A stretch of 64,000 nucleotides of DNA from Escherichia coli phage NG_A1. Each line of letters opens with the position of its first letter. The stretch's first letter is position 1. The notes below the pieces were generated by a model. That model saw nothing but the letters and a program-made list of their open reading frames with translations. It ran no database searches and had not been told where the DNA came from. Below are positions 1-64,000 of the stretch, piece after piece. Where the stretch lies: sequence record LC788705.1, one strand, 5' to 3'. Position numbers and translations under genes: made by a program.

Positions 1-200
1 ATGAGAATGATTCTCATTTAAAAAGCGGAATGAGAATGATAATAATTCGCATTTAAGAATGGAAGTGAGAATTATTCAGGAAGTGAAACGATTCTCATTT
101 AAAAAGCAGAATGATTCTCATTTAGAAAGTGGAACGCAAATAATAGTGATTCGTATTTAAGAACGGAAGTGAGAAACACTATTATTTAAGTTATCCACAG
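1..200. repeat. Cluster of near-palindromic GAGAAT(G/C)ATTCTC units plus a ~55-bp imperfect tandem direct repeat (approx 26-85 and 140-200)
   Basis: Palindrome copies read at 3-15 and 108-120, half-sites at 32-40 and 89-97; two ~55-bp units align at ~80% identity. Confidence 0.7.
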
Positions 201-300
201 ACTTATTAACAGCACGATTTGACTTGACAGAATCCTAGCCATTTTGGGGTGTTATTAACAGACTTATCCACAGCTTATCCTACTGTATAAATATACAGTA
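181..300. repeat. Inverted-repeat arm A (~120 bp) carrying DnaA boxes
   Basis: Reverse complement of 4321-4440 aligns over ~120 bp with scattered mismatches; TTATCCACA at 191-199 and 264-272. Confidence 0.8.
191..272 (+). promoter_or_regulatory. Two consensus DnaA boxes (TTATCCACA) at 191-199 and 264-272
   Basis: Exact 9-mer matches to the E. coli DnaA box consensus TTATNCACA. Confidence 0.6.
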
Positions 301-483
301 TTCCTACGCAGTGAATAATTCTAATATAGCGTTAAAACGTCCTAGATCGCATTCTAACGCGTTTAATTTTGGTGGGGATACTAAAACACGGGCAAAATTG
401 GAGGAGGCTTGAAAATTAGTTAGCTCGCTAACGATCACACAAGGCGACACGTAACACCCTAATCATTAGCAGGCTAACCATCG

Positions 484-530
484 CGGGCGCGGTCAAATGA
501 GAATCATTCTCATTTGAGAATTGGGGGCAC
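484..530 (+). repeat. ~40-bp element CGGGCGCGGTCAAATGAGAATCATTCTCATTTGAG, copy 1
   Basis: Similar element recurs in direct orientation at 10506-10544; contains the GAGAATCATTCTC palindrome. Confidence 0.6.
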
Positions 531-666
531 TTCCCGATAGTTGCGCCCCGTGATTATTATAGTAGCGGGCAACCGTTACGCTTTGCCCACTCCCGCCACT
601 CATCTTGATGCCTAGACTTGCGACGGCGTACTAAAAACCGCTTGTACCAGTGATTAAACCATCGTT

Positions 667-870
667 TCATAAACCCTCCTCCGGTAGTCGATGCGTGATC
701 TTCTCCTCCTCCCCGTAGGAATCCACCAAATACTGATAATAACCATCGTGATCATAAATCACTTTATCATATTCGCCCCGCTCGACCGCTTGCCGATTCT
801 CCGGCGTATCTGGCACGTAAAAAACATCAACCATTGTACTGATTTTGGTTACAATAATTTTATTGCTCAT
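667..870 (-). CDS. Hypothetical pre-early protein (67 aa), last gene of the minus-strand operon
   Basis: ORF with GGAG Shine-Dalgarno (TAACGGAGCGTTATT-ATG). Confidence 0.55.
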   Translation of the reverse strand: MSNKIIVTKISTMVDVFYVPDTPENRQAVERGEYDKVIYDHDGYYQYLVDSYGEEEKITHRLPEEGL

Positions 871-885
871 AATAACGCTCCGTTA

Positions 886-993
886 TTAAAAATTACCATA
901 TATTCCCGGCCAAATTTTACTAGTAACATAAGTTACTATTCCTGCCGTAATTATGCTATAAACTACTAATAAGGTAAACATTAAACCAGACAT
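886..993 (-). CDS. Small hydrophobic peptide (35 aa, MSGLMFTLLVVYSIITAGIVTYVTSKIWPGIYGNF)
   Basis: Hand-translated; AGGAG RBS upstream; predicted single TM helix; below the ORF-track size cutoff. Confidence 0.4.
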   Translation of the reverse strand: MSGLMFTLLVVYSIITAGIVTYVTSKIWPGIYGNF

Positions 994-1001
994 AATAACT
1001 C

Positions 1002-1097
1002 CTAGTAAATATATTTTTGCCAATGGTGGCGAACGTTGTCGCCACCAGCGGAATCATTAGCTGCCTTAACATTACCAACGAAAATATATAATTTCAT
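1002..1097 (-). CDS. Small peptide (31 aa) containing an internal 8-bp-stem hairpin
   Basis: Hand-translated; GGGAG RBS upstream; short, speculative. Confidence 0.3.
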   Translation of the reverse strand: MKLYIFVGNVKAANDSAGGDNVRHHWQKYIY

Positions 1098-1115
1098 AAT
1101 AACTCCCGTTATTAA

Positions 1116-1274
1116 TTATTTGCGTAAATATACGCTTGCTAGTAGTCCGGCTAGAAAGCCCGCTGATACACCAAATGAAGCCACACCGGGAACACTAGCA
1201 CCATGAGCGTATAAAGCCCAGCAAATTACATAAGGCAACAACGGAAACATGCCAGCTATTAAAAACTTTTTCAT
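1116..1274 (-). CDS. Small hydrophobic membrane peptide (52 aa)
   Basis: Hand-translated; ATGA start/stop overlap with upstream gene; AAGGTGG RBS; two hydrophobic stretches. Confidence 0.45.
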   Translation of the reverse strand: MKKFLIAGMFPLLPYVICWALYAHGASVPGVASFGVSAGFLAGLLASVYLRK

Positions 1275-1615
1275 TGCGCCACCTTTCGAAATGCTGTTTC
1301 AATACTATCAGCCGTGGATTGAATATATGCGCCTTTCATTATCAGGCGCTCGGTGCATACCTTGCGGAAAATATTAATAAAATCCTCTTCATTTTCTGCA
1401 ATCAATGCTTCCCCCATGACCTGAATATCACAAGATGCAAAGGTCAAAAATTGAAACGCTAGTTCACGGGCAACGACCGCATTAATTTTATAATGCGCCT
1501 TGCCCTCATAAATATTAACCACGCCTTTATAAACTGGTGAAAGCTGATTTAAATAGCTTGCTAATAATGCCGGACGGCAATTAGCAACAAAACGATTGCC
1601 CTCATAAATTACCAT
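1271..1615 (-). CDS. Hypothetical pre-early protein (114 aa from ATG; track ORF begins at upstream TTG)
   Basis: ORF track 1271..1630; ATG at 1615 overlaps the stop of the upstream small ORF (ATGGTAA). Confidence 0.55.
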   Translation of the reverse strand: MVIYEGNRFVANCRPALLASYLNQLSPVYKGVVNIYEGKAHYKINAVVARELAFQFLTFASCDIQVMGEALIAENEEDFINIFRKVCTERLIMKGAYIQSTADSIETAFRKVAQ

Positions 1616-1734
1616 TGCGACATCCCCCAAATAGTTGCACCGATAAAGATTAGCTGGCTAACGATGATTAACATAAAACCAATTGAAGGCAGGACGCCCC
1701 AATATTGTAACGCCCTTTTAATTTGCTGAATCAT
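1609..1734 (-). CDS. Small hydrophobic peptide (41 aa)
   Basis: Hand-translated; ATGA overlap with stop of 1731..1943 and ATGGTAA overlap with next start. Confidence 0.4.
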   Translation of the reverse strand: MIQQIKRALQYWGVLPSIGFMLIIVSQLIFIGATIWGMSQW

Positions 1735-1943
1735 AATACCCCACGAAATGCAGCGTAAAAGGTGGCAAAATGTTTAACCGTTTCAGCGATCACGTTGCCG
1801 CGCTTGTCAAATTTCTTTTCAGTAACACGAAAGGCATTCTTATTACGTGCTACGTATTCGATTTTACAATCTTCACGCTCAAACGTGTTTACATCCACCA
1901 GCTTAAAGCCTTTCGAACGTGCAAGAGAAACGTTACGAATCAT
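1731..1943 (-). CDS. Hypothetical pre-early protein (70 aa)
   Basis: ORF track; translationally coupled to both neighbours. Confidence 0.5.
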   Translation of the reverse strand: MIRNVSLARSKGFKLVDVNTFEREDCKIEYVARNKNAFRVTEKKFDKRGNVIAETVKHFATFYAAFRGVL

Positions 1944-1945
1944 TT

Positions 1946-2095
1946 TTATTCTCCTTTACCAGTCATGCAGCCTAGCAGATAAGAAAATGCGGCAATTACC
2001 GCGCCAATAGTAACCGCGTGAACACCGAAAGCTATTGCAAACAAAGATAAAATAGCGCCCAAGATACCAGCTAAAATAGCTCGAAAAATAACCAT
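1946..2095 (-). CDS. Small two-helix hydrophobic membrane peptide (49 aa)
   Basis: Hand-translated MVIFRAILAGILGAILSLFAIAFGVHAVTIGAVIAAFSYLLGCMTGKGE; GGGGAG RBS. Confidence 0.45.
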   Translation of the reverse strand: MVIFRAILAGILGAILSLFAIAFGVHAVTIGAVIAAFSYLLGCMTGKGE

Positions 2096-2144
2096 TTGTA
2101 ATACTCCCCTAGTTAGTGGGGCGAAAGTAACGCCCCGTTATTAA

Positions 2145-2375
2145 TTACATTAAAACAATTTTTGCCGCTTGTTTTTTGGTACAGTGTTCCGCTTTCAGCG
2201 TGTCCAGCAAAAAGCCAGCCGTTTGCTGATCGATTTTATCGGCGTTGTATAGTTCTTGAATGGTGTTATAAGTTTTAGCAATGCCGAACTCCTGTACCAT
2301 TTCATGAATGATGACGCGATTAGATACCCAGCCTTGCGCGGTAAACAGATGACTAGCAGAAGAATACGCAACCAT
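2145..2375 (-). CDS. Hypothetical pre-early protein (77 aa from the RBS-supported ATG)
   Basis: ORF track 2145..2408; GGAGG RBS precedes internal ATG at 2375. Confidence 0.5.
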   Translation of the reverse strand: MVAYSSASHLFTAQGWVSNRVIIHEMVQEFGIAKTYNTIQELYNADKIDQQTAGFLLDTLKAEHCTKKQAAKIVLM

Positions 2376-2480
2376 TTTAAGCCTCCAAATTTTTGGGAAA
2401 ATTTTCAACCGTCCTTAAACGGTGTAAAGGCATTATAACAAAAAGGCCACCATAAAAGGCGACCTTTACAAAACTTTACA

Positions 2481-2975
2481 TTAGACTACTTGTAGGGATT
2501 CAATATTGAAACATCGTTTCAATTCGTCATGCAAAACAGCGTATTCCTCCCATCGGGTACTATCAGGAATATAAACAAGCTGTTTTAATCGGTTTGCATA
2601 TATTACCGCTTTGTTATCGACTATCTCGACGCCGCCATATTTAATAATTAATTTCATGACGGAATTAATAGGATCGCCGCCGTTTACATATGTGCCGGAT
2701 TTACTTAACTGATAATGATAAAGGCTTGCGTATACGTTTTCATTTTCATACCATTCGCCAGTATCCTCGTCTTCATAGCCATCGCTACCAAAACGAGAAG
2801 CATTATCAATAGCCATTTCATGAGCGAAAGCGTCCAGATCCGTACCAGCAGGAACAAAGTATTCCTCGGTATTCCCTTCTCCGCAATAGCCAGTATGGCA
2901 ATCGACTAAAATGATCATATCATGTTTAGCCGTGCTCACTTCCCCTAGCGAGAAGCCGTATTTTTCCTCAGCCAT
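2481..2975 (-). CDS. Hypothetical pre-early protein (164 aa), acidic, Cys/His motif CHTGYCGEG
   Basis: ORF track; no domain recognised. Confidence 0.55.
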   Translation of the reverse strand: MAEEKYGFSLGEVSTAKHDMIILVDCHTGYCGEGNTEEYFVPAGTDLDAFAHEMAIDNASRFGSDGYEDEDTGEWYENENVYASLYHYQLSKSGTYVNGGDPINSVMKLIIKYGGVEIVDNKAVIYANRLKQLVYIPDSTRWEEYAVLHDELKRCFNIESLQVV

Positions 2976-3040
2976 TAGTTAGCCTCCTATTAATTAACAA
3001 GGGAATAGTAAAGCGGGGTAACAATCCCCGCTTAATATTA

Positions 3041-4058
3041 TTACTCGCTTTCGGTGTTAGTGGTAAAAGTAGAAATATCGATACCTTTTACCATTTCATC
3101 AATCATTTCAGCGATGTTAAAACTTTGCACCATTTCCAGCATTGCCGCTTCCATAGCCGCCCCTGCTACCGCTTTCGCCTTTTGGTTATTTGGGGCGTAT
3201 TGGTCAACCGCTACACTCAGCAGGTTAGCAATCACTACTCGACCAATAGGCGTATCGATATAACCTTTGATCATGAATGGTGCTTTTTTAGCCGCTACTT
3301 TCGTAATTTGAGTTAATGCAATTTTACCCGCCTCCAGTTTTGCAGCATTTACAACAGCGGATTTATTGGCGGCAACAATGTTAGCAATCTTGGTCATGGT
3401 GTTTTTTCCTTTGTTTTCAGTAGTTTGAGTGTTAACGCTTTGAGTGTTAGAATTTACAGCATGGTTTTCTACGCTGTCAATAATCTGATCTTCATCTTTC
3501 CAGAAAGAAAAACCAGCGCTTTCTATATCCCCATCATAAATATATGGGTATAGCTCCCGTGGTAACAAAAAATTACCGTCGTCATCAAAAGCCATTATAC
3601 CAGTATATTGAGATCCGTCGTTATCCGGCTTATGCCATCCAGCTGGTAAATACTTCCAGATAACATCTAAAAATCCCTCAATACTAGAAAGTCCGTTTAT
3701 CAGATCAAGCCCAATAAGCTCAAAACCATTTATATTAAATGATTGACGGCCTGAATTGCTATGATACGCAACAATATTATTACCCTGCGCAATAATAAAA
3801 TCGGTATCCGGCCCCGCTCCCCTGCCTGTAAAGATATGGCAATCCCGATTATATATATAAAACTAGCGTTGCCCCTTGCTTATATAATGGTAGAAAACTA
3901 TCCATATCATAGGCGTCATAATCATCAAAAAAGTTTTGATGAATAGTTTCAGCCTTGTTAATAAAATGTTTAATGCTGGTTGACTTGCTACCGTCCAGCA
4001 GGTTGCGCAATGCACCTTTTAAAACGGTGGCATTATCAGGTTTATACAGCCTCATTTG
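3041..4058 (-). CDS. Hypothetical pre-early protein, apparently interrupted by a +1 frameshift near 3849-3865 (fused product ~340 aa)
   Basis: Track ORFs 3849..4199 and 3041..3595 are joined by an 89-codon stop-free, start-less stretch (3596-3862) in the frame of the downstream ORF; strong GAGGGAGG RBS before ATG at 4058. Confidence 0.4.
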
Positions 4059-4320
4059 TTCGGCCTCCCTCGTTAATCGGTGAGTGAATGATATAGATAT
4101 TTGTTCACTAGGGGCAAGAAAAAAGAAAATGTTTTTTATTCCTTGCCTAGCGCCTAGTTTTATGCTAACCGCGCAGCGGTACAGTAAAGAGCAAAACACG
4201 GTGAAGCCACCAGGGCGACTGGTGAAGGCTTTACTTTAATATTACCCCACCGCATTTAGCTCGTTAGAAAGCGTTTTAGGCCGCTTAAAATTAATTGCAG
4301 TCGTTAACACTACCTTTCTA

Positions 4321-4440
4321 CCCTGTATATTTATACAGTAGGATAACATGTGGATAAGTCTGTGGATAAGTCCTTATATCGCCGCCTATCGTGTCAAGTT
4401 AATTTACAAAATGTATAAGGCTGTGGATAACTTAAATGAT
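4321..4440. repeat. Inverted-repeat arm B (~120 bp) carrying DnaA boxes
   Basis: Reverse complement matches 181-300; TGTGGATAA at 4349-4357, 4361-4369 and 4422-4430. Confidence 0.8.
4349..4430 (-). promoter_or_regulatory. Three consensus DnaA boxes on the complementary strand (4349-4357, 4361-4369, 4422-4430)
   Basis: Exact reverse-complement matches to TTATCCACA. Confidence 0.6.
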
Positions 4441-4620
4441 AGTGGTTCTCACTAACTAATTTATGCAGTTATTGTATAACAAAATATAGTTAGTTGGCTA
4501 ATAGGATTTTAAAGTGATTATGAGTCTGCTAATTAAACCTGAAAAACTCATTAGGTAGTCTGCTAATGATTTTGATATAATATAATAGAGATTAAATTAA
4601 TAACATAAGGAAACAATTAG

Positions 4621-5139
4621 ATGCCTAAATATAAAGATATAGATTATGACCTTTTTAATAGTTACTTTTATTATGATGAAACAGCGTTATCATTTTTACG
4701 TTGGCGGGAGGATCACGCCGTCGCAGGTGGTTTAAATGGTAATTATTGGCAAGTTGAACTATTAGACATGGGACAATTCAAAGTACATAGAATTATCTTT
4801 TGTATAATGAATGGCGGTATAGATAGCGAGCTAATGATTGATCATATTGATCGTAACACACGTAACAATAACATCTGGAATCTTCGCGCGGTTGATAGTT
4901 CGCAGAATAATTATAATCGTACTCCTAGTGAGTATGAAAACTGTAAGCGTGCTAATGGTATCCCTAGAAACATTTACGTTAATAAAGTTCGCCCCCGTGA
5001 TAGTTTCGGGCGTGATTATTTAACTGCTCAAATTAAGAATCCTATTACTAACAAGCGTGTTAGTAAGTCTGGTTATGATTTACAAGAGTTATTATTATGG
5101 CTTGAAGCTAAAAAAGCTGAATTTGGAATTGTCAATTAA
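4621..5139 (+). CDS. HNH homing endonuclease (HNH_3-type)
   Basis: Motif IDHIDRNTRNNNIWNLR; AT-rich flanks; extended -10 TGATATAAT upstream. Confidence 0.7.
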   Translation: MPKYKDIDYDLFNSYFYYDETALSFLRWREDHAVAGGLNGNYWQVELLDMGQFKVHRIIFCIMNGGIDSELMIDHIDRNTRNNNIWNLRAVDSSQNNYNRTPSEYENCKRANGIPRNIYVNKVRPRDSFGRDYLTAQIKNPITNKRVSKSGYDLQELLLWLEAKKAEFGIVN

Positions 5140-5637
5140 TTAATTTTATAAAATAACTCGTTTAGTCTTGATTTTTAAAAGTCAATATCTTTTACAACTA
5201 TTTTTCAATTTTGCTTTTGTTAAATATTTGTTAAATCGAAAATAAGCCGCCTAAAACGCCCTAGAACGCGATGAAGTTTTTAGCCATGCCATTGCATTGC
5301 CTGCCCTCGTTTATCGCTGCCACGAGCTTTTTAGATTTTGTCAAGTAGGGCAAAGCAAATATAAATGAAAAATTACTTGCCTATCTGCTTTATTTTGTGG
5401 TATTCGCGCGCCCGTTTCTTTTAATTTTAGGCCGTCGCCGCACGGTGTCCGGTGAGTTTTACCTTTACGTTTCTTTACAAAAATAAGGTTGCGCCGTTTT
5501 TAGTATTTGCTATTATTTATCTCGTAGGACGGCAACGGACTACAACGGCGGGAAGTTTACCGCCGCGCTCTTTAAAAATTGGGTACATCTTAAAGCCTAT
5601 CGGCGGTAAACTTATTACATTATAAGGAATCGACGAT

Positions 5638-5841
5638 ATGAAACAAACGCTTTTGATCACTGGCAAGCCTATTAAGGCACTAGATAGCAAAACAAAAAAC
5701 TTGTTGACAGTAGCACAAAGATCAGTAAAATATAGATTCACGCAGTACAAGAAAGGTCGCCAGCAAGGTCTGGAAATGATCTGGCGAAATATTATGATTG
5801 ACCTAAAAGAAAATCATAAAAAATTGCAAAAAATTGTTTGA
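5638..5841 (+). CDS. Small basic protein (67 aa) flanked by a 24-bp inverted repeat
   Basis: ORF track; Lys/Arg-rich; inverted repeat at 5581-5604 and 5859-5882. Confidence 0.4.
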   Translation: MKQTLLITGKPIKALDSKTKNLLTVAQRSVKYRFTQYKKGRQQGLEMIWRNIMIDLKENHKKLQKIV

Positions 5842-6071
5842 CAACCTAGCCGATAGGTTTTAAGATGTACCCAGTTCGATAAGAGCGATAACTTGATAAA
5901 ATTTGACGGTCGGTGCTTACCATAATGCATCCCGCCCCCTAACGGGATATAGCGGCCTACGTGGAGTTCTTTAAAATTGATTATATTGGCGAGCGGATTG
6001 TTACTTATTACCTGCTGTTACTTTCTAGCAGGTAATGCGGAACAATCCCCAAATAACTAGGAGTTTATATT

Positions 6072-6323
6072 ATGCAAAACGTTATTACCGCGCCGAAAGT
6101 TGGTCAATCCGTCTTCATTCCTTTCGTTACTAAAACGGATGAATTAACCGGAAAGGCCGAACGTATTAAAGGTGCGGCGCTTATGCCGTTCGATACAATC
6201 GACGCGGTATACGCTGAAAATGAACGTAGTAACAACGGCAAGCCCGTTTTTAGCGTTCGCGTTAAATCCGGCGATGTTGTAAAGGTTGTTCAACGCAACG
6301 AAAAATGGGAAGCTGTATTGTAA
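6072..6323 (+). CDS. Hypothetical pre-early protein (83 aa)
   Basis: ORF with AGGAG RBS; followed by a stem-loop at 6337-6362. Confidence 0.55.
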   Translation: MQNVITAPKVGQSVFIPFVTKTDELTGKAERIKGAALMPFDTIDAVYAENERSNNGKPVFSVRVKSGDVVKVVQRNEKWEAVL

Positions 6324-6419
6324 ATTAGTGTTAACTTTATATCCCCTTATTTCAGGGGGATATAACGATTAACATTAAGTTAATCTAATCCCTTAAATTA
6401 AACTAATAGGAGTTACATC

Positions 6420-6827
6420 ATGACTAACGCTAAAACCGCAAAATTCGCATGGAATGAAGAAAACACTCAGAAAGCTGTTTCCATGTATCAACAGTTAATT
6501 AATGAAAACGGTTTAGATTTCGCAAATAGCGACGGCCTGAAAGAGATTGCAAAAGCAGTAGGCGCGGCCTCCCCCGTATCCGTTCGCTCAAAATTGACCA
6601 GTGCAAAAGCCTATCAAAAAAGCGATAAGCCGCGTAAAGTTGGCGGCGGTAGCTCTGTGCGTAAAGCTCACTATGTGCGCGTTATCGCTAAACATGCTAT
6701 TGATTCCGGCATTATCAAAGACGCCGATGATTTGGCAAGCCTTGAAAGTGCAAAACTTGAAACGCTGGACGCAGTAGCGCAATTGTTAGGCGTTGCCGAT
6801 GAAGTAAAACAGGCCGCAGGCGAATAA
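6420..6827 (+). CDS. A2: Putative pre-early DNA-binding protein, A2-like (135 aa)
   Basis: Size and position immediately upstream of the A1-like gene; basic C-terminal half; AGGAG RBS; name assigned from memory of T5. Confidence 0.45.
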   Translation: MTNAKTAKFAWNEENTQKAVSMYQQLINENGLDFANSDGLKEIAKAVGAASPVSVRSKLTSAKAYQKSDKPRKVGGGSSVRKAHYVRVIAKHAIDSGIIKDADDLASLESAKLETLDAVAQLLGVADEVKQAAGE

Positions 6828-6917
6828 TAGTTATATCTTGCCCCCTTTTAGTGAGGGGGCAATAATATAACTGTTTAGCGATAGTTATTTTCTTCCCTTA
6901 AATCAGGAGTTTTAAAA

Positions 6918-7115
6918 ATGGTTTTCTCCCCTACTGAATCTTTAATTCTAGGCTTATTTATTATGGCGGCCTCCCTATTATTCGCTTATTTTCAAAATGA
7001 TTTAGATTCGTATTATTTTAAACGTAAATCTAAATTAGCAAAACGTTTAGGTCTGCTTTGTTTTATCGCTGCCGTTGCTTGTGGTGTTAGTTCTAGCCTA
7101 GTGCCTTTAAATTAA
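6918..7115 (+). CDS. Small membrane protein (65 aa, two predicted TM helices)
   Basis: ORF with CAGGAG RBS; hydrophobic stretches LILGLFIMAASLLFAYF and LLCFIAAVACGVSSSLV. Confidence 0.5.
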   Translation: MVFSPTESLILGLFIMAASLLFAYFQNDLDSYYFKRKSKLAKRLGLLCFIAAVACGVSSSLVPLN

Positions 7116-7205
7116 TATTGCAAATTATAACGCCTATTGTTCGAGGCGTTATATTTGGCAATATTGCCGTTACTAACCTAATCCCTTTAATGGAGTTTTA
7201 TTACT

Positions 7206-8876
7206 ATGATTATTTCCGCAGAAAAACAAACCGTTATCCTGAAAATGGCCGCTGACTTTAACTTCTACGGTAAACGCCTGCGCGCCACTAAATTGGAAGT
7301 TTGTGACGATATTTCGAAAGCGGTATACGATACTACTAAACACTCCACCGCCATTTGTGATTGGTTGGAAGCAAATAAACCAGCGAAACCAAAAGCGGCA
7401 AAAGTAGCAAAAGCCATTAAAAACGATGAGCGCCCAGAAGCGGCGGGAATTGTTTCTAGTACGGTTGAGCAATGGGAAGTAAAACAGGGTAAACGCTTTA
7501 TTATTACGTCGATTCAAAATAATACTTTCCCGCATAAAAACTTTTTAGCCTCACTGGAGCAATTTGCTAAATATATCGGTGCTGATTTGCTTGTTTCTAA
7601 GTATATTTATAATAAAAACGGTTTTCAAAATGGGGAAGGTGCGGATGGAATCAAATATGATTCCGCGTTCGATAAATATATTTGCAGCAAAAACGTGTTT
7701 TTAAATAACCGCCGCTTTGCTTTCATGGCTGAAATTAATGTTTTGCCAACCGCAGATTATCCGCTTTCTGGATTCGCCGAGACTGCAACGGCTTTAAATA
7801 TTGAGGGGCTGGCAATTGGTCACGCTAAAATTACCGCTGAAAGCGTGCCAGCTTTAAAAGGTGAAGTAGTGCGCCGTATGTACTCAACCGGAACGGCAAC
7901 GCTCAAAAACTACATTCAGCAGAAAGCAGGACAAAAAGCGGAAGCACTGCATAACTTCGGTGCGCTTATTGTTGAGTTCGACGACGACGGGGAATTTTTT
8001 GTTCGCCAGCTTGAAACAATGGACGAAAGCGGGGTGTTTTATGATCTGAACGTTTGCGCTACTCCTGCCGGATGCTATGAAACAACGGGGCATGTTTTAG
8101 GCTTGCAATATGGCGATATCCACGCCGAGAAATTAGATGAGGAGTGCGCCGCCGCATCTTGGGGGCATGGTGATACTTATGGGCTTGTGGATATTCTTAA
8201 ACCAAAATATCAGTTTGTACATGACGTGCATGATTTTACATCGCGCAACCATCACAACCGCGCATCGGGTGTATTCCTAGCGAAACAGTATGCAGCCGGA
8301 CGTGATAAAGTTCTGGATGATCTTATCGATACGGGGCGCGTACTGGAATCAATGGAGCGCGATTTTAGTCAAACAATCATTGTTGAATCGAATCACGATT
8401 TGGCGCTATCCCGTTGGCTTGATGATCGTAATGCTAACATCAAAGACGATCCAGCAAACGCCGAGTTATATCACCGCCTGAATGCTGCAATTTACGCGGC
8501 AATCGGTGAACACGACGAAACGTTTAACGTGCTAGATTATGCGTTGCGCAAGGTTGCAGGTTGTGAATTTAACGCCATTTTCCTAACGACTGACCAATCT
8601 TTCAAGATTGCAGGTATTGAATGCGGCGTACACGGTCACAATGGCATTAACGGGAGCCGTGGCAATCCGAAACAGTTTAAGAAATTGGGCAAATTAAACA
8701 CGGGGCACACCCATACCGCCAGCATTTACGGCGGCGTTTATACCGCTGGCGTGTCTGGTAGTCTGGACATGGGTTACAACGTTGGCGCGTCAAGCTGGAC
8801 GCAAACGCATGTTATTACCTATGCAAACGGTCAGCGCACTTTGATCGACTTTAAAAACGGTAAATTCTTTGCGTAA
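7206..8876 (+). CDS. A1: Pre-early protein A1, metallophosphoesterase-like (556 aa)
   Basis: Phosphoesterase-like motifs GDIH, GHGDTYG, ESNHD, GVHGHNG; 556 aa matches T5 A1 size as I recall. Confidence 0.75.
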   Translation: MIISAEKQTVILKMAADFNFYGKRLRATKLEVCDDISKAVYDTTKHSTAICDWLEANKPAKPKAAKVAKAIKNDERPEAAGIVSSTVEQWEVKQGKRFIITSIQNNTFPHKNFLASLEQFAKYIGADLLVSKYIYNKNGFQNGEGADGIKYDSAFDKYICSKNVFLNNRRFAFMAEINVLPTADYPLSGFAETATALNIEGLAIGHAKITAESVPALKGEVVRRMYSTGTATLKNYIQQKAGQKAEALHNFGALIVEFDDDGEFFVRQLETMDESGVFYDLNVCATPAGCYETTGHVLGLQYGDIHAEKLDEECAAASWGHGDTYGLVDILKPKYQFVHDVHDFTSRNHHNRASGVFLAKQYAAGRDKVLDDLIDTGRVLESMERDFSQTIIVESNHDLALSRWLDDRNANIKDDPANAELYHRLNAAIYAAIGEHDETFNVLDYALRKVAGCEFNAIFLTTDQSFKIAGIECGVHGHNGINGSRGNPKQFKKLGKLNTGHTHTASIYGGVYTAGVSGSLDMGYNVGASSWTQTHVITYANGQRTLIDFKNGKFFA

Positions 8877-8931
8877 ATAAATTATTTCCCCTAGCGGCTT
8901 GAAATATAGCCGCTATTACAGGAGTCAAAAA

Positions 8932-9189
8932 ATGAAAGTTACATTACCCAAAACATTGGACGAAAAAGTATTCATTTCACCGGATGAAATGGAATCTGAT
9001 AAAGTTTACAGCTTCGGGCCTATCCTAGCCGCCAAAACTAATACGGATGGTATTATTTCCGTCGATTCCCGTGATAACGATATTGTCCCTTTTGATGATG
9101 ATGGCGCTTTTTATGAGTGGCTAAGCGATAATAATTTACCCGTAAACGGTGAATTAACGCCGTACCAGATGCAGATTATTATCAAATAA
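8932..9189 (+). CDS. Hypothetical pre-early protein (85 aa from the RBS-supported ATG)
   Basis: ORF track 8899..9189; AGGAG RBS precedes ATG at 8932. Confidence 0.5.
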   Translation: MKVTLPKTLDEKVFISPDEMESDKVYSFGPILAAKTNTDGIISVDSRDNDIVPFDDDGAFYEWLSDNNLPVNGELTPYQMQIIIK

Positions 9190-9227
9190 ATTAAATCCAT
9201 TATTAAACTAATTGGGGTTTTATAAAT

Positions 9228-9626
9228 ATGAAAAAGCAAAATATTCCATTCGATCGCGCTCAATCTTCTATTGTTCTGGTTTATTCTAATGGCGAACGTT
9301 ACCACGTCGAGGCGGGGCACGTTATTGATGAATTACTAGACTTTAATGACGCTTTGCAGGTTACTACCTTTGCCTATACGCAAGCCCGCGCAAGTAGCTA
9401 CATTAAGGCCGTAGGCGTTTATGTTGACACGGTGAAGCAAGAAACGATTATCATCGACGCAGTAAAATCCGGTCTAGCCTTTGCAGTTGTCGCGCCTTGC
9501 CCCGCTTGCCTCGATGATCAATTGATCAGCGCAAAGGTATATACCTGCGCGGGTATCCGTTCCCATGTATCAGGTGAGGATGTTAGTTTTATCGCTGATG
9601 CGTTGGCTTTTGGTCTGGCGTTCTAA
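9228..9626 (+). CDS. Hypothetical pre-early protein (132 aa)
   Basis: ORF track; followed by a stem-loop at 9640-9668. Confidence 0.5.
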   Translation: MKKQNIPFDRAQSSIVLVYSNGERYHVEAGHVIDELLDFNDALQVTTFAYTQARASSYIKAVGVYVDTVKQETIIIDAVKSGLAFAVVAPCPACLDDQLISAKVYTCAGIRSHVSGEDVSFIADALAFGLAF

Positions 9627-9705
9627 TAGTTAATTTATTATTACCCGCTATTTATAAGCGGGTAATGCTGAATAAACTAAATCCCTTAAATGGAGAACGT
9701 AACAA

Positions 9706-10440
9706 ATGAATAAAGCTATTATTAATTCTTTCCGTAATTTCCCGCATATTTCCCGCGTCATGATTTGGGATTTAGACGGCACTATCATTAATTCTTTCCA
9801 TCGCGTAGCGCCTTGCTTTGATAGCGAGGGCAATTTAGATTTAAATAAGTATAAAAATGAAGCCTGCAAACATCATTTAATAATGCAAGATTCCTTATTG
9901 CCATTGGTTGAATATATGCGCCAGTGCATGAATGACGCAAATACTTTAAACATTATTTGCACCGCTCGACTGATGAGCAAGTCGGACTATTATTATTTGC
10001 GTAAACAAGGGTTGCGCGGTCGTGGCGATAGCAATATCCGCGTGTTTTCTCGCGATACACTGCATAAATATTTTAAAGCTGATAAAGTTAGCGAGATATA
10101 CCACAGCAAAGACGCAGTATATAAATCTTATTACTTTGAATTATTTAAACAATTATATCCGAACGCTGATTTTACAATGATTGATGATCATAAAGGCGTG
10201 CTATCAGCGGCGGCATCATACGGATTTAAAACGCTGGATGCGCAAGCCGTTAATGATATTCTATCAATAGGTGTAACATTAATAGGTGAAACCTTTATTG
10301 ATGAATCGCTCGACGATGATAATGATTATCAATTCCTAGCTGACCGTTTAAAATTATGCTGGGAAGGTATGACCGAGGAAGAACGCGCAGAATATAGTTG
10401 CAGCCCGCAACAATATATTGAGAAATTAAAAGTTGCCTAA
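9706..10440 (+). CDS. dmp: HAD-superfamily phosphatase, T5 dmp-like 5'-deoxyribonucleotidase (244 aa)
   Basis: HAD motif I IWDLDGTII near the N-terminus; TGGAG RBS; position matches the T5 pre-early set. Confidence 0.65.
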   Translation: MNKAIINSFRNFPHISRVMIWDLDGTIINSFHRVAPCFDSEGNLDLNKYKNEACKHHLIMQDSLLPLVEYMRQCMNDANTLNIICTARLMSKSDYYYLRKQGLRGRGDSNIRVFSRDTLHKYFKADKVSEIYHSKDAVYKSYYFELFKQLYPNADFTMIDDHKGVLSAAASYGFKTLDAQAVNDILSIGVTLIGETFIDESLDDDNDYQFLADRLKLCWEGMTEEERAEYSCSPQQYIEKLKVA

Positions 10441-10505
10441 CAATTAAAGTTGAAATAGTCACGGTGTGTAATGATAACATGCCGTGACTATTAGCTTGCT
10501 AAGTA

Positions 10506-10544
10506 CCGGGCGGTAATGAGACTCATTCTCATCTGGAGGGCCAC
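10506..10544 (+). repeat. ~40-bp element CCGGGCGGTAATGAGACTCATTCTCATCTGGAG, copy 2
   Basis: Direct repeat of the element at 484-530, ~10.0 kb downstream, just after the dmp-like gene. Confidence 0.6.
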
Positions 10545-10591
10545 TGGACACACCTCCATGTGTAATCTTATGAAATTTGGCAAAAAGTCAA

Positions 10592-10837
10592 TTAGCGCAT
10601 AGAAGGGTCATCAAAACGATGTTCAGGTTTAAACTCACGAAATCTCTTCCGCGACGCCCGAGATCCATCCGACCATTCTCGCTCAAACTCCGCACGTTTC
10701 TCGTCAAACTTCCGCTCCCTTTCCGCAATCTCCCGCGTCACTCCCGCAATATATTTACGATGCTTGTTGATTGCCGCAGTTGTCCCGAAAACCCCCGCGA
10801 GTATCCCGATAATAAAAGCAATTACAATACTAAACAT
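10592..10837 (-). CDS. Small membrane-anchored protein (81 aa) with charged C-terminal domain
   Basis: N-terminal TM helix FSIVIAFIIGILAGVFGTTAAI followed by an Arg/Glu-rich tail. Confidence 0.5.
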   Translation of the reverse strand: MFSIVIAFIIGILAGVFGTTAAINKHRKYIAGVTREIAERERKFDEKRAEFEREWSDGSRASRKRFREFKPEHRFDDPSMR

Positions 10838-11024
10838 CTAATTCCCTCTCAATTTGCAGAATACGGGTACTATCACAACGTTGCAGTAGTGCTAGCTTTT
10901 CTAGAGTAACTTGTTGTTGTTTTACCTGAGCTTCTAGAGTTTTTAGGCGAACGTACACGGTGTAAGAAATAATGAAAACTGCCCAGACTAGTATTACTGT
11001 TAGTGTAGCTACTACCTCCATCAT
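10830..11024 (-). CDS. Small membrane-anchored coiled-coil protein (64 aa)
   Basis: N-terminal TM helix, then heptad-like LKTLEAQVKQQQVTLEKLALL. Confidence 0.5.
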   Translation of the reverse strand: MMEVVATLTVILVWAVFIISYTVYVRLKTLEAQVKQQQVTLEKLALLQRCDSTRILQIERELDV

Positions 11025-11128
11025 TTACATTTCTCCGATAGTAAGGTTTCGATTCTAGCTAAGTGATTATCTAAGATACATTGCCCCATAATCACAATCC
11101 CTAGTAATGCAATAATTACCCATTCCAT
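11021..11128 (-). CDS. Small membrane peptide (35 aa)
   Basis: Hand-translated MEWVIIALLGIVIMGQCILDNHLARIETLLSEKCK; TAATG and ATGA overlaps with neighbours. Confidence 0.35.
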   Translation of the reverse strand: MEWVIIALLGIVIMGQCILDNHLARIETLLSEKCK

Positions 11129-11256
11129 TAAATCCATCCCGCCATAGCTGCTAACCAAAAACCTACGAAAATAAAGAATAGGATAGTTCCGAATCCAAAG
11201 CTATTAATCCAGCTATCGTACACTTCTCCACGTCTGCTCTTTCTTTTGTTTGACAT
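11128..11256 (-). CDS. Small membrane peptide (42 aa)
   Basis: Hand-translated MSNKRKSRRGEVYDSWINSFGFGTILFFIFVGFWLAAMAGWI; AGGAG RBS. Confidence 0.4.
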   Translation of the reverse strand: MSNKRKSRRGEVYDSWINSFGFGTILFFIFVGFWLAAMAGWI

Positions 11257-11434
11257 ATCTTTCGTGCTCCTATAAATATGGTATTTTAAAATATTTTATA
11301 ATTTGTGTAATAACCAACCATGCTTGTGACTTCCTAGAAGGACTTCTACTTTTCTTACATAGTGGTTTCTGCCAATATACCATCCAAAAAATAAAAAATT
11401 TAGTTTACTTGGATGTCTTTTTGCTTTATACTAA

Positions 11435-11701
11435 TTACAGGTAGTTAGATTGCTCTAGTTTAAATTTACAATCACCGTATTTAAGATCAAACTGACTGAG
11501 ATCCCACCACCCAAACTTAGTACGGAGCTGTACTACTGGGAAGCGATCTCCCTTAATACGAACTTTTTGAATCTTGAGGCCGTAATGTTCTTCTCCCGCA
11601 CCGCCAAAAGATTTTACAAATCCAGTACAAAATGGTTTGGGAGCAGGTGCACAACCAGATAACATAACTGCGGCAACTAGTGCAATCACAAACTTTTTCA
11701 T
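11435..11701 (-). CDS. llp: Lipoprotein Llp-like, candidate receptor-blocking superinfection-exclusion protein (88 aa)
   Basis: Signal peptide with lipobox LSGC; divergent from and adjacent to the receptor-binding protein gene; own TTGCTT-N17-TATAAT promoter. Confidence 0.7.
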   Translation of the reverse strand: MKKFVIALVAAVMLSGCAPAPKPFCTGFVKSFGGAGEEHYGLKIQKVRIKGDRFPVVQLRTKFGWWDLSQFDLKYGDCKFKLEQSNYL

Positions 11702-11732
11702 ATTTATCTCTCCATTTCTAATTTATGAATCT

Positions 11733-11761
11733 ATTATAGCAAAATAGAGGGATGAAAGCAA
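11733..11761 (-). promoter_or_regulatory. Sigma70-type early promoter for llp (TTGCTT-N17-TATAAT)
   Basis: -35 at 11756-11761 and -10 at 11733-11738 on the minus strand, 17-bp spacer. Confidence 0.65.
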
Positions 11762-11786
11762 ATACATTTTTATAATAGGAGATTAT

Positions 11787-13544
11787 ATGGGTTTTTTCGC
11801 TGGAAAATATAGCGATGGTAAGACCGTACTATCCTTAAATACTGAATCTGGTGGTGACATTAATCGTCACTATAGTCCAAATAATAATAGTATTTTTCAT
11901 AGTGATATGCCATTTGTTCTAGTTGATGGTACTTATGAGGTAGGATTAGGTGATGCCGGGAATGGGTTTTTCGTATGTCAGATGCCTCCTGATATAGTAA
12001 ATATTAAATCTAATGATCCTGGTAGAGTTATACTAACTGCTATTGAAATTAACGGCACTCACAGAGCTTTTCTTAATGGTACTCAGAGTAAAGTTGGTCA
12101 AACTATAGTTGCCACTCAAGCAGATCCCTTTAGATCTTTTGCTAGTGTTTCTCAAACCAGTGGATTTGCCTTTGGTAATAGTCTAGCATCCGGCACTTAT
12201 AATTATAATCCCTCTCTAGGGCACGAAGAATCTATCTCTAGGAGTGGTACAGGGGGTACTACGTTACATAGTACCTACCATGGGATAGTTAGGCCCGGTG
12301 CGGGAGCTCCTGTAGGTATTACTGTTGCAGAAGCTTTTGCACAATTAGGTTTTCCTATTAATAGTAGCACAGTACCTATAGATGGCAATAACCCGTACTA
12401 TTGGGATCCTGGATGGATATCACCTCTAGGAGCAGCGCATAGAGGGCATGATTGGTTTTATGTCTGCAATTCTAATATACGTGGATATGGTGGGGTTAGG
12501 CAAGGGCTCCCAGGTAATGTAAATACTATGTACCACGACGGTGGGAACAGATTTGTTTGTAGGGGATCTACTACTAATCTGGCCAACCAGTCTGGCAATC
12601 CTACGGTAATACAGGACTGGTATAATATAACTCCTACTAAGGTTATTTGGTATGTTCTTAATTTAAGGTACTCTAATAGTGGAATGAGTATTTCAGGCAA
12701 CCCCTTTACTGGTTCTGATATTCTTATATCTCCTTCTAATTTCATAATTAAAGGGGTAAGTCTCCCTAATACCGGGTATAAATTTATAAATCAGAATGCT
12801 TTTGGTAACCTAGGTTACCGTCCTGATATGGAGTATATAGGAAATAACGCAGCGTATACCGGGGTTTTTGGGGATACCACGGCAAGGTGTGAACTTGTAG
12901 GGTCTAGTAATGGAGGAGTATGGTCTCCTGTAGACTATGGTGGAGCTAAATCCCAAATTAGCATTTACAAATTCGGAGCTGGTAAGCAATGGTATGTAAA
13001 CTCTAGGGATAATACTATCGGTAATGAACACGGGGTTGTTTGGGGACCATCAGCAGTTCCATTACGACTTTTTGGTGGAAATGTAGGTAGTTCTTATATG
13101 GGAGATGATATTACTCCCAGCTACCCAGGAACGGGTGATAGATACGTTGGTTTATCAACTATTGGGCTAGGTATACCGGGTGGCAATGCTACAGTAATTC
13201 TTACCACTGAAGTTATATCAGGTAACCTTAACTGTGCAGGTGTTCCTGCTAATACATGGAATAACGGTGTGTTTCAAGTGCAAGGAAGAAGAGCATATAG
13301 CTATAGCGGCGGGGATGCAATATTCCACCAGATTTTAACGCTACCTGTGGGCTATCTAGTACCTTTTCATACTACATCTGCTTTTAGATATACACCTAAC
13401 AATGCTCTAAGTAGAAACAGTTTTATATACACTGTTAAAAATTTAGGAAATGGAAATGTAGAGTTAGGAGTAGTTATGCACGTGAGTTTGGGTAGTGCAG
13501 TTTTCCTACCTAGATTAAGAGTAACAGTTCAACGCCTTACCTAA
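11787..13544 (+). CDS. Receptor-binding tail protein, pb5/Oad-like (585 aa)
   Basis: N-terminus [41 protein letters not shown] resembles the T5 pb5 N-terminus as I recall it; divergent pairing with llp; Gly/Asn/Ser-rich. Confidence 0.6.
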
Positions 13545-13554
13545 AGGAGGAAAT

Positions 13555-14037
13555 ATGGCAAATGATGTATTAGTACCAGATCTTATGTCCCCTGAAGGGA
13601 TGGATGTGATTGAAGCTTATTTACAGTGTGGCAGCGATGCGCCTGCCGCAGCACGTAGTCTTGGAATGTCTGAAATTGCTTTCCGAGATATTATGAATCG
13701 TAGTGAAGTTAAGAACTACTTAAATGATATTTTTATGGAGAGTGGATTCCGTAATAGGGATCGTTTGTTTGGTGTTCTAGATGAAGTTATTAAACGTAAA
13801 CTAGAGGAGCTAGAAGAAACCGGCATGGGTTCTGACCAAGATATTATGGATATTCTATGGAAAGCTCACAAAATGAAGATGGAAGAAATGAAAATGATGG
13901 TGGAGTTAGAGAAAGCTAAAGCCGCCGCTCGAGCTCCTGCTAATCAGACCAATATTCAGAATAACATTATTGCTGGAGCTGGGGACCAAAACTACATGGA
14001 CTTAATTACTTCCCTAGCTACTGGAGGTAAGAAGTAA
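13555..14037 (+). CDS. Terminase small subunit (160 aa)
   Basis: N-terminal HTH-like segment [17 protein letters not shown]; directly upstream of the large terminase with abutting stop/start. Confidence 0.55.
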
Positions 14038-15353
14038 TGGAAGTGTCAAGACCCTATGTTAACACAGTAGATGTTATTGATTTCGGTATAGATAAACGTT
14101 TCTTTCGTCTACCTGTTTCTGGAATACTGGCGCAAGAAGGTATTACACCTAATGGTCCTCAAATAGCAATTATCAATGCGCTAGAAGATCCTAGACATCG
14201 TTTTGTAACGGCATGTGTATCGCGCCGTGTAGGTAAATCCTTCATCGCATACACACTTGGGTTCCTAAAATTGCTGGAACCTAATGTGAAAGTGTTAGTA
14301 GTTGCTCCTAACTACTCACTGGCCAACATCGGATGGTCTCAGATTCGTGGCCTTATTAAAAAGTACGGCCTACAGACCGAACGTGAGAACGCTAAAGATA
14401 AAGAGATTGAGTTAGCTAATGGTTCTCTATTTAAACTAGCTTCCGCGGCTCAGGCTGACTCCGCAGTTGGACGTTCATATGATTTTATCATCTTTGATGA
14501 GGCGGCAATTTCCGATGTGGGTGGTGATGCCTTCAGGGTTCAGCTGCGTCCTACCCTAGATAAACCTAATTCTAAGGCTCTATTTATTTCCACCCCTCGT
14601 GGAGGTAACTGGTTTAAAGAGTTTTACGCCTACGGATTTGATGATACGTTGCCTAACTGGGTATCTATTCATGGTACATATCGTGATAACCCACGTGCCG
14701 ACTTGAATGATATTGAGGAAGCACGTCGTACAGTTAGTAAAAACTACTTCCGCCAAGAATACGAGGCTGACTTCTCTGTATTCGAAGGACAGATATTTGA
14801 TACCTTTAATGCTATCGATCATGTTAAAGATCTCAAAGGTATGCGTCACTTCTTTAAAGATGATGAAGCATTCGAAACGTTGCTTGGTATTGACGTTGGT
14901 TATCGTGACCCTACAGCAGTTCTTACTATTAAATATCACTACGATACGGATACTTACTATGTGTTAGAAGAGTACCAGCAGGCGGAAAAAACTACAGCCC
15001 AGCATGCTGCTTATATTCAGCATTGTATAGATCGTTATAAAGTTGATCGTATTTTTGTTGACTCTGCCGCCGCTCAGTTCCGCCAGGACTTAGCTTATGA
15101 GCATGAAATTGCATCGGCTCCAGCTAAAAAATCTGTCCTAGATGGCCTAGCATGTCTGCAGGCATTATTCCAACAGGGTAAAATTATTGTAGATGCCTCA
15201 TGTTCCTCCTTAATTCATGCATTGCAGAACTATAAGTGGGACTTCCAAGAAGGTGAAGAGAAATTATCACGTGAAAAACCACGTCATGATGCTAACTCTC
15301 ACCTTTGTGATGCGCTCCGCTATGGAATTTACTCTATTTCCCGTGGTAAATAA
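14037..15353 (+). CDS. Terminase large subunit (438 aa)
   Basis: Walker A-like SRRVGKS, Walker B FIIFDEAA, C-terminal nuclease-type acidic motifs; GGAGG RBS. Confidence 0.85.
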   Translation: MEVSRPYVNTVDVIDFGIDKRFFRLPVSGILAQEGITPNGPQIAIINALEDPRHRFVTACVSRRVGKSFIAYTLGFLKLLEPNVKVLVVAPNYSLANIGWSQIRGLIKKYGLQTERENAKDKEIELANGSLFKLASAAQADSAVGRSYDFIIFDEAAISDVGGDAFRVQLRPTLDKPNSKALFISTPRGGNWFKEFYAYGFDDTLPNWVSIHGTYRDNPRADLNDIEEARRTVSKNYFRQEYEADFSVFEGQIFDTFNAIDHVKDLKGMRHFFKDDEAFETLLGIDVGYRDPTAVLTIKYHYDTDTYYVLEEYQQAEKTTAQHAAYIQHCIDRYKVDRIFVDSAAAQFRQDLAYEHEIASAPAKKSVLDGLACLQALFQQGKIIVDASCSSLIHALQNYKWDFQEGEEKLSREKPRHDANSHLCDALRYGIYSISRGK

Positions 15354-15362
15354 ATAAGTATA

Positions 15363-15410
15363 GGATGGGATACTACTCAGTTGGTATCCCATTCCTGTAT
15401 TTTAAAATCC
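15363..15410 (+). terminator. Intrinsic terminator after the terminase gene
   Basis: Hairpin GGATGGGATAC...GTATCCCATTCC followed by a T-rich tract. Confidence 0.5.
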
Positions 15411-15524
15411 CCTTTACAAATTCGATACGATTATGTATACTATATTCATTGATCGGGAGAACTTCTCCCATAATAGAACGTAAACAAGAAAAATTAATGC
15501 TCTACATGGGGTGTAGGAGATTCT

Positions 15525-16199
15525 ATGGGTCGACAAAAGCTAACAATAAAAGATATAAATATTAGATTAGCTGATCGTGGAATCCAAATTGTCGGTGAGT
15601 ATGTAAACCAACGTACAAAAACAGTATTTAAATGCCAGAGAGCACATGTTTGGGAAGCAACACCACATTCTATACTCCATATGGGGAGAGGTTGTCCACA
15701 CTGCTCCAATAATACAATATCGTTAGATGAAGTTAATAACAGAATATCTAATATAGGGTATACTCTGTTAAGCAGCTATACTAATGCTAAAACAAAACTA
15801 CATCTACGCTGCAATAAGGGGCATGACTGTTTAATTACCTTAGATGGATTGACTCAAGGTAAGAGATGTCCTTATTGTTCTCTTAAGTGGGAGAATGGCG
15901 GATTCCTCTATATCATGTCCTCCTCTAGTGGTACTAAAGTAGGCATAAGCTTATACCCTGAGAAACGGCTGAATGAAGTTAAAAGAGAATCTGGATTTTC
16001 TGACCTATACTTGTTCACCATGTATCATCTGCCAGATAGAGAGACTGCTTTAGATTTAGAAAAGGAAGTTCACAGAGAATATTATAATAAAAACTGTGGG
16101 TTTTCTAATTTTACAGGAAGCACGGAATTTTTTAATGTTGCTCCTGAGGATATAGTAATCTTTCTAAGTAGCTTTGGATTGGAGGATTATGGCCACTAA
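15525..16199 (+). CDS. T5orf172/GIY-YIG-like domain protein with N-terminal zinc-ribbon repeats, putative homing endonuclease (224 aa)
   Basis: Repeated CPHCS/CPYCS motifs; C-terminal GFLYIMSSSSGTKVGIS resembles the T5orf172 core. Confidence 0.55.
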   Translation: MGRQKLTIKDINIRLADRGIQIVGEYVNQRTKTVFKCQRAHVWEATPHSILHMGRGCPHCSNNTISLDEVNNRISNIGYTLLSSYTNAKTKLHLRCNKGHDCLITLDGLTQGKRCPYCSLKWENGGFLYIMSSSSGTKVGISLYPEKRLNEVKRESGFSDLYLFTMYHLPDRETALDLEKEVHREYYNKNCGFSNFTGSTEFFNVAPEDIVIFLSSFGLEDYGH

Positions 16200-16626
16200 T
16201 ACTAAGTACAAACGTGATGCCATTTCCATAATGAGGGATGGTATAAAATCTAGGTATAGTAAGGATGGTTACTGTGCTATATGTGGTAGTAGTGAAGACC
16301 TAGAACTTCACCATTATCATACTATATCTCAGCTAATAAAAAAATTTGCTAAAGAACTCCAGCTGGATTTCACTGATGAGAATATCGTCCTTTCAAATAG
16401 GGAAGCATTCTACAAGAAATATGAGCATGAGTTAGTTAGGGACGTGGTAACATTGTGCCAGCACCATCACCAATTATTACATAAGGTTTACACAAAAGAA
16501 CCTCCTTTATTTTCTGCTAATAAGCAAAAAGCGTGGGTTCAAAAGCAGAAAGACAAATTACAGAATCCTCAAGAAAAGACACAAGTCAAGACTGAAACAA
16601 AATCAGGATTCGCAAGGTTCTTATAA
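16174..16626 (+). CDS. HNH endonuclease (150 aa; real start may be the internal ATG at 16189)
   Basis: Motifs CAICGSSEDLELHHYH and CQHHHQLLH; stop overlaps the portal start. Confidence 0.7.
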   Translation: MDWRIMATNTKYKRDAISIMRDGIKSRYSKDGYCAICGSSEDLELHHYHTISQLIKKFAKELQLDFTDENIVLSNREAFYKKYEHELVRDVVTLCQHHHQLLHKVYTKEPPLFSANKQKAWVQKQKDKLQNPQEKTQVKTETKSGFARFL

Positions 16627-17843
16627 TGGGTTTAAAAAGCTGGATTACTGAAAAGTTAAATCCGGGTCAACGTATTATAAGAGACATGGAACCAGTTAGT
16701 CATCGCACTAACCGTAAGCCTTTTACCACTGGACAAGCCTACAGTAAAATTGAGATTCTCAATAGAACTGCTAATATGGTTATAGATAGTGCGGCGGAGT
16801 GTTCTTATACTGTCGGAGATAAATATAATATTGTTACGTACGCTAATGGCGTCAAAACAAAGACTCTAGACACTCTCTTAAATGTACGACCTAATCCATT
16901 CATGGATATAAGCACATTCCGTAGACTTGTAGTCACTGACCTACTTTTTGAAGGTTGTGCATACATCTATTGGGATGGCACATCGCTTTACCATGTCCCG
17001 GCTGCTCTTATGCAGGTCGAGGCAGATGCCAATAAGTTTATCAAAAAGTTTATATTTAATAATCAGATAGACTATCGCGTAGATGAGATTATCTTTATAA
17101 AGGATAACAGTTACGTGTGTGGCACAAATTCTCAAATTTCTGGACAATCTCGTGTTGCTACTGTTATTGATTCTCTTGAAAAGCGTTCTAAGATGCTTAA
17201 CTTTAAAGAGAAATTCCTCGATAACGGAACCGTGATTGGTCTTATTCTTGAGACGGATGAAATCCTGAACAAGAAATTGCGTGAGCGTAAACAAGAAGAA
17301 TTACAACTCGATTATAATCCTAGTACGGGTCAGTCTTCTGTCCTGATTCTAGATGGTGGTATGAAAGCTAAACCGTACTCCCAAATATCCTCTTTTAAAG
17401 ATCTAGACTTTAAGGAAGACATCGAAGGATTTAATAAATCTATTTGTCTAGCCTTTGGAGTTCCGCAAGTACTGCTTGATGGTGGTAATAATGCGAATAT
17501 TCGACCAAACATCGAACTGTTCTATTACATGACTATCATCCCTATGCTGAACAAGCTGACTAGTTCTCTTACTTTCTTTTTTGGTTATAAGATTACTCCT
17601 AATACTAAGGAAGTAGCTGCATTAACACCAGATAAAGAATCTGAGGCTAAACATTTAACCTCATTGGTTAATAATGGTATTATAACTGGTAACGAAGCTC
17701 GTTTAGAGCTGAACCTTGAGCCTTTAGATGATGAGCAGATGAATAAGATTCGTATTCCTGCTAACGTCGCTGGTTCTGCAACAGGCGTATCCGGTCAAGA
17801 AGGTGGTAGACCTCAAGGTTCCACCGAGGGAGATAAAGAATGA
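16626..17843 (+). CDS. Portal protein, pb7-like (405 aa)
   Basis: Size and position between terminase and protease/capsid genes. Confidence 0.7.
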   Translation: MGLKSWITEKLNPGQRIIRDMEPVSHRTNRKPFTTGQAYSKIEILNRTANMVIDSAAECSYTVGDKYNIVTYANGVKTKTLDTLLNVRPNPFMDISTFRRLVVTDLLFEGCAYIYWDGTSLYHVPAALMQVEADANKFIKKFIFNNQIDYRVDEIIFIKDNSYVCGTNSQISGQSRVATVIDSLEKRSKMLNFKEKFLDNGTVIGLILETDEILNKKLRERKQEELQLDYNPSTGQSSVLILDGGMKAKPYSQISSFKDLDFKEDIEGFNKSICLAFGVPQVLLDGGNNANIRPNIELFYYMTIIPMLNKLTSSLTFFFGYKITPNTKEVAALTPDKESEAKHLTSLVNNGIITGNEARLELNLEPLDDEQMNKIRIPANVAGSATGVSGQEGGRPQGSTEGDKE

Positions 17844-18328
17844 TTGATTATAGTGGTCTAAAGACCATTTTTGGTGAAAAACTACCAGAATCTCATATCT
17901 TCTTTGCTACGGTTGCTGCGCATAAATATGTTCCTAGCTATGCTTTTCTGCGTAGAGAACTAGGACTTTCATCTGCGCATACTAACCGCAAAGTATGGAA
18001 GAAATTTGCAGAGGCTTACGGTAAGGCTGGTCCAGTAGACGTTGTCCCTGGAGCTCCTACATTGCAAGTAACTCCAGGTGAAAATTCAGTAACTTATACA
18101 ATTACTGATGGTACTAATACTGGCTCACCAATCACCCAGTATAAAGTATACTATACTGATGGGGTTACTCCGAAAACCCACAATTCTGGGTCTTCTAAAA
18201 CAGGTACTATTTCTACCCTAGAAGCAAAAGAGTATACTTTCCAGGCAGTAGCTGTTAATGGGGCGGGAGAATCTCCTAAATCTACAGCAGTAAAAGCTAC
18301 CCCAACTGCACCTGGTGTTGGAGGCTAA
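17840..18328 (+). CDS. Capsid decoration protein with Ig/FN3-like C-terminal domain, pb10-like (162 aa)
   Basis: C-terminal beta-rich segment VTPGENSVTYTITDG...YTFQAVAVNGAGES. Confidence 0.55.
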   Translation: MIDYSGLKTIFGEKLPESHIFFATVAAHKYVPSYAFLRRELGLSSAHTNRKVWKKFAEAYGKAGPVDVVPGAPTLQVTPGENSVTYTITDGTNTGSPITQYKVYYTDGVTPKTHNSGSSKTGTISTLEAKEYTFQAVAVNGAGESPKSTAVKATPTAPGVGG

Positions 18329-18331
18329 TAA

Positions 18332-18964
18332 ATGACACAAGCTGCTATTGACTATAACAAGTTAAAATCAGCACCCGTTCATTTAGATGCTTATATTAAA
18401 TCTATTGATAGCGAATCCAAAGAGGGTGTTGTAAAAATCCGTGGATTCGCTAATACAATTAGCAAAGATCGCGCTGGTGATGTAATCCCTGCTTCTGCAT
18501 GGAAAACATCTAATGCACTTACTAACTACATGAAAAACCCGATTATTCTTTTCGGACACGATCATCGTCGCCCAATCGGTAAGTGTATTGATCTTAACCC
18601 TACTGAAATGGGTCTCGAAATTGAATGTGAGATCTATGAAAGTTCCGATCCGGCTATCTTTTCACTAATTAAAAACGGTGTACTGAAAACTTTTAGTATC
18701 GGATTCCGCTGCCTAGATGCAGAGTGGGATGAAGCTACTGATATATTTATTATTAAAGATTTAGAACTATACGAAGTCTCGGTAGTTTCTGTACCTTGTA
18801 ATCAGGACTCAACATTCAATCTCGCTAAGAGCATGAATGGTCATGATTATACTGAATGGCGTAAATCTTTTACTGCAATAAGTTCTAAAGCTGTCCCAGC
18901 TCAAGAACGTAATCTTTCTGAACTAGAAAAACTTGCGATAGCTTTAGGCTACGTTAAAGAATAA
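18332..18964 (+). CDS. Prohead protease, HK97 family, pb11-like (210 aa)
   Basis: Motifs LFGHD and FSIGF; located immediately upstream of the major capsid gene. Confidence 0.7.
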   Translation: MTQAAIDYNKLKSAPVHLDAYIKSIDSESKEGVVKIRGFANTISKDRAGDVIPASAWKTSNALTNYMKNPIILFGHDHRRPIGKCIDLNPTEMGLEIECEIYESSDPAIFSLIKNGVLKTFSIGFRCLDAEWDEATDIFIIKDLELYEVSVVSVPCNQDSTFNLAKSMNGHDYTEWRKSFTAISSKAVPAQERNLSELEKLAIALGYVKE

Positions 18965-18981
18965 CGGAGAATTATTTAAAA

Positions 18982-20358
18982 ATGACTATTGATATTAATA
19001 AGCTGAAAGAAGAACTTGGTCTGGGTGATCTGGCTAAATCTCTGGAAGGTCTGACCGCTGCTCAGAAAGCTCAGGAAGCTGAACGTATGCGTAAAGAGCA
19101 GGAAGAAAAAGAACTGGCTCGTATGAATGACCTGGTTTCTAAAGCTGTTGGTGAAGACCGTAAGCGTCTGGAAGAGGCTCTGGATCTGGTTAAGTCTCTG
19201 GATGAGAAATCTAAGAAGAGCGCAGAACTGTTTGCACAAACTGTAGAAAAACAACAGGAAACTATTGTTGGTCTTCAGGACGAAATTAAATCTCTGCTAA
19301 CAGCTCGTGAAGGTCGTTCCTTTGTTGGTGATAGTGTTGCTAAAGCACTGTACGGTACTCAGGAAAACTTTGAAGACGAAGTAGAAAAACTGGTTCTGTT
19401 GTCTTACGTAATGGAGAAAGGTGTATTCGAAACCGAACACGGTCAAAAACACCTGAAAGCAGTGAATCAGTCTTCTTCTGTAGAAGTTTCTAGTGAAAGC
19501 TATGAAACTATTTTCTCTCAGCGTATTATCCGTGACCTGCAGAAAGAGCTGGTAGTTGGCGCACTGTTCGAAGAACTGCCGATGTCCAGTAAGATTCTTA
19601 CTATGCTGGTTGAACCGGATGCTGGTAAAGCTACTTGGGTTGCTGCTTCTACTTATGGTACCGGTACAACTACTGGTGAGGAAGTTAAAGGCGCTCTTAA
19701 AGAGATCCACTTCAGTACTTACAAACTGGCTGCTAAGTCCTTCATTACTGATGAAACTGAAGAAGATGCAATCTTCTCCCTGCTGCCACTACTGCGTAAA
19801 CGTCTGATTGAAGCACACGCTGTTTCTATCGAAGAAGCCTTCATGACTGGTGATGGTCCCGGTAAGCCGAAAGGTCTGCTGACTCTTGCTAGTGAAGATA
19901 GTGCTAAAGTTATTACTGAAGCTAAAGCTGATGGTTCCGTACTGGTAACTGCTAAAACTATCTCTAAACTGCGTCGTAAACTGGGCCGTCATGGTCTGAA
20001 ACTGAGCAAACTGGTACTGATAGTATCTATGGATGCTTACTACGATCTGCTGGAAGACGAAGAATGGCAGGATGTTGCACAGGTTGGTAACGATGCTGTT
20101 AAACTGCAAGGTCAGGTTGGTCGTATCTATGGTCTTCCGGTTGTAGTTTCTGAATACTTCCCAGCTAAAGCAGCAGATAAAGAGTTCGCAGTTATTGTTT
20201 ATAAAGATAACTTCGTAATGCCACGCCAGCGTGCTGTTACTGTTGAACGTGAGCGCCAAGCTGGTAAACAGCGTGACGCATACTACGTTACTCAGCGTGT
20301 TAACCTGCAACGTTACTTTGCAAATGGCGTTGTATCTGGTGCTTACGCTGCATCTTAA
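18982..20358 (+). CDS. Major capsid protein precursor, pb8-like (458 aa)
   Basis: Size and position; coiled-coil-rich N-terminal scaffold-like delta domain; strongly E. coli-optimised codon usage; followed by a strong terminator. Confidence 0.85.
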   Translation: MTIDINKLKEELGLGDLAKSLEGLTAAQKAQEAERMRKEQEEKELARMNDLVSKAVGEDRKRLEEALDLVKSLDEKSKKSAELFAQTVEKQQETIVGLQDEIKSLLTAREGRSFVGDSVAKALYGTQENFEDEVEKLVLLSYVMEKGVFETEHGQKHLKAVNQSSSVEVSSESYETIFSQRIIRDLQKELVVGALFEELPMSSKILTMLVEPDAGKATWVAASTYGTGTTTGEEVKGALKEIHFSTYKLAAKSFITDETEEDAIFSLLPLLRKRLIEAHAVSIEEAFMTGDGPGKPKGLLTLASEDSAKVITEAKADGSVLVTAKTISKLRRKLGRHGLKLSKLVLIVSMDAYYDLLEDEEWQDVAQVGNDAVKLQGQVGRIYGLPVVVSEYFPAKAADKEFAVIVYKDNFVMPRQRAVTVERERQAGKQRDAYYVTQRVNLQRYFANGVVSGAYAAS

Positions 20359-20377
20359 TACAGGCTTTTCAGCCGAT

Positions 20378-20406
20378 AAGGAGAGCTTCGGCTCTCCTTT
20401 TTTATT
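20378..20406 (+). terminator. Intrinsic terminator after the major capsid gene
   Basis: Hairpin AAGGAGAGC-TTCG-GCTCTCCTT followed by TTTTTTATT. Confidence 0.8.
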
Positions 20407-20417
20407 GGGAAAAATAA

Positions 20418-20930
20418 ATGCAAATAATCACAGCTGAAGACTATAGATTATATGGCGGGTTAAAACGACCTGAATTAGAATCTGGAGTAGAGATGATGAT
20501 TACTGCTGCCAATGCGCTGATTACTAGCCTTTTAGGTATGGATGATGCTGATGCGGTAGACCAGTTAATCAATACAAAACCTACTCGTAAAAAATACTTC
20601 TTAAGTTCCCCCTCGGCTACTTCAGTAACCAAAATGACTATTAATGATAAGGAGATAGATCCCGAACAGTATAAGTTATACTCTGATGGGGTTATACTTC
20701 TTAAATTTAGTCCTCCAGAAGGTTATATGGATGTAGAGTACACACAAGGTGGATTTAACCCAATTCCTGAAGATCTCAAACTTGCAGCATGTATGCTAGT
20801 AGATCATTGGCATAAACAGGATTACCGTCAAGCTAAAACAATTGGCGGAGAAACAGTTACTTTTAATAATACTAAGTCTGGTATTCCAGAGCATATTCGT
20901 ACTATTATTGAAGTTTACAGGAGAGTATAA
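20418..20930 (+). CDS. Putative head completion/connector protein (170 aa)
   Basis: Position between capsid and tail genes. Confidence 0.4.
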   Translation: MQIITAEDYRLYGGLKRPELESGVEMMITAANALITSLLGMDDADAVDQLINTKPTRKKYFLSSPSATSVTKMTINDKEIDPEQYKLYSDGVILLKFSPPEGYMDVEYTQGGFNPIPEDLKLAACMLVDHWHKQDYRQAKTIGGETVTFNNTKSGIPEHIRTIIEVYRRV

Positions 20931-21697
20931 TGTCTCTTTCTGATTTAGCTACACAAATTATTAAGGAGCAGCTAGATAATGTTGGGCGTTCCGAGAACAA
21001 TAAGAATACTGTTGTATATTCTGTTGAAACAGGACTGAAAGATCCTACTAGAGATGGTACTGTTGCTCAGGTATCTTTTAAATTCTCAAAACCTGTATCC
21101 CAAGATCTCCTTAATGTTAGGACCGCTTCTATTCTAAAAGCAGTTTCTTCTAGCTTAGATCTAACAGGAGATTTAGGTGCTCTAGAGAATTTAATACAAG
21201 CAACCGCTGGTAAAAAATCTGCTGTAGGTAAAAAACGTTCTACTGGTAGAGTTCAAGTAAACTTTGGGGATCCTAGAGACGTAGAAGATGGATATTCTGG
21301 TGCAGTAACAGGTGCTTCTGGTCGTTTTGTATCAAATAGTAATATGAAGGTTATTCTGGAGTTGGTTGCTAAAGAATACTTAATAAAGGATATGAAAAAA
21401 GCAGGAGCTCCACTTAAATTTAGAACAGGTCGTTTTGCAAACTCTCTAAAAGTTAAAGATGTTATGCTTAGAGATGCTGGAACTAGCAAAGGTGCTCCGG
21501 AATTAAACGTTACATATAATTATATGGTACGTCCATATTCAGTATTTAATCCTGCAGTATCTACATATCGAAGATTGTCACTACGACCCTACCCAGGTGC
21601 TAGAAACCCTCAAAGACTAATTGGAGAGGCGATAGCTAAAGCTGCAAGAGACTTAATTCACTCCAGATACAAAATTAAGGTTAATCAAGGAACCTAA
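20930..21697 (+). CDS. Putative neck/tail completion protein (255 aa)
   Basis: Position; abutting start/stop with the upstream gene. Confidence 0.4.
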   Translation: MSLSDLATQIIKEQLDNVGRSENNKNTVVYSVETGLKDPTRDGTVAQVSFKFSKPVSQDLLNVRTASILKAVSSSLDLTGDLGALENLIQATAGKKSAVGKKRSTGRVQVNFGDPRDVEDGYSGAVTGASGRFVSNSNMKVILELVAKEYLIKDMKKAGAPLKFRTGRFANSLKVKDVMLRDAGTSKGAPELNVTYNYMVRPYSVFNPAVSTYRRLSLRPYPGARNPQRLIGEAIAKAARDLIHSRYKIKVNQGT

Positions 21698-21700
21698 TAA

Positions 21701-22186
21701 ATGGATCACAGAACAAGTATAGCACAAGCTCTGGTTGATCGAATAGCCAAACAAATGGATGGCTCTCAACCAGATGAATATTTTAATAACTTGTATGGAA
21801 ACGTCTCACGTCAAACTTATAAGTTTGAGGAGATACGAGAGTTTCCTTATGTTGCAGTTCATATCGGAACTGAAACTGGGCAGTATCTTCCCTCAGGTCA
21901 ACAGTGGATGTTTTTAGAACTTCCTATCCTGGTGTATGATAAAGAGAAAACAGACATTCAAGAGCAACTTGAAAAACTCGTAGCGGATATAAAAACCGTT
22001 ATTGACACAGGTGGAAATTTAGAATATACTGTTAGTAAACCTAATGGATCGACCTTCCCATGTGAGGCGACTGATATGAGCATTACATCAGTTAGTACAG
22101 ATGAGGGTCTACTGGCCCCATATGGTTTAGCAGAAATAAATGTAACAGTGAGGTATCAGCCTCCACGTAGGTCACTTCGCAGATAA
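21701..22186 (+). CDS. Putative tail terminator/completion protein (161 aa)
   Basis: Position immediately upstream of the tail tube gene. Confidence 0.4.
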   Translation: MDHRTSIAQALVDRIAKQMDGSQPDEYFNNLYGNVSRQTYKFEEIREFPYVAVHIGTETGQYLPSGQQWMFLELPILVYDKEKTDIQEQLEKLVADIKTVIDTGGNLEYTVSKPNGSTFPCEATDMSITSVSTDEGLLAPYGLAEINVTVRYQPPRRSLRR

Positions 22187-22212
22187 GTTACAGATTAGGA
22201 GAAAATAATTAA

Positions 22213-23616
22213 ATGTCTTTACAACTATTACGTAATACTCGAATCTTCGTGTCTACGGTTAAGACTGGTCATAATAAGACCAACACGCAAGAGATTCTAG
22301 TTCAGGATGATATTTCTTGGGGTCAGGACAGTAACTCAACAGATATTACTGTTAATGAAGCTGGTCCGCGTCCAACTCGTGGTTCTAAACGTTTTAATGA
22401 CTCTTTAAACGCGGCTGAGTGGAGTTTCTCTACTTATATCCTGCCATATAAAGATAAAACTACTAACAAACAGATTGTCCCTGACTATATGTTATGGCAT
22501 GCTCTTTCTAGCGGTAAAGCTCTTAACTTAGAAGGTGATACAGGAGCACATAATAACGAAACCAATTTTATGGTTAACTTTAAAGATAACGCGTACCACG
22601 AACTGGCAATGCTGCATATCTACATCCTGACTGACAAAGCATGGAGTTACATCGACTCTTGCCAGATCAACCAGGCAGAAGTTAACGTTGATATTGAGGA
22701 TATTGGTCGTGTAACTTGGTCAGGTAATGGTAATCAGCTCATCCCGTTAGATAGCCAACCATTTGACCCAGATGCATTAGGTATTGATGATGAAACCTAT
22801 ATGACTATTCAGAGTTCTTACATTAAGAACAAACTGACTATCCTGAAAATTAAGGATATGGATTCTGGTAAGGCATATGACATTCCTATTACTGGTGGTA
22901 CGTTCACCATTAATAACAACATCACGTACCTAACCCCGAATATTATGTCACGTGTAAATATTCCAATCGGCTCATTTACGGGTGCGTTTGAGTTAACGGG
23001 TTCTTTGACAGCTTACCTTAATGATAAGTCTCTTGGTTCTATGGAACTGTACAAAGATCTGATTAAAACCCTTAAGGTAGTTAACCGTTTTGAAATCGCA
23101 CTTATTTTGGGTGGAGAATATGATGAGCGACCAGCAGCTGTGTTAGTTGCTAAACAGGCGCACGTTAATATTCCTACTATTGAGACTGATGATGTACTTG
23201 GTACTTCAGTAGAGTTTAAGGCTATTCCTACAGATTTGGATACTGGTGACGAAGGATACTTAGGCTTCTCTAACAAGTATACCAAAACTACAATAGCGAA
23301 TCTAATTGCTACCGGAGATGGTGCTAAAACTCCACCAAAACTAGTCGAATCAATCACAGTTAAATCTGCTGCTGATGCTACTTCTGTAACAAATAGTAAT
23401 ACTTTACAGATGTCTGTTGAGGTAACACCTCCAGAAGCTACTAATAAGGCTGTGACTTGGTCTATTTCTAGTGGTAACGCAGCTACAATTGATGCAGAAT
23501 CTGGGTTATTAACAGCTGATGCCTCTAAAACTGGTGCAGTTACTGTGAAGGCTGTAGCTAAAGATGGTTCTGGTGTAGAAGGTACTAAAACTATCACAGT
23601 TAGTGCTGGTGGTTAA
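22213..23616 (+). CDS. Major tail tube protein with C-terminal Ig-like (BIG2-type) domain, pb6-like (467 aa)
   Basis: C-terminal Ig-like segment TNSNTLQMSVEVTPPEATNKAVTWSISSGNAATIDAESGLLTA; AGGAG RBS. Confidence 0.8.
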   Translation: MSLQLLRNTRIFVSTVKTGHNKTNTQEILVQDDISWGQDSNSTDITVNEAGPRPTRGSKRFNDSLNAAEWSFSTYILPYKDKTTNKQIVPDYMLWHALSSGKALNLEGDTGAHNNETNFMVNFKDNAYHELAMLHIYILTDKAWSYIDSCQINQAEVNVDIEDIGRVTWSGNGNQLIPLDSQPFDPDALGIDDETYMTIQSSYIKNKLTILKIKDMDSGKAYDIPITGGTFTINNNITYLTPNIMSRVNIPIGSFTGAFELTGSLTAYLNDKSLGSMELYKDLIKTLKVVNRFEIALILGGEYDERPAAVLVAKQAHVNIPTIETDDVLGTSVEFKAIPTDLDTGDEGYLGFSNKYTKTTIANLIATGDGAKTPPKLVESITVKSAADATSVTNSNTLQMSVEVTPPEATNKAVTWSISSGNAATIDAESGLLTADASKTGAVTVKAVAKDGSGVEGTKTITVSAGG

Positions 23617-23620
23617 ATAA

Positions 23621-24523
23621 ATGTACTACTCTCTAATGCGAGAGTCAAAAGTTATAGTTGAGTATGATGGTAGGGCATTTCATTTTGATGCCCTATCAAA
23701 CTATGATATACAGACTTCCTACGAGGAATTCAAGACTCTTCGTAGGACTGTTCATCGTAGAACTAACTATGCAGACTCTATTATAAATGCTCAAACCCCC
23801 TCTTCTATCTCTCTAGCAATAAATTTCAGTAATACTCTTACAGAGGCTAACTTCTTTGAATGGTTAGGTTTTGATAGAAAAGGTAATACTTTCTTACTCC
23901 CACTATATAGTAGTAATATTGAACCTATTATGTTCAATATCTATATAGTAAATAAAGATAATAACTGTGTATATTTTGAAAACTGTTATGTATCTACGGT
24001 AGATTTTTCTTTAGATAAGAACATACCAATTCTTAATGTTGGTATTGAGTCTGGGAAATTCTCAGAAGTATCTACCTATAGAGAAGCAGCTTCTATTATA
24101 CAGGGTGAAGTAATGTCTTACAGCCCAGTAATAGCTTCTACTAATGGCAGCATCTTACCCGGTCTTATTTCTGCCTCTTTATCTTTCCAACAGCAGTGCT
24201 CCTGGAGAGAGGATAAGAGTGTTTTTGATATAAATAAAATTTATAATAATAAAAGAGCTTATGTAAATGAAATGAATGCTTCGGCAACCATTTCTCTATA
24301 TTACTTAAAACGTTTTGCAGGAGATATGGTTTACAATATCGAACCGGAGACAGATGTACCTTTAAATATAAGAAATAATAATATTTCTATAGATTTTCCT
24401 TCAGCACGTATTACAAAACGCCTAGATTTCTCAGATGTGTATAGAGTTGAGTGGGATATTATACCTACTGCTTCTTCAGACCCAGTGAGAATAGATTTCT
24501 TTGGAGAAATTAAAAATGATTAA
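23621..24523 (+). CDS. Hypothetical structural-module protein (300 aa)
   Basis: ORF track; position between tail tube and tape measure genes. Confidence 0.4.
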   Translation: MYYSLMRESKVIVEYDGRAFHFDALSNYDIQTSYEEFKTLRRTVHRRTNYADSIINAQTPSSISLAINFSNTLTEANFFEWLGFDRKGNTFLLPLYSSNIEPIMFNIYIVNKDNNCVYFENCYVSTVDFSLDKNIPILNVGIESGKFSEVSTYREAASIIQGEVMSYSPVIASTNGSILPGLISASLSFQQQCSWREDKSVFDINKIYNNKRAYVNEMNASATISLYYLKRFAGDMVYNIEPETDVPLNIRNNNISIDFPSARITKRLDFSDVYRVEWDIIPTASSDPVRIDFFGEIKND

Positions 24524-24920
24524 TTTAAAAGATATTACTCTTGATACTCGTACTATTACTCTTTCCTACCCAGGTATGCCGAACTTTAAATTAGAACTTA
24601 ACTATATGTCTCGTGCTACCTCTAAACGTGTTATTTCTTCTGCTAAACGCGATGAATGGGTTAATGGTACTTTGATTCAGGTACAGGATGATGATAAGTT
24701 CATTGAAGCCTTCGTTGACGCAGCTATTAAAGGTTGGACCGGTTTGACTGTAGGTGACGTTGAAAAACTGATGCTGATTGAAACAGATGCTGATCCTGCT
24801 ACTGAAGTTCCTTTTAGCCGCGATAATGCTGTAATGCTCATGCAGAACTCTGCTGCGTTTGATTCTTGGATCAACCAGACAGTGTTCCACTTAGACACTT
24901 TTCGTAGCCCAAAAGCGTAA
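24501..24920 (+). CDS. Putative tail assembly chaperone (139 aa)
   Basis: Position upstream of the tape measure gene; acidic. Confidence 0.4.
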   Translation: MEKLKMINLKDITLDTRTITLSYPGMPNFKLELNYMSRATSKRVISSAKRDEWVNGTLIQVQDDDKFIEAFVDAAIKGWTGLTVGDVEKLMLIETDADPATEVPFSRDNAVMLMQNSAAFDSWINQTVFHLDTFRSPKA

Positions 24921-24981
24921 AGAACTCCTAGATGCTGTTGCTGATTTTGCAGATAAGTGTATTAAAAGCTCAGCATCTAAA

Positions 24982-25350
24982 ATGACTAAACAACAATATT
25001 TAATACTTTGTGAATCAATGGGTATAGAGCCTGATCCTAAGGCCATGCCTGTTGAACTTGAAGACTTTCCACCTATTGTAGCTACTAGTATGAATATTTA
25101 TAACAGTCTAATTGACTGCTTCATACCAGGTGACTTTCCTATCTTTATAGGTAAAGATAAGGCTGCTCTAGGTGTTTTATTTGATATTTATGGGATTACT
25201 GATCCTATAGAGAAAGAATTTGTTCTACACATTATCAATATATTTGATGCTAAAGCTGTAGATGCTGCACGTAAACGTGCTGAGAAGCATAAACCGCAAA
25301 ACGGAAGGATTCCTAACGTTAAGCCACATGCTAGATCTCGTGCACGGTAA
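24982..25350 (+). CDS. Putative tail assembly chaperone (122 aa)
   Basis: Position immediately upstream of the tape measure gene; basic C-terminus. Confidence 0.4.
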   Translation: MTKQQYLILCESMGIEPDPKAMPVELEDFPPIVATSMNIYNSLIDCFIPGDFPIFIGKDKAALGVLFDIYGITDPIEKEFVLHIINIFDAKAVDAARKRAEKHKPQNGRIPNVKPHARSRAR

Positions 25351-25384
25351 AAGTTTCCTCCAATGGGCGTTCCACGATGAGGCT

Positions 25385-25418
25385 TGGCTCTGGGTGATTT
25401 GCCCAGAGCCTTTTTTAT
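25385..25418 (+). terminator. Intrinsic terminator/attenuator before the tape measure gene
   Basis: Hairpin GGCTCTGGG-TGATTT-GCCCAGAGCC followed by TTTTTTATT. Confidence 0.7.
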
Positions 25419-25433
25419 TGGGAAAAATAAAAC

Positions 25434-28400
25434 ATGACTGATAAGCTAATACGAGAATTACTAATAGACGTTAAACAGAAGGGGGCAACTCGTACTGCAA
25501 AGTCTATTGAAAACGTATCTGATGCGTTGGAAAATGCTGCTGCTGCTTCCGAACTGACAAATGAGCAGTTAGGTAAAATGCCCAGAACTCTTTATTCCAT
25601 TGAGAGGGCAGCAGATAGAGCAGCGAAAAGTCTTACTAAAATGCAAGCTAGTAGGGGTATGGCTGGTATCACTAAATCCATTGATGGTATTGGTGATAAG
25701 CTAGACTACCTGGCTATCCAGCTTATTGAAGTAACAGATAAACTAGAAATTGGATTCGATGGAGTTTCTAGATCTGTTAAAACAATGGGTAATGATGTTG
25801 CAGCTGCAACAGAAAAAGTCCAGGATAGATTATATGATACTAATAGAGCATTAGGTGGCACAGCTAGGGGTTTTAATGATACTGCTGGTGCCGCTGGTAG
25901 AGCTTCTAGAGCTATTGGTAATACTTCTGGTTCAGCACGTGGTGCAACTCGTGATTTTGCGGCAATGGCTAAGATCGGTGGTAGTCTACCTATTATGTAC
26001 GCAGCTCTTGCTTCCAACATCTTCGTTTTGCAATCAGCATTTGAACAACTTAAACTAGGTGATCAGCTAAATCGTCTAGAAAAATTTGGTGTTATAGTAG
26101 GTACTCAGACAGGTACTCCTGTTCAGTCCCTTGCTAGATCACTACAAGAGGCAGCTGGCTATGCAATCTCTTTTGAAGAAGCTATGAGGCAAGCATCCTC
26201 AGCGTCCGCTTATGGATTTGACGCCGAACAACTTAATAAATTTGGTTTAGTAGCTCGTCGTGCTGCTGCTGTTCTTGGCGTTGATATGACTGATGCACTT
26301 AACCGTGTAATTAAGGGTGTATCTAAACAAGAAATCGAACTTCTGGATGAACTTGGTGTTACTATTCGTCTTAATGATGCTTATGCTGATTACGTTAAGC
26401 AGTTAAATGCTGCAAACACAGGTATAACATATAATATTAACAGCCTTACTACTTTCCAGAAACAGCAGGCGTATGCTAATGCTGTTATAGCAGAGTCTAC
26501 TAAACGTTTTGGCTACTTAGATGAAGTTTTACGTGCTACTCCGTGGGAGCAATTTGCCGCTAATGCTGATGCCGCACTGAGAAAGATTCAGCAGGCTGCT
26601 GCTAAATACTTAGGGCCCGTAATTGATGCTATCAACACAGTATTTTATACTTCTCAGGCTTCTGTATCTGCTGAAGCAGCTAGAGCTCAAGAAAAAACTA
26701 ATAGACAGATAGATCCTACCAACGTTGGTGCTGTTGCTTTAAGTTTAGCCGCTTCTGAAGAAGGGTATAATAAAGCTCTAGATATGTATAAGGAATCTCT
26801 TGATAAGCGTAATAAGCTAAAATCTGAGTTCGATAAACGAATGGAACAAGCAGATTTCTATACAAAATTAGCTATACGTCAAGTTGGTGAAGGTATTCCT
26901 GTTGGTCTTGCAGCAGCAGGTGCTTCGGAGGCCAATAAGCAATTTGTAGCAGAAACTGCAGCTATGGGTCTACAAGTAACTAGACTTGGTAAGGAAGTAG
27001 AGGATTCTACAGAGAATCTCAATGCTTGGAAATCAGCGTATCAAGCTGCTGGGGCCGCTGCTGCAAAGGCTAGTCCAGAGTTTCAGAAGCAAATTAATCT
27101 ACAGAGAGATACTACTGATCCTGATGCTGTATACGATTTTAACTCTACTGTATTAAAAGGACTAACTGAGCAGCAGAAAGCGTACAATCAGACTAAGAAA
27201 ACGGCTAGTGACTTAGCTAATGACATACAGAACGTTGCTCAGAATACAGATACTGCTGCTAAAACTAGTGCTACTTTAGCAGATGCTATAAAAAACATAG
27301 AATCTCTATCTCTAGGTACTGGTAAGAGTGCTGATGAATATGTTAAAAACCTTAATCTGGGTTATAACACCCTGTCTGAAATGAAAACTGCATCTCAGGC
27401 TCTATCTGAGTATGTTAAACTAACTGGTAATGAAACTAAAAATCAGTTAGCAGTTCAACAGAAGATAGCTGATGTATACAATCAAACTAAGGATAAGGAA
27501 AAGGCTCAGGAAGCTGGTAGACGTTTAGAGTTGCAACAGTTAGAAGAGCAAGAAGCTGCTTTACGCCGTGTTCTTCAAACAAACCAGGGGAATAAAGCTG
27601 TTGAGAAAGAAATTGAAAAAATTCAGCTGGAGAAACTTAAACTTACCAATCAGGGTATGGAGGCCCAGAAGAAGGTTAAGGATTATACAGATAAAATCCT
27701 GGGTGTAGATCGTGAGATAGCTCTCTTAAATAACCGTACTATGACAGATACTCAGTATCGTCTAGCACAGTTAAATCTTGAATTGACCATTGAAAAAGAG
27801 AAGTACGAATGGTATACAAAACAAGCTGATAAACAGAAGGAGGCGGAACAGTCTAGACGTGCTCAAGCCCAAATTGAACGTGAAATCTGGAAATTCCGCC
27901 AAGATCAGATTGCTTCAATGGCTGCTGGTAGAGAGGAAGAACAGCAAAGACAATTTACTACTAAACCATTAATGGGAAATGCGGAGCGCTTACAGGAACA
28001 GCTAAAATTATATGAAGACTTAAAGCAGAAAACATTAGGTAATGCTGCGGCACAAGCGGAGTATAATAAAAAGATAGCTGAAACTAGGGCACAACTAGCA
28101 GGTTTAAGGGCACAGAGAAATGCGGAGATGCAAGCTTCTGTTGGATCTTCTGTAGGTGCTGTATATACTCCTACAACTGGACTATCTGGAGAAGATAAAG
28201 ATTTTGCTGATATGCAAAATAGAATGGCTTCTTATGACCAGGCAATCTCTAAATTATCTGAGCTAAACTCTGAAGCAACCGCTGTGGCTCAAAGTATGGG
28301 TAATCTAACTAATGCCATGATCCAGTTCTCCCAGGGGTCTTTAGATACTACTTCCCTGATTGCTTCTGGTATGCAAACCGTATCTTCTATGATACAGTAT

Positions 28401-29114
28401 AGTACCAACCAGCAGGTTAGTGCAATTGATCAGGCTATTGCAGCAGAGCAGAAACGTGATGGTAAATCAGAAGCATCTAAAGCTAAGTTGAAGAAGTTGG
28501 AAGCTGAAAAGCTGAAGATTCAACAAGACGCAGCTAAGAAGCAGATTATCATCCAAACTGCAGTAGCTGTAATGCAGGCAGCCACCGCTGTTCCATATCC
28601 GTTCTCTATTCCACTAATGGTTGCGGCAGGTTTAGCGGGTGCATTGGCATTAGCACAAGCATCTTCTGCATCTGGTATGTCAAGTATTGCTGATTCTGGA
28701 GCGGATACAACTAGTTACCTAACCTTAGGAGAGCGTCAGAAGAATATAGATGTGTCTATGTCTGCTAATGCTGGTGAATTATCTTATATCCGTGGTGATA
28801 AAGGCATAGGCGGTGCTAACTCTTTCGTTCCTCGTGCTGAGGGTGGTAATATGTACCCTGGGGTTAGCTATCAAATGGGTGAGCATGGTACAGAAGTAGT
28901 TACCCCTATGGTTCCTATGAAAGCTACGCCTAATGATGAGCTAAAAACCTCATCTAACTCAACTTCAGGAAGACCTATCATCTTGAATATTAGTGCTATG
29001 GATGCTGCAAGTTTTAGAGAGTTTGCTTCTAGTAATAGTGGTGCTCTAAGAGACGCAGTAGAATTAGCTCTGAATGAGAACGGTGCTAGTCTGAAAACAT
29101 TAGGAAATTCTTAA
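25434..29114 (+). CDS. Tail tape measure protein, pb2-like (1226 aa)
   Basis: Very long Ala/Gln/Lys-rich coiled-coil protein with hydrophobic segment near the C-terminus; size close to T5 pb2 as I recall. Confidence 0.85.
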   Translation: MTDKLIRELLIDVKQKGATRTAKSIENVSDALENAAAASELTNEQLGKMPRTLYSIERAADRAAKSLTKMQASRGMAGITKSIDGIGDKLDYLAIQLIEVTDKLEIGFDGVSRSVKTMGNDVAAATEKVQDRLYDTNRALGGTARGFNDTAGAAGRASRAIGNTSGSARGATRDFAAMAKIGGSLPIMYAALASNIFVLQSAFEQLKLGDQLNRLEKFGVIVGTQTGTPVQSLARSLQEAAGYAISFEEAMRQASSASAYGFDAEQLNKFGLVARRAAAVLGVDMTDALNRVIKGVSKQEIELLDELGVTIRLNDAYADYVKQLNAANTGITYNINSLTTFQKQQAYANAVIAESTKRFGYLDEVLRATPWEQFAANADAALRKIQQAAAKYLGPVIDAINTVFYTSQASVSAEAARAQEKTNRQIDPTNVGAVALSLAASEEGYNKALDMYKESLDKRNKLKSEFDKRMEQADFYTKLAIRQVGEGIPVGLAAAGASEANKQFVAETAAMGLQVTRLGKEVEDSTENLNAWKSAYQAAGAAAAKASPEFQKQINLQRDTTDPDAVYDFNSTVLKGLTEQQKAYNQTKKTASDLANDIQNVAQNTDTAAKTSATLADAIKNIESLSLGTGKSADEYVKNLNLGYNTLSEMKTASQALSEYVKLTGNETKNQLAVQQKIADVYNQTKDKEKAQEAGRRLELQQLEEQEAALRRVLQTNQGNKAVEKEIEKIQLEKLKLTNQGMEAQKKVKDYTDKILGVDREIALLNNRTMTDTQYRLAQLNLELTIEKEKYEWYTKQADKQKEAEQSRRAQAQIEREIWKFRQDQIASMAAGREEEQQRQFTTKPLMGNAERLQEQLKLYEDLKQKTLGNAAAQAEYNKKIAETRAQLAGLRAQRNAEMQASVGSSVGAVYTPTTGLSGEDKDFADMQNRMASYDQAISKLSELNSEATAVAQSMGNLTNAMIQFSQGSLDTTSLIASGMQTVSSMIQYSTNQQVSAIDQAIAAEQKRDGKSEASKAKLKKLEAEKLKIQQDAAKKQIIIQTAVAVMQAATAVPYPFSIPLMVAAGLAGALALAQASSASGMSSIADSGADTTSYLTLGERQKNIDVSMSANAGELSYIRGDKGIGGANSFVPRAEGGNMYPGVSYQMGEHGTEVVTPMVPMKATPNDELKTSSNSTSGRPIILNISAMDAASFREFASSNSGALRDAVELALNENGASLKTLGNS

Positions 29115-29121
29115 AACTGGA

Positions 29122-29148
29122 GGAGGACTTTGAGTCCTCCTTTTCTTT
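29122..29148 (+). terminator. Intrinsic terminator after the tape measure gene
   Basis: Hairpin GGAGGAC-TTTGA-GTCCTCC followed by TTTTCTTT. Confidence 0.65.
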
Positions 29149-29223
29149 ATGGAAAAATAAAAATTTCTTGATAAAATTTTCTAATACTATTATAATATTG
29201 TTATTAAAGAGGAGAAATTAACT

Positions 29224-29838
29224 ATGAGATTACCAGACCCATACACGAATCCAGAACTTTCAGGCTTAGGATTCGAAAGTGTTAACCTGATTGATAATGA
29301 CCCAGTAATTCGTGATGAGTTACCAAATGGTAAAGTTAACGAAGTTAAGGTATCTGCTCAATACTGGGGTATAAATATTTCTTATCCAGAATTATTTCCA
29401 GATGAATATAGTGTTCTAGATGCTTTTATTCTAGAATACAAAAGGACTGGTGGTTATATAGATGTTATATTACCCCAATACGAAGCTTTTAGAGTTAGAG
29501 GTAATACTAGTCTAGTAAATATACCTGCTGGACAGAAGGGTTCTAATATAACTATGGATACAAAAGGACTTCTTACAGGTACTCCAAAACCGGGGGATCT
29601 ATTTAAGCTGTCTAACCACCCAAAAGTATATAAAATAACATCATTTAACAAATCAGGTAATACATGGTCTATAAACTTATACCCTGATTTATTTATAACT
29701 ACTACTGGAGCGGAGAAGCCAGTATTTAATGGAATACTATTTAGAACAAAACTCATGAATGGTGATGCTTTTGGATCTACACTAAATAATAACGGAACAT
29801 ATTCCAACATCTCATTAAATTTACGGGAAAGTCTATGA
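29224..29838 (+). CDS. Distal tail protein (Dit), pb9-like (204 aa)
   Basis: Size and position directly after the tape measure gene; AAGAGGAG RBS. Confidence 0.65.
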   Translation: MRLPDPYTNPELSGLGFESVNLIDNDPVIRDELPNGKVNEVKVSAQYWGINISYPELFPDEYSVLDAFILEYKRTGGYIDVILPQYEAFRVRGNTSLVNIPAGQKGSNITMDTKGLLTGTPKPGDLFKLSNHPKVYKITSFNKSGNTWSINLYPDLFITTTGAEKPVFNGILFRTKLMNGDAFGSTLNNNGTYSNISLNLRESL

Positions 29839-32684
29839 AAAAAATATTAGATAGTGCTAGAAACTACTTAAAAAATAATAGCAGAATAAAAACTGCTAGT
29901 CTAATTTCTCTAGAATTACCCGGCTCTACTGGTACTAGTACTGCTTTTATTTACTTAACTGACTATTTTAGAGATGTACTATATAATGGTATTTTGTACC
30001 AGGCAGGTAAAGTTAAGTCTATTAGCTCACACAAACAAAATAGAGATTTATCTATTGGTAGTCTATCTTTTACTATTACTGGTACAGCACAAGATGAAGT
30101 ACTAAAACTAGTACAAAATGGTGTATCCTTCTTAGATAGAACAGTATCAATTCATCAAGCAATTATTACTGAGGATGGTTCTATTCTACCAGTAGACCCA
30201 GATACAAATGGTCCTTTACTGTATTTTAGGGGGAGAATTACTGGAGGAGGTATTAAAGATAACATTAGTACCTCTGGAGTAGGAACCTCTACAATTACCT
30301 GGAATTGTTCTAACCAATTCTATGACTTTGATAGAGTTAATGGTAGATATACTGATGACGCTTCCCATAGGGGGCTTGAAGTTGTAGCAGGACAATTAGT
30401 TCCATCTAACGGAGCTAAAAGACCTGAGTACCAAGAAGACTATGGGTTCTTTCATGCTAATAAAAGTATATCTATACTAGCAAAGTACCAAGTACAGGAA
30501 GAAAGGTATAAGCTAAAATCAAAGAAAAAACTATTTGGCTTATCTAGAAGCTATAGCCTTAAAAAGTACTATGAAACTGTTACTAAGGAAGTAGATATAG
30601 ATTTTAACCTTGCTGCTAAATATATACCAGTAGTTTATGGTGTGCAGAAAATACCGGGAATACCTATTTTTGCGGATACAGAACTACACAATCCTAATAT
30701 AGTTTATGTAGTATATGCCTTTGCTGAAGGGGAGATAGACGGTTTTCTTGATTTTTCCTTTGGCGATAACCCTATGATTTGTATGAATGATAATGATAGT
30801 TCTTCCAGAACCTGCTTTGGTGTTAAAAAAGTGGCTGGGGACACCATGCAAAGAATAGCGTCAGGAACACCTTCTAGTAGTCCTTCCGTGCATGGGCAGG
30901 AGTATAAGTATAATGATGGGAATGGTGACATAAGAATTTGGACGTATCATGGAAAACCTGACCAAACGGCTTCTGAAGTACTAGTAGATATAGCTAAAGA
31001 ACGTGGGTTCTACCTTCAGAATATGAATGGCAATGGACCGGAGTACTGGGATGCTAGGTATAAACTACTAGATACTGCATACGCAGTGGTGCGCTTCACT
31101 ATTAATGAAAATAGAACTGAGATTCCTGAAGTTAGTGCTGAAATTCAAGGTAAAAAAGTAAAAGTCTATCATTCTGATGGTAGAGTAACTGCTAATAGTA
31201 CTAGTTTAAATGGTATTTGGCAAACACTTGATTACTTAACCTCTGATAGATATGGCGCTAATATTACCATTGATCAGTTCCCCCTTCAGCAATTAATACA
31301 GGAAGCAGCTATTTTAGATATTATAGATGAATCCTACCAAGTATCTTGGCAGCCATATTGGAGATACGTTGGGTGGACTGATCCACTAGCAGAAAATAGA
31401 CAAATAGTACAAATGAATACTATTCTGGATACATCTGAATCAGTATTTAAAAATGTGCAAGGTTTGTTAGAGTCCTATGGTGGGGCTATTAACAATTTAT
31501 CTGGCCAGTATAGGGTTACTGTAGAAAAATACTCTAATACTCCATTAGAGATTAATTTTCTAGATACTTACGGTGATTTGGAGCTATCTGATACTACTGG
31601 TAGAAATAAATTCAACTCAGTTCAAGCATCTATTGTGGATCCTGCCCTTAGTTGGAAAACTAATGCCATTACATTCTATAACTCCAAGTATAAGGAACAG
31701 GACAAGAACCTAGATAAAAAACTACAACTATCTTTTGCTAATATTACTAATTATTATACTGCAAGAAGTTTTGCGGATAGGGAACTTAAGAAATCCAGAT
31801 ACTCAAGAACACTTTCTTTCTCATTGCCATATCAATTCATTGGTATTGAGCCTAATGATGCTATTGCATTCACGTATGATCGTTATGGATGGAACAAAAA
31901 GTATTTCCTAGTTGATGAGGTTGAAAATTCTAGGGAAGGAAAGATAAATGTTACTCTACAGGAGTATGGAGAAGATGTATTCATCAACTCTGAGCAGGTT
32001 GATAATAGCGGTAATGATATTCCTGATATTAGTAATAATGTCCTTCCTCCTAGAGACTTTAAGTATACCCCTACTCCTGGCGGTTTAGTAGGCTCTATAG
32101 GTAAAAATGGTGAGTTATCCTGGCTTCCGAGTCTAACCAATAATGTAGTTTATTACTCTATTGTACATTCAGGCCATGCCGAACCTTACATAGTACAACA
32201 GTTAGAGACCAACCCTAACGAACGTATGATCCAAGAAATAATTGGAGAACCAGCAGGTCTGGCTATATTTGAGATAAGGGCAGTAGATATTAATGGTAGA
32301 AGAAGTTCCCCGGTGACTCTGTCTATAGAACTTAACTCTGCTAAAAACCTTAGTGTAGTATCCAATTTTAGGGTAATTAATACTGCTTCCGGAGATGTAA
32401 CTGAGTTTGTTGGCCCAGATGTGAAACTAGCCTGGGATAGAATACCTGAAGAAGATATAATAGAGAGTATATTTTATACCCTTGAAATACACGATTCACA
32501 AAATAGGATGTTAAGAAGTGTACGTATTGAAAATCAGTACACTTATGACTATTTATTAACGTATAATAAGGCAGACTTCGCTCTCCAGAACAGCGGTGCT
32601 CTAGGTATAAATAGAAAATTATATTTTCGTATTAGGGCTGAAGGGGATGATGGAGAACAGTCTGTGGAGTGGGCATCCATTTAA
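29835..32684 (+). CDS. Baseplate hub/tail tip protein, pb3-like (949 aa)
   Basis: Size and position; overlapping start/stop with neighbours. Confidence 0.7.
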   Translation: MKKILDSARNYLKNNSRIKTASLISLELPGSTGTSTAFIYLTDYFRDVLYNGILYQAGKVKSISSHKQNRDLSIGSLSFTITGTAQDEVLKLVQNGVSFLDRTVSIHQAIITEDGSILPVDPDTNGPLLYFRGRITGGGIKDNISTSGVGTSTITWNCSNQFYDFDRVNGRYTDDASHRGLEVVAGQLVPSNGAKRPEYQEDYGFFHANKSISILAKYQVQEERYKLKSKKKLFGLSRSYSLKKYYETVTKEVDIDFNLAAKYIPVVYGVQKIPGIPIFADTELHNPNIVYVVYAFAEGEIDGFLDFSFGDNPMICMNDNDSSSRTCFGVKKVAGDTMQRIASGTPSSSPSVHGQEYKYNDGNGDIRIWTYHGKPDQTASEVLVDIAKERGFYLQNMNGNGPEYWDARYKLLDTAYAVVRFTINENRTEIPEVSAEIQGKKVKVYHSDGRVTANSTSLNGIWQTLDYLTSDRYGANITIDQFPLQQLIQEAAILDIIDESYQVSWQPYWRYVGWTDPLAENRQIVQMNTILDTSESVFKNVQGLLESYGGAINNLSGQYRVTVEKYSNTPLEINFLDTYGDLELSDTTGRNKFNSVQASIVDPALSWKTNAITFYNSKYKEQDKNLDKKLQLSFANITNYYTARSFADRELKKSRYSRTLSFSLPYQFIGIEPNDAIAFTYDRYGWNKKYFLVDEVENSREGKINVTLQEYGEDVFINSEQVDNSGNDIPDISNNVLPPRDFKYTPTPGGLVGSIGKNGELSWLPSLTNNVVYYSIVHSGHAEPYIVQQLETNPNERMIQEIIGEPAGLAIFEIRAVDINGRRSSPVTLSIELNSAKNLSVVSNFRVINTASGDVTEFVGPDVKLAWDRIPEEDIIESIFYTLEIHDSQNRMLRSVRIENQYTYDYLLTYNKADFALQNSGALGINRKLYFRIRAEGDDGEQSVEWASI

Positions 32685-34741
32685 TGATTTCAAATAATGC
32701 ACCAGCCAAAATGGTCTTAAATAGTATAATGACTGGATATACTTTGGCTTATGTCCAGCACTCCATCTATACTGATTATGATGTTATTGGTAGATCTTTT
32801 TGGTTAAAAATAGGAGAAAGTATAGATAGACGTGATTACACCGGTATAGATACTTTCTTCGTAATGATTAATAATCTAACCCCCTCTACCTCCTATGAGA
32901 TTCAGGGGGCTTTCTATGACTCAATTATTGACTCAGAGCTTTTAAATGCAAAAATTGGTATCAACCTCTCTAATGAAACTAACTTTAGAACAAAGGAAAA
33001 GCCAATAATTGTTGCAGCAAGATCTGAATCAGAACCCGTCGACGTAGGTGTTGGTGCTCCAATAGTTGTTGTAGATACTACTGGTGAAGCTAGTTACTGC
33101 ACTATTGAATTAAAAAGTACTGCATCAGAAGATAGTGAATGGGTTAAGTATTATATAGGTGCGCTGGGACCTACTATCAAATTTGGTGGTGTTCCTGTTG
33201 GTGACTATAAGATCAGAATATCTGGTCAAGTTACGATGCCAGATGGTGTTACAGTTGACTCATCTGGTTATTATGAATATCCTAGCGTTTTCACTGTAGC
33301 TTATAATTTCGTACCCCCTACTGCACCTACTAACATTGCCTTTAAAGCTGCACGAATTGCAGATGGTAAGGAACGATATGATGTTAGAATAGAATGGGAC
33401 TGGGAACGTGGTGCTGGTGCTAATGTCCGTGAATTTCTGGTTACTTATATAAACTCTGAAGAATATGCCAAGACTGGCTGGGCTAAAGCTCAAAAGATAA
33501 ACGTTGGAGCTGCTAGAGCTGCAACGATTATATCATTCCCATGGAAAGTTGAGCATACTTTTAAGGTATCATCAATTGCCTGGGGACCAAATAAGCAAGA
33601 TATAACAGAATCAGCTCCTGCAACATTTATATTGAATGAAGATACTCCTCTAGACAACAGTTTTGTCAATGAGACGGGTATTGATGTTAATTATGCCTTT
33701 ATTAAGGGCAGCATGAAAGATGGAGAAATCTGGAGACAGACATTCTTAATCGACGCAGCTACTGGTGCTATTAACATTGGTCTGCTAGATGAAGAAGGAA
33801 AAGCACCTATTTCTTTTGACCCTATAAACCGTGTTGTTAACGTTGATGGTAAAGTAATTACTAGAGATATTAATGCTGCGAACTTTATCATGACTAACTT
33901 ATCAGGTAAGGATAATCCAGCAATTTACACTCAAGGTAAATCTTGGGGGGATAATAATTCAGGTATTTGGATGGGTATGGATAATACCTCTGCCAAAGCT
34001 AAACTAGACATTGGTAATGCTACACAATGGATACGTTATGATGGTACTACTTTGCGTATCTCTAGTGGTGTAGTAATTGGAACACCAAATGGTGACGTAG
34101 ATATTGAAACTGGTTTACAAGGTAAACAGACAGTATTTGTTTATAAGTTAGCAACATCTCTACCTGCTAAACCACTAGAACAAGATTATCCGCCTCCTGG
34201 TTGGTCAAAAACTCCACCTAACCGTACAGATATGACACAGAATATCTATGCCACTACAGGTACGCTTGATCCCGTTACTAACAAACTTCTTGAAGGTACT
34301 AGCTGGTCTGATGTAGTTCAGTGGAGTGGTACTGAGGGTACTATAGGACATGATGGACAACGTGGTCCTGGAATGTACTCCTTAGGTATTCCTGGTCTTG
34401 GGGGCTGGGATGATGGGCAGGCTAATGCCTTCTTCCAGAATAACTTTGGTAGTCCTCCTGTTAGATATGATGTATTAACCGAATTTAATAGTAATGCTCC
34501 ACAATCAGCATTTACAAGGCAATGGAATGGGTCTGGTTGGGTTAGCCCTGCAATGGTTCTCCACGGAAACATGATTGTTAATGGGACGGTGACGGCAGAT
34601 AAAATTGTAGCAGGAAATGCTTTCTTATCTCAGATCGGTGTTAACATCATTTATGATAGAAATGCTGCGTTATCCGGGAATCCTGAGGCATACTACAAGA
34701 TGAAGATAGACCTAAATAGTGGGTATATCCATATAAGGTAA
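32669..34741 (+). CDS. Central straight fibre protein, pb4-like (690 aa)
   Basis: Size and position; beta-rich repeats. Confidence 0.65.
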   Translation: MGIHLMISNNAPAKMVLNSIMTGYTLAYVQHSIYTDYDVIGRSFWLKIGESIDRRDYTGIDTFFVMINNLTPSTSYEIQGAFYDSIIDSELLNAKIGINLSNETNFRTKEKPIIVAARSESEPVDVGVGAPIVVVDTTGEASYCTIELKSTASEDSEWVKYYIGALGPTIKFGGVPVGDYKIRISGQVTMPDGVTVDSSGYYEYPSVFTVAYNFVPPTAPTNIAFKAARIADGKERYDVRIEWDWERGAGANVREFLVTYINSEEYAKTGWAKAQKINVGAARAATIISFPWKVEHTFKVSSIAWGPNKQDITESAPATFILNEDTPLDNSFVNETGIDVNYAFIKGSMKDGEIWRQTFLIDAATGAINIGLLDEEGKAPISFDPINRVVNVDGKVITRDINAANFIMTNLSGKDNPAIYTQGKSWGDNNSGIWMGMDNTSAKAKLDIGNATQWIRYDGTTLRISSGVVIGTPNGDVDIETGLQGKQTVFVYKLATSLPAKPLEQDYPPPGWSKTPPNRTDMTQNIYATTGTLDPVTNKLLEGTSWSDVVQWSGTEGTIGHDGQRGPGMYSLGIPGLGGWDDGQANAFFQNNFGSPPVRYDVLTEFNSNAPQSAFTRQWNGSGWVSPAMVLHGNMIVNGTVTADKIVAGNAFLSQIGVNIIYDRNAALSGNPEAYYKMKIDLNSGYIHIR

Positions 34742-34747
34742 TAAATA

Positions 34748-35083
34748 ATGAGTACTGAAAATAGAGTTATAGACTTAGTGATAGATGAGAAAGTACCTTA
34801 TGGTCTAATGATGCAATTCTTAGATGTTGATGATAGTACTTATCCACCTACAAATACCCCTGTTAACTTAACGGGGTATTCTCTAAGGGGTACTATAAAG
34901 GCCGGGCTTGATGAGAATGCGGAAACTTTGGCATCTTTTACTACTAAAATTATTGATGCTGCTCAAGGTGCCATAGCTATAAGTTTACCTGTAGAGGCGG
35001 TAGATAATATTGGTGAAAAAGCTACCAAAGAGAGAGAGATAAGTATAACCCTCGCCAACGTTTTGCAGGATACTATGATATAA
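34748..35083 (+). CDS. Hypothetical tail-associated protein (111 aa)
   Basis: ORF between the pb4-like and tail-fibre genes. Confidence 0.4.
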
Positions 35084-35171
35084 TTATGACACGAGATGTC
35101 ATAGGATCAGCTATTAGCTCTTTTCGTATAATGGAGGGTAAAGTATTTATCAGTGATGGGGTAACTAGATA

Positions 35172-37226
35172 ATGGCAATAACTACTAAGATTATTGTACA
35201 ACAAATATTAAATATTGATGATACTAAAGCTACTGCTAGTAAATTTCCTAGATACACAGTAACTCTTGGAAATTCTATTAGCTCTATTACTGCTAATGAG
35301 TTAGTATCCTCTATAGAGGCCGCTGCTAAATCTGCTGCGGCTGCAAAAGATTCTGAAATAGCTGCTAAAACCTCAGAACTTAATGCTAAGAATTCGGAGC
35401 AGGAAGCTGCTATTTCTGCCGGGGCTTCAGAAGCTTCTGCTACTCAGTCTGCTACATCTGCTACTCAATCTGCTGCATCAGCTGATAAATCTGCAGAATC
35501 AGCCGCAGCAGCTAAAGTATCCGAGACTAATGCGAAGGCTAGTGAAACTAATGCTGCAGGATCTGCAACTTCTGCCAACCAATCTGTAACTACTATTCAA
35601 GGGCTTAAATCAGATGTTGAACAATTAAAATCTGATACCCAGGCCATTAAAAATAGTGCTGTAACAGAGACAGCAGCTTTAAAAGCAGATGTTGAGCAAT
35701 TAAAAACAGATACACAAGGTATTAAGGATAGCACGGTATCTGAGACAACAACTTTAAAAAACCAAGCTGCAACTTCTGCAACTAGTGCTGCTAATTCTGC
35801 TACTGAAGCAGGAAAACAAGCTACTAGTGCTGCCAATAGTGCTAATACTGCTAAAACTGAAGCCGACCGTTCAAAAACTGAGGCTGATAGATCAGAAGCT
35901 GCTGCTAATTCTACCCCCGACATTCAACCTCTTCCAGATGTATGGATACCGTTTAATGATTCTCTAGATATGATCACCGGCTTTGCACCAGGCTATAAAA
36001 AAATAACAGTTGGTGATGAGGAAATAACACTGCCTAGCGACAAGATTGTTAGCTTTACTCGTGCATCAACTGCGACCTATATCAATAAGTCCGGTATATT
36101 GACCATTGCTGAAGTTGACGAACCGCGATTTGAACGTGAAGGTTTGCTGATTGAAGGACAAAGAACTAACCTGCTAATCAATTCAACTGATCCGACTAAA
36201 TGGAACAAGTCATCAAATATGATCTTAGATAGATCAGGTGTAGATGATTTCGGATTCCAGTACGCAAAATTTACATTAAAACCAGAAATGGTAGGGCAAA
36301 CTTCAGCGATTAACATAGTAACCGTTTCCGGCAGCAGAGGTTTTGATGTAACAGGAAATGAAAAGTATGTAACCATATCATGCAGGGCGCAAAGTGGGAC
36401 TCCAAATTTAAGATGCCGATTACGATTTGAAAACTACGATGGATCTGCTTATACATTTTTGGGTGATGCTTACGTAAATCTGACAGATTTATCAATTGAA
36501 AAAACTGGCGGCGCTGCAAATCGTATTACTGCAAGGGCTGTTAAAGATGAAGCAAGCAAATGGATTTTCTTTGAGGCAACAATTAAAGCACTTGATACAG
36601 AAAATATGATCGGTGCAATGGTGCATTATGCACCAGCAAAAGGGGGAGGTACTGGTGTAGATGATTATATTTATATTGCGACCCCTCAAGTTGAAGGTGG
36701 GGCATGTGCTTCATCCTTTATTATTACAGAAGCAACTCCAGTGACAAGGGCTAGTGATATGGTTACAATGCCAATCAAAAACAACCTTTACAATTTGCCG
36801 TTTACAGTACTTGTGGAAGCTAATAAAAACTGGAGTATAACGCCAAATGCTGCGCCTCGTGTTTTCGATACTAGAGGTCATCAATCTGGTGCGGCAATTA
36901 TTCTTGCTTTCGGATCTGCCGAAGGCGATAATGATGGATTCCCTTATTGCGATATAGGTAAATCAAACAGAAGGGTTTACGAGAATGCAAAACTAAAAAA
37001 GATGATTATGGGAATGAGAGTAAAGAGTGATTACAATAATTGCTGTGTAAGTAATGCCAGAATATCAAGCGAAACAAAAACGGAATGGAGATACATACAA
37101 TCAACGGCTACTATAAGGATTGGAGGACAAACAAATACTGGAGAACGACATTTATTTGGCCATATCCGAAACTTTAGAATCTGGCATAAGGAACTAACTG
37201 ATAGACAAATGAAGGAGTATGTATGA
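35172..37226 (+). CDS. L-shaped (side) tail fibre protein, LtfA-like (684 aa)
   Basis: Ala/Ser/Thr-rich N-terminal coiled-coil with repeated KSDVEQLKSDTQAIK units; C-terminal globular domain; no C-terminal chaperone domain. Confidence 0.65.
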   Translation: MAITTKIIVQQILNIDDTKATASKFPRYTVTLGNSISSITANELVSSIEAAAKSAAAAKDSEIAAKTSELNAKNSEQEAAISAGASEASATQSATSATQSAASADKSAESAAAAKVSETNAKASETNAAGSATSANQSVTTIQGLKSDVEQLKSDTQAIKNSAVTETAALKADVEQLKTDTQGIKDSTVSETTTLKNQAATSATSAANSATEAGKQATSAANSANTAKTEADRSKTEADRSEAAANSTPDIQPLPDVWIPFNDSLDMITGFAPGYKKITVGDEEITLPSDKIVSFTRASTATYINKSGILTIAEVDEPRFEREGLLIEGQRTNLLINSTDPTKWNKSSNMILDRSGVDDFGFQYAKFTLKPEMVGQTSAINIVTVSGSRGFDVTGNEKYVTISCRAQSGTPNLRCRLRFENYDGSAYTFLGDAYVNLTDLSIEKTGGAANRITARAVKDEASKWIFFEATIKALDTENMIGAMVHYAPAKGGGTGVDDYIYIATPQVEGGACASSFIITEATPVTRASDMVTMPIKNNLYNLPFTVLVEANKNWSITPNAAPRVFDTRGHQSGAAIILAFGSAEGDNDGFPYCDIGKSNRRVYENAKLKKMIMGMRVKSDYNNCCVSNARISSETKTEWRYIQSTATIRIGGQTNTGERHLFGHIRNFRIWHKELTDRQMKEYV

Positions 37227-37501
37227 GAGATATAATCCTAAAGTTCACAGATAAATCAACATATAAAGATTTTCTCATTCAAATAGGGTGGGATACTAAT
37301 GAAACTTTGCAAAACCAAATAATGCTTGATGAAATTGGCTATACTTATACTGAAATCTCTCCGCTAGGCGATGAGGAGCCTAGATGCATCCGTAATGAAG
37401 GGTATTATGTTAATGTAAGGATTCTTGATGAATCCTTTACTTACGAATACTTCGAGCCTTTTATAGTTCAGCTAGAACAGCCTCTTAGAGTATGGGCATA
37501 A
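37223..37501 (+). CDS. Hypothetical tail-fibre-associated protein (92 aa)
   Basis: ORF overlapping the stop of the upstream fibre gene. Confidence 0.4.
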   Translation: MRDIILKFTDKSTYKDFLIQIGWDTNETLQNQIMLDEIGYTYTEISPLGDEEPRCIRNEGYYVNVRILDESFTYEYFEPFIVQLEQPLRVWA

Positions 37502-37510
37502 GGTTTTATA

Positions 37511-39240
37511 ATGGTAACTAAAACAGTAATTCCTACGGATATTACAAAACTTAAAAATGAGTCACTTAACAAGAATAATAACTTAAGTGACTTAGCAGAC
37601 CGTGCAGCAGCATGGCTAAATGTGCGTCCTATTGGGTCCACCCCTCTTGCGGGGGACCCTGTTGGGGACTACGATGCTGCAACCAAACGTTGGGTAGAGA
37701 ATAAGATTAACACTGGTACAGTCGGCCCCACTATGAATGGTGTTATGAACTACGGCGTTGGTGATTTCCACCTTCGAGATAGTCGTGCATATATTCAACC
37801 ATACGAAGTCGTTTCTGACGGACAGCTTCTTAATAGGGCTGACTGGCCTGAACTTTGGGCGTATGCACAAATGGTTGGGGCTATAGATGATTCAGTTTGG
37901 TTAGGAGATAAATTCCAGCGCGGTAAGTACTCATCAGGTAATGGAACAACAACCTTTCGTGTTCCAGATAAGAATGGGGTGCAGGAGGGATCAATACGCG
38001 CTCTTTATGGCCGTGGAGATGGTGGGAATAGTGGTGCAAATGGGCAACTGTTCGAATCCGCTGCGCCTAATATTACAGGTTTTTCACCACATATGCCTCT
38101 CAAACCTATGCCCAGGCATTAGGACATACAGGTGGTTGCTTTAGTGCAAACAATAATGCGTTTCCTGACGGAAGAGGTGACGGAATCGCTCCAGGGTCTA
38201 CAGCTCTTGCTGGACGTTATAATACCTGCGACTTCAATGCCTCAATATCAAGTCCGATTTACGGGGCATCAACAGATGAGATTCTTACACGAAACTTTGT
38301 CGGCGTCTGGGTAATCCGTGCTTCTGGTGGGTTCGTGGCAGCAAATACATCATGGAGTGTTATTAACGCTGATAAAACAACCCCCGATTCAGGTGTTGTT
38401 GTTTCTGGTGGTAGTGTTAAATCTGAATATAAATCTCCCAGTGCAAGTGTAACAGCGGAACTAAAATCAAGTAAAGTAATTAATGGTGCATGGGGTGTTA
38501 GCTTAACTATAACAGATGATAGAGGGATCCCTGTAAGCATTAAGTATGACAGTAATGGTCAGTTTTCAACATCTCATAGGCCATCTGGAGTCGGTACTGG
38601 GAGTTCCTATACTCATTGCGCTTATCGCGCGCCAGACTGGTGGAATAACACAGCATATAGTGCCTTCGTACCAATTCTTGGAGGTGGTAGCGGTAATTCA
38701 CTAAAGAACTATAGATCTTTTGCTTGTTTTGGACAAATATCTTATCCTGATTCTAGTAATAGTTATCCTAGAGCTGCAATTGCTCAAGTAAGGGATTGGG
38801 CACTACCAGATGGTGAACAAGGTAACGGCAAGAGTATTACCGTGTTTACGTTTATTGATAATTCATTTGACCTTCAATATGGGTACAACGATGGTTCGCT
38901 AAACTATATTTTTTCAAAATCTCCAATTTGTGATGAAAGATTAAAGAAAAATATTGAATCCATTGATACTAATATTGCAATAAGTAATATTAAGCAGATG
39001 TCATATAAATCATACATCTATAAAAATGACGAGAATGAACAGGTGCGCCGTGGTTTTATAGCTCAGGATTTACAGAAAATAGATCCCCAATATGTACGGG
39101 AATATGGAGATCCTGGAAGAGAGAAAACGTTGGCCATTGATGAAAACGTTATGTTGCTTGATTCAGTTGCTGCGGTTAAGTGGCTTATTAATAAAGTTGA
39201 GGAGTTGCAAGAAGAAATAAATGTATTGAAAGCTAAGTAA
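37511..39240 (+). CDS. Second tail fibre protein with tail-collar-like domain and C-terminal intramolecular chaperone (S74-type) domain; reading frame interrupted by an apparent -1 frameshift at ~38070-38122
   Basis: Track ORFs 37511..38122 (frame 2) and 38335..39240 (frame 1); frame 1 is stop-free and start-less from 38071 and reads GASTDEILTRNFVGVWVIRASGG; C-terminal DERLKKNIESID...RRGFIAQDLQKIDPQYV chaperone-like. Confidence 0.5.
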
Positions 39241-39283
39241 AAGAAAACCCCAGAGGGATATCCCTCTGGGGTTTATTATTATT
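39241..39283. terminator. Bidirectional intrinsic terminator between convergent late and early modules
   Basis: 10-bp GC-rich stem CCCCAGAGGG-ATAT-CCCTCTGGGG flanked by an A-tract upstream and T-tract downstream. Confidence 0.85.
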
Positions 39284-39301
39284 ATTTATTTGATACGTAG
39301 A

Positions 39302-39748
39302 TTATTTACTTCCTGAGCTTCCAAAGCCGCCTTCTCCACGATTAGTCTCCCCTAGTTCGTCAACGATTTCAAAATTATGGGTTGAATAGTGGGGTAGTAC
39401 CACTAGCTGACAAAGTCTTTCAAAATTTTCCAAAGTTTGAATTTCAGAACCATAGTTGAACAGGTTCATCTTAATAGTTCCACGATAGTCTGAGTCGATC
39501 ACTCCTGCAGTATTTGCAATCATCAGATGGCGTTTACCTAAAGAGCTGCGTGGAACTACCAAACCGAACCAACCTCGCGGAATTTCCACCGCGACACCGG
39601 TGTCAATCATTAAGGATTTGCCTGGTGCAATAGCGCGTAAGTCTGCGGCAGGGTTAGTACCAAAGAATGCTCGCAGATCCATACCTGCGGCATCTTCGGA
39701 ACCAATCTTAGGCATACAATCTGGATGAGTTAATTTAATTTTAATCAT
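39302..39748 (-). CDS. dut: dUTPase (148 aa)
   Basis: Motifs AGMDLRA, PRSSLGKRH, GVIDSDYRG. Confidence 0.85.
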   Translation of the reverse strand: MIKIKLTHPDCMPKIGSEDAAGMDLRAFFGTNPAADLRAIAPGKSLMIDTGVAVEIPRGWFGLVVPRSSLGKRHLMIANTAGVIDSDYRGTIKMNLFNYGSEIQTLENFERLCQLVVLPHYSTHNFEIVDELGETNRGEGGFGSSGSK

Positions 39749-40620
39749 TGTTCTGCAATCTCCAAAATATCTTTTGTAAACTTATCTAATACATCTTGAC
39801 CTACAGCAGCAATAGCATCCACACAGTAGGTAGGTAAATCAACCAGAATTAGGTTTCGATAAAGCAATTCTTCCGAAGCATTTAAATTCTGTATATATTT
39901 CTGTTTTCCAGGCAGTGGAAGCTGCTCAATAATATCCAGAACGTTACCAAATTCACGAATAATGTTATACCCGCGTTTTGCCCCAATACCTTCAACACCA
40001 CGGATATTATCCCCTAAATCACCCATAATTGCTTTTAGAGAGATAAACTGCTCTACATCATCAACATTATGATGCTCATACATATCACGAAGATGGTATT
40101 CACGACGTGTTGTGAAAGAGAAACGAGAAACTTTATCTGTTAATAAAGTATCCCAGTCACCGTCTGTAGAGATTAACCAAACATGATCATATAGATGCCC
40201 GATCAGCTTAACAATATAAGCCGCCATATCATCTGCTTCTACACCACGAATAGTGAAAGTTGGGAATGTAGTTTCACACAATTCGAAAGCATCTTTCAAA
40301 TACTCGAAGAACTGCTCATCTAGTGCTTTCTCCTCTTCCGTACGCTGCGAGTATTTCTCATCTCGATTCCCCTTATACTCAGGGAGATGCTCTAAGCGGA
40401 ATGCAGACTTCCCTTTATCCCCTAAAACTATTGTAGTTCTAGCAGAATAAGATTTTGCTAGAGACTGAATAGTGGAAACATAACTTGAGGCAAATGGTTT
40501 TTTACTGTTGTTATGTTTGAAGCGAAAGCCTAAGTTAGTTCCATCGACAATCATTAGATTACGACGGGAAGCCATTTCAGCTTCCTCTTCTTCAATAAAT
40601 TTTCCCCAGGATTTACTCAT
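39745..40620 (-). CDS. Flap endonuclease / 5'-3' exonuclease, T5 D15-like (291 aa)
   Basis: N-terminal MIVDGTNLGFRF and acidic metal-binding motifs typical of FEN-family nucleases; 291 aa as for T5 exonuclease. Confidence 0.85.
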   Translation of the reverse strand: MSKSWGKFIEEEEAEMASRRNLMIVDGTNLGFRFKHNNSKKPFASSYVSTIQSLAKSYSARTTIVLGDKGKSAFRLEHLPEYKGNRDEKYSQRTEEEKALDEQFFEYLKDAFELCETTFPTFTIRGVEADDMAAYIVKLIGHLYDHVWLISTDGDWDTLLTDKVSRFSFTTRREYHLRDMYEHHNVDDVEQFISLKAIMGDLGDNIRGVEGIGAKRGYNIIREFGNVLDIIEQLPLPGKQKYIQNLNASEELLYRNLILVDLPTYCVDAIAAVGQDVLDKFTKDILEIAEQ

Positions 40621-41102
40621 TATTTAATTAAGTCCTCAACAGATGCATGATGTAGCCACGGCTCAAATAAACCAATTACGATTTCCATGTCTTTCTTATT
40701 TAACACCATATGGGTACGACTCATTAAGTTGTCAACCATCTGGTCTGAGCTATCCAAAGCTATTAACCACTGTCCTCTGTCTTTCTTGAATATTAATGCA
40801 GGTTTGGAGTTCATCTGCTCACCTTCACGTGAGCACTGCTGCCACCACTTCTCTAGAGTGGATTCACCAACATTAAATAAATTACTTGATAATGCGTCAT
40901 CTTTATACCACTTAACTTCGAAGCAGTATTTACTAATGTGTCCACTTTGTGGTGGAAGGTAGATGTCACCCTTCAATCCGTGGCTCTGGCCAAAAGCACC
41001 AGAACCAGGAACACGTTCCCACTCAAGACCCGTACGTTCACGTAAAATATCTCTTACCTGATATTCACCACGTTTACCTTTCTCTCTACTATCTACAGCC
41101 AT
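40620..41102 (-). CDS. Putative PD-(D/E)XK nuclease, Hjc/Holliday-junction-resolvase-like (160 aa)
   Basis: GKRGEYQVRDILR N-terminal helix followed by GDIYL...FEVKWYK (D...E.K pattern). Confidence 0.4.
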   Translation of the reverse strand: MAVDSREKGKRGEYQVRDILRERTGLEWERVPGSGAFGQSHGLKGDIYLPPQSGHISKYCFEVKWYKDDALSSNLFNVGESTLEKWWQQCSREGEQMNSKPALIFKKDRGQWLIALDSSDQMVDNLMSRTHMVLNKKDMEIVIGLFEPWLHHASVEDLIK

Positions 41103-41105
41103 GTT

Positions 41106-42944
41106 TTATTCTAAGTAGGAAAATCCTTCTGCATCTTTTTTGACAGTAATCTTATGAGCTAATGGATGCGTATGCCCATGAGAAACAATGATAGAATTTA
41201 GACTTTCTTCCTCATTTAATAGCTCAACGAGAGTATCAAGTCCTTTCGTATCAATAAAGCTAATTACTTCATCAAGGAATAGAAGATTAATATTAACTTT
41301 ACTAATAGATGTTAACAGCATCCGAATAGCTAACAGGGTTGCTAGATTAATTCGACTTTGCTGACCAGTAGAGCAGTTTTCCATACTGGTACGGTTTCCA
41401 TCATTGAAGATTACTACTTGTAATTTAGTTTCATCTAGTTCAAATCCAAGTGCGAATTTACCGCCAGTCATAATAGAAAGATATTTATTAATTAGCTCTT
41501 CAAATACTTTCACACTATGCTCTAGTTTATATCCAACCAGATTTTTCAATGCAGCAATTAGAATATCGAGATCAGCAACAGCTTCTGATACTCCATCCAG
41601 TTTGGAAGTAATCTCAGACATTTCTGCCTCAGCTTTCTCAATCTGTTCTAGTTTCGCCTTATATTTTGCATTGGCTAACTCAATATTTGCATTATGTTCT
41701 TTAGCAATTGCAACCTTAGAACGTCCATCAGCTATTTCCTGTTCTAATTGTCGGATTTGCACCTGTAGGATTTGCACATTGAGTTCTTCAAAAGAAGCAT
41801 CACTCATTGAATTTTTGAACTCGTCTCTAGCTACCACTGCCTTATCCAAAGCATCCTTTGCTCTAGTATACGCAACGTACTCAAGTTGTTCCTTCTTCAA
41901 CTGTTCTAGCTTAGCTTCAAGAGATTGCTTCTCTTTGAACAGAGGATCATATTCTACTCTAGCCATATCCATTGCTTTTTGAGCAGTAGTTGTATCCAGG
42001 TGAGTACCACAAGTAGGGCATTCAGTATTTGAAGCCTCTTGCTTGAACTTCTGATAACGTTTCTTAACTTCGCTCGCACGTGAGGTCACAATCGTTAGGT
42101 CACGCGTAACACTCGAGATCTCTTCATTTTGGTCGGTGGGCGCGGGCAAATTTTTGAAAGGTTCGAAAGATTGTTCGGCAACTTGTACAGCTTTGTCCAA
42201 ATTACGCAACTTAGTAATATTAGCCTCTTGAGACTTGGCTAATGCCGCCTTAATTTTCGATTCAGTAAGTTCTTGTGCTAATGGCTCTTCATCAAACTCC
42301 GGTACTTCTACAGGTTCCTGCAAAGTTCCTAGATTATTTTTCCCATTAAGGATTTTCGTAATTACAGCCATCTGGCCCTGCAAATTATTTAAGGTATTTG
42401 CTATTTCTTTACGGTCGGCCTTAATAGTTTCCGACATTTCTTTGTATTGCTCTTGATTGAACAAGTTAACAAGAAACGCTTTACGTGTTGCATCCGTTGC
42501 TTTTAGAAAGTCTAGGTTGGAACCCACTGATTGATAAATCAGTTTGGTGAATGTTTGAAAGTCACCACCCATAATCTCTTCAATCATCTTGTATGTTTGG
42601 GTTGCAGTATGCCCGCTAATATCTTCCCCATTCTTAATCAACGTTACTTTAGCAGTTGACTTGACAACTTTATGCAGCTCATACTCATCATCATCTTTTG
42701 AAAAGTAAGCGTGCATATCGTATTCTTTCTTGGGGGCATTCCAAGAGAATAATGCATCTTTCTTAATACCACGTGAGTTCTTGTTATAAAACAATTCCTC
42801 GATAACCGTAGCGATGGTGGATTTCCCTAGCCCATTGCCACCAATTAGTTGAGTAACGGGATTCTTATCGAAATGAATTACGATGTCCTTACCGTAAGAC
42901 ATAACGTTACTAAATTTTAGTGTCTTAATTGTAATCTTTGACAT
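41106..42944 (-). CDS. SbcC/Rad50-like ATPase (613 aa from ATG; track ORF extends to a GTG at 43025)
   Basis: N-terminal Walker A GGNGLGKST, long coiled-coil, C-terminal LFLDEVISFID Walker B. Confidence 0.8.
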   Translation of the reverse strand: MSKITIKTLKFSNVMSYGKDIVIHFDKNPVTQLIGGNGLGKSTIATVIEELFYNKNSRGIKKDALFSWNAPKKEYDMHAYFSKDDDEYELHKVVKSTAKVTLIKNGEDISGHTATQTYKMIEEIMGGDFQTFTKLIYQSVGSNLDFLKATDATRKAFLVNLFNQEQYKEMSETIKADRKEIANTLNNLQGQMAVITKILNGKNNLGTLQEPVEVPEFDEEPLAQELTESKIKAALAKSQEANITKLRNLDKAVQVAEQSFEPFKNLPAPTDQNEEISSVTRDLTIVTSRASEVKKRYQKFKQEASNTECPTCGTHLDTTTAQKAMDMARVEYDPLFKEKQSLEAKLEQLKKEQLEYVAYTRAKDALDKAVVARDEFKNSMSDASFEELNVQILQVQIRQLEQEIADGRSKVAIAKEHNANIELANAKYKAKLEQIEKAEAEMSEITSKLDGVSEAVADLDILIAALKNLVGYKLEHSVKVFEELINKYLSIMTGGKFALGFELDETKLQVVIFNDGNRTSMENCSTGQQSRINLATLLAIRMLLTSISKVNINLLFLDEVISFIDTKGLDTLVELLNEEESLNSIIVSHGHTHPLAHKITVKKDAEGFSYLE

Positions 42945-43902
42945 ATTTCGCAGCTCTAGCCAAGATTCTATCAATGTCGCCTTGAGATAGCTTCTCGACT
43001 TCACGGAAGTAAAGTTCAAGTTCACCTAACATATCAAGATCAACAAGATTTAACTTAGCGTCTTTAGTAACTCGATGGTTAATCTTCTTATCTAATAAAT
43101 CAGAGTCTTTGATAGACTTTAATTGAACAACGTCACCAGTAACTTCGTAGACTACACGATCATAATCACTAGGTTCCATCTCTTCACCAGCTCCGATTGT
43201 TTTACGAATCAGTTGTGGTAAATCACCTAGTTCAATCCATTCTACTTTTAATGTGTCGGTATCAATGATAAAGCAACCATTTGTACCTTTTGTGCGTTCT
43301 CTATGGAACGATGTAGTTAATGGAGATCCTGGGTAGAGAAGTCTAGTAGATCCGATAGTCTGGCTATTAGTATAAGAATGTAAATCGCCAGCAATTACAG
43401 TATCATAACAGTTGTACTTAGTTAGATCAATTTCTGGTTTTACATGTGGAGGGATTTCACCACGAACATGCGTGAAACATAGTTTTGATTCAGCAGGTTT
43501 CCACTTGGGTTTATGAATCTCATCATATGGGACAATATCAAATTCAGGGGAACGATATGGTTTGGTAATTACTTCCCATTTCCCACTAGTTACTTTATTA
43601 ATAACCCCCGCATAATGATATAGACATGAAATGGTTTTAGTTAACATTTCATGATTTCCAGTAAAGATTTTACCTGGATGGTCAAGTCTTGACATGAACT
43701 GTTCAAGCAGTTCTATTTCTTCTGACGACGGGTCGGCAACATCAAGTATATCACCACCAGCAATATGAAGATCACAGTTATGATTATGGAATATATCATT
43801 TAACCGTTCTCCTAGCATCAGGAAGCGACGCTTCTGCCATTCCTTTGGAACTTTATCTTGTCCTAGTTTGATATGATGATCAGCACTAAATAATATTCTC
43901 AT
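42925..43902 (-). CDS. SbcD/Mre11-like nuclease (325 aa)
   Basis: Calcineurin-like phosphoesterase motifs ADHH, GGDILD, GNHE. Confidence 0.8.
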   Translation of the reverse strand: MRILFSADHHIKLGQDKVPKEWQKRRFLMLGERLNDIFHNHNCDLHIAGGDILDVADPSSEEIELLEQFMSRLDHPGKIFTGNHEMLTKTISCLYHYAGVINKVTSGKWEVITKPYRSPEFDIVPYDEIHKPKWKPAESKLCFTHVRGEIPPHVKPEIDLTKYNCYDTVIAGDLHSYTNSQTIGSTRLLYPGSPLTTSFHRERTKGTNGCFIIDTDTLKVEWIELGDLPQLIRKTIGAGEEMEPSDYDRVVYEVTGDVVQLKSIKDSDLLDKKINHRVTKDAKLNLVDLDMLGELELYFREVEKLSQGDIDRILARAAKYVKDYN

Positions 43903-43938
43903 ATGTTAAAAAGAAAGGGGCCGAAGCCCCTCTATTTA

Positions 43939-44712
43939 TTAGTCGTCCAGATCACTTGCAGCTTCTTGGTCAATACCTTTCTGGGAGCCAGCATTGCTGT
44001 TACCAGATTTGGCATCATCATCTTTATTCTCACGACCTTCCATGAAGGCTTGAATTGCTTCTTTCTGCTCTTCATAGGTAGGAACCGGATAGGTTTGTTC
44101 CAGAGAAGGGACTTTCTCAAACTTAATGATGTCGCCATCTTCATCACACATAGCTTCACCAATCAGATCTACATCTGCAGCATATTGCTTAGATTCTGCA
44201 CTGTTAGGATCTTGCAGCTTAATCTGGAACTGCATAGCAGCAATCTGCTGTACATCATACTCAGTATCGAAACCTTTGCCTTTTTTCTCGATAGAAATAT
44301 CAATATCAAACGGAGTTGCCAGATTCAGCTGCTTCATGATAGACTGGATGCCTTTCAGAATAGTAGCTTTGACTTCCATTACTTTCAGTTTGTTATCAGA
44401 ACGGTCGATAACAAAAGCGATATAGTTTTTCTTCGGTTTCAGCGGAACGCGATTGCCATCTTTATCCAGCTCTTTCTCAAAGAAGCCCATCTCATGAACC
44501 GGATCAGCTTTACCACGAACAAAGCTCTCTTTGTCGCGGTTAAAACGGAGACATTCGAAAGGAGCTACGCTACCTTCTTTATTAGTCAGCCAATAGACAT
44601 AACGTGGAAGAACACCAGAAACGATACGAACACGAGTGATACCGTTGTTGAACTTCAGGAATTCGATTTTATCGTTAGAACCGCCAGTAGTTTCGCCCCA
44701 AGACTTAGCCAT
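43939..44712 (-). CDS. Putative ssDNA-binding/recombination protein with acidic C-terminal tail (257 aa)
   Basis: Highly expressed-type codon usage; C-terminal acidic tail ending DQEAASDLDD; function inferred. Confidence 0.4.
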   Translation of the reverse strand: MAKSWGETTGGSNDKIEFLKFNNGITRVRIVSGVLPRYVYWLTNKEGSVAPFECLRFNRDKESFVRGKADPVHEMGFFEKELDKDGNRVPLKPKKNYIAFVIDRSDNKLKVMEVKATILKGIQSIMKQLNLATPFDIDISIEKKGKGFDTEYDVQQIAAMQFQIKLQDPNSAESKQYAADVDLIGEAMCDEDGDIIKFEKVPSLEQTYPVPTYEEQKEAIQAFMEGRENKDDDAKSGNSNAGSQKGIDQEAASDLDD

Positions 44713-44989
44713 ATTTTATTTCCTCTTTAAAGATTAATTTCGATTTGTTAATTGCGATTAGTGGGTTAGTGTCGATTACTAAACGTGGTATCCATACTGG
44801 AACATATTGTATGTCCAAACTAGGATCGTTTGTAAACTTGTATTCGGCATAATTTCGTAGACTTAAAATTCCTAGATATTCTGCCAGTTGTCTATTAGAC
44901 AATTTATTTGGATTATCAATTATTGTTGATTCATTCAAAATGAATGAGGAACCGACCAATAATTGGTGAGCATCAGGCTCTGTAAGCAT
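44705..44989 (-). CDS. Hypothetical early protein (94 aa)
   Basis: ORF downstream of tandem early promoters. Confidence 0.45.
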   Translation of the reverse strand: MLTEPDAHQLLVGSSFILNESTIIDNPNKLSNRQLAEYLGILSLRNYAEYKFTNDPSLDIQYVPVWIPRLVIDTNPLIAINKSKLIFKEEIKYG

Positions 44990-45093
44990 TCTTTTGAATA
45001 GCTTAATAATTAGGTCGGAATTTCCTCTAGCTAGTAAGTATAGCTTTTCATAATCGAAGAATTTAATTTTTGTTTTCTCCTCGAATTTATGTA

Positions 45094-45123
45094 TATATTA
45101 TACTAGATTTCGAGAGAATTTAG
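45094..45123 (-). promoter_or_regulatory. Early sigma70-type promoter (TTGCTA-N18-TATAAT)
   Basis: -35 at 45118-45123, -10 at 45094-45099 on the minus strand. Confidence 0.6.
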
Positions 45124-45194
45124 CAACTAAAATTTTTATTTTTCTGCTTCGGACTTTCTTATCAATCCGAAACTTTCTCTCTCAAATTTATGTA

Positions 45195-45223
45195 TATATT
45201 ATACATCATTTATGAGCTGTTGC
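45195..45223 (-). promoter_or_regulatory. Early sigma70-type promoter (TTGGCA-N17-TATAAT), tandem with the promoter at 45094
   Basis: -35 at 45218-45223, -10 at 45195-45200 on the minus strand. Confidence 0.55.
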
Positions 45224-46562
45224 CAAATGCAATTTTAGCTAATTGAACTGCTTTCTCCGGAGTCATAGTAATAGTTTTCCACCCGTTGTTACGATACACT
45301 GCCATACGTCCAGAAGCCTGTCTTAGTCCAGTGCCACCTTTCATAATTAGATCTACAACAATAGGGTCGAGTTTGCCCTCGACAATACGTTGAACACGGC
45401 CTGCAAGCTGTTCAATGAGAGATTCATTATTAATGAGGCTTCCCATTATTAAACAAGACAGCTCATTAAGGGAAATGCCTTCAGAGAAGATACTTTGAGC
45501 TGCTGCAAGTACACAAGGCCCACCTTTTGCTATATCTTCCTGAATTTTTAATCGATCATCAAGTGGGGTTGCGCCAATAATCTCATAGATTATGACTCCT
45601 CGCTGAGATAATGCTTCTAGTACTGTTTGGATTAACTCTGTTCTATCACTTACAATGAGTACTTTATGTCCCATATTCACATATAAATGTGCTAGGTTTA
45701 TAATAGTCTCTCGATATTCGGGATGGTTATACACATCATTAGCACGTAATGCCCACGGTACGTTTTGGTTTCCTGATAGCTCAACAGGCACGGAGTACCT
45801 ATGGATTGTAGGTGCAACAGTATTATTAACCGGTGGGCTAAATATCTTATATCCAAAGAAATCTTTGAACATAACTTGTAAACCATCTTTTCGTTTTAGC
45901 GTACCGGATAGTCCAATTTTATAGCGAGCACATGATATTTCTAGGAAGTTAGTGAAAGTTGTAGCCACACAATGGTGAACTTCATCAACTATAACAGTAC
46001 CGAATACTTTAGAAAGATTATTCGCATGTTTATTCACTGTTTGAATATTACTGACCACAATTGGTGGATCAATATTGTATTTTCCAGAACCTATGATACC
46101 TGGTTCAAACCCAAACCATTTACGAACTTCTGCCGCCCACATTTCACGAATAGATGTGTTGGTACAAATTACCAAAGTTTTCTGGCCAAATTTATACGCA
46201 AGTGCCAGGGCTAGGATAGTTTTGCCAAATCCAGGCTTACCATTAATAATACAGGTATCATCGCACTCTTCATATATTGGGAGCTGGTCTTCTTCACGCA
46301 GCTTGAACTTAGGTCTTGGTATATCTACTGGAGCTAATGTGCGTTTATCGACTAATTCGTATTTTACTCCTTTAGCATCTAGTAAATCCAGACGCGTGAT
46401 AGGAATCCACTTAATCTCTTTGGCAACAACACCACTATTCTTATACATAATAGGGTATTTACTAGTCATTGTCTCAATGTGATAAGTGGTTTGTTTACTA
46501 CAATAATCCCAAAGTTCATCATCGGGCTTGAAATAGGCTTTATTAGATATAACAACCTTCAT
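45210..46562 (-). CDS. SF2 DEAD/DEAH-box DNA helicase, T5 D10-like (450 aa)
   Basis: Walker A GKPGFGKT, DEVH box VIVDEVHH, motif III SGT. Confidence 0.8.
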   Translation of the reverse strand: MKVVISNKAYFKPDDELWDYCSKQTTYHIETMTSKYPIMYKNSGVVAKEIKWIPITRLDLLDAKGVKYELVDKRTLAPVDIPRPKFKLREEDQLPIYEECDDTCIINGKPGFGKTILALALAYKFGQKTLVICTNTSIREMWAAEVRKWFGFEPGIIGSGKYNIDPPIVVSNIQTVNKHANNLSKVFGTVIVDEVHHCVATTFTNFLEISCARYKIGLSGTLKRKDGLQVMFKDFFGYKIFSPPVNNTVAPTIHRYSVPVELSGNQNVPWALRANDVYNHPEYRETIINLAHLYVNMGHKVLIVSDRTELIQTVLEALSQRGVIIYEIIGATPLDDRLKIQEDIAKGGPCVLAAAQSIFSEGISLNELSCLIMGSLINNESLIEQLAGRVQRIVEGKLDPIVVDLIMKGGTGLRQASGRMAVYRNNGWKTITMTPEKAVQLAKIAFGNSS

Positions 46563-47056
46563 AATTTTATTCTAAGTCTAGGAATTTCAGGCTCCTCTTG
46601 ATGGACTTGGTAAATAACAGGGCTATTATTTACCAGAATATAGCTTATATAAGCTGGAACATAGGATAATACAAATGGATATGGAACTTTAGCTACATAG
46701 CATTGGTATTTTCCGTTGTAAATTCTAGCTGAATGCAAAACTTTAGAGGTGACAACATCATAAAACGTAGTTTTCTTCCAGTTAATAAGATTTCCATCAG
46801 AATCTATAAATTGGCTACGCTTTGACCCAACTAATTGAGACAACATGGATATTCTGCCCCTAATAGGATAGAGCTTATATGGTAATTCTTTCCGTTTCTC
46901 AAATAGAATAAGCCTACGTTGAGAAAAAGTGCCAGGCAACTTCCTGTTATCTAGTACATATTTATTATATCTTGTTGTAATTACGGAATAATCACCTTCT
47001 TGCTCAATTGATACAAAAGCCCGTAAAGCATATACGGGCAATTTGAAATCAAGCAC
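46559..47056 (-). CDS. Hypothetical early protein (165 aa)
   Basis: ORF with overlapping stop/start between helicase and polymerase genes. Confidence 0.45.
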   Translation of the reverse strand: MLDFKLPVYALRAFVSIEQEGDYSVITTRYNKYVLDNRKLPGTFSQRRLILFEKRKELPYKLYPIRGRISMLSQLVGSKRSQFIDSDGNLINWKKTTFYDVVTSKVLHSARIYNGKYQCYVAKVPYPFVLSYVPAYISYILVNNSPVIYQVHQEEPEIPRLRIKL

Positions 47057-49616
47057 CGAGAATCCTTCTCACGTTATCCAAATCTTTACATACAGCAATA
47101 AACTTATCATCCTTGTATTTGCTATGATCTGGATGCTCTTTATCCATTGCAGCTAGTTTCTTATACTCGAATTCTGCATCAAGTAATACACCCTTGACAT
47201 AACGAGTATATTCATCATCATCAATACAAGCGATTGATGGGTGCTGTTTCTTCATCTTACCACAAGAGTAGTCGCGAGAACCTCCAGCTTCAGAATCTGA
47301 ATCAATACCAATCGGACAGCCAGGAATACTAATACCGCGGTCTTTCTGAATATTACGAATCAGGATTTCATTGTATTGGTCGATCAAATCCTCACGAACA
47401 ATAGCAACTACGGAGTCGTGAACCAGCATAACAATCTTCATCTCTTGTTCTAGGCCAAGAGAAATGATCTCATTATCTGCATCTACAGCACCTAAAAGGA
47501 GACTATCAGAAGAAGCAGACTGAATGATTGCGTTAAATCCAGAACGGATTTCTTCACCTTGAACACCACGGTCTTCGGAGTGGATATTATGCAGACGACG
47601 TTTACGACCAAAGTGACTATAGATAAATCCATGATTCTTGATCTGATCATGGCACTTATCAATCCAACGCTTAAGCTGCGGGAACTGACCGAAGTAAGTT
47701 TCTATATACTCTTTAGCATCTGCAACCGTACACTCTACAAACGGTTCGCCTGTCTTAGCAGCCTGTTCCAGAAGAGCTTCGTTAACAGAATGAGCTACTT
47801 TAGCTGGGCCAGAACCATACAGAATACCAAAGGTGATTGCTTTAGCTGCTTGACGCAGAGCTGGGAATAACTTTTTAACATCACGAGGCTCGCATTGGAG
47901 CTTAAATACCATGTGTGCGATGTTAGAGTGGAAGTCGGGGTATTTATCTGGTTCATTTCTCATGTTGATAAATACTTGTTGCATATTTCTATCACCAGAT
48001 AGAACAGCAGCATAATAAACTTCCGCAGTTGTTAAGTCCCATGCAATTACACGATACCCGGGAGGAGCTACTACACAACCCTTGATAATAGATTCATCAC
48101 GAGGTAACTGTTGCAGGTTCAGTTTACCAGAAGAACTCAGACGACCAGAAGTAGTCATATGTTCATGGAAACCAGTACGAATGCAACCATCTGCATCAAT
48201 ACTCAGAAGAATCTTCTCAACATAAGTAGAGATCAGCTTAGTCAGCTTACGAATCTCTAGTAGAGTCTTAGCAATTGGATGCTGCGTAGACAATTCGTTC
48301 AGAGCTTCTGCATCTGTAGAGTCTGCTCCAGTATCCGTCAATTTACCTGTTGGAGTTAAGCCAACATAATCAAATAGAAGAACACGGAGTTGTTTAACAG
48401 AGTTTGGGTTAAACGCTTCGTTCTGATCTTTCTCTAGCTGAACGACTTCTGGATAAGTATACAGTTTTTCACGAGCTTTATTCAGATTATGGGTTAACTG
48501 GTACTGAGCTTCTTTTAAACGATCAATAGAAATAGGTACACCACGATCCTCAACACGCTGGAGAAATACACAACCAGGCATTAGGACATCATAATACAGA
48601 CTACAAAGTTTTTCATTCTTCTCAATTTTTGGTAAGAAGAAGTTGTGCAAACGTATGGTAGCATCGGTATCTTTCGCAGCGTAAGGCCACATAATATCAA
48701 ACGGAATTAAATCATAGGTGAAATCTTCTTTCTTGATTTTATGTGCTTTGCAGTAATCCTCTTTGAACTTATCTAGTTCGAAGTCATAGTCACCCATATC
48801 GGTATACTTCATTGCTAGAGATTTCAAGCCATGAGTACCACGACGTTCATCTAGAACATAATGCTGCAACATAGTATCATGGAGCCTGCGTTCTTTATGC
48901 GCTTTATCAAAAGTAAGTCCCAGATGGTACTTATAAAAGTGCATATCAAACTTCAGGTTGTGAAAAACAATAGTGTGGTTTTCACTATCCAGAATTTTCT
49001 GGAGATAATATACTGCAACCTCTGTGAGACAATCAGAATCGATATATACACCCTGATACTCTTGGTGAGACATAGAAACACCAAGCAGATAACCATCTCG
49101 ACAGTATAGTGCTGAGGTTTCGGAGTCGAATGCGACAGGTCCGATAACCATATTATACACCATCTTGATATATTCTTCCGCCTCGTCAGGGTCAGTAATA
49201 GGACGGTAATCACCAGCTTTTGCAACCTTCTCACGACCATTGATAATATCGTGGATATTTTCTACTGTTGCATCGAAAACTGGTTTCATTTCAGGTTTAA
49301 AGTGTAACTGGGCTGGGCTGATACTCGCAATCCAGTTAGCATATCCATTATACTCTACACGTTTACCAGTATAGTCACCAATGCCTTTCTTACCTGCGAA
49401 ATACAGGAAAGGTTCAGCACCTACTAGTATAACAAAATCGTAATCATTCGGATCAAATGGGTTTTCTGGTGTTCCAATAGTAATGTGCTTTTTAAGCAAA
49501 CGACCAGATAACTTCTCATTACACATATGGAATACATCAACTTCCTCGCCGTATAGCTGGAAATGTTTATCGTAACGAGTGTTGTTTAGGGCTTTATCAA
49601 CTACTGCGATTTTCAA
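47049..49616 (-). CDS. DNA polymerase, family A with 3'-5' exonuclease domain (855 aa)
   Basis: Exo motif VAFDSETSAL; polymerase motif B KAITFGILYGSG; motif C LVHDSVV. Confidence 0.85.
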   Translation of the reverse strand: MKIAVVDKALNNTRYDKHFQLYGEEVDVFHMCNEKLSGRLLKKHITIGTPENPFDPNDYDFVILVGAEPFLYFAGKKGIGDYTGKRVEYNGYANWIASISPAQLHFKPEMKPVFDATVENIHDIINGREKVAKAGDYRPITDPDEAEEYIKMVYNMVIGPVAFDSETSALYCRDGYLLGVSMSHQEYQGVYIDSDCLTEVAVYYLQKILDSENHTIVFHNLKFDMHFYKYHLGLTFDKAHKERRLHDTMLQHYVLDERRGTHGLKSLAMKYTDMGDYDFELDKFKEDYCKAHKIKKEDFTYDLIPFDIMWPYAAKDTDATIRLHNFFLPKIEKNEKLCSLYYDVLMPGCVFLQRVEDRGVPISIDRLKEAQYQLTHNLNKAREKLYTYPEVVQLEKDQNEAFNPNSVKQLRVLLFDYVGLTPTGKLTDTGADSTDAEALNELSTQHPIAKTLLEIRKLTKLISTYVEKILLSIDADGCIRTGFHEHMTTSGRLSSSGKLNLQQLPRDESIIKGCVVAPPGYRVIAWDLTTAEVYYAAVLSGDRNMQQVFINMRNEPDKYPDFHSNIAHMVFKLQCEPRDVKKLFPALRQAAKAITFGILYGSGPAKVAHSVNEALLEQAAKTGEPFVECTVADAKEYIETYFGQFPQLKRWIDKCHDQIKNHGFIYSHFGRKRRLHNIHSEDRGVQGEEIRSGFNAIIQSASSDSLLLGAVDADNEIISLGLEQEMKIVMLVHDSVVAIVREDLIDQYNEILIRNIQKDRGISIPGCPIGIDSDSEAGGSRDYSCGKMKKQHPSIACIDDDEYTRYVKGVLLDAEFEYKKLAAMDKEHPDHSKYKDDKFIAVCKDLDNVRRILGA

Positions 49617-49678
49617 ATTTAATCTCCTCTTGGTAAGTAAGTATAACTTCAGTGTTTCTTCTCTAACTTACCAATATA

Positions 49679-50569
49679 TTATACCAAATCTTTAAGCGAT
49701 TCAGCAACTAAAATTTCAATACGTTTTGCTAACATATCAATTTCTTCTTTATTTAAGTCACCGGGGTCTTTACCTTCGGGTAGAAGAAAGTTAGCAACTA
49801 CAGGTGTTAAACGCGTTTTTGTACGAATTAACTTGGCCAATGCTTGTGCAGCCTTATTACCAGAAGCATCATTATCTAGTAAGATAACAACAACTTTTAC
49901 ACCAGCAATAATATAAGGGCTGAACTTATCTGCAATATTATCCGAGGTAAACTGATGTGTACCAAAGCAACAAGAAGCATAGTCTATACCATTATCCTCT
50001 AGGTTCAGCATATCAAAGATACCTTCAACTAGAATAAGAACTGGAGTATTATATCGTACAGGGAAAATCGGTGGTGAAACTTGTTTTGGTTTTACTAAGT
50101 ATTTAGGAGGGGCAGAACTGTTTATAGAACGACCCAAAAATAGGATATTGCGTCCAACAGCATCTGTGATTGGGAATACAATTCTGCCTTCCCAGTCTGC
50201 TTGGTGTTGGAAAGCAAAATATTTCTTCAAGGTCTTAGAACTTATACCTCGGAAATCACCTTCGAAAAGGTAAGCAGATTCAGGAATTGCAAGATTTGTA
50301 GATCCATTCCTAATCTCTGAAATCTTTTTACGTACCTGCGATAGTCTTGGAGACTGTCGGTACTGAGTCTCATTAAAATAATGGTAAATGCTCGGTATAC
50401 CTTTACCGAAGCCACAACTCAAGCAGTGCATAATACCTGTTTCAGGATCAATACGCAAACTTGGATGTTTATCGTCATGATCTGGATTTAAGCAACAGAT
50501 TAAAATATCTCCACCAGTATCTTTATACTCAATTCCCTTAAGATCAAGTAATTCTGTTATTCGACTCAT
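49679..50569 (-). CDS. DnaG-type DNA primase (296 aa)
   Basis: Zinc-binding CCLNPDHDDKHPS...HCLSCG; TOPRIM motifs EGIFD and LDNDASG. Confidence 0.75.
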   Translation of the reverse strand: MSRITELLDLKGIEYKDTGGDILICCLNPDHDDKHPSLRIDPETGIMHCLSCGFGKGIPSIYHYFNETQYRQSPRLSQVRKKISEIRNGSTNLAIPESAYLFEGDFRGISSKTLKKYFAFQHQADWEGRIVFPITDAVGRNILFLGRSINSSAPPKYLVKPKQVSPPIFPVRYNTPVLILVEGIFDMLNLEDNGIDYASCCFGTHQFTSDNIADKFSPYIIAGVKVVVILLDNDASGNKAAQALAKLIRTKTRLTPVVANFLLPEGKDPGDLNKEEIDMLAKRIEILVAESLKDLV

Positions 50570-51087
50570 GAATTTAACTCCTCCAGTGAAGGATACTTAG
50601 TTGGATCAAAAATCTCTTGAACAGCATTTTCTCCATGTAATTGTAGACGTAGTTCATTGGCTTTAGTGACTGCAAGCTTTAGATCTGCATAATTAAAGAG
50701 CCCACCGTGAACTTTTTCTCCCATAGAATTTACTACTCTTACATGCCATTTGTGATCCCGCTTAAACCAGAAAACTCCCAAGTACCCAGATTTACTTCTA
50801 GCTGTTTTATTTCTGCTATTTTCTTGCCGGGTGGATGGCCTAATATTAATCCATCTATTATCCCAAGTAATTCGATTAATATGGTCTACTTCCCCTGGCA
50901 TATATCCTTCCATATATAGGAAGGCTAGTTGGTGTGCAAAGTATAATTTTCTATCTACCTTTATCCGTATGTATCCACTATCTAGAGTACCCGCAATACT
51001 ACCAGCTTTCTGATTGCCTCTAGATACTTTTCTAGTAAACTCCCCAGTCTCTGGGGAGTAGTCAAATAGTTCTGTTATTCTACTCAT
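50566..51087 (-). CDS. HNH homing endonuclease with AP2-like DNA-binding domain (173 aa)
   Basis: HNH_3 motif VDHINRITWDNRWINIR; AP2-like KSGYLGVFWFKRDHKWHVRV; ATGA overlaps at both ends. Confidence 0.75.
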   Translation of the reverse strand: MSRITELFDYSPETGEFTRKVSRGNQKAGSIAGTLDSGYIRIKVDRKLYFAHQLAFLYMEGYMPGEVDHINRITWDNRWINIRPSTRQENSRNKTARSKSGYLGVFWFKRDHKWHVRVVNSMGEKVHGGLFNYADLKLAVTKANELRLQLHGENAVQEIFDPTKYPSLEELNS

Positions 51088-52556
51088 ATATCGCTGGCCT
51101 GTTCACCTGTTGAATTTTCAGCTTTGTCTTTCTTAGCACGTTTAGATTGAGCCGGCTTATCCTTCTCAATAGGGATAACGAACTCAGCTTCCATTTGAGA
51201 TATATCTTCCATTGCTAGATTGGTAGTGTTATCCATCCGCAGGGTTTCCCAGTTCATTTTAGGCATAAACTTCACGCTATCAGAAGAACGAGTCTTAACG
51301 AAGTCAAACATAATAGCACCTTGACCATTATCAGCTTTTGCAGCATTAAGATTAGCAGCCATGTCTGCGGAATCAAGAATCCCCTTTGACATACGTGTTC
51401 TACCATCTTGATCGATCTGGTAAGGAGCTACGCCAGCCACGTTATGTTTCTGGCAGATGGATTTGAAAGACGAGCTAACAACCATCTGTTCTTTCCAGTC
51501 ATACATATCAATGGTTTTAGAATCTGGAAGTCGGGTTTGGTTAATATAGTCCAGTAAAGCTACTGTAACTTTATCACCATATCTAGCAACTAATTTATTT
51601 AATTCTACGTCAACTGTTGTAATGGACAGTTCAGGGTCATAAACGATAATCATAGGAGTATGTAGTTCATACCCTTCTATTAGCTTACTCTCCATATCGT
51701 AGAAATCACTCATCTTAGCCATTGTATACTGTTTAACGAAGTTATCGAAAAGCTCTTCACCACCGTTGAACATTCTAGCTCTAGTTCTGGCTAATCTCAA
51801 TAGAGCTGCACCTTCTAGAGTATTATTACGCATTGCTAGTGCTGATACCCCGGCTAACATGGCTAGATTACGTCTAAATACTTCATGTTCTTTCATCTCA
51901 ATTGAGAAGTATGGAGCAATATCTCCATTCAAATATTGCTGAACCTGTATGTTTGAACAGATAATGGATTTACCAGTACCACGCCAACCACCAAGCAGTA
52001 ACGTTTCTGTGCGAGCTAAACCAATTTGAGCGTCGAACTCATTACAAATACCAAGAGCGATTAAGTTCAGTTTGGTATCTTCTTCTCTCTGGAAAATACG
52101 CATGTTATCTGCGTTGAATACTTTTCCAGTATTCGTTACTTTCTCTTCTAATTTTAAGTGAAGGGAGGCAACTCGGTTGAGAATTTCTCCCTGATCCAGC
52201 ATTGTTAAATCTTGAAGCACGTCTGTTTCTAGAAGCTTCAGGAATAAATCCTGTGTATATTCAGCCTCTAGGACTTCAAGTGCCTGTTCCATGCTCACTT
52301 CTGGAATTTGAGTGTTAGCTAAGACGACTAGAGCTTGAGAAAGGCGGGCGTTCCTATTAGCTTCAAGCATAAGTGCGTCAATGGACGGCATTGTGTTATA
52401 TTTTTTATAATAATTCTGGACGGCTTGGTAAATTGAGGAGAAAGCGTCATTAAAATGATCTTTATGCAGTTTTGAGAATGTTTCCAATGCTATTTGCTTC
52501 TGTTCGGAAGCTAGAAGCATCTTCAACACTACAGCTTGCACGTTAAACAAGGTCAT
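51084..52556 (-). CDS. DnaB-like replicative helicase (490 aa from the RBS-supported ATG)
   Basis: Walker A GGWRGTGKS; AAAGGAGA RBS before ATG at 52556; track ORF starts at an upstream alternative codon. Confidence 0.7.
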   Translation of the reverse strand: MTLFNVQAVVLKMLLASEQKQIALETFSKLHKDHFNDAFSSIYQAVQNYYKKYNTMPSIDALMLEANRNARLSQALVVLANTQIPEVSMEQALEVLEAEYTQDLFLKLLETDVLQDLTMLDQGEILNRVASLHLKLEEKVTNTGKVFNADNMRIFQREEDTKLNLIALGICNEFDAQIGLARTETLLLGGWRGTGKSIICSNIQVQQYLNGDIAPYFSIEMKEHEVFRRNLAMLAGVSALAMRNNTLEGAALLRLARTRARMFNGGEELFDNFVKQYTMAKMSDFYDMESKLIEGYELHTPMIIVYDPELSITTVDVELNKLVARYGDKVTVALLDYINQTRLPDSKTIDMYDWKEQMVVSSSFKSICQKHNVAGVAPYQIDQDGRTRMSKGILDSADMAANLNAAKADNGQGAIMFDFVKTRSSDSVKFMPKMNWETLRMDNTTNLAMEDISQMEAEFVIPIEKDKPAQSKRAKKDKAENSTGEQASDI

Positions 52557-52586
52557 TCTCCTTTGCACGCTTTCGTGCCTTCTAAA

Positions 52587-52620
52587 TGCAAAAAGGGGAA
52601 GGAGCATAGCCCCCTCCCCT
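52587..52620 (-). terminator. Intrinsic terminator on the minus strand
   Basis: 11-bp G/C-rich stem with two G-U pairs followed by UUUUU on the minus strand. Confidence 0.6.
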
Positions 52621-52638
52621 TAGGTTTAATTTACCAGA

Positions 52639-53406
52639 TTATTCAGCAGCCGCAGCTTTTGCATCCAGTTTAGCACGCTTAGCGGCACCATCATAGTCCT
52701 TAGCAACCAGACCACGACGAGACAGCATAGATTTAACACCGCGCTCAGACTTACCAGTTTTCTCAGCGATCTCAGCAACAGTCATGTTAACCAGATCCAG
52801 ACCTTCTAACAGATCTTCACGAGTTTTAGCACTTGAGGTTTCCTGTACCGGCATAGCAGCGATACGACCTTCACGAAGCAGGCTCAGAGCTTTACCGCGG
52901 ATCTGCTTAATATTACGACCGAAGTGAGCAGCGATAGCTTCAATAGTAGCACCAGCAACAACCTGATTAACAAAATCAGTTTCTTCATCTGGAGTGAAGG
53001 AACGAACAGCAGCAGCTTTTTCGGTTGGCTTAACAGAAGCGGTCATTTCCAGACTCAGAATCTTACCCTGTACCTGCTTAGCACCGAACTGACCACCAGC
53101 CACAGCAGCAGCGATTTCAGCATAGGTATACTGACCAGCATGAGCGTTCAGGAAATCAACCAGTTCAGCTTCCTGCTCAGGAGTCCACGGGGATTTCTGT
53201 ACTTCGTTAGCTTTCTGTACTTCAAAACCTTCTTTACGCAGTTTAGAGCCAACAGAGCGAGCGGTAACATCTTTGCCAGTTTCAGCGGCCAGTTCAGCAG
53301 CGATAGCAGCTACTTGTTCTTGAGAGATTACAGCAACACCCAGAGCAGTGGCTTTTGCTTTCAGAGACTCGGTTACACCTTCTACGTTCCAGTTCAGTTT
53401 AGACAT
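52639..53406 (-). CDS. DNA-binding protein with three tandem HTH-like repeats, T5 D5-like (255 aa)
   Basis: Three repeats of the type T(I/V)AEIA...G...VK..LS; E. coli-optimised codon usage. Confidence 0.5.
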   Translation of the reverse strand: MSKLNWNVEGVTESLKAKATALGVAVISQEQVAAIAAELAAETGKDVTARSVGSKLRKEGFEVQKANEVQKSPWTPEQEAELVDFLNAHAGQYTYAEIAAAVAGGQFGAKQVQGKILSLEMTASVKPTEKAAAVRSFTPDEETDFVNQVVAGATIEAIAAHFGRNIKQIRGKALSLLREGRIAAMPVQETSSAKTREDLLEGLDLVNMTVAEIAEKTGKSERGVKSMLSRRGLVAKDYDGAAKRAKLDAKAAAAE

Positions 53407-54172
53407 TATTATTTTTCTCCAATAGTTCTTTAATCGACAGGATTTCTATCCCATTCGTTTCGGCTTTCTTATAAGATGAGGAAGAACGTTTTGATTCATC
53501 CTCACAGATTAGGTATTTGACGTCTTTGGTAACGGATTTCTTAACCGTGTATCCTAGACCTTCTAAGTAGTTTGTTGCATCCGTTCGATTTGCAAAATCT
53601 TGCAAAGATCCGGTAATACATACCGCGATTCCATTTGGCTGGGCAACTAAATCATCAGTAACGACGGTTTTAGCTTTAGCACCAGTTGAGAATTTCCACG
53701 GTAATTCGATAACATCCTTGCCTTGTGGGGAATTTAGCCAGGCTTTATAATTTTCTCCAGCCTTGCCGTCAGCCTTCACATCATGGAAGCTAGTGCAATT
53801 TTGGGATAATTTCTTTGCTGCAACCTCTCCAATTAGAGGGATTCCTAAAGAACCGAGAACTGAACCAAAGTCAATGTCTCCGCGAACTTTAGTATTTAAT
53901 TCGCTAATTAACTTAGCGGCAACCTTGCTACCCACGGCTCTAACCAAATCTTCTTCGGTTAGGTAAAAGAGTTCTGAAATCTTCGTCAGCTCCAGCTTCT
54001 CAATAGTTTTCGGGCCAAAGCCCTTTAACTTCATTTTTGAACAGAAGTTCTCAATTAACTTACTTGATTGCGCTGGACAGTTGGACTTATTCCGACAGAA
54101 TAATTGTCCGTTGACAAGATCTAGCTTAGAACCACAAGAGGGACATTGTGTTGGAATTTCGATTTTCATCAA
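53399..54172 (-). CDS. NAD-dependent DNA ligase, C-terminal fragment (zinc finger, HhH, BRCT) (257 aa)
   Basis: Zinc finger CPSCGSKLDLVNGQLFCRNKSNCPAQ; HhH GFGPKTIEKL; BRCT-like C-terminus. Confidence 0.75.
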   Translation of the reverse strand: MMKIEIPTQCPSCGSKLDLVNGQLFCRNKSNCPAQSSKLIENFCSKMKLKGFGPKTIEKLELTKISELFYLTEEDLVRAVGSKVAAKLISELNTKVRGDIDFGSVLGSLGIPLIGEVAAKKLSQNCTSFHDVKADGKAGENYKAWLNSPQGKDVIELPWKFSTGAKAKTVVTDDLVAQPNGIAVCITGSLQDFANRTDATNYLEGLGYTVKKSVTKDVKYLICEDESKRSSSSYKKAETNGIEILSIKELLEKNNNV

Positions 54173-54199
54173 ATTTCTTCCTTATCAATTTATATAAAT

Positions 54200-54228
54200 A
54201 TTATAGCAAGTATTTAAGCATTTAGCAA
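54200..54228 (-). promoter_or_regulatory. Early sigma70-type promoter (TTGCTA-N17-TATAAT) inside the gap between the ligase fragments
   Basis: -35 at 54223-54228, -10 at 54200-54205 on the minus strand. Confidence 0.6.
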
Positions 54229-54371
54229 CTACAATTTTAACTAACTTTGCTTACCCTCGCCATAACTTTCTATCCCTCAACTGAATGATAATAGTATATA
54301 CCTAAGCGGCGAAAATGTCAATAACCACTTTATAATTCCGATATGGTAGATGGGTAGCAAAGGGTTATGTA

Positions 54372-55343
54372 TTAATCGTATACTCGCTCTACTATGCACG
54401 GGATTACACCACCAGCACGAATCACTCGAATTTGGCAACCGATCTCTAGATCAAGAGAGTTAATATAATCAACGTTATTAAGAGTCGCTTTAACAATTGT
54501 AGCATCATCAATAATTACCGGTTCGAAATAACCAACTGGAGTTACTTTACCAGAAGCCCCTACCTGCCATTCAACTTTAGTAAGAGTTGTAATCTCACCT
54601 TCTTCATCCTCTTTAATAGCGAATGCTCCACGAGGGAATTTATTAGTCCAGCCTTCTCGGAAGAACTTGTTGTTGTCGTTAATACGAACAACTTTACCGT
54701 CCGTCGGAATCCATTTAAAGAAGGAACGCACATTAACAACTGTTAAGAAGTTCTCATTCTCTAGCCAAAGCATATCTTTTAAATACGCTTCTGTAATACC
54801 TACAGATTCAGCAGAACACTGGATACCATATGCAACGAAGATTAAACCACCTTCCCCGATACGTTGTACAAAATCATCACTATCTTTGAGGTTAATAGCA
54901 CCAGAGGCAAAGTTACGTTTATTTTCTACTTCTTTTGTAATTAGAACTTCACCAGTGATTTGAGTAGGTACTTTTTGGGAAATCTTTTTAGGGATGTTCA
55001 GCAATCTTACGTTGCTTGTGACATCATTCCCTAGAATACCATTACCACGAGTTAGTGCTTGAACAAATTCGCCATTAATATATAACAGAGAAATCGCACA
55101 ACCATCTAACTTATCAGTTTCTACTTGACCTAACGGGTTAAATGGGGGTTTATCTCCACGATTATAATAAACTTTCTGTAAAGAATACATACGATACAGA
55201 TGTGGAATATCACCCTTAGGTCCGATCTCTTCTTCTAACGGGAAGCGTTTTACCAGGCAATCATACTCCTCATCTGAGATTAAAGACATACCTTGATAAT
55301 ATGCTTCTTGGCAACGTTTAATAAAGTCTTTTACATTGGTCAT
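54372..55343 (-). CDS. NAD-dependent DNA ligase, N-terminal fragment (adenylation and OB domains) (323 aa)
   Basis: Adenylation motif I TDKLDGCAISLLY (KxDG). Confidence 0.75.
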   Translation of the reverse strand: MTNVKDFIKRCQEAYYQGMSLISDEEYDCLVKRFPLEEEIGPKGDIPHLYRMYSLQKVYYNRGDKPPFNPLGQVETDKLDGCAISLLYINGEFVQALTRGNGILGNDVTSNVRLLNIPKKISQKVPTQITGEVLITKEVENKRNFASGAINLKDSDDFVQRIGEGGLIFVAYGIQCSAESVGITEAYLKDMLWLENENFLTVVNVRSFFKWIPTDGKVVRINDNNKFFREGWTNKFPRGAFAIKEDEEGEITTLTKVEWQVGASGKVTPVGYFEPVIIDDATIVKATLNNVDYINSLDLEIGCQIRVIRAGGVIPCIVERVYD

Positions 55344-55616
55344 TTATTCTGCCTCATAGTATGTGGGTTGTCTAGTGGATCCGTGCCATGTATAATTTTT
55401 GCAAAGATGCAAATATGTAGTTTTTACTAGCCTATCTGACAACGGAGAGTATATTTCAGCTACTAATACTTCTTTTTCGTAATGAAGTGAAATCAGCTTA
55501 TACCCACTTCTAGTTTTAGTATACTTTTCTCCATTAATCTTCTCCTCCCACATAAGTATAAGAGGCTGTCCGATGTACGGGAAAGGTTTAAGTGTACTTA
55601 TACTTATCTTTTTCAC
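55344..55616 (-). CDS. Hypothetical early protein (90 aa)
   Basis: ORF downstream of the promoter at 55647-55675. Confidence 0.45.
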   Translation of the reverse strand: MKKISISTLKPFPYIGQPLILMWEEKINGEKYTKTRSGYKLISLHYEKEVLVAEIYSPLSDRLVKTTYLHLCKNYTWHGSTRQPTYYEAE

Positions 55617-55646
55617 TTTGCAACCCTCTCATTAATTTATATAAAT

Positions 55647-55675
55647 ATTATATAACAAAACTGAGTTGAAAGCAA
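55647..55675 (-). promoter_or_regulatory. Early sigma70-type promoter (TTGCTT-N17-TATAAT)
   Basis: -35 at 55670-55675, -10 at 55647-55652 on the minus strand. Confidence 0.6.
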
Positions 55676-55702
55676 GTACATTTATAAAGAAAAAGCCAAG
55701 AA

Positions 55703-56011
55703 CTAGGCATTCTTGGCTTTGAGTTCTTCAGCTCGTTTCTGTACTTCATGTAAAACCTCAGATTCGCTAAGAATCTGTGTAAACGCATAGAAAAGCTGTG
55801 ATGTTGTTTCTAGGGTGTAAGGAAAAGAGAAGCCAGATTTCGTTGGAAACCATTCATCATTAATATCAAGAAGCCAGTAACGAATACCCATGTATAGATT
55901 CCCACGAAATTCAGATACTGTTAATCTTACTTGTTCCCCCTCCTTCTCCCAAAGTATGATGGACTGGTCATCAACGTGTCCTTCATAGTTTTGATTTACC
56001 TGTTCGCTCAT
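55703..56011 (-). CDS. PC4-like ssDNA-binding protein (102 aa)
   Basis: LTVSEFRGNLYMGIRYW...FPTKSGFSF resembles the PC4/p15 fold signature; a PC4 homologue has been reported in T5. Confidence 0.55.
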   Translation of the reverse strand: MSEQVNQNYEGHVDDQSIILWEKEGEQVRLTVSEFRGNLYMGIRYWLLDINDEWFPTKSGFSFPYTLETTSQLFYAFTQILSESEVLHEVQKRAEELKAKNA

Positions 56012-56061
56012 TTACATATCCCAAATACACAAAAAGCCCCATATAGGGGCTAATTGGTTTC

Positions 56062-56358
56062 TTATCGGCCTACTGGAGAAGCACGATCTAACTCTGATTG
56101 GAGGCTAGTCACACGACGGACTTTCTCGACAGGAATAAAACGGAAGCTATCATTAGTACGAGAGAAGACAAGGATCTCATCATCTTTCGCTTTACGAATA
56201 CGTTCACGTTTAATACGCTCAGCCAGATATTTATCTTGGGCTGGATCAAATTCCATCGTACCCTGAAGGTACGTGGTTCCTTTCTGACGAAGTTTCTCGT
56301 AATGAAGATAAAACTCACCAAATTTTTCACATTGTGCGATAATTTCAGCTTTGGTCAT
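56062..56358 (-). CDS. Hypothetical early protein (98 aa)
   Basis: ORF track. Confidence 0.45.
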   Translation of the reverse strand: MTKAEIIAQCEKFGEFYLHYEKLRQKGTTYLQGTMEFDPAQDKYLAERIKRERIRKAKDDEILVFSRTNDSFRFIPVEKVRRVTSLQSELDRASPVGR

Positions 56359-56394
56359 AACTGTGTTCCTTTTGTTGGTGGATTTATCTAAAAA

Positions 56395-56805
56395 TTACTT
56401 AGTGATAGCTCGGATTGCTTCTGCCAGATGAGCAGCCGCTTTACCGGTCAGTTTGTCGATAATTGCATCATCCAGAAAATCTGGTGCTAGGCCAGCATCA
56501 GAGAATGCTGAACGAAGATCGGCATGAGCTTGGGCTTTGGAAGTGCGAGAACCACCAGAAGCTTTTTCTCCAGTAGATGCACTAGATTTAGAAGCAGAGC
56601 CAGCAGCTTTCTTGATATATACACCTGCTTTGGTCAACTTCATACGAAAACCGTTCGGAGTTACACCATTTTCCTGAGCAATTTCGCTAACAATTTCCAT
56701 GCTAACACCCGGACGTTCATCCTCTGGGAATTGCTCCATACGAGCAACGTATTCGGAAGACATTTTTTCGAACAGTTCATCAGTCCACTGAGTTGGAGTA
56801 GTCAT
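56395..56805 (-). CDS. HTH-repeat DNA-binding protein, paralogue of the D5-like protein (136 aa)
   Basis: Segment VSMEIVSEIAQENGVTPNGFRMKLTKAG matches the repeat unit of 52639..53406. Confidence 0.45.
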   Translation of the reverse strand: MTTPTQWTDELFEKMSSEYVARMEQFPEDERPGVSMEIVSEIAQENGVTPNGFRMKLTKAGVYIKKAAGSASKSSASTGEKASGGSRTSKAQAHADLRSAFSDAGLAPDFLDDAIIDKLTGKAAAHLAEAIRAITK

Positions 56806-56862
56806 ATTTTATATTTCCTTAATTAAGAATTAAACAGAATAGTTCTTTCAAACTATGAGAAT

Positions 56863-56891
56863 ATTATATCAAGAATTATAGGATTAAGCAA
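56863..56891 (-). promoter_or_regulatory. Early sigma70-type promoter (TTGCTT-N17-TATAAT)
   Basis: -35 at 56886-56891, -10 at 56863-56868 on the minus strand. Confidence 0.6.
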
Positions 56892-56908
56892 CTGAAATTT
56901 TTCTGTAG

Positions 56909-57184
56909 TTACTCCACCAGGCCAACAGCAAGCATATCATCAATGCTGGCAATCTCCCAATCGTCAGCAATAGCTTCGCATACTGTTAACGTAACAACCT
57001 CACTATAGGGATAATTACCAGCTACCCAGGTATGTTGGGTAACTACATCTGAGTCAGCGTCTAAAGTTAGTAACACTAAGCCATTATTGTCATTATCCCA
57101 GCTTCTACGATATAGAGTTTTTACTTCCCCATCTTTAAGCAAATCTGTTAGCTTACTCACGGCGTTTTCCTTTTTCTTTATCAA
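56909..57184 (-). CDS. Hypothetical early protein (91 aa)
   Basis: ORF track. Confidence 0.45.
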   Translation of the reverse strand: MIKKKENAVSKLTDLLKDGEVKTLYRRSWDNDNNGLVLLTLDADSDVVTQHTWVAGNYPYSEVVTLTVCEAIADDWEIASIDDMLAVGLVE

Positions 57185-57857
57185 GTTTCAGGGCAGCCTT
57201 AGCAGCTTCGTTAATCAACGTAATAATTTCTTCACGAGTCCACTTATATCCTAGAGATTTTACGTCTACCCCTAACTTTTCCAGATGTTTAACAGAAGCC
57301 AGCTCGTAATTCATATAATGAACGTTCTGTTGTTTGCCTTCTGATAGAAGCCATACACGGTAACAACCAACAGGGTTATCCATTGCTTTTTTGATTTCAC
57401 CGATACACTGGTATCCAGGAACCCAAACAAGCTCACCAACTGCAAATTCTTCTGCTACAGCATCATCAGGAATAATTGGAGGATTCAATGGATCTACAAT
57501 ATCATTCAAACGAAGCAGAGCACCATATCGTTCCAGAACAGATTTAACCATTGCTACAGAGCGGTAATTACGATCGGCAATCTCTTCGAAAGAATCACCA
57601 GATAAATACTGCTCAATAACGTTAGCTAACTCAATGCCTTCAATGAGTGTGCCACGTTTCTTTTTCTTCATTTCGGCAACTTGAATCTGGCGGTCTTGCC
57701 ATTCTTCAATCATCCTTTCCATAGTTGTGTTGGATGATACGCCAAGCATTTCACATGCTGCTTTCTTAGTACCACCGTTCTCTAGATGCTCTATAACTTT
57801 TTTAAAGACTTCATCAGGGATTTCATGGATATGTTTCTTTCTGCGAGAACCAGCCAT
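57153..57857 (-). CDS. Putative HTH DNA-binding/regulatory protein, first gene downstream of the PN25-type promoter (234 aa)
   Basis: N-terminal HTH-like KKAACEMLGVSSNTTMERMIEEW; GAGGAG RBS. Confidence 0.5.
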   Translation of the reverse strand: MAGSRRKKHIHEIPDEVFKKVIEHLENGGTKKAACEMLGVSSNTTMERMIEEWQDRQIQVAEMKKKKRGTLIEGIELANVIEQYLSGDSFEEIADRNYRSVAMVKSVLERYGALLRLNDIVDPLNPPIIPDDAVAEEFAVGELVWVPGYQCIGEIKKAMDNPVGCYRVWLLSEGKQQNVHYMNYELASVKHLEKLGVDVKSLGYKWTREEIITLINEAAKAALKLDKEKGKRRE

Positions 57858-57888
57858 ATTTAAACTCCTCTCTCAAATTTATGAATCT

Positions 57889-57917
57889 ATTATACAGAAA
57901 AATTTTCCTGAAAGCAA
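57889..57917 (-). promoter_or_regulatory. T5 PN25-type early promoter
   Basis: Minus strand reads AAATTTATTTGCTTTCAGGAAAATTTTTCTGTATAATAGATTCATAAATTTGAGAGAGGAGTT, matching the classical T5 PN25 sequence as I recall it. Confidence 0.85.
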
Positions 57918-57925
57918 ATAAATTT

Positions 57926-58384
57926 TTAATTTGGATAGAGTTCGGACTTAAAATTAGCCCTAACTTTTTTAGCCTCTTCTATAGTATTGCACTGCTGGTA
58001 CTTACGAATAGACCCTTTCTGCATTAGCACACAGTATTTATCGCCCCTCATGTAGATATTAGGCTCGCCCAACTTATTGTCTTTACGTACATTAATATTG
58101 TGCATTTGCTTAGATCTATTGGAGTCTTCTAAATTCTCTATAAAGTTGCAATCTTTAATCCTGTTTTTGTGGTCTATCTCTTCTGGTATATACCCCTTAT
58201 GATATAAGAATACCAGCTGATGCTCTCCCCAGTGCCTACGCTTAAACCCTATTCTTATATACCCTTTATGTTTACCCCCGGCAAACTTACCTACTAGACT
58301 CTTCTGTCTTGTTTTCTTCCATTTAAGATGGCCTGTTTCAGGATCATACTCAAAAGCCTCCCTAACCTCTTCCTGTGTTATCAT
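57926..58384 (-). CDS. HNH homing endonuclease with AP2-like domain (152 aa)
   Basis: HNH_3 motif IDHKNRIKDCNFIENL; paralogue of the HNH at 50566..51087. Confidence 0.7.
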   Translation of the reverse strand: MITQEEVREAFEYDPETGHLKWKKTRQKSLVGKFAGGKHKGYIRIGFKRRHWGEHQLVFLYHKGYIPEEIDHKNRIKDCNFIENLEDSNRSKQMHNINVRKDNKLGEPNIYMRGDKYCVLMQKGSIRKYQQCNTIEEAKKVRANFKSELYPN

Positions 58385-58613
58385 TTTCTTTAATCAATTC
58401 TCCCAATTCTCTATAGATTTGATCTAACTCAAAAGATATACGTAATGATATACTTTGCTTTCTCTGCTTTAGCAACCATGCGCCTATACCATTTATGGAT
58501 GCTAGTCTAGCAGGAACCACCCTACATAGCTTTTCCGAAGTATCATAAACAGGAACTTTACGTTCTTTTACTGGAAACTTCCTTGTTTCCCATTTTTTAT
58601 TCTTCACTGTCAT
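58362..58613 (-). CDS. Hypothetical small basic protein (83 aa from ATG)
   Basis: Track ORF 58362..58622 starts at GTG; basic; overlaps neighbours; weak support. Confidence 0.3.
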   Translation of the reverse strand: MTVKNKKWETRKFPVKERKVPVYDTSEKLCRVVPARLASINGIGAWLLKQRKQSISLRISFELDQIYRELGELIKENDNTGRG

Positions 58614-61386
58614 TTCTAGCACCTAGCTCTGACATTGCTTCATCGTGCATATGTTTTTCCTCGTCAGTCATGAACTTATAAGGAATCGGCATACATTCGA
58701 TTTTACAATAGGTTCTGTACCAGTCTACTATATTTTCAGTGTTCATATCCTTACCAATACCCATCATACCAAGATACATTCTTGCATATTTTGGATTAGC
58801 ACTCTGACCTGTTTTAAGGAAGAAGTCCTTCTTCTTACCTTTCAGAGCTTCTATGAATGGTTTAATGGTCACATTTGAACACTTCTTAATATCTTCCCAG
58901 AACATCTCGTGCATCTTATGAAAGAATGCAGCTCGATCATTTGGTTTATCTTTGATATATTGTTCAACATGCTCAACTGTTACATCTTTAATAGACTCAA
59001 GATGATAATAGCGAACAAGAAGTAGTTTAGCTTCATACGCATCTGCATGACGTGGGGCACAGTAATCCGGAGTTGAATGTAGGATAGCTTTGATTCGCTC
59101 TTCTGTATATTCTTTGCCTGCACCTTCGATAGTTCCCCAGCTTTCACTGAAAATATCAATAGTTGCACCCTGATCAAGCAAGTAATAACGTAAGGTACTA
59201 GTATAGTTCCTAGATTCCAGCTCCCTACGACGTGCGTATAATTGCTGTGCTAACTCCAGCCAACCCTCATCAATATTATATTGTTCAGAACCTGCGGAGA
59301 ATCCACTCGTAGATTTATCAATAAAGTAATAAATGTTCTGAGCACCACGGTCGCGCCTGATTGCTTGGAAACGCATGTTTGGCGCTTGGTTGCTGGTTCT
59401 AGTAATAACGAATACGTTATCAAAATAGTTGAAGTCAACGCCACTTGTTACGGATGGACTACATAATAAGCAATCAATTTGTTGGTCAATTAGCTCATTA
59501 GTTGTGTAATCCAGAATACGTCGAATATCTACATCGGATGTAGAATTTGAGTGGATTTCCTTAACTAACGCACCCGTATTACGACGCAATGCCATGCCCT
59601 TCTCATTCAGTTCATCCGGTCCACAGTCAGATACTAGGATAGATTTCTCACCCATCTCTAGAGAAGTCTGAAGTGCAACCCAAATACTGGATTCATCAGG
59701 GAACTCATAAGCATGAGCTTTTGACAGCATTTTACGGTGATGATTATAAAATGCAACTGGTTTATCAAACTCAATCAAAGAACCATATGCTTCAATTGTT
59801 TCTGCACTAATATCCCCATCAGATAATATAATGATTTTTGCAGTTGCAAGAATATCCCGAAGAACCTGAATACATTCACGACGTTGTTTAACAACCGGGG
59901 CGAATAATAGGTCGTTCATTACTGCATCACATTCATCGATAAAGATTGCATCAATTTGACCAATAAAACTCTTGAACTTATGCAAAGAGTGAATAGTTGT
60001 GGACATACGGTCAATAGCACCACGCTTAAAATTAAGCATATCTACAGACTTATCGTATTGTCCTGCACTAAATTTCTTAGCATTTGAAGATACCAGTGCT
60101 CTAGTATTGGTAATTGCTAAAAAATTACCTTTAATAACTCCTGAATCTAACCAACGCACAACCGCCGTGGTTTTACCTGTGCCTAAACTCGCTTTTACAA
60201 AAGTCATATAACCTTCTGGTGGCACAGTATTTAGTTTCAAGAAATTATCAGTTTCTAGAGAATTAGTTTCTAGCTTTTTAAGTGGAATACCTTTTAAAAT
60301 ATCGGGTATATCGCGTTTAGAATTATTAACAAACGCTTTCAGAGCCTGCTTACGACCGTTATTAAAATAATCTTGAATATTACGACTGTTATCTTTAGTT
60401 GCGATATATTCTGATAAGGCTGGACGGATTTCTTTTTCTAGCCATGCAAAATCAACACCATCCTCTAATGCTCTATGGTATAGTTTGGGGATAATACGCA
60501 AGTACACCCCATCCTCAGCTTCTTCTAGTTCGCTGATAGTTTCCTCTACTTTATCAGAGGCAGCTTTTTTACCTTTAATTTGATCGAGTAAAGAGTAAAA
60601 CTCCTCCTTAAACTCACCTCTAGTTGTTTCATAGTCAACCAGATTATTTGGTAAATTTACTTTAGAACCTTTAACAAATACCAGACGTGAAGCACCCTCC
60701 GCTTTAAACGGATCTACTATACCATCGGTAAATAACGGATCTGCAAAATAATGGAGCTGTACGGAAGAGTAATAAGCTAAGTCGGCAATATCAAAGCCGT
60801 ACTTTTGTCTACTACTTTCATTGATAGATGTAAATAAGAATTTGATTTGACCCTGAGTTACTTTAACATTAGATTCTAGTATTAAGTGCATTCGGATACC
60901 TGGTTTTAGCCCAGCCGAAGACGATGCATGAGCGATAAACCCTGCATCAAGAGGAAACATATCCTCACTAATACTATTTAACATCCTAATAATATGTCGA
61001 GCCATGCCAACAAGATCAAACTTGTTACAACCACCTGTATCTACAATACCATCCACGTCCATTGCAATTATATGACTTGGGTTAGATACATTAAAGTTGC
61101 CCTTCTTACGTCGCACATTATTTTTAGGTGCAAGACATCGACCTCGTACCGCAACGATATGAGGGTCAGACGTTAAACGTCTCATAAGAGGAAGCATTTC
61201 TACTAGGGTTTGAGGATCAACTTCATCAATTACATCAAACTTGAAGGGCATTGAGGCTGGTTTACCTTCAGGATGCTTTGAGGAAAATCTTTTAGCAAAA
61301 AGATAGTCTTCTGCTTTAACTTCTCGCCAATTGCCTGTGGCTAAATCGCGATGAAATCCTGCATGACCTTGTAGGATTGAGAACAT
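58597..61386 (-). CDS. Putative SF2 replication helicase/ATPase (929 aa from the RBS-supported ATG)
   Basis: Walker A SLGTGKTT, Walker B IFIDECD, motif VI-like QAIRRDRGA; AGGAG RBS before ATG at 61386. Confidence 0.55.
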   Translation of the reverse strand: MFSILQGHAGFHRDLATGNWREVKAEDYLFAKRFSSKHPEGKPASMPFKFDVIDEVDPQTLVEMLPLMRRLTSDPHIVAVRGRCLAPKNNVRRKKGNFNVSNPSHIIAMDVDGIVDTGGCNKFDLVGMARHIIRMLNSISEDMFPLDAGFIAHASSSAGLKPGIRMHLILESNVKVTQGQIKFLFTSINESSRQKYGFDIADLAYYSSVQLHYFADPLFTDGIVDPFKAEGASRLVFVKGSKVNLPNNLVDYETTRGEFKEEFYSLLDQIKGKKAASDKVEETISELEEAEDGVYLRIIPKLYHRALEDGVDFAWLEKEIRPALSEYIATKDNSRNIQDYFNNGRKQALKAFVNNSKRDIPDILKGIPLKKLETNSLETDNFLKLNTVPPEGYMTFVKASLGTGKTTAVVRWLDSGVIKGNFLAITNTRALVSSNAKKFSAGQYDKSVDMLNFKRGAIDRMSTTIHSLHKFKSFIGQIDAIFIDECDAVMNDLLFAPVVKQRRECIQVLRDILATAKIIILSDGDISAETIEAYGSLIEFDKPVAFYNHHRKMLSKAHAYEFPDESSIWVALQTSLEMGEKSILVSDCGPDELNEKGMALRRNTGALVKEIHSNSTSDVDIRRILDYTTNELIDQQIDCLLCSPSVTSGVDFNYFDNVFVITRTSNQAPNMRFQAIRRDRGAQNIYYFIDKSTSGFSAGSEQYNIDEGWLELAQQLYARRRELESRNYTSTLRYYLLDQGATIDIFSESWGTIEGAGKEYTEERIKAILHSTPDYCAPRHADAYEAKLLLVRYYHLESIKDVTVEHVEQYIKDKPNDRAAFFHKMHEMFWEDIKKCSNVTIKPFIEALKGKKKDFFLKTGQSANPKYARMYLGMMGIGKDMNTENIVDWYRTYCKIECMPIPYKFMTDEEKHMHDEAMSELGARNDSEE

Positions 61387-61885
61387 AACAATACTCCTGT
61401 GTTGGAAATAAAATAAGTTTTCTTTAGGACTATTCAGAAAGAATAGAACAACTGTTACTGTCAATTTCTCAACAAATTAATCGCAAATACTGAAGTGGGG
61501 TGGCAACTTCCACTTTCACGCTGCGCTGCTGCTTTGCTATATCGCACAAATCCTTGAGGATGGCCGCTAAGCCAGATTTGCTCACCTAATGCTTCATATA
61601 CTAGCTCATACTAGATGCAATATAACTTACAGAATCACGTCTCGGAGTTTTTCACTCCTCCCATCTCACTTCACAACCACCTCATACTAGGTTGCTTCGA
61701 GGCCTTACCAGGGTTCCTATGGGACGCAGATCGCTAAGTATTCTATTAACTATTTGTTTAAAAACTAACACGTAACAGTTAAAACAACCCTTAATGGGGC
61801 AGCCTAACTGTTCCGTATCGCGGATTGTAAACAAGAAAAATTAGCAAAATCAATTTTTACTAATGTCTCTCAATTCAATATAAAT

Positions 61886-61914
61886 ATTATATCAAGATTT
61901 TGGGCATCCTGCAA
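61886..61914 (-). promoter_or_regulatory. Early sigma70-type promoter (TTGCAG-N17-TATAAT)
   Basis: -35 at 61909-61914, -10 at 61886-61891 on the minus strand; ~500 nt upstream of the next start. Confidence 0.5.
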
Positions 61915-62005
61915 GTAAAATTTTCCGGATGGTGCTATCATTGGTCTTGAGTACGGATAAAACCGAGCCAAAATGACTCGGTAATCAGAGTTCAGCTAAT
62001 AAAAA

Positions 62006-62398
62006 TCATTCATCATTTAAGCCTGGAACATAAATCCCAACACGGTTTAATTGTTCTTTAGCTTCTTTGAGAATATCTGGAGTGTACTCCCAAATATCAT
62101 CTTCCACCTGTAAAAGATGGGGCGAACAACCATCATCCGACACACGACATATGGCCAAACCACGTGGGTGGAACAAAGAGAAATTTAGGGCAACAATTAA
62201 ACCCATAGCAGACAACTCATTCCAATCCAACTCCCATTCCCCCGCGTAGCCGGATAGGAAAACACCAACACAGGGATCATCTATTTGCTGCTCCGGAAAA
62301 GTGAAGGAGGCTTGTCTTACCCCCAACCAACGTTGCAGCAGCTTCTCCCCACGTTTCACCAAACTAGGATCAATCTGACGCCAATATACTTGTTCCAT
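62006..62398 (-). CDS. Hypothetical protein, tandem paralogue A (130 aa)
   Basis: Shares DDPCVGVFL...MGLIVALNFSLFHP...YVPGLN blocks with the adjacent 142-aa ORF. Confidence 0.5.
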   Translation of the reverse strand: MEQVYWRQIDPSLVKRGEKLLQRWLGVRQASFTFPEQQIDDPCVGVFLSGYAGEWELDWNELSAMGLIVALNFSLFHPRGLAICRVSDDGCSPHLLQVEDDIWEYTPDILKEAKEQLNRVGIYVPGLNDE

Positions 62399-62407
62399 TC
62401 TGCCTCC

Positions 62408-62836
62408 TTAAGCAGTTAAACCTGGGATCATATACCCGAAACGTCGAAGTTTCTGAATCCCCTCATTTACTTCTTCCGGTGAGTAAGACCAACCATAACG
62501 TTCATTAACCTGAAAACCAGGAGATTCACTAGTTTTATAGTTAACAACAAGGCGATGCTTAGCAGGCATAAACAGCTTATAATTTAACGCAAAAACTAAG
62601 CCCATTTCGTCTAACTCTTTCCAGCCCACAATCTCTTCAAGACCCTCCTCTACCTGCACAATTAAACCAATACAGGGAGCCTCATCAATATCATCTTTAA
62701 AAGCAAAGGAGATTTCGTTATTCTCACACCATATTTTCAAAGAGTTAATAGCCTCATTATACAGGCTAGCTGGGAGAGTACGCCAAAAGTTAGCCAAAAT
62801 TGGGTTAGCTTTTTTAGAGAATACATTATTGAACAT
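62408..62836 (-). CDS. Hypothetical protein, tandem paralogue B (142 aa)
   Basis: Alignable with 62006..62398 across the core. Confidence 0.5.
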   Translation of the reverse strand: MFNNVFSKKANPILANFWRTLPASLYNEAINSLKIWCENNEISFAFKDDIDEAPCIGLIVQVEEGLEEIVGWKELDEMGLVFALNYKLFMPAKHRLVVNYKTSESPGFQVNERYGWSYSPEEVNEGIQKLRRFGYMIPGLTA

Positions 62837-62838
62837 AT

Positions 62839-63345
62839 TTACACCTTAAATTGTTGCAAGGATTTACACATTTCAAGATCTGGGCTAAATTCTAGCATAT
62901 AGCTAACAGCTTTTAAATCTTGAAGATTTATCCCAGTCCTACCATTGACTATAACCGTTGGATACTGGTACATCATAGCACCAGCGTCATCCAGAACACA
63001 CCAATGTTTGAGCTTATGCTTTTCAACGAAGCGAAGAACAGAATTACCCCTAGATAATCCACCCCCAGTAAAATCCGTTGTACCAAGAAAACGATCGATA
63101 AGACCTAATCCGGTCATAATCTGAACGTTCTCCATCTCATTCCTGACAGAGAACCATGAGGATACTCCAACAATCATTATCGGAGAAGGACGAATAAAGT
63201 CCTGAAAAGCCTTGAGAAGCGGTTTGAAAACCCAATCACTTCCAAAGAAAATCTTTTCGTCATCAGGTGCATGATGGTGGGAGATGCTCGAATTGAGCAC
63301 CCCATCAATATCTAGAAAAATAATTGGAGTATTACTTATTTCCAT
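62839..63345 (-). CDS. HAD-like phosphatase (168 aa)
   Basis: N-terminal motif IIFLDIDGVLNS (DxDGV). Confidence 0.55.
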   Translation of the reverse strand: MEISNTPIIFLDIDGVLNSSISHHHAPDDEKIFFGSDWVFKPLLKAFQDFIRPSPIMIVGVSSWFSVRNEMENVQIMTGLGLIDRFLGTTDFTGGGLSRGNSVLRFVEKHKLKHWCVLDDAGAMMYQYPTVIVNGRTGINLQDLKAVSYMLEFSPDLEMCKSLQQFKV

Positions 63346-63541
63346 TTTTGTTCCTTTCTAAGAACCTATCATACTCAACCGTATCAACATATATAACACC
63401 ATAGTCATCGGATTTATAGTCCATCTCCCACAGCTCACAGCGATAGCACCAACTACCATCCGCCCATACAAATATATCATCGGGGTGTGTATACACAGAT
63501 TTAACTATGGACATACCTGTTTCCCTTGCTTCTCGACACAT
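63332..63541 (-). CDS. Hypothetical small protein (69 aa)
   Basis: ORF track; overlaps both neighbours. Confidence 0.35.
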   Translation of the reverse strand: MCREARETGMSIVKSVYTHPDDIFVWADGSWCYRCELWEMDYKSDDYGVIYVDTVEYDRFLERNKNGNK

Positions 63542-63845
63542 AAGGTCTACCCTCTAAATGAGCTTCTACACGAGCAATAAAATCAGGATCACTAAAAGCA
63601 TCTACCGCACCTTTACTCCAGTAAGGGACACCACGTTCTTCCAGCTGGTACATCTCACTACGAGTCATACCTTGATAGCCCGGTTCCGCCGCGAGGGCAC
63701 TATCATAGTAGTTAACTACCATAAATTTCGCAGCAGTCCTATTAAGAACAGGAAATAATTCCCAGTAGAAGTTAATTACTTGGTTAGAGCAACCAACCAC
63801 AATGATCATATCTTGACTGGTAATACCATCAAAAACATTATACAT
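63501..63845 (-). CDS. Hypothetical early protein (114 aa)
   Basis: ORF track. Confidence 0.4.
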   Translation of the reverse strand: MYNVFDGITSQDMIIVVGCSNQVINFYWELFPVLNRTAAKFMVVNYYDSALAAEPGYQGMTRSEMYQLEERGVPYWSKGAVDAFSDPDFIARVEAHLEGRPYVSRSKGNRYVHS

Positions 63846-64000
63846 TTCTGCGTATGCAGGAGCATGCTCTCCAAAGAAGATTACATTAGGTTTAACCCAT
63901 TTATAATCATCTGGATCAATAGAATTGTATCCTACATCAATAATCCGTTTATTGCTACTATTGTAGCTATCAGCTACAACAACCTCTTTTAAATATCCGT

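Follow-up and report, generated by a model that had tools for sequence, protein, structure and literature searches.

The inverted repeats that bracket a 4-kb cassette of small genes at the start of the analysed DNA of Escherichia coli phage NG_A1 (LC788705.1; the whole stretch of 64,000 nt is referred to as the window) are, by homology, the already described T5-family elements IRC-spacer-IRD and IRD'-spacer-IRC', and are not new. Beside its DnaA boxes, each arm bears a candidate near-consensus LexA operator, which is apparently unreported for T5-like repeats; our literature search found no paper linking LexA to T5, an earlier mention in papers of 1987, 2005 and 2015 being possible.

Relation to the T5 left terminal repeat

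The window matches 455 phage records and runs antiparallel to T5-like left terminal repeats (about 5.6-9.9 kb), that is, in reverse orientation, with homologues of A2, A1 and dmp in the expected order at 6420-10440. When aligned with the T5 first-step-transfer region, as the sequence-only reading had recommended, each arm was found to be 91% identical to the annotated T5 repeats over 143-144 nt, with D'/C' for arm A and C/D for arm B. Arm A (168-300, plus strand) is the homologue of T5 IRD'-spacer-IRC' (T5 9325-9468) and forms the inner portion of the injection stop signal (iss) region; AY587007 annotates inverted repeats D' and C' together with palindrome D at this place, and in AY543070 it falls inside the misc_feature 'injection stop signal (iss)' at 9140-10149. 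The shear point and nick at 7.9% are 150-300 bp to the right of this arm. The arm A sequences of the window and T5 are of equal length and collinear, with a fixed spacer of ~52 bp. Arm B (4321-4453, minus strand) is the homologue of IRC-spacer-IRD, annotated as inverted repeats C and D in AY587007, and lies between divergent pre-early promoters. Both arms thus hold the T5-like terminal-repeat position flanking the rightward pre-early operon, arm A being next to the iss repeats. The latter are found outside arm A, at 1-167 (plus strand), where a repeat search (two direct-repeat families), the T5 annotation and the sequence place direct repeats and palindromes with AATGATTCTCATTTAAAAAG units; these are the counterparts of T5 direct repeats C and palindromes E-I, as well as of the DRE repeats of Davison, and account for the remainder of the iss region.

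The first T5 iss sequence dates from 1987 (Heusterspreute and colleagues), and the position of arm B agrees with a minor first-step-transfer band of ~5.85 kb described in 1979. Davison (bioRxiv 2020, 10.1101/866236), who analysed IRC-spacer-IRD and IRD'-spacer-IRC' of T5 (Repeat Regions 2 and 3 of the left terminal repeat), described a pair of 131-bp repeats with a 52-bp spacer in 25 phages, counted in it eight DnaA or DnaA-like boxes, paired at 3-bp spacing, linked the pair to the iss, and regarded the arm A homologue as the prime iss candidate. The suggestion that the locus might be the T5 iss is thus borne out for the first-step-transfer region and for arm A, which by homology to the annotated region probably belongs to the iss, and not for the 4-kb cassette, which is, again by homology, the rightward pre-early operon, a dispensable one in T5.

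Geometry of the arms

Comparison of 168-300 with the reverse complement of 4321-4453 gave 102 identical positions out of 133, so that the arms measure ~133 bp, slightly more than the ~120 bp first read. The symmetry itself was reproduced: global alignment of 161-305 with the reverse complement of 4316-4460 scored 59, against -11.6 ± 5.6 and a maximum of 6 for 500 shuffles. A repeat search resolved two blocks, 219-298/4323-4402 (80 nt, 76%) and 168-206/4415-4453 (39 nt, 92%). The arms begin with an outer element AGTGAGAAACACT (AGTG-N5-CACT; 168-180, plus strand, mirror copy at 4441-4453), which is kept in both arms of 30 T5-like loci and whose 8-mers are common to the window and four other lineages, Proteus included. 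The arm A spacer contains a TTGACA (224-229, plus strand, mirror copy at 4392-4397) that is conserved in both arms; no usable -10 hexamer was seen downstream of it, and a promoter scan returned no conserved promoter there. Inward of the 133-bp arms, after a gap of ~30 nt, follows a second, weaker mirror block (332-385, plus strand, with its partner at 4235-4289 overlapping T5 IRB'), with a score of 24 against 9.1 ± 1.6. A third copy of this block, at 5243-5275, is IRB.

DnaA boxes

Exact TTATCCACA boxes occur five times in the 64-kb window, where 0.64 would be expected, and all five are inside the arms, at 191 and 264 in arm A (plus strand) and at 4349, 4361 and 4422 in arm B (minus strand); the motif search therefore agrees with the two and three boxes counted originally. 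With one-mismatch boxes TTATTAACA at 203 and 252, arm A carries two tandem pairs with 3-bp gaps, TTATCCACA-gac-TTATTAACA (191-211, plus strand) and TTATTAACA-gac-TTATCCACA (252-272, plus strand), followed by a third, degenerate box TTATCCTAC (275-283) that overlaps the LexA-like palindrome. Arm B carries one double box, TTATCCACA-gac-TTATCCACA (4349-4369, minus strand), and a single outer box (4422-4430, minus strand, from the motif search), its outer pair having a degenerate second member, as in T5 IRC. The arms thus hold seven boxes in total, five consensus and two TTATTAACA, the same as in T5, with 3-bp-spaced pairs of DnaA or DnaA-like boxes at fixed arm positions.

LexA operator-like palindromes

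At the operon-facing end of arm A, the palindrome TACTGTATAAATATACAGTA (281-300; T5 'palindrome D') matches the LexA (SOS) operator consensus TACTG(TA)5CAGTA in 19 of 20 positions. Its counterpart in arm B (4321-4340, core CTGTATATTTATACAG at 4323-4338) matches in 17 of 20, with both half-sites intact. CTGT-N8-ACAG is found at only four sites in the 64 kb, and the two with an A+T-only spacer are those in the arms, so that in half-sites, spacer composition and closeness to the consensus both palindromes have the sequence of LexA operators. CTG-N10-CAG is kept in 30/30 A-type and 26/30 B-type arms (56/60 overall), with CAA replacing CAG in the other four B-type arms. A LexA operator would further be expected to overlap or adjoin a promoter that it represses; the operon promoter is ~200 nt away, and the LexA boxes overlap no promoter conserved among relatives, the one promoter-like match over a box (4304-4331, plus strand) not being conserved in T5.

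The operon between the arms

The right pre-early operon (557-4055, minus strand) was delineated by ORF listing, Pfam and PHROGs. It comprises a frameshifted T5.011 homologue (DUF7566; 3041-4055), homologues of T5.014 (1731-1943) and T5.015 (1271-1615), ORFs for small hydrophobic peptides (1946-2095, 1609-1734, 1116-1274 and 886-1023), and further ORFs at 2481-2975, 2145-2378, 1002-1097, 667-870 and 557-670, all on the minus strand. The dense minus-strand operon that had been read as ~11 genes therefore has 12-13 ORFs, while its hydrophobic peptides (four, 35-52 aa) and its four-base ATGA overlaps (667-670, 1271-1274 and 1731-1734) were recovered. Its probable promoter (TTGCCC-18-TATCAT; 4088-4117, minus strand), predicted ~200 nt inside arm B, is homologous to T5P4 upstream of gene 011, and a promoter upstream of T5 gene 011 is reported to have been characterised experimentally. 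In the T5 annotation the arm B homologue is situated between promoters P3 and P4 and the arm A homologue past the terminators at 8903 and 9196; together with the predicted operon promoter of the window, this would place the arms outside the transcription units.

Conservation among relatives

The arms stand at the same place in 30/30 distinct T5-like loci and are 75-98% conserved, while the stretch between them varies in length (1576-4610 bp) and in its genes; the ~3-kb coding region between them was likewise found to be poorly conserved by Davison (bioRxiv 10.1101/866236). A-type and B-type arms could be told apart by their spacers in every genome compared, and in the T5-like loci the LexA box is always on the operon side, with the mirror symmetry centred on the operon.

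Ten lineages were compared more broadly: the window, T5, two Pectobacterium, Klebsiella, Serratia, Proteus, Providencia and two Vibrio phages. Among them a DnaA box within 60 bp of CTGT-N8-ACAG was found 13 times, against 0.04 in shuffled sequences (maximum 2 in 1000). The order of a DnaA double box and then a LexA box recurs in the Klebsiella, Pectobacterium, Serratia, Proteus, Providencia and Vibrio relatives, where the flanks cannot be aligned, and the gap from the last DnaA box to CTGT is 8-11 nt throughout. In an unbiased 8-mer survey, only DnaA-box words were common to 8/8 lineages tested, with LexA half-sites coming next. Providencia PR1 has the iss-side module only, and lacks arm B although the rightward operon is present.

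Possible function of the arms

From identity, homology, motif content and conservation we infer that host proteins may occupy the arms, with a possible effect on DNA transfer. At roughly even probability, the arms would be landing pads for DnaA and LexA on first-step-transfer DNA and aid the transfer stop or the insulation of the operon. On entry of the left genome end, DnaA dimers or oligomers and a LexA dimer would load first onto arm B and next onto arm A; the arm A complex and the adjacent repeats might help to hold the DNA at the 8% position, comparable to Davison's DnaA-anchoring model, and the same complex would close off the rightward operon from DNA that has yet to enter. In vivo, E. 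coli DnaA binds mainly box pairs spaced 2-3 bp (PMC11317965), and the box pairs of the arms have exactly this form. To be set against landing pads is that cell-internal proteins are not obviously able to stop inward-moving DNA, and that Davison's model needs membrane-bound DnaA. The missing overlap of the LexA boxes with a conserved promoter and the CAA in four B-type arms also count against this reading. A T5-like phage (H39) is recorded on DH5alpha, a recA1 strain, so that infection can do without RecA-dependent cleavage of LexA. T5 can be deleted from hegG to 017 to give a viable mutant with small plaques (bioRxiv 10.64898/2026.04.02.716235); as this deletion should include arm B, the arm pair is not essential. 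Arm A as the essential copy would fit Providencia PR1, which retained this side.

More tentatively, the arms may be composite DnaA-LexA operators at the first-step-transfer boundary, the complex being part of the stop or a DNA-damage-sensitive gate, in Demerecviridae sampled from E. coli, Pectobacterium, Klebsiella, Serratia, Proteus, Providencia and Vibrio hosts. Such a gate, if true, would link A1-driven host DNA degradation to resumed transfer or pre-early shut-off.

It is possible, if somewhat doubtful, that the arms are transcriptional insulators instead, with DnaA and LexA blocking RNA polymerase at both operon ends. Host RNA polymerase would thereby be kept from leaving the operon and pulling in second-step DNA too early, and the divergent pre-early units would be separated, the DNA-transfer stop being left to the neighbouring repeats. 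Box-bound DnaA can terminate transcription in an orientation-dependent manner, and transcription is what brings phage T7 DNA into the cell, both of which favour insulation, as does the annotated T5 position of the homologous arms outside the transcription units, with the probable operon promoter ~200 nt inward of arm B. A stop signal by itself would hardly account for the operon-centred mirror symmetry with an operon-side LexA box, and E. coli uvrB is jointly repressed by DnaA and LexA, both of which act on its control region (PMC6015884). However, Providencia PR1 has the operon without arm B, and in T5 arm A already comes after two predicted terminators.

That the conserved motifs are sites for the phage proteins A2 (DNA-binding) and/or A1 (nuclease), which would release the stop, their likeness to host operators being secondary, appears distinctly unlikely. 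Both proteins are required for second-step transfer, Davison proposed that A1 cleaves at palindromes of this region, and A2, whose predicted helical fold resembles a helix-turn-helix domain, is conserved in the same set of lineages at 40-66% identity, its putative recognition helix S-x-R-S-K-L included. Yet the predicted A2 structure matched neither LexA nor any other solved structure significantly (E-value 0.76 at best, 4.5-6.2 for the LexA DNA-binding domain), and the transfer stop happens without phage protein synthesis. Moreover, the motifs match the host consensus exactly (9/9 for TTATCCACA, the full CTGTAT-N4-ATACAG core) and are the only words kept across lineages, and two independent coincidences with host operators are improbable.

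We consider it quite improbable that the arms are mainly homology anchors, at which co-infecting T5-like phages swap accessory pre-early genes by recombination: this would suit conserved arms around a segment of variable length and genes, but would leave unexplained the inverted orientation, the exact host-operator motifs, and their retention in lineages whose arms have otherwise diverged. A replication origin or DnaA-titrating sink, of which the clustered consensus boxes are reminiscent (oriC, datA), has very little to recommend it, as seven to eight boxes are too few to titrate the DnaA of a cell, no A+T-rich 13-mer-type unwinding element was seen by eye beside the boxes, and the T5 origins are near mid-genome with the replication genes on second-step DNA (Davison, bioRxiv 10.1101/866236). 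Inversion of the cassette, which the sequence-only reading had considered on account of the geometry, has no other argument for it than 133-bp inverted repeats ~4 kb apart and is strongly disfavoured, since 28/28 loci with recognisable inner flanks keep the same flank, strand and arm type, the A-type and B-type spacers are distinct and in place, the promoter lies inside the segment, so that a flip would not switch expression, and no recombinase, invertase or integrase was found by Pfam and PHROGs in the larger cassette ORFs, the HNH gene, A2 and the 83-aa ORF, peptides of <60 aa being covered in part. A composite transposon or insertion-sequence-bounded cassette is not supported either, as the same Pfam and PHROGs searches found no transposase and the arms are fixed in place in 30/30 loci.

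Significance and comparison with known systems

The halt of T5 transfer after 8% of the genome is a decades-old question, and papers of 2023-2026, that on BF23 among them, state that the iss lacks functional studies; our literature search returned neither deletion nor mutation mapping of this signal. The arm pair itself adds nothing beyond the existing T5 annotation. The arm parts that survive from E. coli to Vibrio phages are the DnaA double box and the LexA operator at fixed spacing; two host proteins are thereby indicated, both easy to manipulate genetically, and the mutational target is narrowed to a roughly 45-bp element, compared to the 1.2-kb repeat region.

The window shares with the T5 repeats the genomic position, the neighbours (hegG, the T5.011-T5.017 homologues and the iss repeats), the 91% identity and the paired boxes, and departs from them in point differences only, in other accessory genes between the arms and in the frameshift of the T5.011 homologue. 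With respect to the T5 iss, arm A and the repeats at 1-167 are homologous, whereas arm B and the operon are outside it. Like the Mu G and P1 C segments, the cassette spans a few kilobases between inverted repeats; unlike them, it has no recombinase gene, no second orientation in relatives and no switching of coding sequences. The tandem 9-mers with a 2-3 bp gap, one of them possibly imperfect, resemble the double boxes of the E. coli DnaA regulon (PMC11317965), in which respect the arms differ by having up to two pairs each, ~40 bp apart, and a degenerate third box overlapping the LexA site. The uvrB control region (PMC6015884) likewise combines LexA operators and DnaA boxes on one short stretch; its sites overlap promoters and regulate one gene, whereas those of the arms overlap no conserved promoter and form a mirrored pair kilobases apart.

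Identity of the locus

A megablast search matched 455 phage records, nearly all of them T5-like and from Escherichia and Salmonella. Where a record opens with the left terminal repeat, its opposite strand at about 5.6-9.9 kb aligns with window 1-4453, so the window begins as a T5-type terminal repeat read backwards; homologues of A2, A1 and dmp come next, at 6420-10440. A repeat search of the window returned two arm pairs, 219-298/4323-4402 (80 nt, 76%) and 168-206/4415-4453 (39 nt, 92%). In global alignment, 161-305 against the reverse complement of 4316-4460 scored 59 (shuffles: -11.6 +/- 5.6), and 102 of 133 positions were identical between arm A (168-300) and arm B (4321-4453). The inverted repeat of about 120 bp, which the sequence-only reading had placed at 181-300/4321-4440, is real and strongly non-random. 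Its claim of exact DnaA boxes in the arms also held: the 64-kb window contains five exact TTATCCACA boxes (0.64 expected), all inside the arms. Box pairs spaced 2-3 bp apart occupy 191-211, 252-272 and 4349-4369; in ChIP-seq, E. coli DnaA is found in vivo almost only on box pairs with this spacing, and single consensus boxes are frequently unoccupied (PMC11317965).

In the T5 record AY587007, C (6022-6060), D (6112-6152), D' (9332-9372) and C' (9424-9462) appear as inverted repeats, and 9330-9349 as palindrome D; C/D are flanked by divergent pre-early promoters, terminators precede D', and the 7.9% nick lies just past it. The window arms share 91% identity with these repeats, and the arm A homologue falls within the span annotated in AY543070 as 'injection stop signal (iss)' (9140-10149). 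With the locus aligned in this way to the T5 first-step-transfer region, the earlier iss-related interpretation is essentially right. Davison's preprint (10.1101/866236) describes this very pair, so the finding is already known and the arm pair is an annotated feature: 131-bp repeats, named IRC-spacer-IRD and IRD'-spacer-IRC', with eight DnaA or DnaA-like boxes paired at 3 bp and a constant 52-bp spacer, in 25 T5-like phages, at which membrane-bound DnaA is proposed to hold the DNA. No known non-coding RNA was matched in 1-6500 (Rfam).

Mirror symmetry extends inward beyond the LexA-like boxes described below as a CCTAAAACG...TTCTAACG block (332-385, 4235-4289, 5243-5275), whose third copy is inverted repeat B of T5. 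Outside arm A (1-167), direct repeats contain the perfect palindrome AAATGAGAAT(C/G)ATTCTCATTT, with an extra copy at 495-515 on the cassette side of the arm. These outer repeats are, weakly, reminiscent of a Fur box: 16 sites in 64 kb have at most 5 mismatches to GATAATGATAATCATTATC, 3 of them within the first 520 nt, and with this weak enrichment the Fur-box reading was dropped.

The operon between the arms

The dense minus-strand gene set noted earlier was borne out as 12-13 ORFs with ATGA overlaps, including four small hydrophobic peptides; the genes are homologues of T5.011-T5.017, and their probable promoter (4117-4088, minus strand) is some 200 nt inward from arm B. The 70-aa T5.014 homologue (1731-1943, minus strand; 100% identical to T5.014) carries the PHROGs/RefSeq name 'endonuclease nicking abasic sites generated by host Ung', while the locus tags give T5.015 to its neighbour, a 114-aa protein (homologue at 1271-1615, minus strand; 92% identical); one annotation probably sits on the wrong gene. 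The DUF7566/T5.011 homologue (3041-4055, minus strand), which has 336 aa in phage NBSal005, carries four extra nucleotides within a TATA run near 3856-3859; the frame stops after 68 aa, with the remaining 267 codons open in another frame. Either this is an assembly error or the gene, which is reported as toxic, is truly inactivated.

Just outside arm B lies an HNH homing endonuclease gene (4621-5139, plus strand; Pfam HNH_3), homologous to hegG and, by megablast coverage, present in only some relatives, as Davison likewise noted for T5. Between this gene and the left pre-early operon, a 39-nt inverted repeat (5566-5604/5849-5887; 85%, 244 nt apart) probably represents T5 inverted repeats A/A' of the strong-promoter region.

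LexA-like palindromes in the arms

Both arms carry a LexA operator-like palindrome at their operon-facing end. In arm A, 281-300 reads TACTGTATAAATATACAGTA and agrees at 19 of 20 positions with the textbook LexA consensus, TACTG(TA)5CAGTA; in arm B, the palindrome spans 4321-4340, within which 4323-4338 reads CTGTATATTTATACAG. The pattern CTGT-N8-ACAG occurs at just four sites in the window, of which the other two (51.6-51.9 kb) have G or C in the spacer. The T5 annotation labels the arm A copy only 'palindrome D', and Davison's preprint (10.1101/866236) mentions neither LexA, SOS nor promoters. The palindrome is an addition over both Davison and the sequence-only reading, neither of which mentions it; full-text literature yielded no published link between LexA and T5, although older papers may hold an earlier mention.

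Conservation and orientation in T5-like relatives

Via the A1 protein, 57 loci were collected, of which 30 distinct ones had both arms (close T5-like loci and two Pectobacterium phages with A1 identity of about 65%). In all 30, the A-type arm lies on the iss side and the B-type arm on the A2 side, 1576-4610 bp apart, and the spacers of the two arm types stay distinct. Common to both are the outer AGTGAGAAMCACT, the box pairs, TTGACA in the spacer and the inner TTATCCTACTGTATAAATATACAG; CTG-N10-CAG is kept in 56 of 60 arms. The conserved core of the arms consists of host-operator motifs.

The palindrome centre reads ATAAATAT in 16 and ATATTTAT in 8 A-type arms (L001-L041). This switch is a two-base change equivalent to a flipped palindrome, which suggests a centre flip or inter-arm conversion and not separate point mutations. 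In Pectobacterium phage DU_PP_V, a second CTGT-N8-ACAG, CTGTATGCCTATACAG, lies in the arm B spacer (L037, 5822-5837), giving that arm two LexA-like sites.

The DnaA-LexA module in distant lineages

The combination of DnaA boxes and LexA-like palindrome recurs as a module in lineages whose surrounding DNA no longer aligns. Its DnaA part is a single box or, in most cases, a tandem pair with a gap of 2-3 bp; CTGTAT-N4-ATACAG starts 8-11 nt further on. The module is present in Klebsiella, Serratia, Pectobacterium, Proteus, Providencia and Vibrio relatives (loci L059-L062, L064 and L065 included). Klebsiella K7_rec19 (A1 identity to the window 74%), Serratia Slocum and Vibrio D51 (34%) carry it on both sides of the operon. 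In Proteus phage 1 (42%) the module is complete on the iss side, and the A2 side carries a palindrome whose nearest consensus box is about 300 bp off; Vibrio Cilsick (34%) has an iss-side module and a degenerate palindrome on the other side, and Providencia PR1 has the module on the iss side only. By eye, CTCTAAAACG/CTAGAACG words similar to the inward mirror block come after the LexA box in the phages of Klebsiella, Serratia, Proteus and Vibrio.

In 13 cases, spread over 10 lineages, CTGT-N8-ACAG has a consensus DnaA box no more than 60 bp away, against a mean of 0.042 and a maximum of 2 in 1000 shuffles. In an unbiased survey around the modules, the only 8-mers common to all eight lineages were DnaA-box words, and the next most widespread were flanked DnaA-box words and the LexA half-sites TATACAGT and ACTGTATA. 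As the DnaA and LexA consensus sequences are common to Gammaproteobacteria, the fact that exactly these words are kept suggests that the host proteins constrain them.

No module was seen in metagenomic A1 relatives lacking a host assignment, and the Aeromonas AhSzq-1 record starts elsewhere than the terminal repeat. Rhizobium and Dinoroseobacter phages were uninformative as a host-switch test, their A1 lying in replication/structural modules with no first-step-transfer layout.

Alternative readings

The conserved motifs could instead be recognised by the phage protein A2, with the arms, the outer repeats and GTGAGAAACACT as candidate sites for A2/A1. A2 (6420-6827, plus strand) is 40-66% identical across lineages with a conserved putative recognition helix, and its AlphaFold model is confident (pLDDT 84) and all-helical, with an N-terminal helix-turn-helix-like bundle; both motifs, however, agree exactly with host consensus sequences, which makes this reading less economical than host binding. 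From E. coli to Vibrio phages, residues R56, K58 and L59 do not vary; nor does S51 among the five lineages compared. By sequence, A2 had no match among solved structures or the families of the local Pfam copy, and Foldseek against the PDB gave no significant neighbour. A role of A2 as a LexA mimic was rejected: the model is helical and helix-turn-helix-like, but the LexA DNA-binding domain matched it at a non-significant E-value of 4.5-6.2.

The arms were rejected as promoters, TTGACA standing without a -10 partner and the one good match, over the arm B LexA box, being missing in T5. LexA cleavage as the trigger of second-step transfer was likewise rejected as a requirement: DH5alpha, a recA1 strain, is the recorded host of a T5-like phage, so cleavage cannot be required. 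Inversion of the cassette, which the repeat geometry had seemed to allow, found no support. None of the 30 loci compared by inner flanks and arm type was inverted, the flanks lying on the same strand beside the same arm in 28 of 28 loci where they are recognisable, and Pfam and PHROGs scans of the larger cassette ORFs and of adjacent genes found no recombinase domain.

A proposed host-protein model of the stop

Under host binding, incoming DNA would be loaded with DnaA and LexA, and the arm A complex would then contribute either to halting or anchoring that DNA or to keeping RNA polymerase from leaving the rightward operon. Against a simple model stand the points that proteins bound in the cytoplasm are no obvious brake on inward DNA movement, that no promoter conserved among relatives overlaps the LexA boxes, and that, given the phage recorded on DH5alpha, LexA cleavage cannot be a requirement. 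The iss-side copy is favoured as the important one because Providencia PR1 retains arm A only and because T5 lives without the region containing arm B: T5 lacking hegG to 017 is viable with small plaques (bioRxiv 10.64898/2026.04.02.716235), and since IRC-spacer-IRD lies between hegG and 011, this deletion should take arm B too. A fragment of about 5.85 kb, described in 1979 as a minor product of first-step transfer, coincides in position with arm B and suggests that either arm is able to stall transfer.

For the unsolved mechanism of the T5 stop, the DnaA double boxes and the conserved LexA operator-like site beside them provide a short element that is open to testing. Joint control by LexA and DnaA is known from uvrB (PMC6015884); the homologous arms of T5 lie, according to its annotation, outside transcription units.

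Follow-up and report, generated by a model that had tools for sequence, protein, structure and literature searches.

Fur-type palindromes in the terminal repeat of a T5-like phage and a conserved composite element beside its predicted DNA end

What halts DNA entry of phage T5 after 8% of the genome has been transferred, and how its long terminal repeats are cut and regenerated, are questions that are decades old. Among other phages, the terminase recognition site cosB of lambda includes an accessory site for a host protein, IHF, and T7-type phages with direct terminal repeats (DTRs) have pac sites and a repeat of ~160 bp. In T5, Repeat Region 3 consists of DRE1/2, DRC copies, palE-palJ and an IRD'-spacer-IRC' unit with DnaA boxes (Davison 2020, bioRxiv 10.1101/866236), and the work of Heusterspreute 1987 and Wang 2005 on this region is taken as relayed in that account (10.1101/866236). 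The consensus for binding sites of Fur, an iron regulator of bacteria, has been given in several forms, as a 19-bp sequence in E. coli (GATAATGATAATCATTATC), as a 7-1-7 repeat (TGATAATnATTATCA) and as a 9-1-9 repeat in Xanthomonas (AATGAgAATcATTctCATT) (PMC4506495, PMC10665472, PMC1790865), and GATAATGAGAATCATTATT is a listed iron box.

The 64,000-nt stretch of phage NG_A1 DNA analysed here (the window) comes from a T5-like phage, starts inside the DTR and runs in the reversed orientation relative to T5. By megablast the region matches 493 T5-like records, the closest being ~92–93% identical to the window, and the T5 annotation was used for orientation and gene identity. Positions 1–10549 are predicted to be most of the DTR, corresponding to the first-step-transfer DNA, with a full DTR length of ~10–11 kb. 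In relatives with both repeat copies the edge reads ...GGCCACTGGAC(A)/ACACCTCCATGTG (slash marking the edge), equivalent to 10549/10550 in the window; the left end of T5 maps to the same position, and the records of relatives stop after dmp at this boundary. Placement in the window is by homology only, 42 nt from the first G of an invariant 16-mer within the element referred to as E2 (Table 1). The other (z) end of the DTR, which reads ...gagttttta/GAGCCACAGAAATTTTCAC in 8 of 9 relatives and in the annotated RTR of MM-1, differs in sequence from the E2-side end and lies outside the window, ~509 bp before position 1. Paired repeat copies were compared in nine genomes, eight of which are concordant on the boundaries, and repeats in relatives range from 8.1 to 10.8 kb, including one of 8,301 bp in Vibrio phage Ceto that ends 43 nt from the 16-mer. 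Discordant annotations were encountered for K37, with repeat edges off by 15 and 29 nt, and for L016/L019, with a repeat of 9,968 bp; both are treated as annotation differences.

Table 1. Coordinates of features in the window, with the evidence for each (bits refer to the Fur model derived from K-12)
Position	Strand	Feature	Evidence
1..19		Palindrome ATGAGAATGATTCTCATTT, first unit of the iss DRE/DRC array; Fur-type box	Read directly; 21.2 bits
28..54		Overlapping Fur-type boxes (GAGAATGATAATAATTCGCATTT) at 6–8 bp spacing	19.7, 12.7 and 12.5 bits; 15/19 to GATAATGATAATCATTATC
103..123		Second palindrome (cAGAATGATTCTCATTT), second unit of a 104-nt direct repeat	15.4 bits
140..185		Two weaker boxes, 140–158 and 167–185, the latter in an arm of the IRD' inverted repeat	13.5 and 13.4 bits
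191..283		DnaA-box pairs in IRD'-spacer-IRC' unit: TTATCCACA at 191–199 and 264–272; TTATTAACA at 203–211 and 252–260	Read directly; fits the description in Davison 2020 (10.1101/866236)
465..530	+	E1; core 496–514, AATGAGAATCATTCTCATT, a perfect 9-1-9 palindrome	23.0 bits; paralogy with E2
519..546	-	GC-rich hairpin following the leftward pre-early operon, where T5 has its annotated terminator	Fold and T5 annotation
4415..4454		Box copy beside DnaA boxes in Repeat Region 2 (IRD arm)	17.5 bits; inverted repeat I2; 14–19 bits in relatives
10312..10336		Double Fur-type box in the dmp coding sequence (DDDNDY codons)	16/19 to consensus; 18.0 and 15.3 bits
10454..10493	+	dmp terminator-like hairpin	16-bp stem
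10490..10535	+	E2; invariant 16-mer GGGCGGTAATGAGACT at 10508–10523; box AATGAGACTCATTCTCATC at 10515–10533	Single copy; cross-genus conservation; 15.2 bits as Fur box
10549..10550		Predicted DTR boundary, equivalent to the left physical end of T5-type DNA	Contig and record ends; MM-1 RTR annotation; T5 left end
10550..10585	+	Conserved stretch on the unique side of the cut (CACC..CATGTGTAAnCTTnTnAAATTT)	Cross-genus alignment; 76 distinct junction sequences
13555–14037	+	Terminase small subunit (TerS)	phrog_3802, E 3e-90; tblastn
14037–15353	+	Terminase large subunit (TerL)	Terminase_6N and 6C; tblastn

The palindromes at 1–185 correspond by homology to the known DRE/DRC/'pal' repeats of the injection-stop (iss) untranslated region of T5. 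Window 1–370 is collinear with T5 9,330–9,760 (by eye and by megablast against T5 and MM-1), within a long untranslated segment on the inner side of the terminal repeat, and the palindrome at 1–19 is homologous to T5 9,560–9,720. The initial annotation placed a palindrome at 3–15 and 108–120 and half-sites at 32–40 and 89–97; the first copy (GAGAATGATTCTC) is exact at 3–15, the second (CAGAATGATTCTC) lies one base away, at 107–119, and carries one mismatch, and both half-sites (GAGAATGAT and cgATTCTCa) are where they were said to be. GAGAATSATTCTC with at most 2 mismatches has 8 matches in 64 kb, against 1.74 expected, a number reached in 0 of 100 shuffles. The same stretch holds a direct repeat family, D4 (4–71 and 108–175, 85% identical), and an inverted repeat, I2 (168–206 versus 4415–4453, 92% complementary); inverted repeats I1, I2 and I13 all pair with 4323–4453.

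At the sequence level the palindromes are 9-1-9 Fur boxes (AATGAGAATnATTCTCATT), indistinguishable from Fur binding sites, and since the palindrome is a Fur box, the alternative offered by the initial annotation, that of sites for a dimeric regulator, is supported at that level. Sites were scored with a de novo Gibbs motif obtained from ten K-12 Fur-regulated promoters, (A/T)TGATAATnATTnTCATTT, using the phage's own composition as background; it replaced a PWM that combined ten iron boxes from the literature with a uniform background and was rejected because it was too permissive in AT-rich DNA. With the K-12 model, the sites in the window score 13–23 bits, compared with 11–21 bits for the model's own training sites under leave-one-out, and the E1 core scores above any of the latter. 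The terminal repeat contains 18 clusters of at least 10 bits versus 1.34 expected (0 of 300 shuffles; ~13-fold enrichment), and the other 53 kb contain 2 versus 5.4 expected. A model built from the phage sites only was run against 44 kb of E. coli DNA, and its top seven matches are operators of fhuA, fecI, exbB, fepB-entC, fecA and fiu, with no false positives; the highest-ranking one belongs to fhuA, which encodes the receptor of T5.

The pattern of Fur-type sites is kept in 23 relatives and is also present in phages of Pectobacterium, Klebsiella and Aeromonas; in Vibrio phage JSF10, E2 is present and the array is absent. The double box inside dmp occurs in all close relatives, yet it is under protein constraint. 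No site has a clear promoter-operator position in the promoter search around the elements, which returned just weak 9/12 promoter-like matches that were not counted as evidence, and both E1 and E2 lie behind terminators. A search of openly accessible literature found no paper with these strings or tying Fur to T5.

E2 is an asymmetric composite, present once per repeat and 15 bp inside the repeat boundary, in which GGGCGGT is followed by a Fur-type box. Its core of ~27 nt (GGGCGGTAATGAGACTnnTTnTCAT) is invariant in T5-like phages of Escherichia/Salmonella, Pectobacterium, Aeromonas and Vibrio (four genera) and in ~70 environmental contigs, and the 16-mer occurs just once in the window and in each relative examined. 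The identical 16-mer follows dmp by 50–85 bp in phages of Pectobacterium and Aeromonas and in two phages of Vibrio, with A1 proteins of 31–67% identity. Among the 80 loci listed from IMG/VR, the 16-mer element is found in 78 and the exact box extension in 69 (two matches are chance-like); a dmp homologue is near E2 in 58, and, on the same strand, TerS follows in 55 and TerL in 44, with TerS 170–1,000 bp away in 27.

The distance from the start of the 16-mer to the DNA end is 42–43 nt in five lineages, namely Tequintavirus type A, T5 type B, Pectobacterium phage DU_PP_V, Vibrio phage Ceto and the L130 phage, and E2 is always oriented toward the TerS and TerL genes across Demerecviridae subfamilies and many uncultured relatives, TerS being 3.0 kb downstream on the same strand in the window. 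A fixed distance to the end (in the window by homology only), a single copy with fixed orientation and proximity to terminase genes are the marks of a pac/cos-type signal, and E2 would be recognised by terminase as part of the recognition and cleavage signal that makes the first-injected end. In T5 and one Klebsiella phage the terminus palindrome has been lost, with just GGCG(G)T...CAGACT kept, so the Fur-type box is dispensable at that terminus. The invariant C (GAGACT) and the GGGCGGT flank of E2 are non-Fur features, which lower its Fur score to 15 bits and suggest a second, non-Fur reader.

The proposal that the cut always falls in the loop of a local inverted repeat was rejected, as stems hardly exceeded those of shuffles in length (4.2 versus 3.0) and the position relative to +42 was inconsistent. 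A GC palindrome ending at about +41 was seen in many uncultured relatives.

E1 is a diverged internal copy of E2, limited to Tequintavirus-type genomes, and not a repeat boundary. The two extended elements described in the initial annotation are real and in direct orientation, and their likeness is longer than was claimed: positions 465–516 of E1 and E2 (10490–10535) share 40 of 46 identical columns with 3 gaps, scoring 38 versus 13.8 ± 2.1 in shuffled sequences (0 of 2000), and have a common layout of ATTAGCnnGCTAA, CGGGCG(CG)GT and AATGAGAnTCATTCTCAT. They flank the pre-early coding block (667–10440), as had been noted, and the suggested search for further copies identified E1 as the best non-self match of E2 on both strands of the whole window. 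E1 sits in a ~115-bp module that is missing from T5 and K37. Its presence assorts independently of the E2 allele, and a paired function of the two elements was rejected on that ground.

Taken together, these data are probably best explained by iss repeats that are Fur boxes clustered in the DTR, by E2 as a terminus or packaging signal, and by E1 as an internal copy. The array, E1, the site at 4436 and E2 make the DTR a dense, conserved cluster of high-scoring Fur-type sites, with the rest of the genome essentially devoid of them, and holo-Fur, or a phage protein of equal specificity, would occupy these sites on entering or replicating DNA.

The alternative that survives best, a serious if unlikely contender, is that the palindromes are read by a phage protein (candidates being TerS and A2, which second-step transfer requires) and resemble Fur boxes through convergence or mimicry. 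The sites are not at clear operator positions, E2 keeps its non-Fur positions across genera and upstream of TerS, and the arrays lie in a region genetically tied to the injection stop, release from which needs A1 and A2. A2 itself is a conserved DNA-binding protein encoded in the repeat (phrog_1725); when A2 and eight further ORFs of the repeat were scanned against Pfam, the matches were DUFs only, with no DNA-binding domain. However, the iss sites are degenerate in the way natural Fur boxes are (GAGAAT, GATAAT and GCGAAT hexamers, 6-bp phasing), the phage-only model recovers E. coli Fur operators with its top seven matches all true, and the E1 core equals the Xanthomonas Fur consensus at 19/19. 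Given the quality of these matches, binding by Fur would be expected regardless of any other reader.

Fur boxes usually act as operators, and 27 uncultured relatives have TerS close to E2 on the same strand; on this view E2 would be mainly transcriptional, a promoter or operator of the terminase operon whose position at the DNA end is secondary. This is quite improbable, since in Tequintavirus-type genomes other genes, partly on the opposite strand, take up 3 kb between E2 and TerS, and yet E2 is found precisely at the edge of the repeat; all five lineages share one fixed spacing of 42–43 nt to the DNA end, and no sigma-70-like promoter was found around E2. More improbable still is an action of the palindromes through DNA or RNA structure (cruciforms, terminator hairpins or nicking sites) without a sequence-specific protein. 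Single-strand folding of all three regions does exceed that of shuffles (z about -4), E1 and E2 are each behind a terminator-like hairpin, and T5 DNA is nicked at specific sites, of which one is annotated within the iss region, but it is sequence and not pairing that is conserved, in that the 16-mer is invariant and the arms keep their letters without covariation; the central position may be C or G, as fits a dimer site; an Rfam scan of 1–11,500 at E ≤ 1 found nothing. Scarcely credible, finally, is the proposal of the initial annotation that E1 and E2 are two recognition or cut sites delimiting a terminal repeat of ~500–10,545, for although the elements are homologous and in direct orientation, E2 is truly at a boundary and the 10.0 kb spacing (485 to 10508) is real and within the range of repeats in relatives, its likeness to the DTR length is coincidental, as homology with relatives contradicts the model: in 8 of the 9 relatives with both copies, and in MM-1, copy identity runs ~990 bp past E1 to the conserved a/GAGCCACAGAAATTTTCAC of the z end, the iss region of T5 is wholly within the LTR in the T5 annotation, and E1 lacks the invariant 16-mer and is missing from eight loci with ordinary repeats, T5 and K37 among them.

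In the reading of the palindromes as Fur boxes and of E2 as a terminus signal, both long-standing T5 questions become concrete, testable sequence hypotheses. The injection-stop repeats match high-affinity Fur boxes letter for letter and are confined to the first-injected DNA, and conservation of the terminus element reaches well past the range in which the proteins are similar, marine and other uncultured phages included. If E2 is the cut signal, the termini of T5-like genomes and metagenomic contigs could be placed by sequence alone, and packaging engineering would gain a handle. A more far-reaching and rather doubtful proposition is that T5-like phages have host Fur as a built-in cofactor, with a Fur box integral to the Demerecviridae packaging or terminus signal and a super-consensus array beside DnaA boxes forming the core of the injection stop. 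If true, first-step transfer, end protection or packaging would be coupled to host iron status, and the phage receptors FhuA and FepA are Fur-repressed.

The closest described counterpart is the T5 iss region, of which window 1–300 is a direct homologue of Repeat Region 3, with the same repeats in the same order, the same pairs of DnaA boxes and another copy in Repeat Region 2; T5 itself has neither E1 nor E2 in its palindromic form. In the T5 iss literature, as presented in the accounts drawn on here, the function of the palindromes is 'impossible to guess' or that of possible restriction-like cut sites, and Fur or iron is never mentioned.

Compared with genuine Fur boxes, the phage sites have equal length, symmetry and letters, match or exceed E. 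coli operators in score and overlap at 6–8 bp spacing as natural Fur clusters do, but they are located in an untranslated region, behind terminators and beside a DNA end and not at iron-gene promoters, and E2 has a conserved non-consensus C. Like cosB of lambda, which includes a site for IHF, and like the pac sites of T7-type phages, E2 is single-copy, oriented, conserved, beside the cut, near the terminase genes and apparently combined with a site for a host protein. In contrast to cohesive ends or a repeat of ~160 bp, the repeat here is 8–11 kb, and its other end has a different sequence.

The first 12 kb of the window matched 493 T5-like phage records at 85–93% identity, and its gene order is the reverse of that of phage T5. 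According to the T5 annotation, dmp is 123 bp away from the left physical end, within the 10,219-bp left terminal repeat, which constitutes the first-step-transfer (FST) DNA and carries the untranslated injection-stop signal (iss) region at its inner end. The window can therefore be placed as opening within the repeat, at its iss end, reaching the dmp end at ~10.55 kb and then entering the unique region. T5.011, a DUF7566 protein of 336 aa in T5 and NBSal005, has a homologue within the repeat, at 3041–4199 (−), that is apparently split: the ORF at 3041–3595 aligns solely to profile positions 155–336, and a separate 116-aa ORF occupies 3849–4199, which could reflect a frameshift, an insertion or a pseudogene. 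Beyond the repeat, ~3 kb (10551–13554) separate the terminus element from the terminase small subunit gene (TerS), a distance of 170–500 bp in many uncultured relatives; this stretch carries small membrane/'moron' genes, a gene for a Cor/Llp-type lipoprotein and the one for the receptor-binding protein, and gives the impression of an inserted host-range module.

Genes and Fur-type sites in the window (scores under the E. coli K-12 Fur model)
Feature	Position	Strand	Region	Score (bits)
Fur-type site	1–19			21.2
Fur-type site	36–54			19.7
Fur-type site	103–121			15.4
Fur-type site	140–158			13.5
Fur-type site	167–185			13.4
Fur-type site	E1			23.0
Fur-type site	4436–4454			17.5
A1	7206–8876	+		
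dmp (5'-deoxynucleotidase)	9706–10440	+		
Fur-type site	E2			15.2
Receptor-binding protein gene	11787–13544		unique region	
Terminase small subunit (TerS)	13555–14037		unique region	
Terminase large subunit (TerL)	14037–15353		unique region	

The palindrome GAGAATGATTCTC that the initial annotation had placed at 3–15 is found there exactly, together with both half-sites; a second copy is also present, at 107–119 with one mismatch, one base away from the 108–120 originally assigned. The family is non-random (8 matches against 1.74 expected; none of 100 shuffles reached 8). The two extended elements, E1 (465–530, core 496–514) and E2 (10490–10535), are indeed related, and over a greater length than first described: 465–516 aligns to 10490–10535 with 40/46 identities and three small gaps, a score equalled in 0 of 2000 shuffles, and, across the whole window, E2 has no better non-self match than E1. 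Both follow the layout ATTAGCnnGCTAA, then CGGGCG(CG)GT, then AATGAGAnTCATTCTCAT. A second small palindrome family, TTAGCnnGCTAA(C), occurs at 420–435, 466–481, 1650–1665 and 10491–10503, with one copy directly upstream of E1 and another directly upstream of E2; the T5-type terminus contains the similar GTTAGCAGACTAAG.

The ends of the repeat were located by comparing 38 loci around dmp from IMG/VR, nine genomes among them having both repeat copies. In eight of these nine, the 'a' end (the boundary after dmp) reads ...GGCCACTGGAC(A)/ACACCTCCATGTG, where the slash marks the edge, corresponding to window 10549/10550, and the opposite 'z' end reads ...gagttttta/GAGCCACAGAAATTTTCAC. Both edges of the annotated right repeat of the T5-like phage MM-1 agree with these ends, and the left end of T5 corresponds to window 10550. 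Window position 1 corresponds to MM-1 locus position 510, which puts the 'z' end ~509 bp ahead of the window and ~990 bp beyond E1. E1 itself is part of a ~115-bp module missing from T5, K37 and several other loci, and in a set of 25 genomes it assorts independently of the palindromic E2 allele (four combinations: 9, 6, 4 and 4). The extension of the repeat past E1, the absence of E1 from some relatives and this independent assortment rule E1 out as a repeat boundary, and the 10.0-kb spacing between the elements is therefore coincidental. Thus, of the two boundaries first proposed, the comparison of sequences supports one: E2, at the repeat edge in relatives, is a terminal-repeat boundary and E1, well inside the repeat, is not. 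Two alleles of the 'a' end exist among close relatives: the window type has the palindrome, and the T5 type, GGCGGTTAGCAGACTAAGTATTTTCGCC, is homologous and has lost the right half.

Some annotated edges depart from this consensus. Those of K37 (L003 9846 and L003 1) are off by 15 nt at the 'a' end, where the edge directly follows the palindrome, and at the 'z' end the deviation is 29 nt. For the L016/L019 loci, the edges implied by one record are very different and would make the repeat 9,968 bp long. Both cases could stem from differences in method or from true variation. The 'z' end is conserved among Tequintavirus genomes (a/GAGCCACAGAAATTTTCACTTGTCAAGC; L007 459, L023 640, L055 2442), has TTGTCAA and TGCCCC in common with that of Vibrio phage Ceto (a/GCGACCCCCGTAATTGTCAATTGG), and contains GAGCCACAGAA, which resembles GGGCCACTGGAC of the 'a' end; it could represent a second cut signal. 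Outside the window, the ~500 bp that lead from the palindrome array to the 'z' end (MM-1 L002 1–510; T5 L004 9,760–10,219) hold about 8–9 copies of the DRD repeat TGTCGGATT(T/C)GCACA. The window starts exactly at the first palindrome after these repeats, which may reflect where the record or assembly was opened.

Conservation of E2 extends to distant Demerecviridae, in which A1 proteins are only 31–67% identical: GGGCGGTAATGAGACTnnTTnTCAT is found 50–85 bp after dmp in Pectobacterium DU_PP_V, Aeromonas AhSzw-1, Vibrio JSF10 and Vibrio Ceto, and the 16-mer GGGCGGTAATGAGACT (window 10508–10523) is invariant among the four. Both copies of the 8,301-bp repeat are present in Ceto, where the repeat end lies 43 nt from the 16-mer start, and records of Tequintavirus type A, DU_PP_V and another genus (L130) end 42 nt from the 16-mer. 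Each repeat copy has exactly one 16-mer in all genomes examined, and the 64-kb window has one in total. IMG/VR, scanned for exact matches, yielded 106 stretches, mainly from environmental metagenomes; among the 80 listed, 69 showed the exact extension, 9 were one-base variants and 2 were chance-like. In these 80 loci, a dmp homologue lies near the 16-mer in 58, and TerS and TerL homologues follow downstream on the same strand in 55 and 44 respectively, TerS starting 170–1,000 bp from the 16-mer in 27. The unique side of the cut is also conserved (CACC..CA[T/C]GT(G)TAA.CTT..AAATTT). E2 is single-copy and oriented, keeps a fixed distance from the end and lies upstream of the terminase genes, with conserved sequence on either side of the cut; it thus fits a terminase recognition and cleavage signal, and we infer that it serves as one. 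In many environmental contigs (L066, L068, L090, L099 and others), positions +27 to +42 from the 16-mer form a perfect GC palindrome, for example AGCGCGGCCGCGCT, which ends about at the predicted cut and is followed by CCCCnCACGTAC; its symmetry is kept and its sequence differs between contigs.

The half-site of the palindromes, TGAGAAT, is one base apart from TGATAAT, the 7-1-7 half-site of the bacterial iron regulator Fur. A Gibbs sampler applied de novo to ten E. coli K-12 Fur-regulated intergenic regions (fepA-fes, fepD-entS, fepB-entC, fhuA, cirA, fecI, fecA, tonB, exbB and fiu) yielded the motif (A/T)TGATAATnATTnTCATTT. With phage composition as the background, this model gives the scores tabulated above; its training sites, each left out in turn, score 11–21 bits. 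Reciprocally, a model built from eight phage sites only was run on 44 kb of E. coli DNA, 5% of which is Fur-controlled intergenic sequence, and all seven of its top matches were Fur operators: fhuA, the T5 receptor gene, came first, followed by fecI, exbB, fepB-entC (twice), fecA and fiu. Circularity in this search is small because the register of the phage sites was set by palindrome symmetry. The E1 core matches the Xanthomonas Fur consensus AATGAgAATcATTctCATT at 19/19 positions, GATAATGAGAATCATTATT is an iron box in a published list, and Acinetobacter Fur boxes read TTAAATGAGAATCATTTTCATTTAT. At the level of sequence, the palindromes are equivalent to Fur operators, and this match makes binding sites for a dimeric regulator, originally the alternative to repeat boundaries, the better description of the family.

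Fur-type sites are concentrated in the repeat, where the window holds 18 clusters scoring 10 bits or more (1.34 expected) and 8 scoring 15 bits or more (0.09 expected), counts reached in none of 300 shuffles. The remaining 53 kb (10551–64000) have 2 clusters at the 10-bit threshold, where 5.4 were expected, so that sites there are, if anything, depleted (99 of 100 shuffles had at least as many). The same layout is found in 23 relatives: an array with 3–5 sites of 19–25 bits, the E1 site, a site inside dmp and E2, with a further Fur-type site adjoining the DnaA boxes of Repeat Region 2 and almost none in 10 kb of flanking unique DNA. Fur-type arrays are present too in Pectobacterium, Klebsiella and Aeromonas phages, and Vibrio JSF10 has E2 only, without the array. 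Where the elements lie, how many copies there are and how far they are conserved are direct observations. The dmp-internal site is a double box at 10312–10336, 200 bp from E2 (16/19 to consensus, 18 bits), on DDDNDY codons; it recurs in all close relatives, one Klebsiella phage and, more weakly, Ceto, and protein constraint may explain it. Two further sites, 2641–2659 (14.2 bits) and 2791–2809 (17.7 bits), fall inside the ORF at 2481–2975 (−) and keep the same relative positions in many relatives.

In the mechanism proposed here, metal-loaded Fur, or a phage protein of equal specificity, would occupy the palindrome sites. Such occupancy could allow host iron status to be sensed, block read-through behind the two outward pre-early operons, protect the entering end or contribute to the injection stop. 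E2 would be read by terminase, GGGCGGT and a conserved C being its non-Fur features, and Fur might be an accessory factor at this site, comparable to IHF at lambda cosB. Two observations disfavour a strict requirement for the box: it has been lost from the terminus of T5 and of a Klebsiella phage, and no recognisable promoter was found at any of the Fur-type sites.

Window 1–300 is the homologue of 'Repeat Region 3' of T5, with its DRE/DRC repeats, palE–palJ, and IRD'-spacer-IRC' with paired DnaA boxes. The function of the T5 repeats has been called 'impossible to guess', in an account that considers DnaA and a restriction-like role, with no mention of Fur or iron (Davison, bioRxiv 10.1101/866236). 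The repeats themselves are already known; their Fur-box identity and the family-wide terminus element were not found in any paper of the openly searchable literature. Both belong to known kinds of element, the Fur-type sites to operators and the terminus element to packaging signals.

Follow-up and report, generated by a model that had tools for sequence, protein, structure and literature searches.

[quoted passage not shown] It encodes an operon of ten cistrons in the order g76-A49-endo70-B41-g114-C52-D31-E35-g67-F37 (Table 1), which tile a single strand over 96% of its length (1746/1819 nt), and no terminator-like site was found between the cistrons of the operon. The hairpin and promoter-like site at its head match the terminator and the putative pre-early promoter T5P5 that precede the g76 homologue in the annotation of T5 (AY587007). 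A49, B41, C52, D31 and E35 are the micro-ORFs that an initial annotation had assigned to a tightly coupled pre-early operon. All five were recovered with identical boundaries, on the minus strand and each with an ATG start, and both the operon membership and the coupling are supported by their overlaps or Shine–Dalgarno (SD) sequences and by the location of the micro-ORF region within the annotated LTR/FST. A sixth coupled micro-ORF, F37, which was absent from that annotation, has the strongest SD among the operon cistrons and is the final cistron ahead of the injection-stop region. Note that endo70 is labelled as an Ung-dependent AP-site nickase by both RefSeq and PHROG, and that the published nickase, “T5.015”, may be either the 70-aa or the 114-aa gene.

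Table 1. Coordinates of the pre-early operon features, numbered from the first letter of the window
Feature	Position	Strand	Description
Operon head	2401..2467	-	Terminator-like hairpin (2467..2442), then promoter-like site (2428..2401)
g76	2145..2375	-	First cistron; T5.012 homologue (PHROG 5145); conserved core gene; ω 0.08
GC-rich hairpin	2118..2136	-	GGGGCG-TTACTTT-CGCCCC, between g76 and A49; conserved; no T tract
A49	1946..2095	-	Micro-ORF, 49 aa; short allele of T5 gp013 (PHROG 5607)
endo70	1731..1943	-	70 aa; conserved core gene (PHROG 4227)
B41	1609..1734	-	Micro-ORF, 41 aa; ATGA overlap upstream with endo70, ATGGTAA overlap downstream with g114; slot 2
g114	1271..1615	-	114 aa; conserved core gene (PHROG 4379); locus tag T5.015 in NC_005859
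C52	1116..1274	-	Micro-ORF, 52 aa (PHROG 35622); ATGA overlap with g114; first cassette of slot 3
Junction TAATTAATAACGGGAGTTATT	1098..1118	-	C52 stop codon, AT-rich inverted repeat and SD
D31	1002..1097	-	Micro-ORF, 31 aa (PHROG 22819); ORF017 of T5 AY587007
E35	886..993	-	Micro-ORF, 35 aa; single predicted TM helix; SD TAGGAG overlaps the D31 stop codon
Junction TAATAACGGAGCGTTATT	871..888	-	Between E35 and g67
g67	667..870	-	T5.017 homologue (PHROG 6973); conserved core gene
F37	557..670	-	Micro-ORF, 37 aa, very basic peptide; ATGA overlap with g67; ω 0.23

Direct reading of the sequence finds an SD or an ATGA/ATGGTAA overlap at each of the five micro-ORFs, as had been claimed, and all the cistrons of the operon likewise have an SD or a start/stop overlap. 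B41 and C52 overlap the preceding gene (Table 1), and A49, D31 and E35 begin 49, 18 and 8 nt downstream of the previous stop codon, with the SDs GGGGAG, GGGAG and (T)AGGAG, respectively. The anti-SD duplex energy of the five micro-ORFs lies between -6.1 and -7.8 kcal/mol, and that of all ten cistrons between -6.1 and -12.6 kcal/mol. An energy of -6.0 is reached by 13% of all the 30–60-codon ATG-ORFs in the 64-kb window, giving P ~3.5e-5 for five out of five. In DNA this rich in AT, ORFs of such lengths often occur by chance, the first 6 kb being overlapped by 62 ORFs of at least 25 aa; what exceeds chance expectation is the combination of SD sites, single-strand tiling and conservation.

Selection on the reading frames and predicted structures

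Among 54 related loci, the ORF is intact in all nucleotide copies (46/46 for A49, 16/16 for B41, 13/13 for C52, 24/24 for D31 and 9/9 for E35). The dN/dS ratio (ω) in the called frame, obtained from Nei–Gojobori counts on a minimum spanning tree rather than from a full codon model, is 0.11 for A49, 0.27 for B41, 0.06 for C52, 0.17 for D31 and 0.16 for E35 (all p<=5e-5), compared to 0.06–0.14 for the accepted neighbour genes and 0.55–6.6 for shifted frames. The values rest on 35 alleles for A49, 16 for B41, 15 for D31 and only 7 for E35 (p=5e-5). The initial annotation had made its proposal depend on the conservation of the reading frames in relatives, and they are conserved (all copies intact, ω 0.06–0.27). 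Its view of the five ORFs as overlooked genes, below the usual gene-calling cutoffs, does not stand: PP407513 lists every one of them as a CDS, and three belong to PHROG families. Salmonella phage FGS009 carries all five as annotated CDS, and subsets of them are annotated in MM-1, ECOP18, slur09, FGS029 and Seafire.

Could they still be chance ORFs, or decayed remnants of longer genes, that permissive gene finders for phages have called in excess? ORFs of 30–50 codons do arise frequently by chance here, PHROG has no family for B41 or E35, and D31 gives a weak match to positions 1–24 of a 97-residue PHROG profile (E=1e-4). However, the frame is intact in every copy, ω is well under 1 in the called frame only, an SD is present in five of five, the starts and stops are conserved and the C-terminus of D31 is invariant. 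Because the ω values and the intact frames contradict it, we consider this explanation extremely unlikely; the sequence comparisons show that the five ORFs are genuine cistrons under selection. The T5 annotation bears on the same stretch. D31 corresponds in T5 AY587007 to ORF017, located at 8562..8657 directly after the 114-aa gene and with an ATGA overlap with ORF016, and is absent from the T5 RefSeq, in which T5.016 is over-extended. The alternative frame over D31/E35, which contains the 38-aa MLRQLMIPLV... ORF and the T5.016 N-terminal extension, was rejected as the coding frame, with an ω of 0.79–1.5 versus 0.17 for D31.

The claim that four of the five encode TM-like sequences is borne out by their GRAVY scores (0.93–1.69) and by their maximum Kyte–Doolittle 19-residue windows (1.84–2.54), and the A and B homologues carry a membrane-protein label in the curated record of Seafire. 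A49, B41, C52 and E35 are thus predicted to be very small inner-membrane proteins. D31 is the non-hydrophobic exception (GRAVY -0.48) and is predicted to be a soluble microprotein.

A49 matches PHROG 5607 over its full length (E=1.7e-29, positions 1–49/49), belongs to a family found in 338 phage records (tblastn), and, like T5 gp013, is flanked in the FST region by the homologues of T5.012 and T5.014; the 3' end of the A49 frame holds the SD of the next gene, endo70. The hydrophobic span covers residues 1–46, and the AlphaFold2 model is a helix-turn-helix (residues 2–23 and 27–46, pLDDT 78), so that A49 is predicted to form a two-helix membrane hairpin. Small-xxx-small repeats (Gly/Ala/Ser) are abundant in both helices of the family. 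T5 gp013 (T5.013, YP_006841), annotated with two TM domains, has the same pair of hydrophobic helices as A49 and the same SYLLGCM..KGE at its C-terminus, but it is 59 aa long versus 49 aa and contains an 11-residue inter-helix loop, DSYCGLVNTKP, in the absence of which A49 is left with a 3-residue turn. Both the long and the short alleles are common.

For B41, the AlphaFold2 model (residues 2–12 and 14–40, pLDDT 88) predicts a short N-terminal amphipathic helix followed by one TM helix. The latter displays one invariant face (W12, G13, S17, F20, I24, Q27, L28 and I31), and the periodicity of conservation peaks at 100 degrees (permutation p=0.013, for one family of 18 sequences). The conserved face and the invariant polar Q27 point to a specific packing. 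C52, which is present in 42 phage records with an identity of at least 94% and matches PHROG 35622 over positions 1–52/52 (E=3.2e-39), has two hydrophobic helices that probably form a hairpin. D31 matches PHROG 22819 over positions 1–31/31 (E=1.5e-25), and E35 is the rarest cassette (12 phage records), with a low G+C content of 31%.

None of the five shows homology to a known family of effectors or of defence or anti-defence proteins in Pfam, NCBIfam and PADLOC, scans of which gave nothing above noise for all the peptide families. In the PHROG scan, A, C and D match only families of unknown function and B, E and F match none. A search of 5.8 billion proteins returned T5-like relatives only (3 clusters with C52, 10 with the B profile and 29 with the A profile), and an exhaustive phmmer search with D31 gave one 32-aa relative besides spurious matches in giant proteins. 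Foldseek found no match of the A49 model in the PDB. The sole PDB profile match, the type I toxin PepA1, is not significant (E=0.17) and was rejected for that reason. Lastly, an Rfam scan of positions 1..3200 gave no match, hence the operon region is not a known RNA element. By these searches, the micro-gene families appear to be confined to T5-like phages and to have no known domain.

Exchange of micro-genes at two slots

The micro-genes occupy two exchange slots between core genes, endo70|g114 and g114|g67. The number of micro-genes at these slots varies among T5-like phages from zero to several, drawn from at least nine families (A–E, G, H, I and J), and hydrophobic micro-genes of the alternative families G, H, I and J stand in the same slots; slot 2, the site of B41, is empty in T5. 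Among the 54 loci there are ~33 gene orders, and the presence of a given micro-gene is scattered relative to the similarity of the backbone. The homologous operon is annotated in Bas33, including the micro-genes bas33_0171 (I family) and 0173 (G family), and the transcript level of 0171 is close to that of its neighbours when the infection is arrested after first-step transfer (PMC13250531). Proteomics of Bas33 detected ten pre-early proteins (PMC13250531).

The borders of the cassettes recur. TAATTAATAACGGGAGTTATT, which follows C52, is one copy of a recurrent TAATAACGGRGNGTTATT-ATG junction, in which the SD sits in the loop of a weak hairpin, and the TAATAACGGAGCGTTATT motif stands ahead of g67 regardless of the upstream cassette. 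Microhomology deletion scars are found at D31, and in loci without cassettes the core genes are joined directly through the same ATGA or TAAAATG junctions. As the junctions are common to the cassettes (ATGA overlaps, TAATAACGGRGNGTTATT-ATG), the hand-over of ribosomes would stay intact in every arrangement. Known systems of a similar kind are the hyperplastic regions and modular shuffling of small early genes in T4-type phages (PeSL cassettes) and the phage “morons”. As in these systems, the gain and loss of small accessory ORFs takes place at fixed sites flanked by conserved genes, and short conserved sequences recur at the cassette borders. The micro-ORF junctions differ from PeSL cassettes in being translational (stop-SD-start, ATGA overlaps) rather than made of a promoter and a stem-loop, and the cassettes differ from classical morons in having no promoter and terminator of their own, no flanking pair being found. 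What our analysis adds is the two-slot exchange of micro-gene families via junction sequences in common.

Possible roles of the micro-proteins

In T5, the right half of the pre-early region, from hegG to 017, can be deleted, the phage remaining viable with a small-plaque phenotype only; the micro-genes can therefore have only an accessory or conditional role. Most likely, they encode conditional accessory inner-membrane effectors made in the first minutes of infection. Host RNA polymerase transcribes the rightward pre-early operon, which lies in the first 8% of the genome, the part that enters the cell first; a pulse of peptides in the first minutes of infection would then insert into the inner membrane and may act through helix–helix contacts, with themselves or with host membrane proteins. 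The benefit might appear under particular hosts or competitors, through altered permeability, exclusion of other phages or an effect on membrane-bound defence. The partners proposed are purely inferred, since there is no homology to any characterised protein. Taken as a whole, we find it probable that these are genuine accessory pre-early genes, mostly encoding inner-membrane micro-proteins that act via helix contacts to the benefit of the phage.

Several bacterial regulators, AcrZ, MgrB, MgtS and SgrT, are proteins of 30–50 residues with one TM helix, one face of which binds a larger membrane protein. B41 and E35 resemble them in having fewer than 50 residues and one predicted TM helix, and B41 alone in its conserved helix face, the E35 variants being too few; they differ in having no sequence similarity to these regulators and in being phage-encoded, in T5-like phages only. 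Another comparison is with T4 Imm and Sp and HK97 gp15, early non-essential inner-membrane superinfection-exclusion proteins of ~80–100 aa from virulent or temperate phages. The micro-ORF products are likewise small, early and non-essential, with a predicted membrane location, but they are shorter and no homology is detectable. With type I toxins (TisB, Hok, PepA1) and holins they share the short hydrophobic peptides, and their gp013 homologue compromises cell integrity. However, no antisense RNA or antitoxin was found for the micro-ORFs (no Rfam match in 1..3200), they are not beside an endolysin, their neighbours being pre-early with no lysis genes, and they would be expressed as soon as infection begins rather than at the time of lysis.

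The initial annotation had suggested host-takeover or anti-defence effectors. Expression data on a homologue fit a host-takeover effector for one family, A, and B41, C52, D31 and E35 would be candidates for such roles. T5 gene 013 expressed alone in E. coli is toxic, with a lysis-like loss of cell integrity (bioRxiv 10.64898/2026.04.02.716235), leaving shrunken, non-refractile, DNA-free cells (ghosts), although T5.013 was not toxic in another study (Mahata et al, 2021). The gene is dispensable for T5. Note that the toxicity of gp013 may not carry over to A49, which lacks the loop of the T5 protein tested.

These phenotypes raise the question of whether the peptides could be generic membrane-damaging toxins, which would oligomerise into pores or depolarise the inner membrane as type I toxins or holins do, with no specific protein target, and would aid the shutdown of host metabolism. 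The ghosts obtained with gp013, the small-xxx-small repeats in both A-family helices and the identity of the sole, non-significant PDB profile match are in line with this, as is the conversion of T5-infected cells arrested after first-step transfer into phase-light ghosts (PMC13407855). It is nevertheless unlikely in our view: an energised intact cell is needed for ~40 min past the pre-early phase, depolarisation in normal infection is described as transient (PMC13407855), and 013 proved non-toxic in another laboratory (Mahata et al, 2021). Moreover, the conserved single face and Q27 of B41 suggest specific packing, and the ω of 0.06 of C52 is lower than generic hydrophobicity demands. Overexpressed small TM proteins of any sort are also commonly toxic. 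The peptides might also serve in superinfection exclusion or inter-phage competition, blocking the DNA entry of other phages, with arms races diversifying the cassettes. Expression among the earliest genes, the predicted membrane location, the dispensability of the region in single infection (T5) and the highly variable presence or absence, with alternative families in the same slots, would all fit, but no similarity to any superinfection-exclusion PHROG and no PADLOC match was found. The known exclusion factor of T5, the early lipoprotein Llp, acts on FhuA (cited in PMC10644984), so exclusion is already covered at the outer membrane, and we regard this role as quite unlikely.

It is also conceivable that only translation matters, the micro-ORFs being translated spacers that hand ribosomes over to the core genes after them or adjust the expression of these genes, with irrelevant peptides. 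The start/stop overlaps, the SDs within preceding cistrons and the junction motif placing the SD in a weak-hairpin loop would be expected in that case. The purifying selection on the amino-acid sequences (ω 0.06–0.27) and the recurrence of hydrophobicity in unrelated families at the same slots make it very improbable, and a spacer is unnecessary since phages free of cassettes join the core genes directly. Returning to accessory membrane effectors, a bolder proposal, to which we assign a low probability, is that each slot peptide neutralises a different inner-membrane host factor, membrane-embedded defence or abortive-infection effector or competitor entry route in the first minutes, when no more than 8% of the genome has entered the cell, and that the slots are a dedicated exchange system, in which T5-like phages would shuffle the nine or more tiny, mostly transmembrane genes (A–E, G–J) by way of the common translational junctions.

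That the early region of a phage encodes small accessory membrane proteins is to be expected and, in itself, no surprise. The majority of T5-like pre-early genes have no assigned function, and several early events of T5 infection lack a responsible gene, namely the closing of the channel between the transfer steps, base export and protection against nucleases and abortive infection (bioRxiv 10.1101/866236). Our analysis provides a short list of candidates, of 31–53 codons each and easily synthesised, which could be screened for toxicity, exclusion and anti-defence activity. The reference annotation is also corrected with respect to D31 and T5.016, which affects clones in published expression screens. 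If the slots do hold an exchangeable arsenal of specific inhibitors, they would represent a compact combinatorial counter-defence or exclusion set, from which new inhibitors specific to bacterial membrane proteins could be drawn.

Location and layout of the operon

When the segment 500-2500 of the window was compared with a collection of 50,697 phage records, 435 records matched at the DNA level, all of them T5-like Demerecviridae, the closest being Salmonella phage vB_Si_CECAV_FGS009 (96% identity, full length). The matched region sits within the stretch annotated as long terminal repeat in phage MM-1 (LTR 1..10407). Its T5 counterpart, T5.012-T5.017, lies in the left terminal repeat, which is said to comprise first-step-transfer DNA, just short of the injection stop signal, so that the initial annotation of a pre-early operon is borne out. 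Next to the operon, a palindromic repeat (AAATGAGAATCATTCTCATTT and variants) recurs several times in the stretch corresponding to the repeat-rich injection-stop region of T5.

The window runs opposite to the T5 map as usually drawn, which puts the genes on the minus strand. Read on that strand, the five micro-ORFs (named by family letter and length in amino acids) have ATG starts and exactly the boundaries first reported, and ten cistrons, including a sixth micro-ORF absent from the original list, cover 1746 of 1819 nt.

Features of the pre-early operon, cistrons listed in operon order
Feature	Coordinates	Strand	Description
g76	2145..2375	minus	larger conserved gene, first cistron
A49	1946..2095	minus	micro-ORF
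endo70	1731..1943	minus	larger conserved gene
B41	1609..1734	minus	micro-ORF
g114	1271..1615	minus	larger conserved gene
C52	1116..1274	minus	micro-ORF
D31	1002..1097	minus	micro-ORF
E35	886..993	minus	micro-ORF
g67	667..870	minus	larger conserved gene
F37	557..670	minus	sixth micro-ORF
GC-rich hairpin	2118..2136	minus	between g76 and A49
Junction motif	1098..1118	minus	recurrent
Junction motif	994..1004	minus	recurrent
Junction motif	871..888	minus	recurrent
Palindromic repeats	1..556		several copies

The start/stop overlaps noted earlier are present, as ATGA at endo70/B41 and g114/C52 and as ATGGTAA at B41/g114, and g67/F37 also overlap by ATGA; the remaining starts lie 2-49 nt past the preceding stop, with GGAG-type Shine-Dalgarno (SD) sites. 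Anti-SD duplex energies across the ten cistrons range from -6.1 to -12.6 kcal/mol. g76 is preceded by a terminator-like hairpin and a promoter-like site, the latter at the position equivalent to a putative pre-early promoter annotated in T5, and no terminator-like site was found between the ten cistrons. The hairpin between g76 and A49 (GGGGCG-TTACTTT-CGCCCC, with no T tract after it) is conserved in most relatives and could serve in RNA processing or stability, or as an attenuator.

Note that short ORFs are commonplace by chance here, 62 ORFs of at least 25 aa overlapping the first 6 kb of the window. An SD this strong is found on 18 of the 140 ATG-ORFs of 30-60 codons (13%) in the whole 64-kb window, and from this background the probability that all five micro-ORFs carry one is about 3.5e-5. 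Given these 18 ORFs, there may be more small genes elsewhere in the window besides the six.

Selection on the micro-ORFs and their annotation

We compared 54 related loci, 36 from IMG/VR (found through the g114 protein) and 18 GenBank regions. Reading frames that were not conserved in relatives would have counted against the initial annotation; every nucleotide copy covering at least 80% of the micro-ORF length proved intact, and ω (dN/dS, from Nei-Gojobori substitution counts along the minimum spanning tree of distinct alleles) was low in the called frame (binomial p values 5e-5 to 8e-60), so that the frames are clearly conserved. Accepted neighbouring genes gave ω of 0.06-0.14, and the two shifted frames of the same micro-ORF alignments 0.55-6.6. 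The ORFs are thus protein-coding genes under purifying selection, and it is almost certain that the micro-ORFs are real genes. Chance ORFs or gene fragments are contradicted by the intact frames and by selection on the called frame, and pure translational spacers by ω well below 1 and by phages devoid of these cassettes, which couple the core genes directly.

Conservation, selection and occurrence of the micro-gene families (records among the 50,697 of the phage collection)
Family	Intact copies	ω, called frame	Alleles	Records
A	46/46	0.11	35	338
B	16/16	0.27	16	45
C	13/13	0.06	7	42
D	24/24	0.17	15	152
E	9/9	0.16	7	12
F		0.23	9	
I				40

The belief that these ORFs fall below gene-calling cutoffs did not hold: all five are CDS in PP407513, and subsets are annotated in MM-1, slur09, FGS029, ECOP18, VAH1, KookSpook, bobsandoy, bastian and Seafire. 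In the curated Seafire record, the A and B homologues carry a membrane-protein label and ribosome-binding sites. Full-length PHROG matches were obtained for A49 (5607), C52 (35622) and D31 (22819), and none in the PHROG scan for B41, E35 and F37. T5.013, the homologue of A49, "contains two transmembrane domains" according to RefSeq, and D31 is ORF017 in the AY587007 annotation of T5. By sequence, membership thus holds for the gp013, PHROG 22819 and PHROG 35622 families, except for a loop missing from A49. A search of 5.8 billion proteins found families A, B and C in T5-like relatives only, and an exhaustive phmmer search with D31 found one relative; judged from sequence, these families are lineage-restricted orphans.

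Several existing annotations differ. The T5 RefSeq record (NC_005859 locus, positions 3142..3439) omits D31 and starts T5.016 (85 aa) inside it, in another frame. Selection acts on the D31 frame (ω 0.17 versus 0.79 or more), and from the junction TAGGGTTATTATG a 64-aa T5.016 with the start MITLICV is predicted; since T5.016 is over-extended, published "016" clones may carry a wrong N-terminus. The gene bas33_0170 of Bas33 (locus positions 1640..1968) is over-extended likewise. RefSeq and PHROG 4227 put the label "Ung-dependent AP-site nickase" on the 70-aa gene (endo70, locus tag T5.014), and papers name the nickase T5.015, a tag that NC_005859 gives to the 114-aa gene (g114); one label or the other may be in the wrong place. 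Finally, "iron ABC transporter permease", given to a 40-aa B-family homologue in ECOP18 (locus positions 1937..2059) and to a feature under a B-family match in STG2 (NC_048089), is evidently an over-annotation of a single hydrophobic helix.

Exchange slots between conserved genes

Nearly all of the 54 loci have the core genes g76, endo70, g114 and g67, which is not true of the micro-ORFs. The endo70-g114 gap (slot 2) takes discrete sizes (4, about 109, 118, 126 or 245 nt) and holds nothing, as in T5, or B, or G (an unrelated 41-47-aa two-helix peptide, MKSVIVILLAMVGG...), or H (a 35-aa one-helix peptide, MERAIVKMLTF...), or G and B together. The g114-g67 gap (slot 3), of -1 to 430 nt, holds nothing, or C, D or E, I (a 53-aa two-helix peptide, MAVYIALLGY...), J (a 45-aa tail-anchored peptide, MNSWWRK...) or soluble genes of 64-90 aa, in many combinations. 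About 33 gene orders occur among the 54 loci, the set of the window (B, C, D and E) being among the fullest, and cassette content is scattered when loci are ranked by backbone similarity.

Any gene after g114 begins in an identical GCAATGA overlap, and the motif TAATAACGGRGNGTTATT-ATG precedes g67 or D31 whatever is upstream. Many T5-like genomes have a recurrent motif, TAATAACGG(R)G(N)GTTATT-ATG, at their cassette borders; before E35 it takes the shorter form TAGGAGTTATT-ATG. The AT-rich inverted repeat within this motif (AATAAC/GTTATT) would put the SD in a hairpin loop. Upstream of E35, slur09 and S.Ent 1-35-3 carry deletion scars of D31 (ATGAGATTATATATTTACGAGGAGG...), its first and last codons being fused across a TATATTT microhomology. 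Gain and loss thus take place at junctions that double as translational signals, and the micro-ORFs very probably behave as exchangeable cassettes. This behaviour resembles that of T4-type hyperplastic regions and phage morons, but the present cassettes lack promoters and terminators of their own and connect through translational junctions.

In the same genomes, divergence is below that of the flanks for C (0.044 versus 0.073) and E (0.053 versus 0.069), and G+C is 31% for E35 and 35% for the I family versus 39-43% for neighbouring genes. The low divergence of C and E and the low G+C of E35 are hints, not proof, of recent spread, acquisition or origin. F37 (MKRWFNHWYKRFLVRRRKSRHQDEWREWAKRNGCPLL) occurs in only about a quarter of the related loci. 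No other cistron of the operon has so strong an SD (-12.6 kcal/mol), and the peptide, with 12 K+R among its 37 residues, is very basic and could be a nucleic-acid-binding microprotein.

In the homologous operon of Bas33 (phage HildyBeyeler), bas33_0173 (G family, 41 aa) and bas33_0171 (I family, 53 aa) are annotated. In an infection arrested after first-step transfer, the transcript level of bas33_0171 was like that of its neighbours, and the value listed for bas33_0173 was very low (supplement of PMC13250531); we suspect a read-assignment effect for this 126-nt gene, which overlaps both neighbours.

Membrane character and candidate functions

The description of the products as hydrophobic peptides stands for four of the five (GRAVY 0.93-1.69) and fails for D31; these four are, with high confidence, membrane proteins. 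B41 is predicted to form helices 2-12 and 14-40 (pLDDT 88), and its transmembrane (TM) helix has one invariant face (W12, G13, S17, F20, I24, Q27, L28, I31), conservation periodicity peaking at 100 degrees (permutation p=0.013, 18 sequences). The invariant mid-membrane glutamine and the one-sided conservation would be expected of a helix packing on a defined partner rather than of a mere anchor. The AlphaFold2 model of A49 (30-sequence alignment, mean pLDDT 78) has helices 2-23 and 27-46 separated by a three-residue turn.

Of the 17 annotated T5 pre-early genes cloned by Annor et al., seven were toxic in E. coli, among them 013, whose expression gave shrunken, non-refractile, DNA-free cells, a phenotype that the authors tied to its two predicted TM domains (bioRxiv 10.64898/2026.04.02.716235). 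Mahata et al. also cloned T5.013, which is not among their listed toxic genes (PMC8201957). Note that A49 is a short allele of the tested gp013 (49 versus 59-60 aa), without the loop DSYCGLVNTKP. A phage deleted for hegG through 017 and most of the left operon was viable, with small plaques (bioRxiv 10.64898/2026.04.02.716235); the hegG-017 genes are therefore dispensable in the laboratory.

We slightly favor the reading that the micro-ORF products are conditional membrane effectors. The peptides would be made as a short pulse directly after first-step transfer, would then insert into the inner membrane and would act by contacts between helices, either among the peptides or with membrane proteins of the host. 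A benefit conditional on host or competitor would account for both the laboratory dispensability and the patchy distribution. In function they would come closest to the single-TM proteins that regulate bacterial membrane proteins and to membrane proteins that phages make early, such as T4 Imm. Generic membrane damage is an unlikely explanation. The gp013 overexpression phenotype is the sole pointer to a function, and toxicity of an overexpressed small TM protein carries little weight as evidence. Superinfection exclusion by the peptides seems somewhat less likely still. Sequence, profile and structure searches of the micro-ORF families gave no membership in characterised exclusion, toxin, holin, defence or anti-defence families.

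Overall, the initial observation is confirmed, and its interpretation is partly supported. The genes are real but were already annotated in relatives, one family had been studied, and small accessory membrane proteins are to be expected where a phage encodes its early functions. What is added here, an arrangement of slots and cassettes, tests for selection and a conserved face on one helix, provides detail and testable candidates.

Follow-up and report, generated by a model that had tools for sequence, protein, structure and literature searches.

Gene 011 of phage T5 (T5.011; YP_006839; '37 kD pre-early protein') lies in first-step-transfer DNA, at 6495..7505, between the hegG HNH endonuclease gene and the 012-017 block, and it has its own annotated promoter and terminator. 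The annotation of T5 st0 (AY692264) describes it as '37 kD pre-early protein; unessential gene located in del1 region'. T5 remains viable when hegG through 017 are deleted, and the authors of that study, who count 011 among the dispensable genes, write that its function 'resists functional predictions' (bioRxiv 10.64898/2026.04.02.716235). Gene 011 is toxic to E. coli when it is ectopically expressed (bioRxiv 10.64898/2026.04.02.716235; PMC8201957). We found no paper in the literature that mentions its protein family (DUF7566), and the daunorubicin/Bas33 paper does not single out gene 011.

In two sequence records, the gene is already split. In T5 ATCC 11303-B5 (AY587007, 6417-7426), a run of A4 has become A3 at codon 243, which yields ORF011 and ORF012; two other T5 records are intact. 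In JLBYU43 (OK272477, 5493-6486), the T5.011 homologue is frameshifted at a T7 run near codon 100, which yields JLBYU43_9 and JLBYU43_10.

Genes that are divided between two frames are also known from other systems. E. coli prfB, which encodes RF2, uses +1 frameshifting at CUU UGA C, together with an upstream SD-like element. In the simple-sequence-repeat contingency loci of Haemophilus, Neisseria and Campylobacter, a change in the number of units of a tandem repeat within the coding region turns the gene off.

Here, we consider a locus in 64,000 nucleotides of DNA from Escherichia coli phage NG_A1 (LC788705.1). We refer to this entire stretch as the window. The phage is T5-like (Tequintavirus), and the first ~10 kb of the window is the terminal-repeat, first-step-transfer region in reversed orientation, with the structural genes next. 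An earlier note on this DNA had proposed that a pre-early gene is split by an apparent +1 frameshift, and that it is either disrupted or expressed by recoding.

Two reading frames at the locus

The upstream frame (ORF-A; 3849..4055, minus strand) runs from the ATG at 4055-4053 to the TAA at 3851-3849, and its product has 68 amino acids. By translation and tblastn, it corresponds to codons 1-67 of the T5.011 orthologue, followed by an out-of-frame Ile codon and the stop; in other words, there are 67 sense codons and then an ATA codon before the TAA. An extended form of ORF-A, at 3849..4199, is in the same frame and is counted from a GTG further upstream.

The downstream frame (ORF-B; 3041..3862, minus strand) is the +1 frame, and translation and tblastn show that it holds codons 68-336 of the same orthologue. 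It is preceded by a TAG at 3865-3863, is open from 3862, and has its stop at 3043-3041. If counted from its first ATG, at 3595, to 3041, ORF-B has 184 amino acids. The two frames overlap by 14 nt and are offset by +1 (which is equivalent to -2), so the frameshift that the earlier note described is real.

The 336-aa protein of KS_S14 aligns with both frames. In tblastn, residues 1-67 match ORF-A (frame -3, 98.5% identity) and residues 66-336 match ORF-B (frame -1, 94.8% identity). When we compared ORF-B to its relatives, we did not find any further stops or indels beyond the break.

The earlier note also placed the probable start codon at 4058, with a ribosome binding site. The ribosome binding site is present (4064..4071, minus strand): reading from the sequence, it is GAGGGAGG, 8 nt 5' of the ATG, and it is identical in T5. 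The ATG itself is at 4055, which is 3 nt from the proposed position.

Another part of the argument for a split gene was that ORF-B is open for 89 codons without an ATG, GTG or TTG before 3595, and that such a stretch is unlikely by chance. Translation confirms the 89 codons. As to chance, a composition model gives a probability of 4e-5 per stop codon for a start-free and stop-free stretch of at least 89 codons, or 0.32 such stretches expected in the window. Across all six frames of the window, stretches of this kind follow only 3 of 8163 stop codons, and the one in ORF-B ranks third longest. Because it is only the third longest in the window, we did not rely on the statistics of open reading frames. 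The stretch is unusual, but it is not decisive by itself, and the homology evidence decides.

The insertion and the repaired gene

Alignment of the nucleotide sequences places the break within a short repeat. The relatives read GTT TTA TAT AAT CGG, while the window reads GTT TTA TAT ATA TAA TCG G. From alignments and pattern scans, the frameshifting lesion is a (TA)5 tract (3850..3859, with no strand assigned), which has 4 extra bases as compared to the (TA)3 of the relatives. This tract is the sole (TA) run of at least 4 units within the 64-kb window. The 4-bp insertion is also the sole length difference across the gene relative to T5_ev212, EC100, BUCT632 and KS_S14. The junction had been described as a homopolymer run, and this was mistaken: the tract is a TA dinucleotide repeat that has gained two units (4 bp).

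Once the 4 bp are removed, the translation is 336 amino acids long and co-linear with the intact 1011-nt CDS of T5_ev212, EC100, BUCT632, VEc33, T5, and others. The repaired product matches the Pfam family DUF7566 (PF24450) from end to end (E = 1.4e-114, profile positions 5-336 of 336, and 383.7 bits against a gathering cut-off of 27). It also matches PHROG 4263 (E = 3.8e-167) and is 98% identical to gp010 of VEc33. These results bear out the suggestion of a single disrupted gene of about 340 amino acids. The note had proposed comparing orthologues, in case these were two independent genes, and the outcome was the opposite. The orthologues are single genes (for example, the homologous DNA of T5_ev212, EC100 and BUCT632 holds one 1011-nt CDS), and the claim of a disrupted gene stands. 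Members of the DUF7566 / T5.011 family have an uninterrupted frame of about 325-336 codons, and here the frame is broken at codon 68. As written, the locus reads as a disrupted allele of this family and not as a functional member.

The gene can be identified as the orthologue of T5 pre-early gene 011 from synteny, the profile match, the promoter, the ribosome binding site, and the terminator, which agrees with the proposal of a pre-early gene. As in T5, it lies in first-step-transfer DNA, with the hegG HNH endonuclease on one side and the 012-017 block on the other, and the layout of promoter, ribosome binding site and terminator is the same. Its repaired product is co-linear with the 336-aa T5 protein. 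The promoter, 5'UTR and ribosome binding site of T5.011 all align with the window. A promoter scan predicted a sigma-70-type promoter at 4088..4117 (minus strand), with a -35 element of TTGCCC, an 18-nt spacer, and a -10 element of TATCAT. This predicted promoter aligns with the NC_005859 promoter upstream of T5.011 (6411..6489) and with T5P4 in AY587007. A terminator scan found an intrinsic-terminator-like hairpin just past the stop codon (3011..3033, minus strand; an 8-pair stem with 6 GC pairs), which matches the position of the annotated T5 terminator (7534..7559). The gene order agrees with T5 and with 9 of the 10 contigs that have an identical HNH gene.

The locus differs from T5 in two ways: the 4 extra bases break the frame at codon 68, and a 164-aa gene (2975..2481), which T5 lacks, lies between the homologues of 011 and 012. 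This additional gene (2481-2975 in the window, minus strand) encodes an acidic protein and is present in many relatives (EC100, VEc33, ECOP18, KS_S14).

The layout of the record itself is also different from the T5 convention. Positions 1-10560 begin at about the inner boundary of the terminal repeat and run in reverse (017 to dmp). The genes for receptor binding, the terminase and the head follow directly after the terminal repeat. This layout means that the record is either the reverse complement of the T5 convention or a collapsed-repeat, permuted assembly.

The 4-bp gain lies in the short TA repeat at codons 67-68 and changes TTA TAT AAT to TTA TAT ATA TAA. The extra TATA could have come from replication slippage or from a tandem duplication of TATA. 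Because the gain of 4 bp shifts the frame, translation would end after 68 residues, within the N-terminal domain, and the resulting allele would be null or strongly hypomorphic. The phage would tolerate such an allele because it can grow on laboratory hosts without gene 011.

Distribution of the insertion

The (TA)5 allele was not found in any of 54 phage records: every full-length match to the 161-nt query spans 157 nt. In the phage collection that we searched, the closest full-length relatives are only 93-96% identical, so the collection does not contain this very phage.

We also considered 10 contigs that encode an identical neighbouring HNH endonuclease. Nine of these have an intact DUF7566 gene of 328-336 amino acids, and one lacks the gene. 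The (TA)5 allele is absent from 8 contigs with the identical HNH gene. For 5 of the 9 contigs with intact genes, the alignments reach the tract, and all five have (TA)3.

Larger collections gave the same result. A gapped pattern scan of IMG/VR and a metagenome collection did not find (TA)5; it found three more copies of the site, all with the 9-nt-gap spacing of (TA)3. The exact 46-mer across the junction has no match in the GTDB genomes. Among proteins, the best 120 homologous clusters from a collection of 5.8 billion proteins are all single full-length ORFs of 310-336 amino acids. Exact look-ups of the two fragments (68 and 184 amino acids) and of the 164-aa neighbour found none of them on record.

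Separately, we scanned IMG/VR for an 18-mer across the (TA)5 junction and obtained two contigs. Neither has similarity to the gene, and we rejected them as chance matches of AT-rich sequence.

The possibility of translational recoding

Could both frames be needed to make the protein? If ribosomes at UAU AUA UAA shifted by +1 (or -2) on the UA repeat, they would make the full-length protein with one or two extra residues, and this might lower the dose of a toxic protein. As in prfB, the shift point has a zero-frame stop, and the frame that follows is +1. Besides the exact +1 offset and the 14-nt overlap, the downstream frame is intact and lacks a start for 89 codons. Also, the encoded protein is toxic, so attenuation is conceivable. 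Finally, a -2 slip could move a P-site tRNA from the AUA at 3854-3852 to the AUA at 3856-3854, with perfect re-pairing.

However, conservation is a hallmark of programmed sites, and none of the orthologues that we checked has this shift site; they are all in frame. Given this lack of conservation, it is not a programmed site. A +1 slip from AUA to UAU would leave the tRNA without a match at any position. The stop lies in the context UAA-U, which is an efficient terminator. The nearest SD-like sequence, AAGGGG, precedes the shift codons by about 15-20 nt, as compared to about 3 nt in prfB, and it simply encodes a conserved K-Q-G. So, for programmed +1 frameshifting of the prfB/RF2 type, both hallmarks are missing here: there is neither conservation of the site nor the combination of +1 re-pairing and an SD-like stimulator at the right distance. 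The context of the stop is also strong.

Programmed -1 or -2 frameshifting would call for a downstream hairpin or pseudoknot, or for a known RNA family, and we found neither. The predicted minimum free energy for 3880-3770 (111 nt) is -23.6 kcal/mol, versus a mean of -23.3 kcal/mol for shuffled sequences (z = -0.09). A search of Rfam around the site gave no match at E values of up to 1.

The proposal of +1 recoding thus fares poorly, given a shift site that no checked orthologue shares and the lack of a stimulatory structure or Rfam element, and we consider recoding to be very improbable. There is no steric bar on the UA repeat to a -2 slip by the tRNA that decodes AUA, so traces of the full-length product are possible. 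With high confidence, ORF-A and ORF-B are one disrupted gene and not a case of programmed recoding, whether the disruption is a mutation or an artefact.

Protein architecture and possible separate expression of the two parts

To describe the protein, we used an AlphaFold2 model that was built from 35 homologues. The model is weak overall, with a mean pLDDT of 57.9. It suggests an N-terminal alpha/beta domain (residues ~1-184, with pLDDT of about 80 in the core), a disordered linker that is rich in N, T and Q (pLDDT below 35), and a helical C-terminal module (residues ~215-330). The C-terminal ~120 residues are almost invariant among the 35 homologues, and the C-terminal module recurs with other N-termini (PHROG 16673, and phages My1, Kamaji and RP7). 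When we compared the model to the PDB, no fold matched with E better than 0.78, and a search of BFVD returned only uncharacterised members of the family. In JLBYU40 and JLBYU43, the protein is labelled 'putative DNA N-6-adenine methyltransferase'; we rejected this label, as there is no Pfam match in support.

The architecture bears on the idea that the two parts function as separate proteins. The 68-aa N-terminal peptide would be one product, and the other would be a C-terminal protein that is initiated internally, at ATG 3595 or ATG 3397. The near-invariant C-terminal ~120 residues do behave as a module of their own, joined by a low-confidence linker. Furthermore, AAGGA precedes the ATG at 3397-3395, which corresponds to the invariant Met219 and opens the C-terminal helical module. 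There is also a sigma-70-like match (10 of 12 positions; TTGACA-18-TAAATT) at 3480-3451 on the minus strand. Together, the internal promoter-like match and the AAGGA might allow separate expression of the C-terminal module. However, in the model, the break at codon 68 falls within the predicted N-terminal alpha/beta domain, at the strand E63-67, and not at the linker. ATG 3595 does not have a Shine-Dalgarno sequence. The promoter scan is not enriched over shuffled sequences (9 promoters were found and 6.6 were expected). And no relative annotates or needs separate genes. We consider a functional split to be extremely improbable.

Real mutation or assembly artefact

An alternative to a real mutation is an artefact of sequencing or assembly. 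Under this explanation, the phage's DNA has (TA)3 and an intact 336-aa gene, and the additional TATA comes from library PCR stutter, base-calling or consensus polishing. As a check on the quality of the assembly, we compared ~75 proteins from KS_S14 to the window with tblastn and listed all of the gaps in the alignments. Among these ~75 genes, only two have uncompensated frameshifts, 011 and p132, and none has a homopolymer frameshift. The window contains 110 dinucleotide runs of at least 3 units, and only the tracts in 011 and p132 differ in unit number from KS_S14. These two tracts are also the only dinucleotide runs of at least 5 units in the 64 kb.

The p132 orthologue (a 140-aa collar protein; 34748-35169 in the window, plus strand) has a 2-bp gain, from (AG)4 to (AG)5, at 35029-35038. 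Its frame ends early after (AG)5, and the remainder of the protein continues in another frame. In 47 of 49 phage records, this tract is (AG)4. In Salmonella phage PMBT29, it is (AG)3 and the gene is annotated as two ORFs. Across 50 genomes, then, the tract has 3, 4 and 5 units, and it may be a slippage hot spot.

p132 is the attachment protein for the L-shaped tail fibres. Fibreless T5 that lacks p132 is a standard laboratory strain, and p132 and the fibres are dispensable in laboratory strains of T5 (PMC11313276).

The N-terminus of the 557-aa fibre protein of KS_S14 matches twice in the tail-fibre gene downstream of p132 (35172-37223 in the window, plus strand). Residues 1-97 match 35172-35462, and residues 10-557 match 35580-37223 with 72% identity. 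This suggests that the fibre architecture of the window's phage is different or mosaic.

We also asked if ORF-B has decayed. Its pairwise dN/dS ratios versus 9 relatives are 0.035-0.14, and the values upstream of the break are in the same range. The window has just 5 substitutions of its own, of which 3 are synonymous and 2 are not, and these are too few to date the frameshift by lineage-specific dN/dS. Because the downstream half is undamaged, the lesion is either very recent or present only in the assembly. The preservation of ORF-B is equally compatible with a very recent mutation, with an artefact, and with continued expression.

Several observations favor an artefact. The (TA)5 allele is unique among all of the relatives that we examined. 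The frame of ORF-B has been kept perfectly, with dN/dS of about 0.04-0.14 and no second lesion. The sole other frameshift in the window is also a gain in a dinucleotide repeat, from (AG)4 to (AG)5, which suggests a shared technical cause. In addition, the AY587007 and JLBYU43 records of the gene show single-base indels, which are typical of errors. A two-unit jump from a three-unit tract is not the commonest outcome of slippage either, and this counts against a real mutation.

On the other hand, the usual signature of sequencing error is homopolymer indels, and there are none among the ~75 genes. Only 2 of the 110 dinucleotide runs of at least 3 units differ from KS_S14, and both are in genes that are dispensable in the laboratory, as would be expected for mutations that had been filtered by selection. 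A 4-bp insertion is also uncommon as a consensus error. We regard an artefact as unlikely, though it keeps an appreciable share of the probability. A genuine loss-of-function mutation is clearly favored because there are only two frameshifts, neither of them is in a homopolymer, and both are in laboratory-dispensable genes. Overall, the gene is probably a T5.011 orthologue that was inactivated by a real 4-bp mutation in a TA repeat. We infer that the lesion is present in the phage's DNA, not just in the assembly, and that the full-length protein is not made.

Dinucleotide tracts as possible switches

The two frameshifts could also have a broader explanation. Short dinucleotide tracts in T5-like phages might be mutational hot spots that act as crude on/off switches, with (TA)n controlling the toxic host-takeover gene 011 and (AG)n controlling the fibre-collar gene p132. 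Variants in the off state would have an advantage on hosts for which the product is of no use or sets off a defence, and a later slippage event would bring the gene back. This would resemble contingency loci, in which a change in the number of repeat units also turns a gene off. However, the in-frame allele here has only three units, and nothing indicates reversibility. Contingency loci are expected to vary in tract length, and at the TA site we found no such polymorphism in ~65 other sequences. We consider switching to be quite improbable. A weaker variant of the idea is that (UA)5 may support low-level -2 slippage by ribosomes, which would give a trickle of full-length 011 protein.

Loss of gene 011 and implications

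The locus is an ordinary allele with a frameshift, in a known gene family that is dispensable. It resembles the alleles in AY587007 and JLBYU43, where a small indel also splits the gene into two annotated ORFs and sister records are intact. It differs from them in that those are single-base changes in homopolymers, whereas this is a gain of 4 bp in a dinucleotide repeat at codon 68. The gene has also been deleted. A T5.011 homologue is absent from a Logan contig (SRR20814964; 2460-3001 of that contig). In the phages Tennessee (OZ075147) and 1-23 (NC_048149), only the last 28 codons are left, and PHROG 23458 is that 37-aa remnant. Loss of T5.011 has therefore recurred, both in natural phages and in the laboratory.

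Nothing here alters existing knowledge of frameshifting. For annotation, the two ORFs are better recorded as one disrupted gene (a pseudogene, or 'frameshifted; T5.011 homologue') than as two hypothetical proteins or as a recoding site. More broadly, gene 011 has been broken independently in three records, including this one, and deleted in others, which is more evidence that it is expendable. If the mutation is real, then this phage is a natural 011-null strain, and probably a collar/fibre-null strain as well, and it would be a ready-made control for studies of the toxic protein 011.
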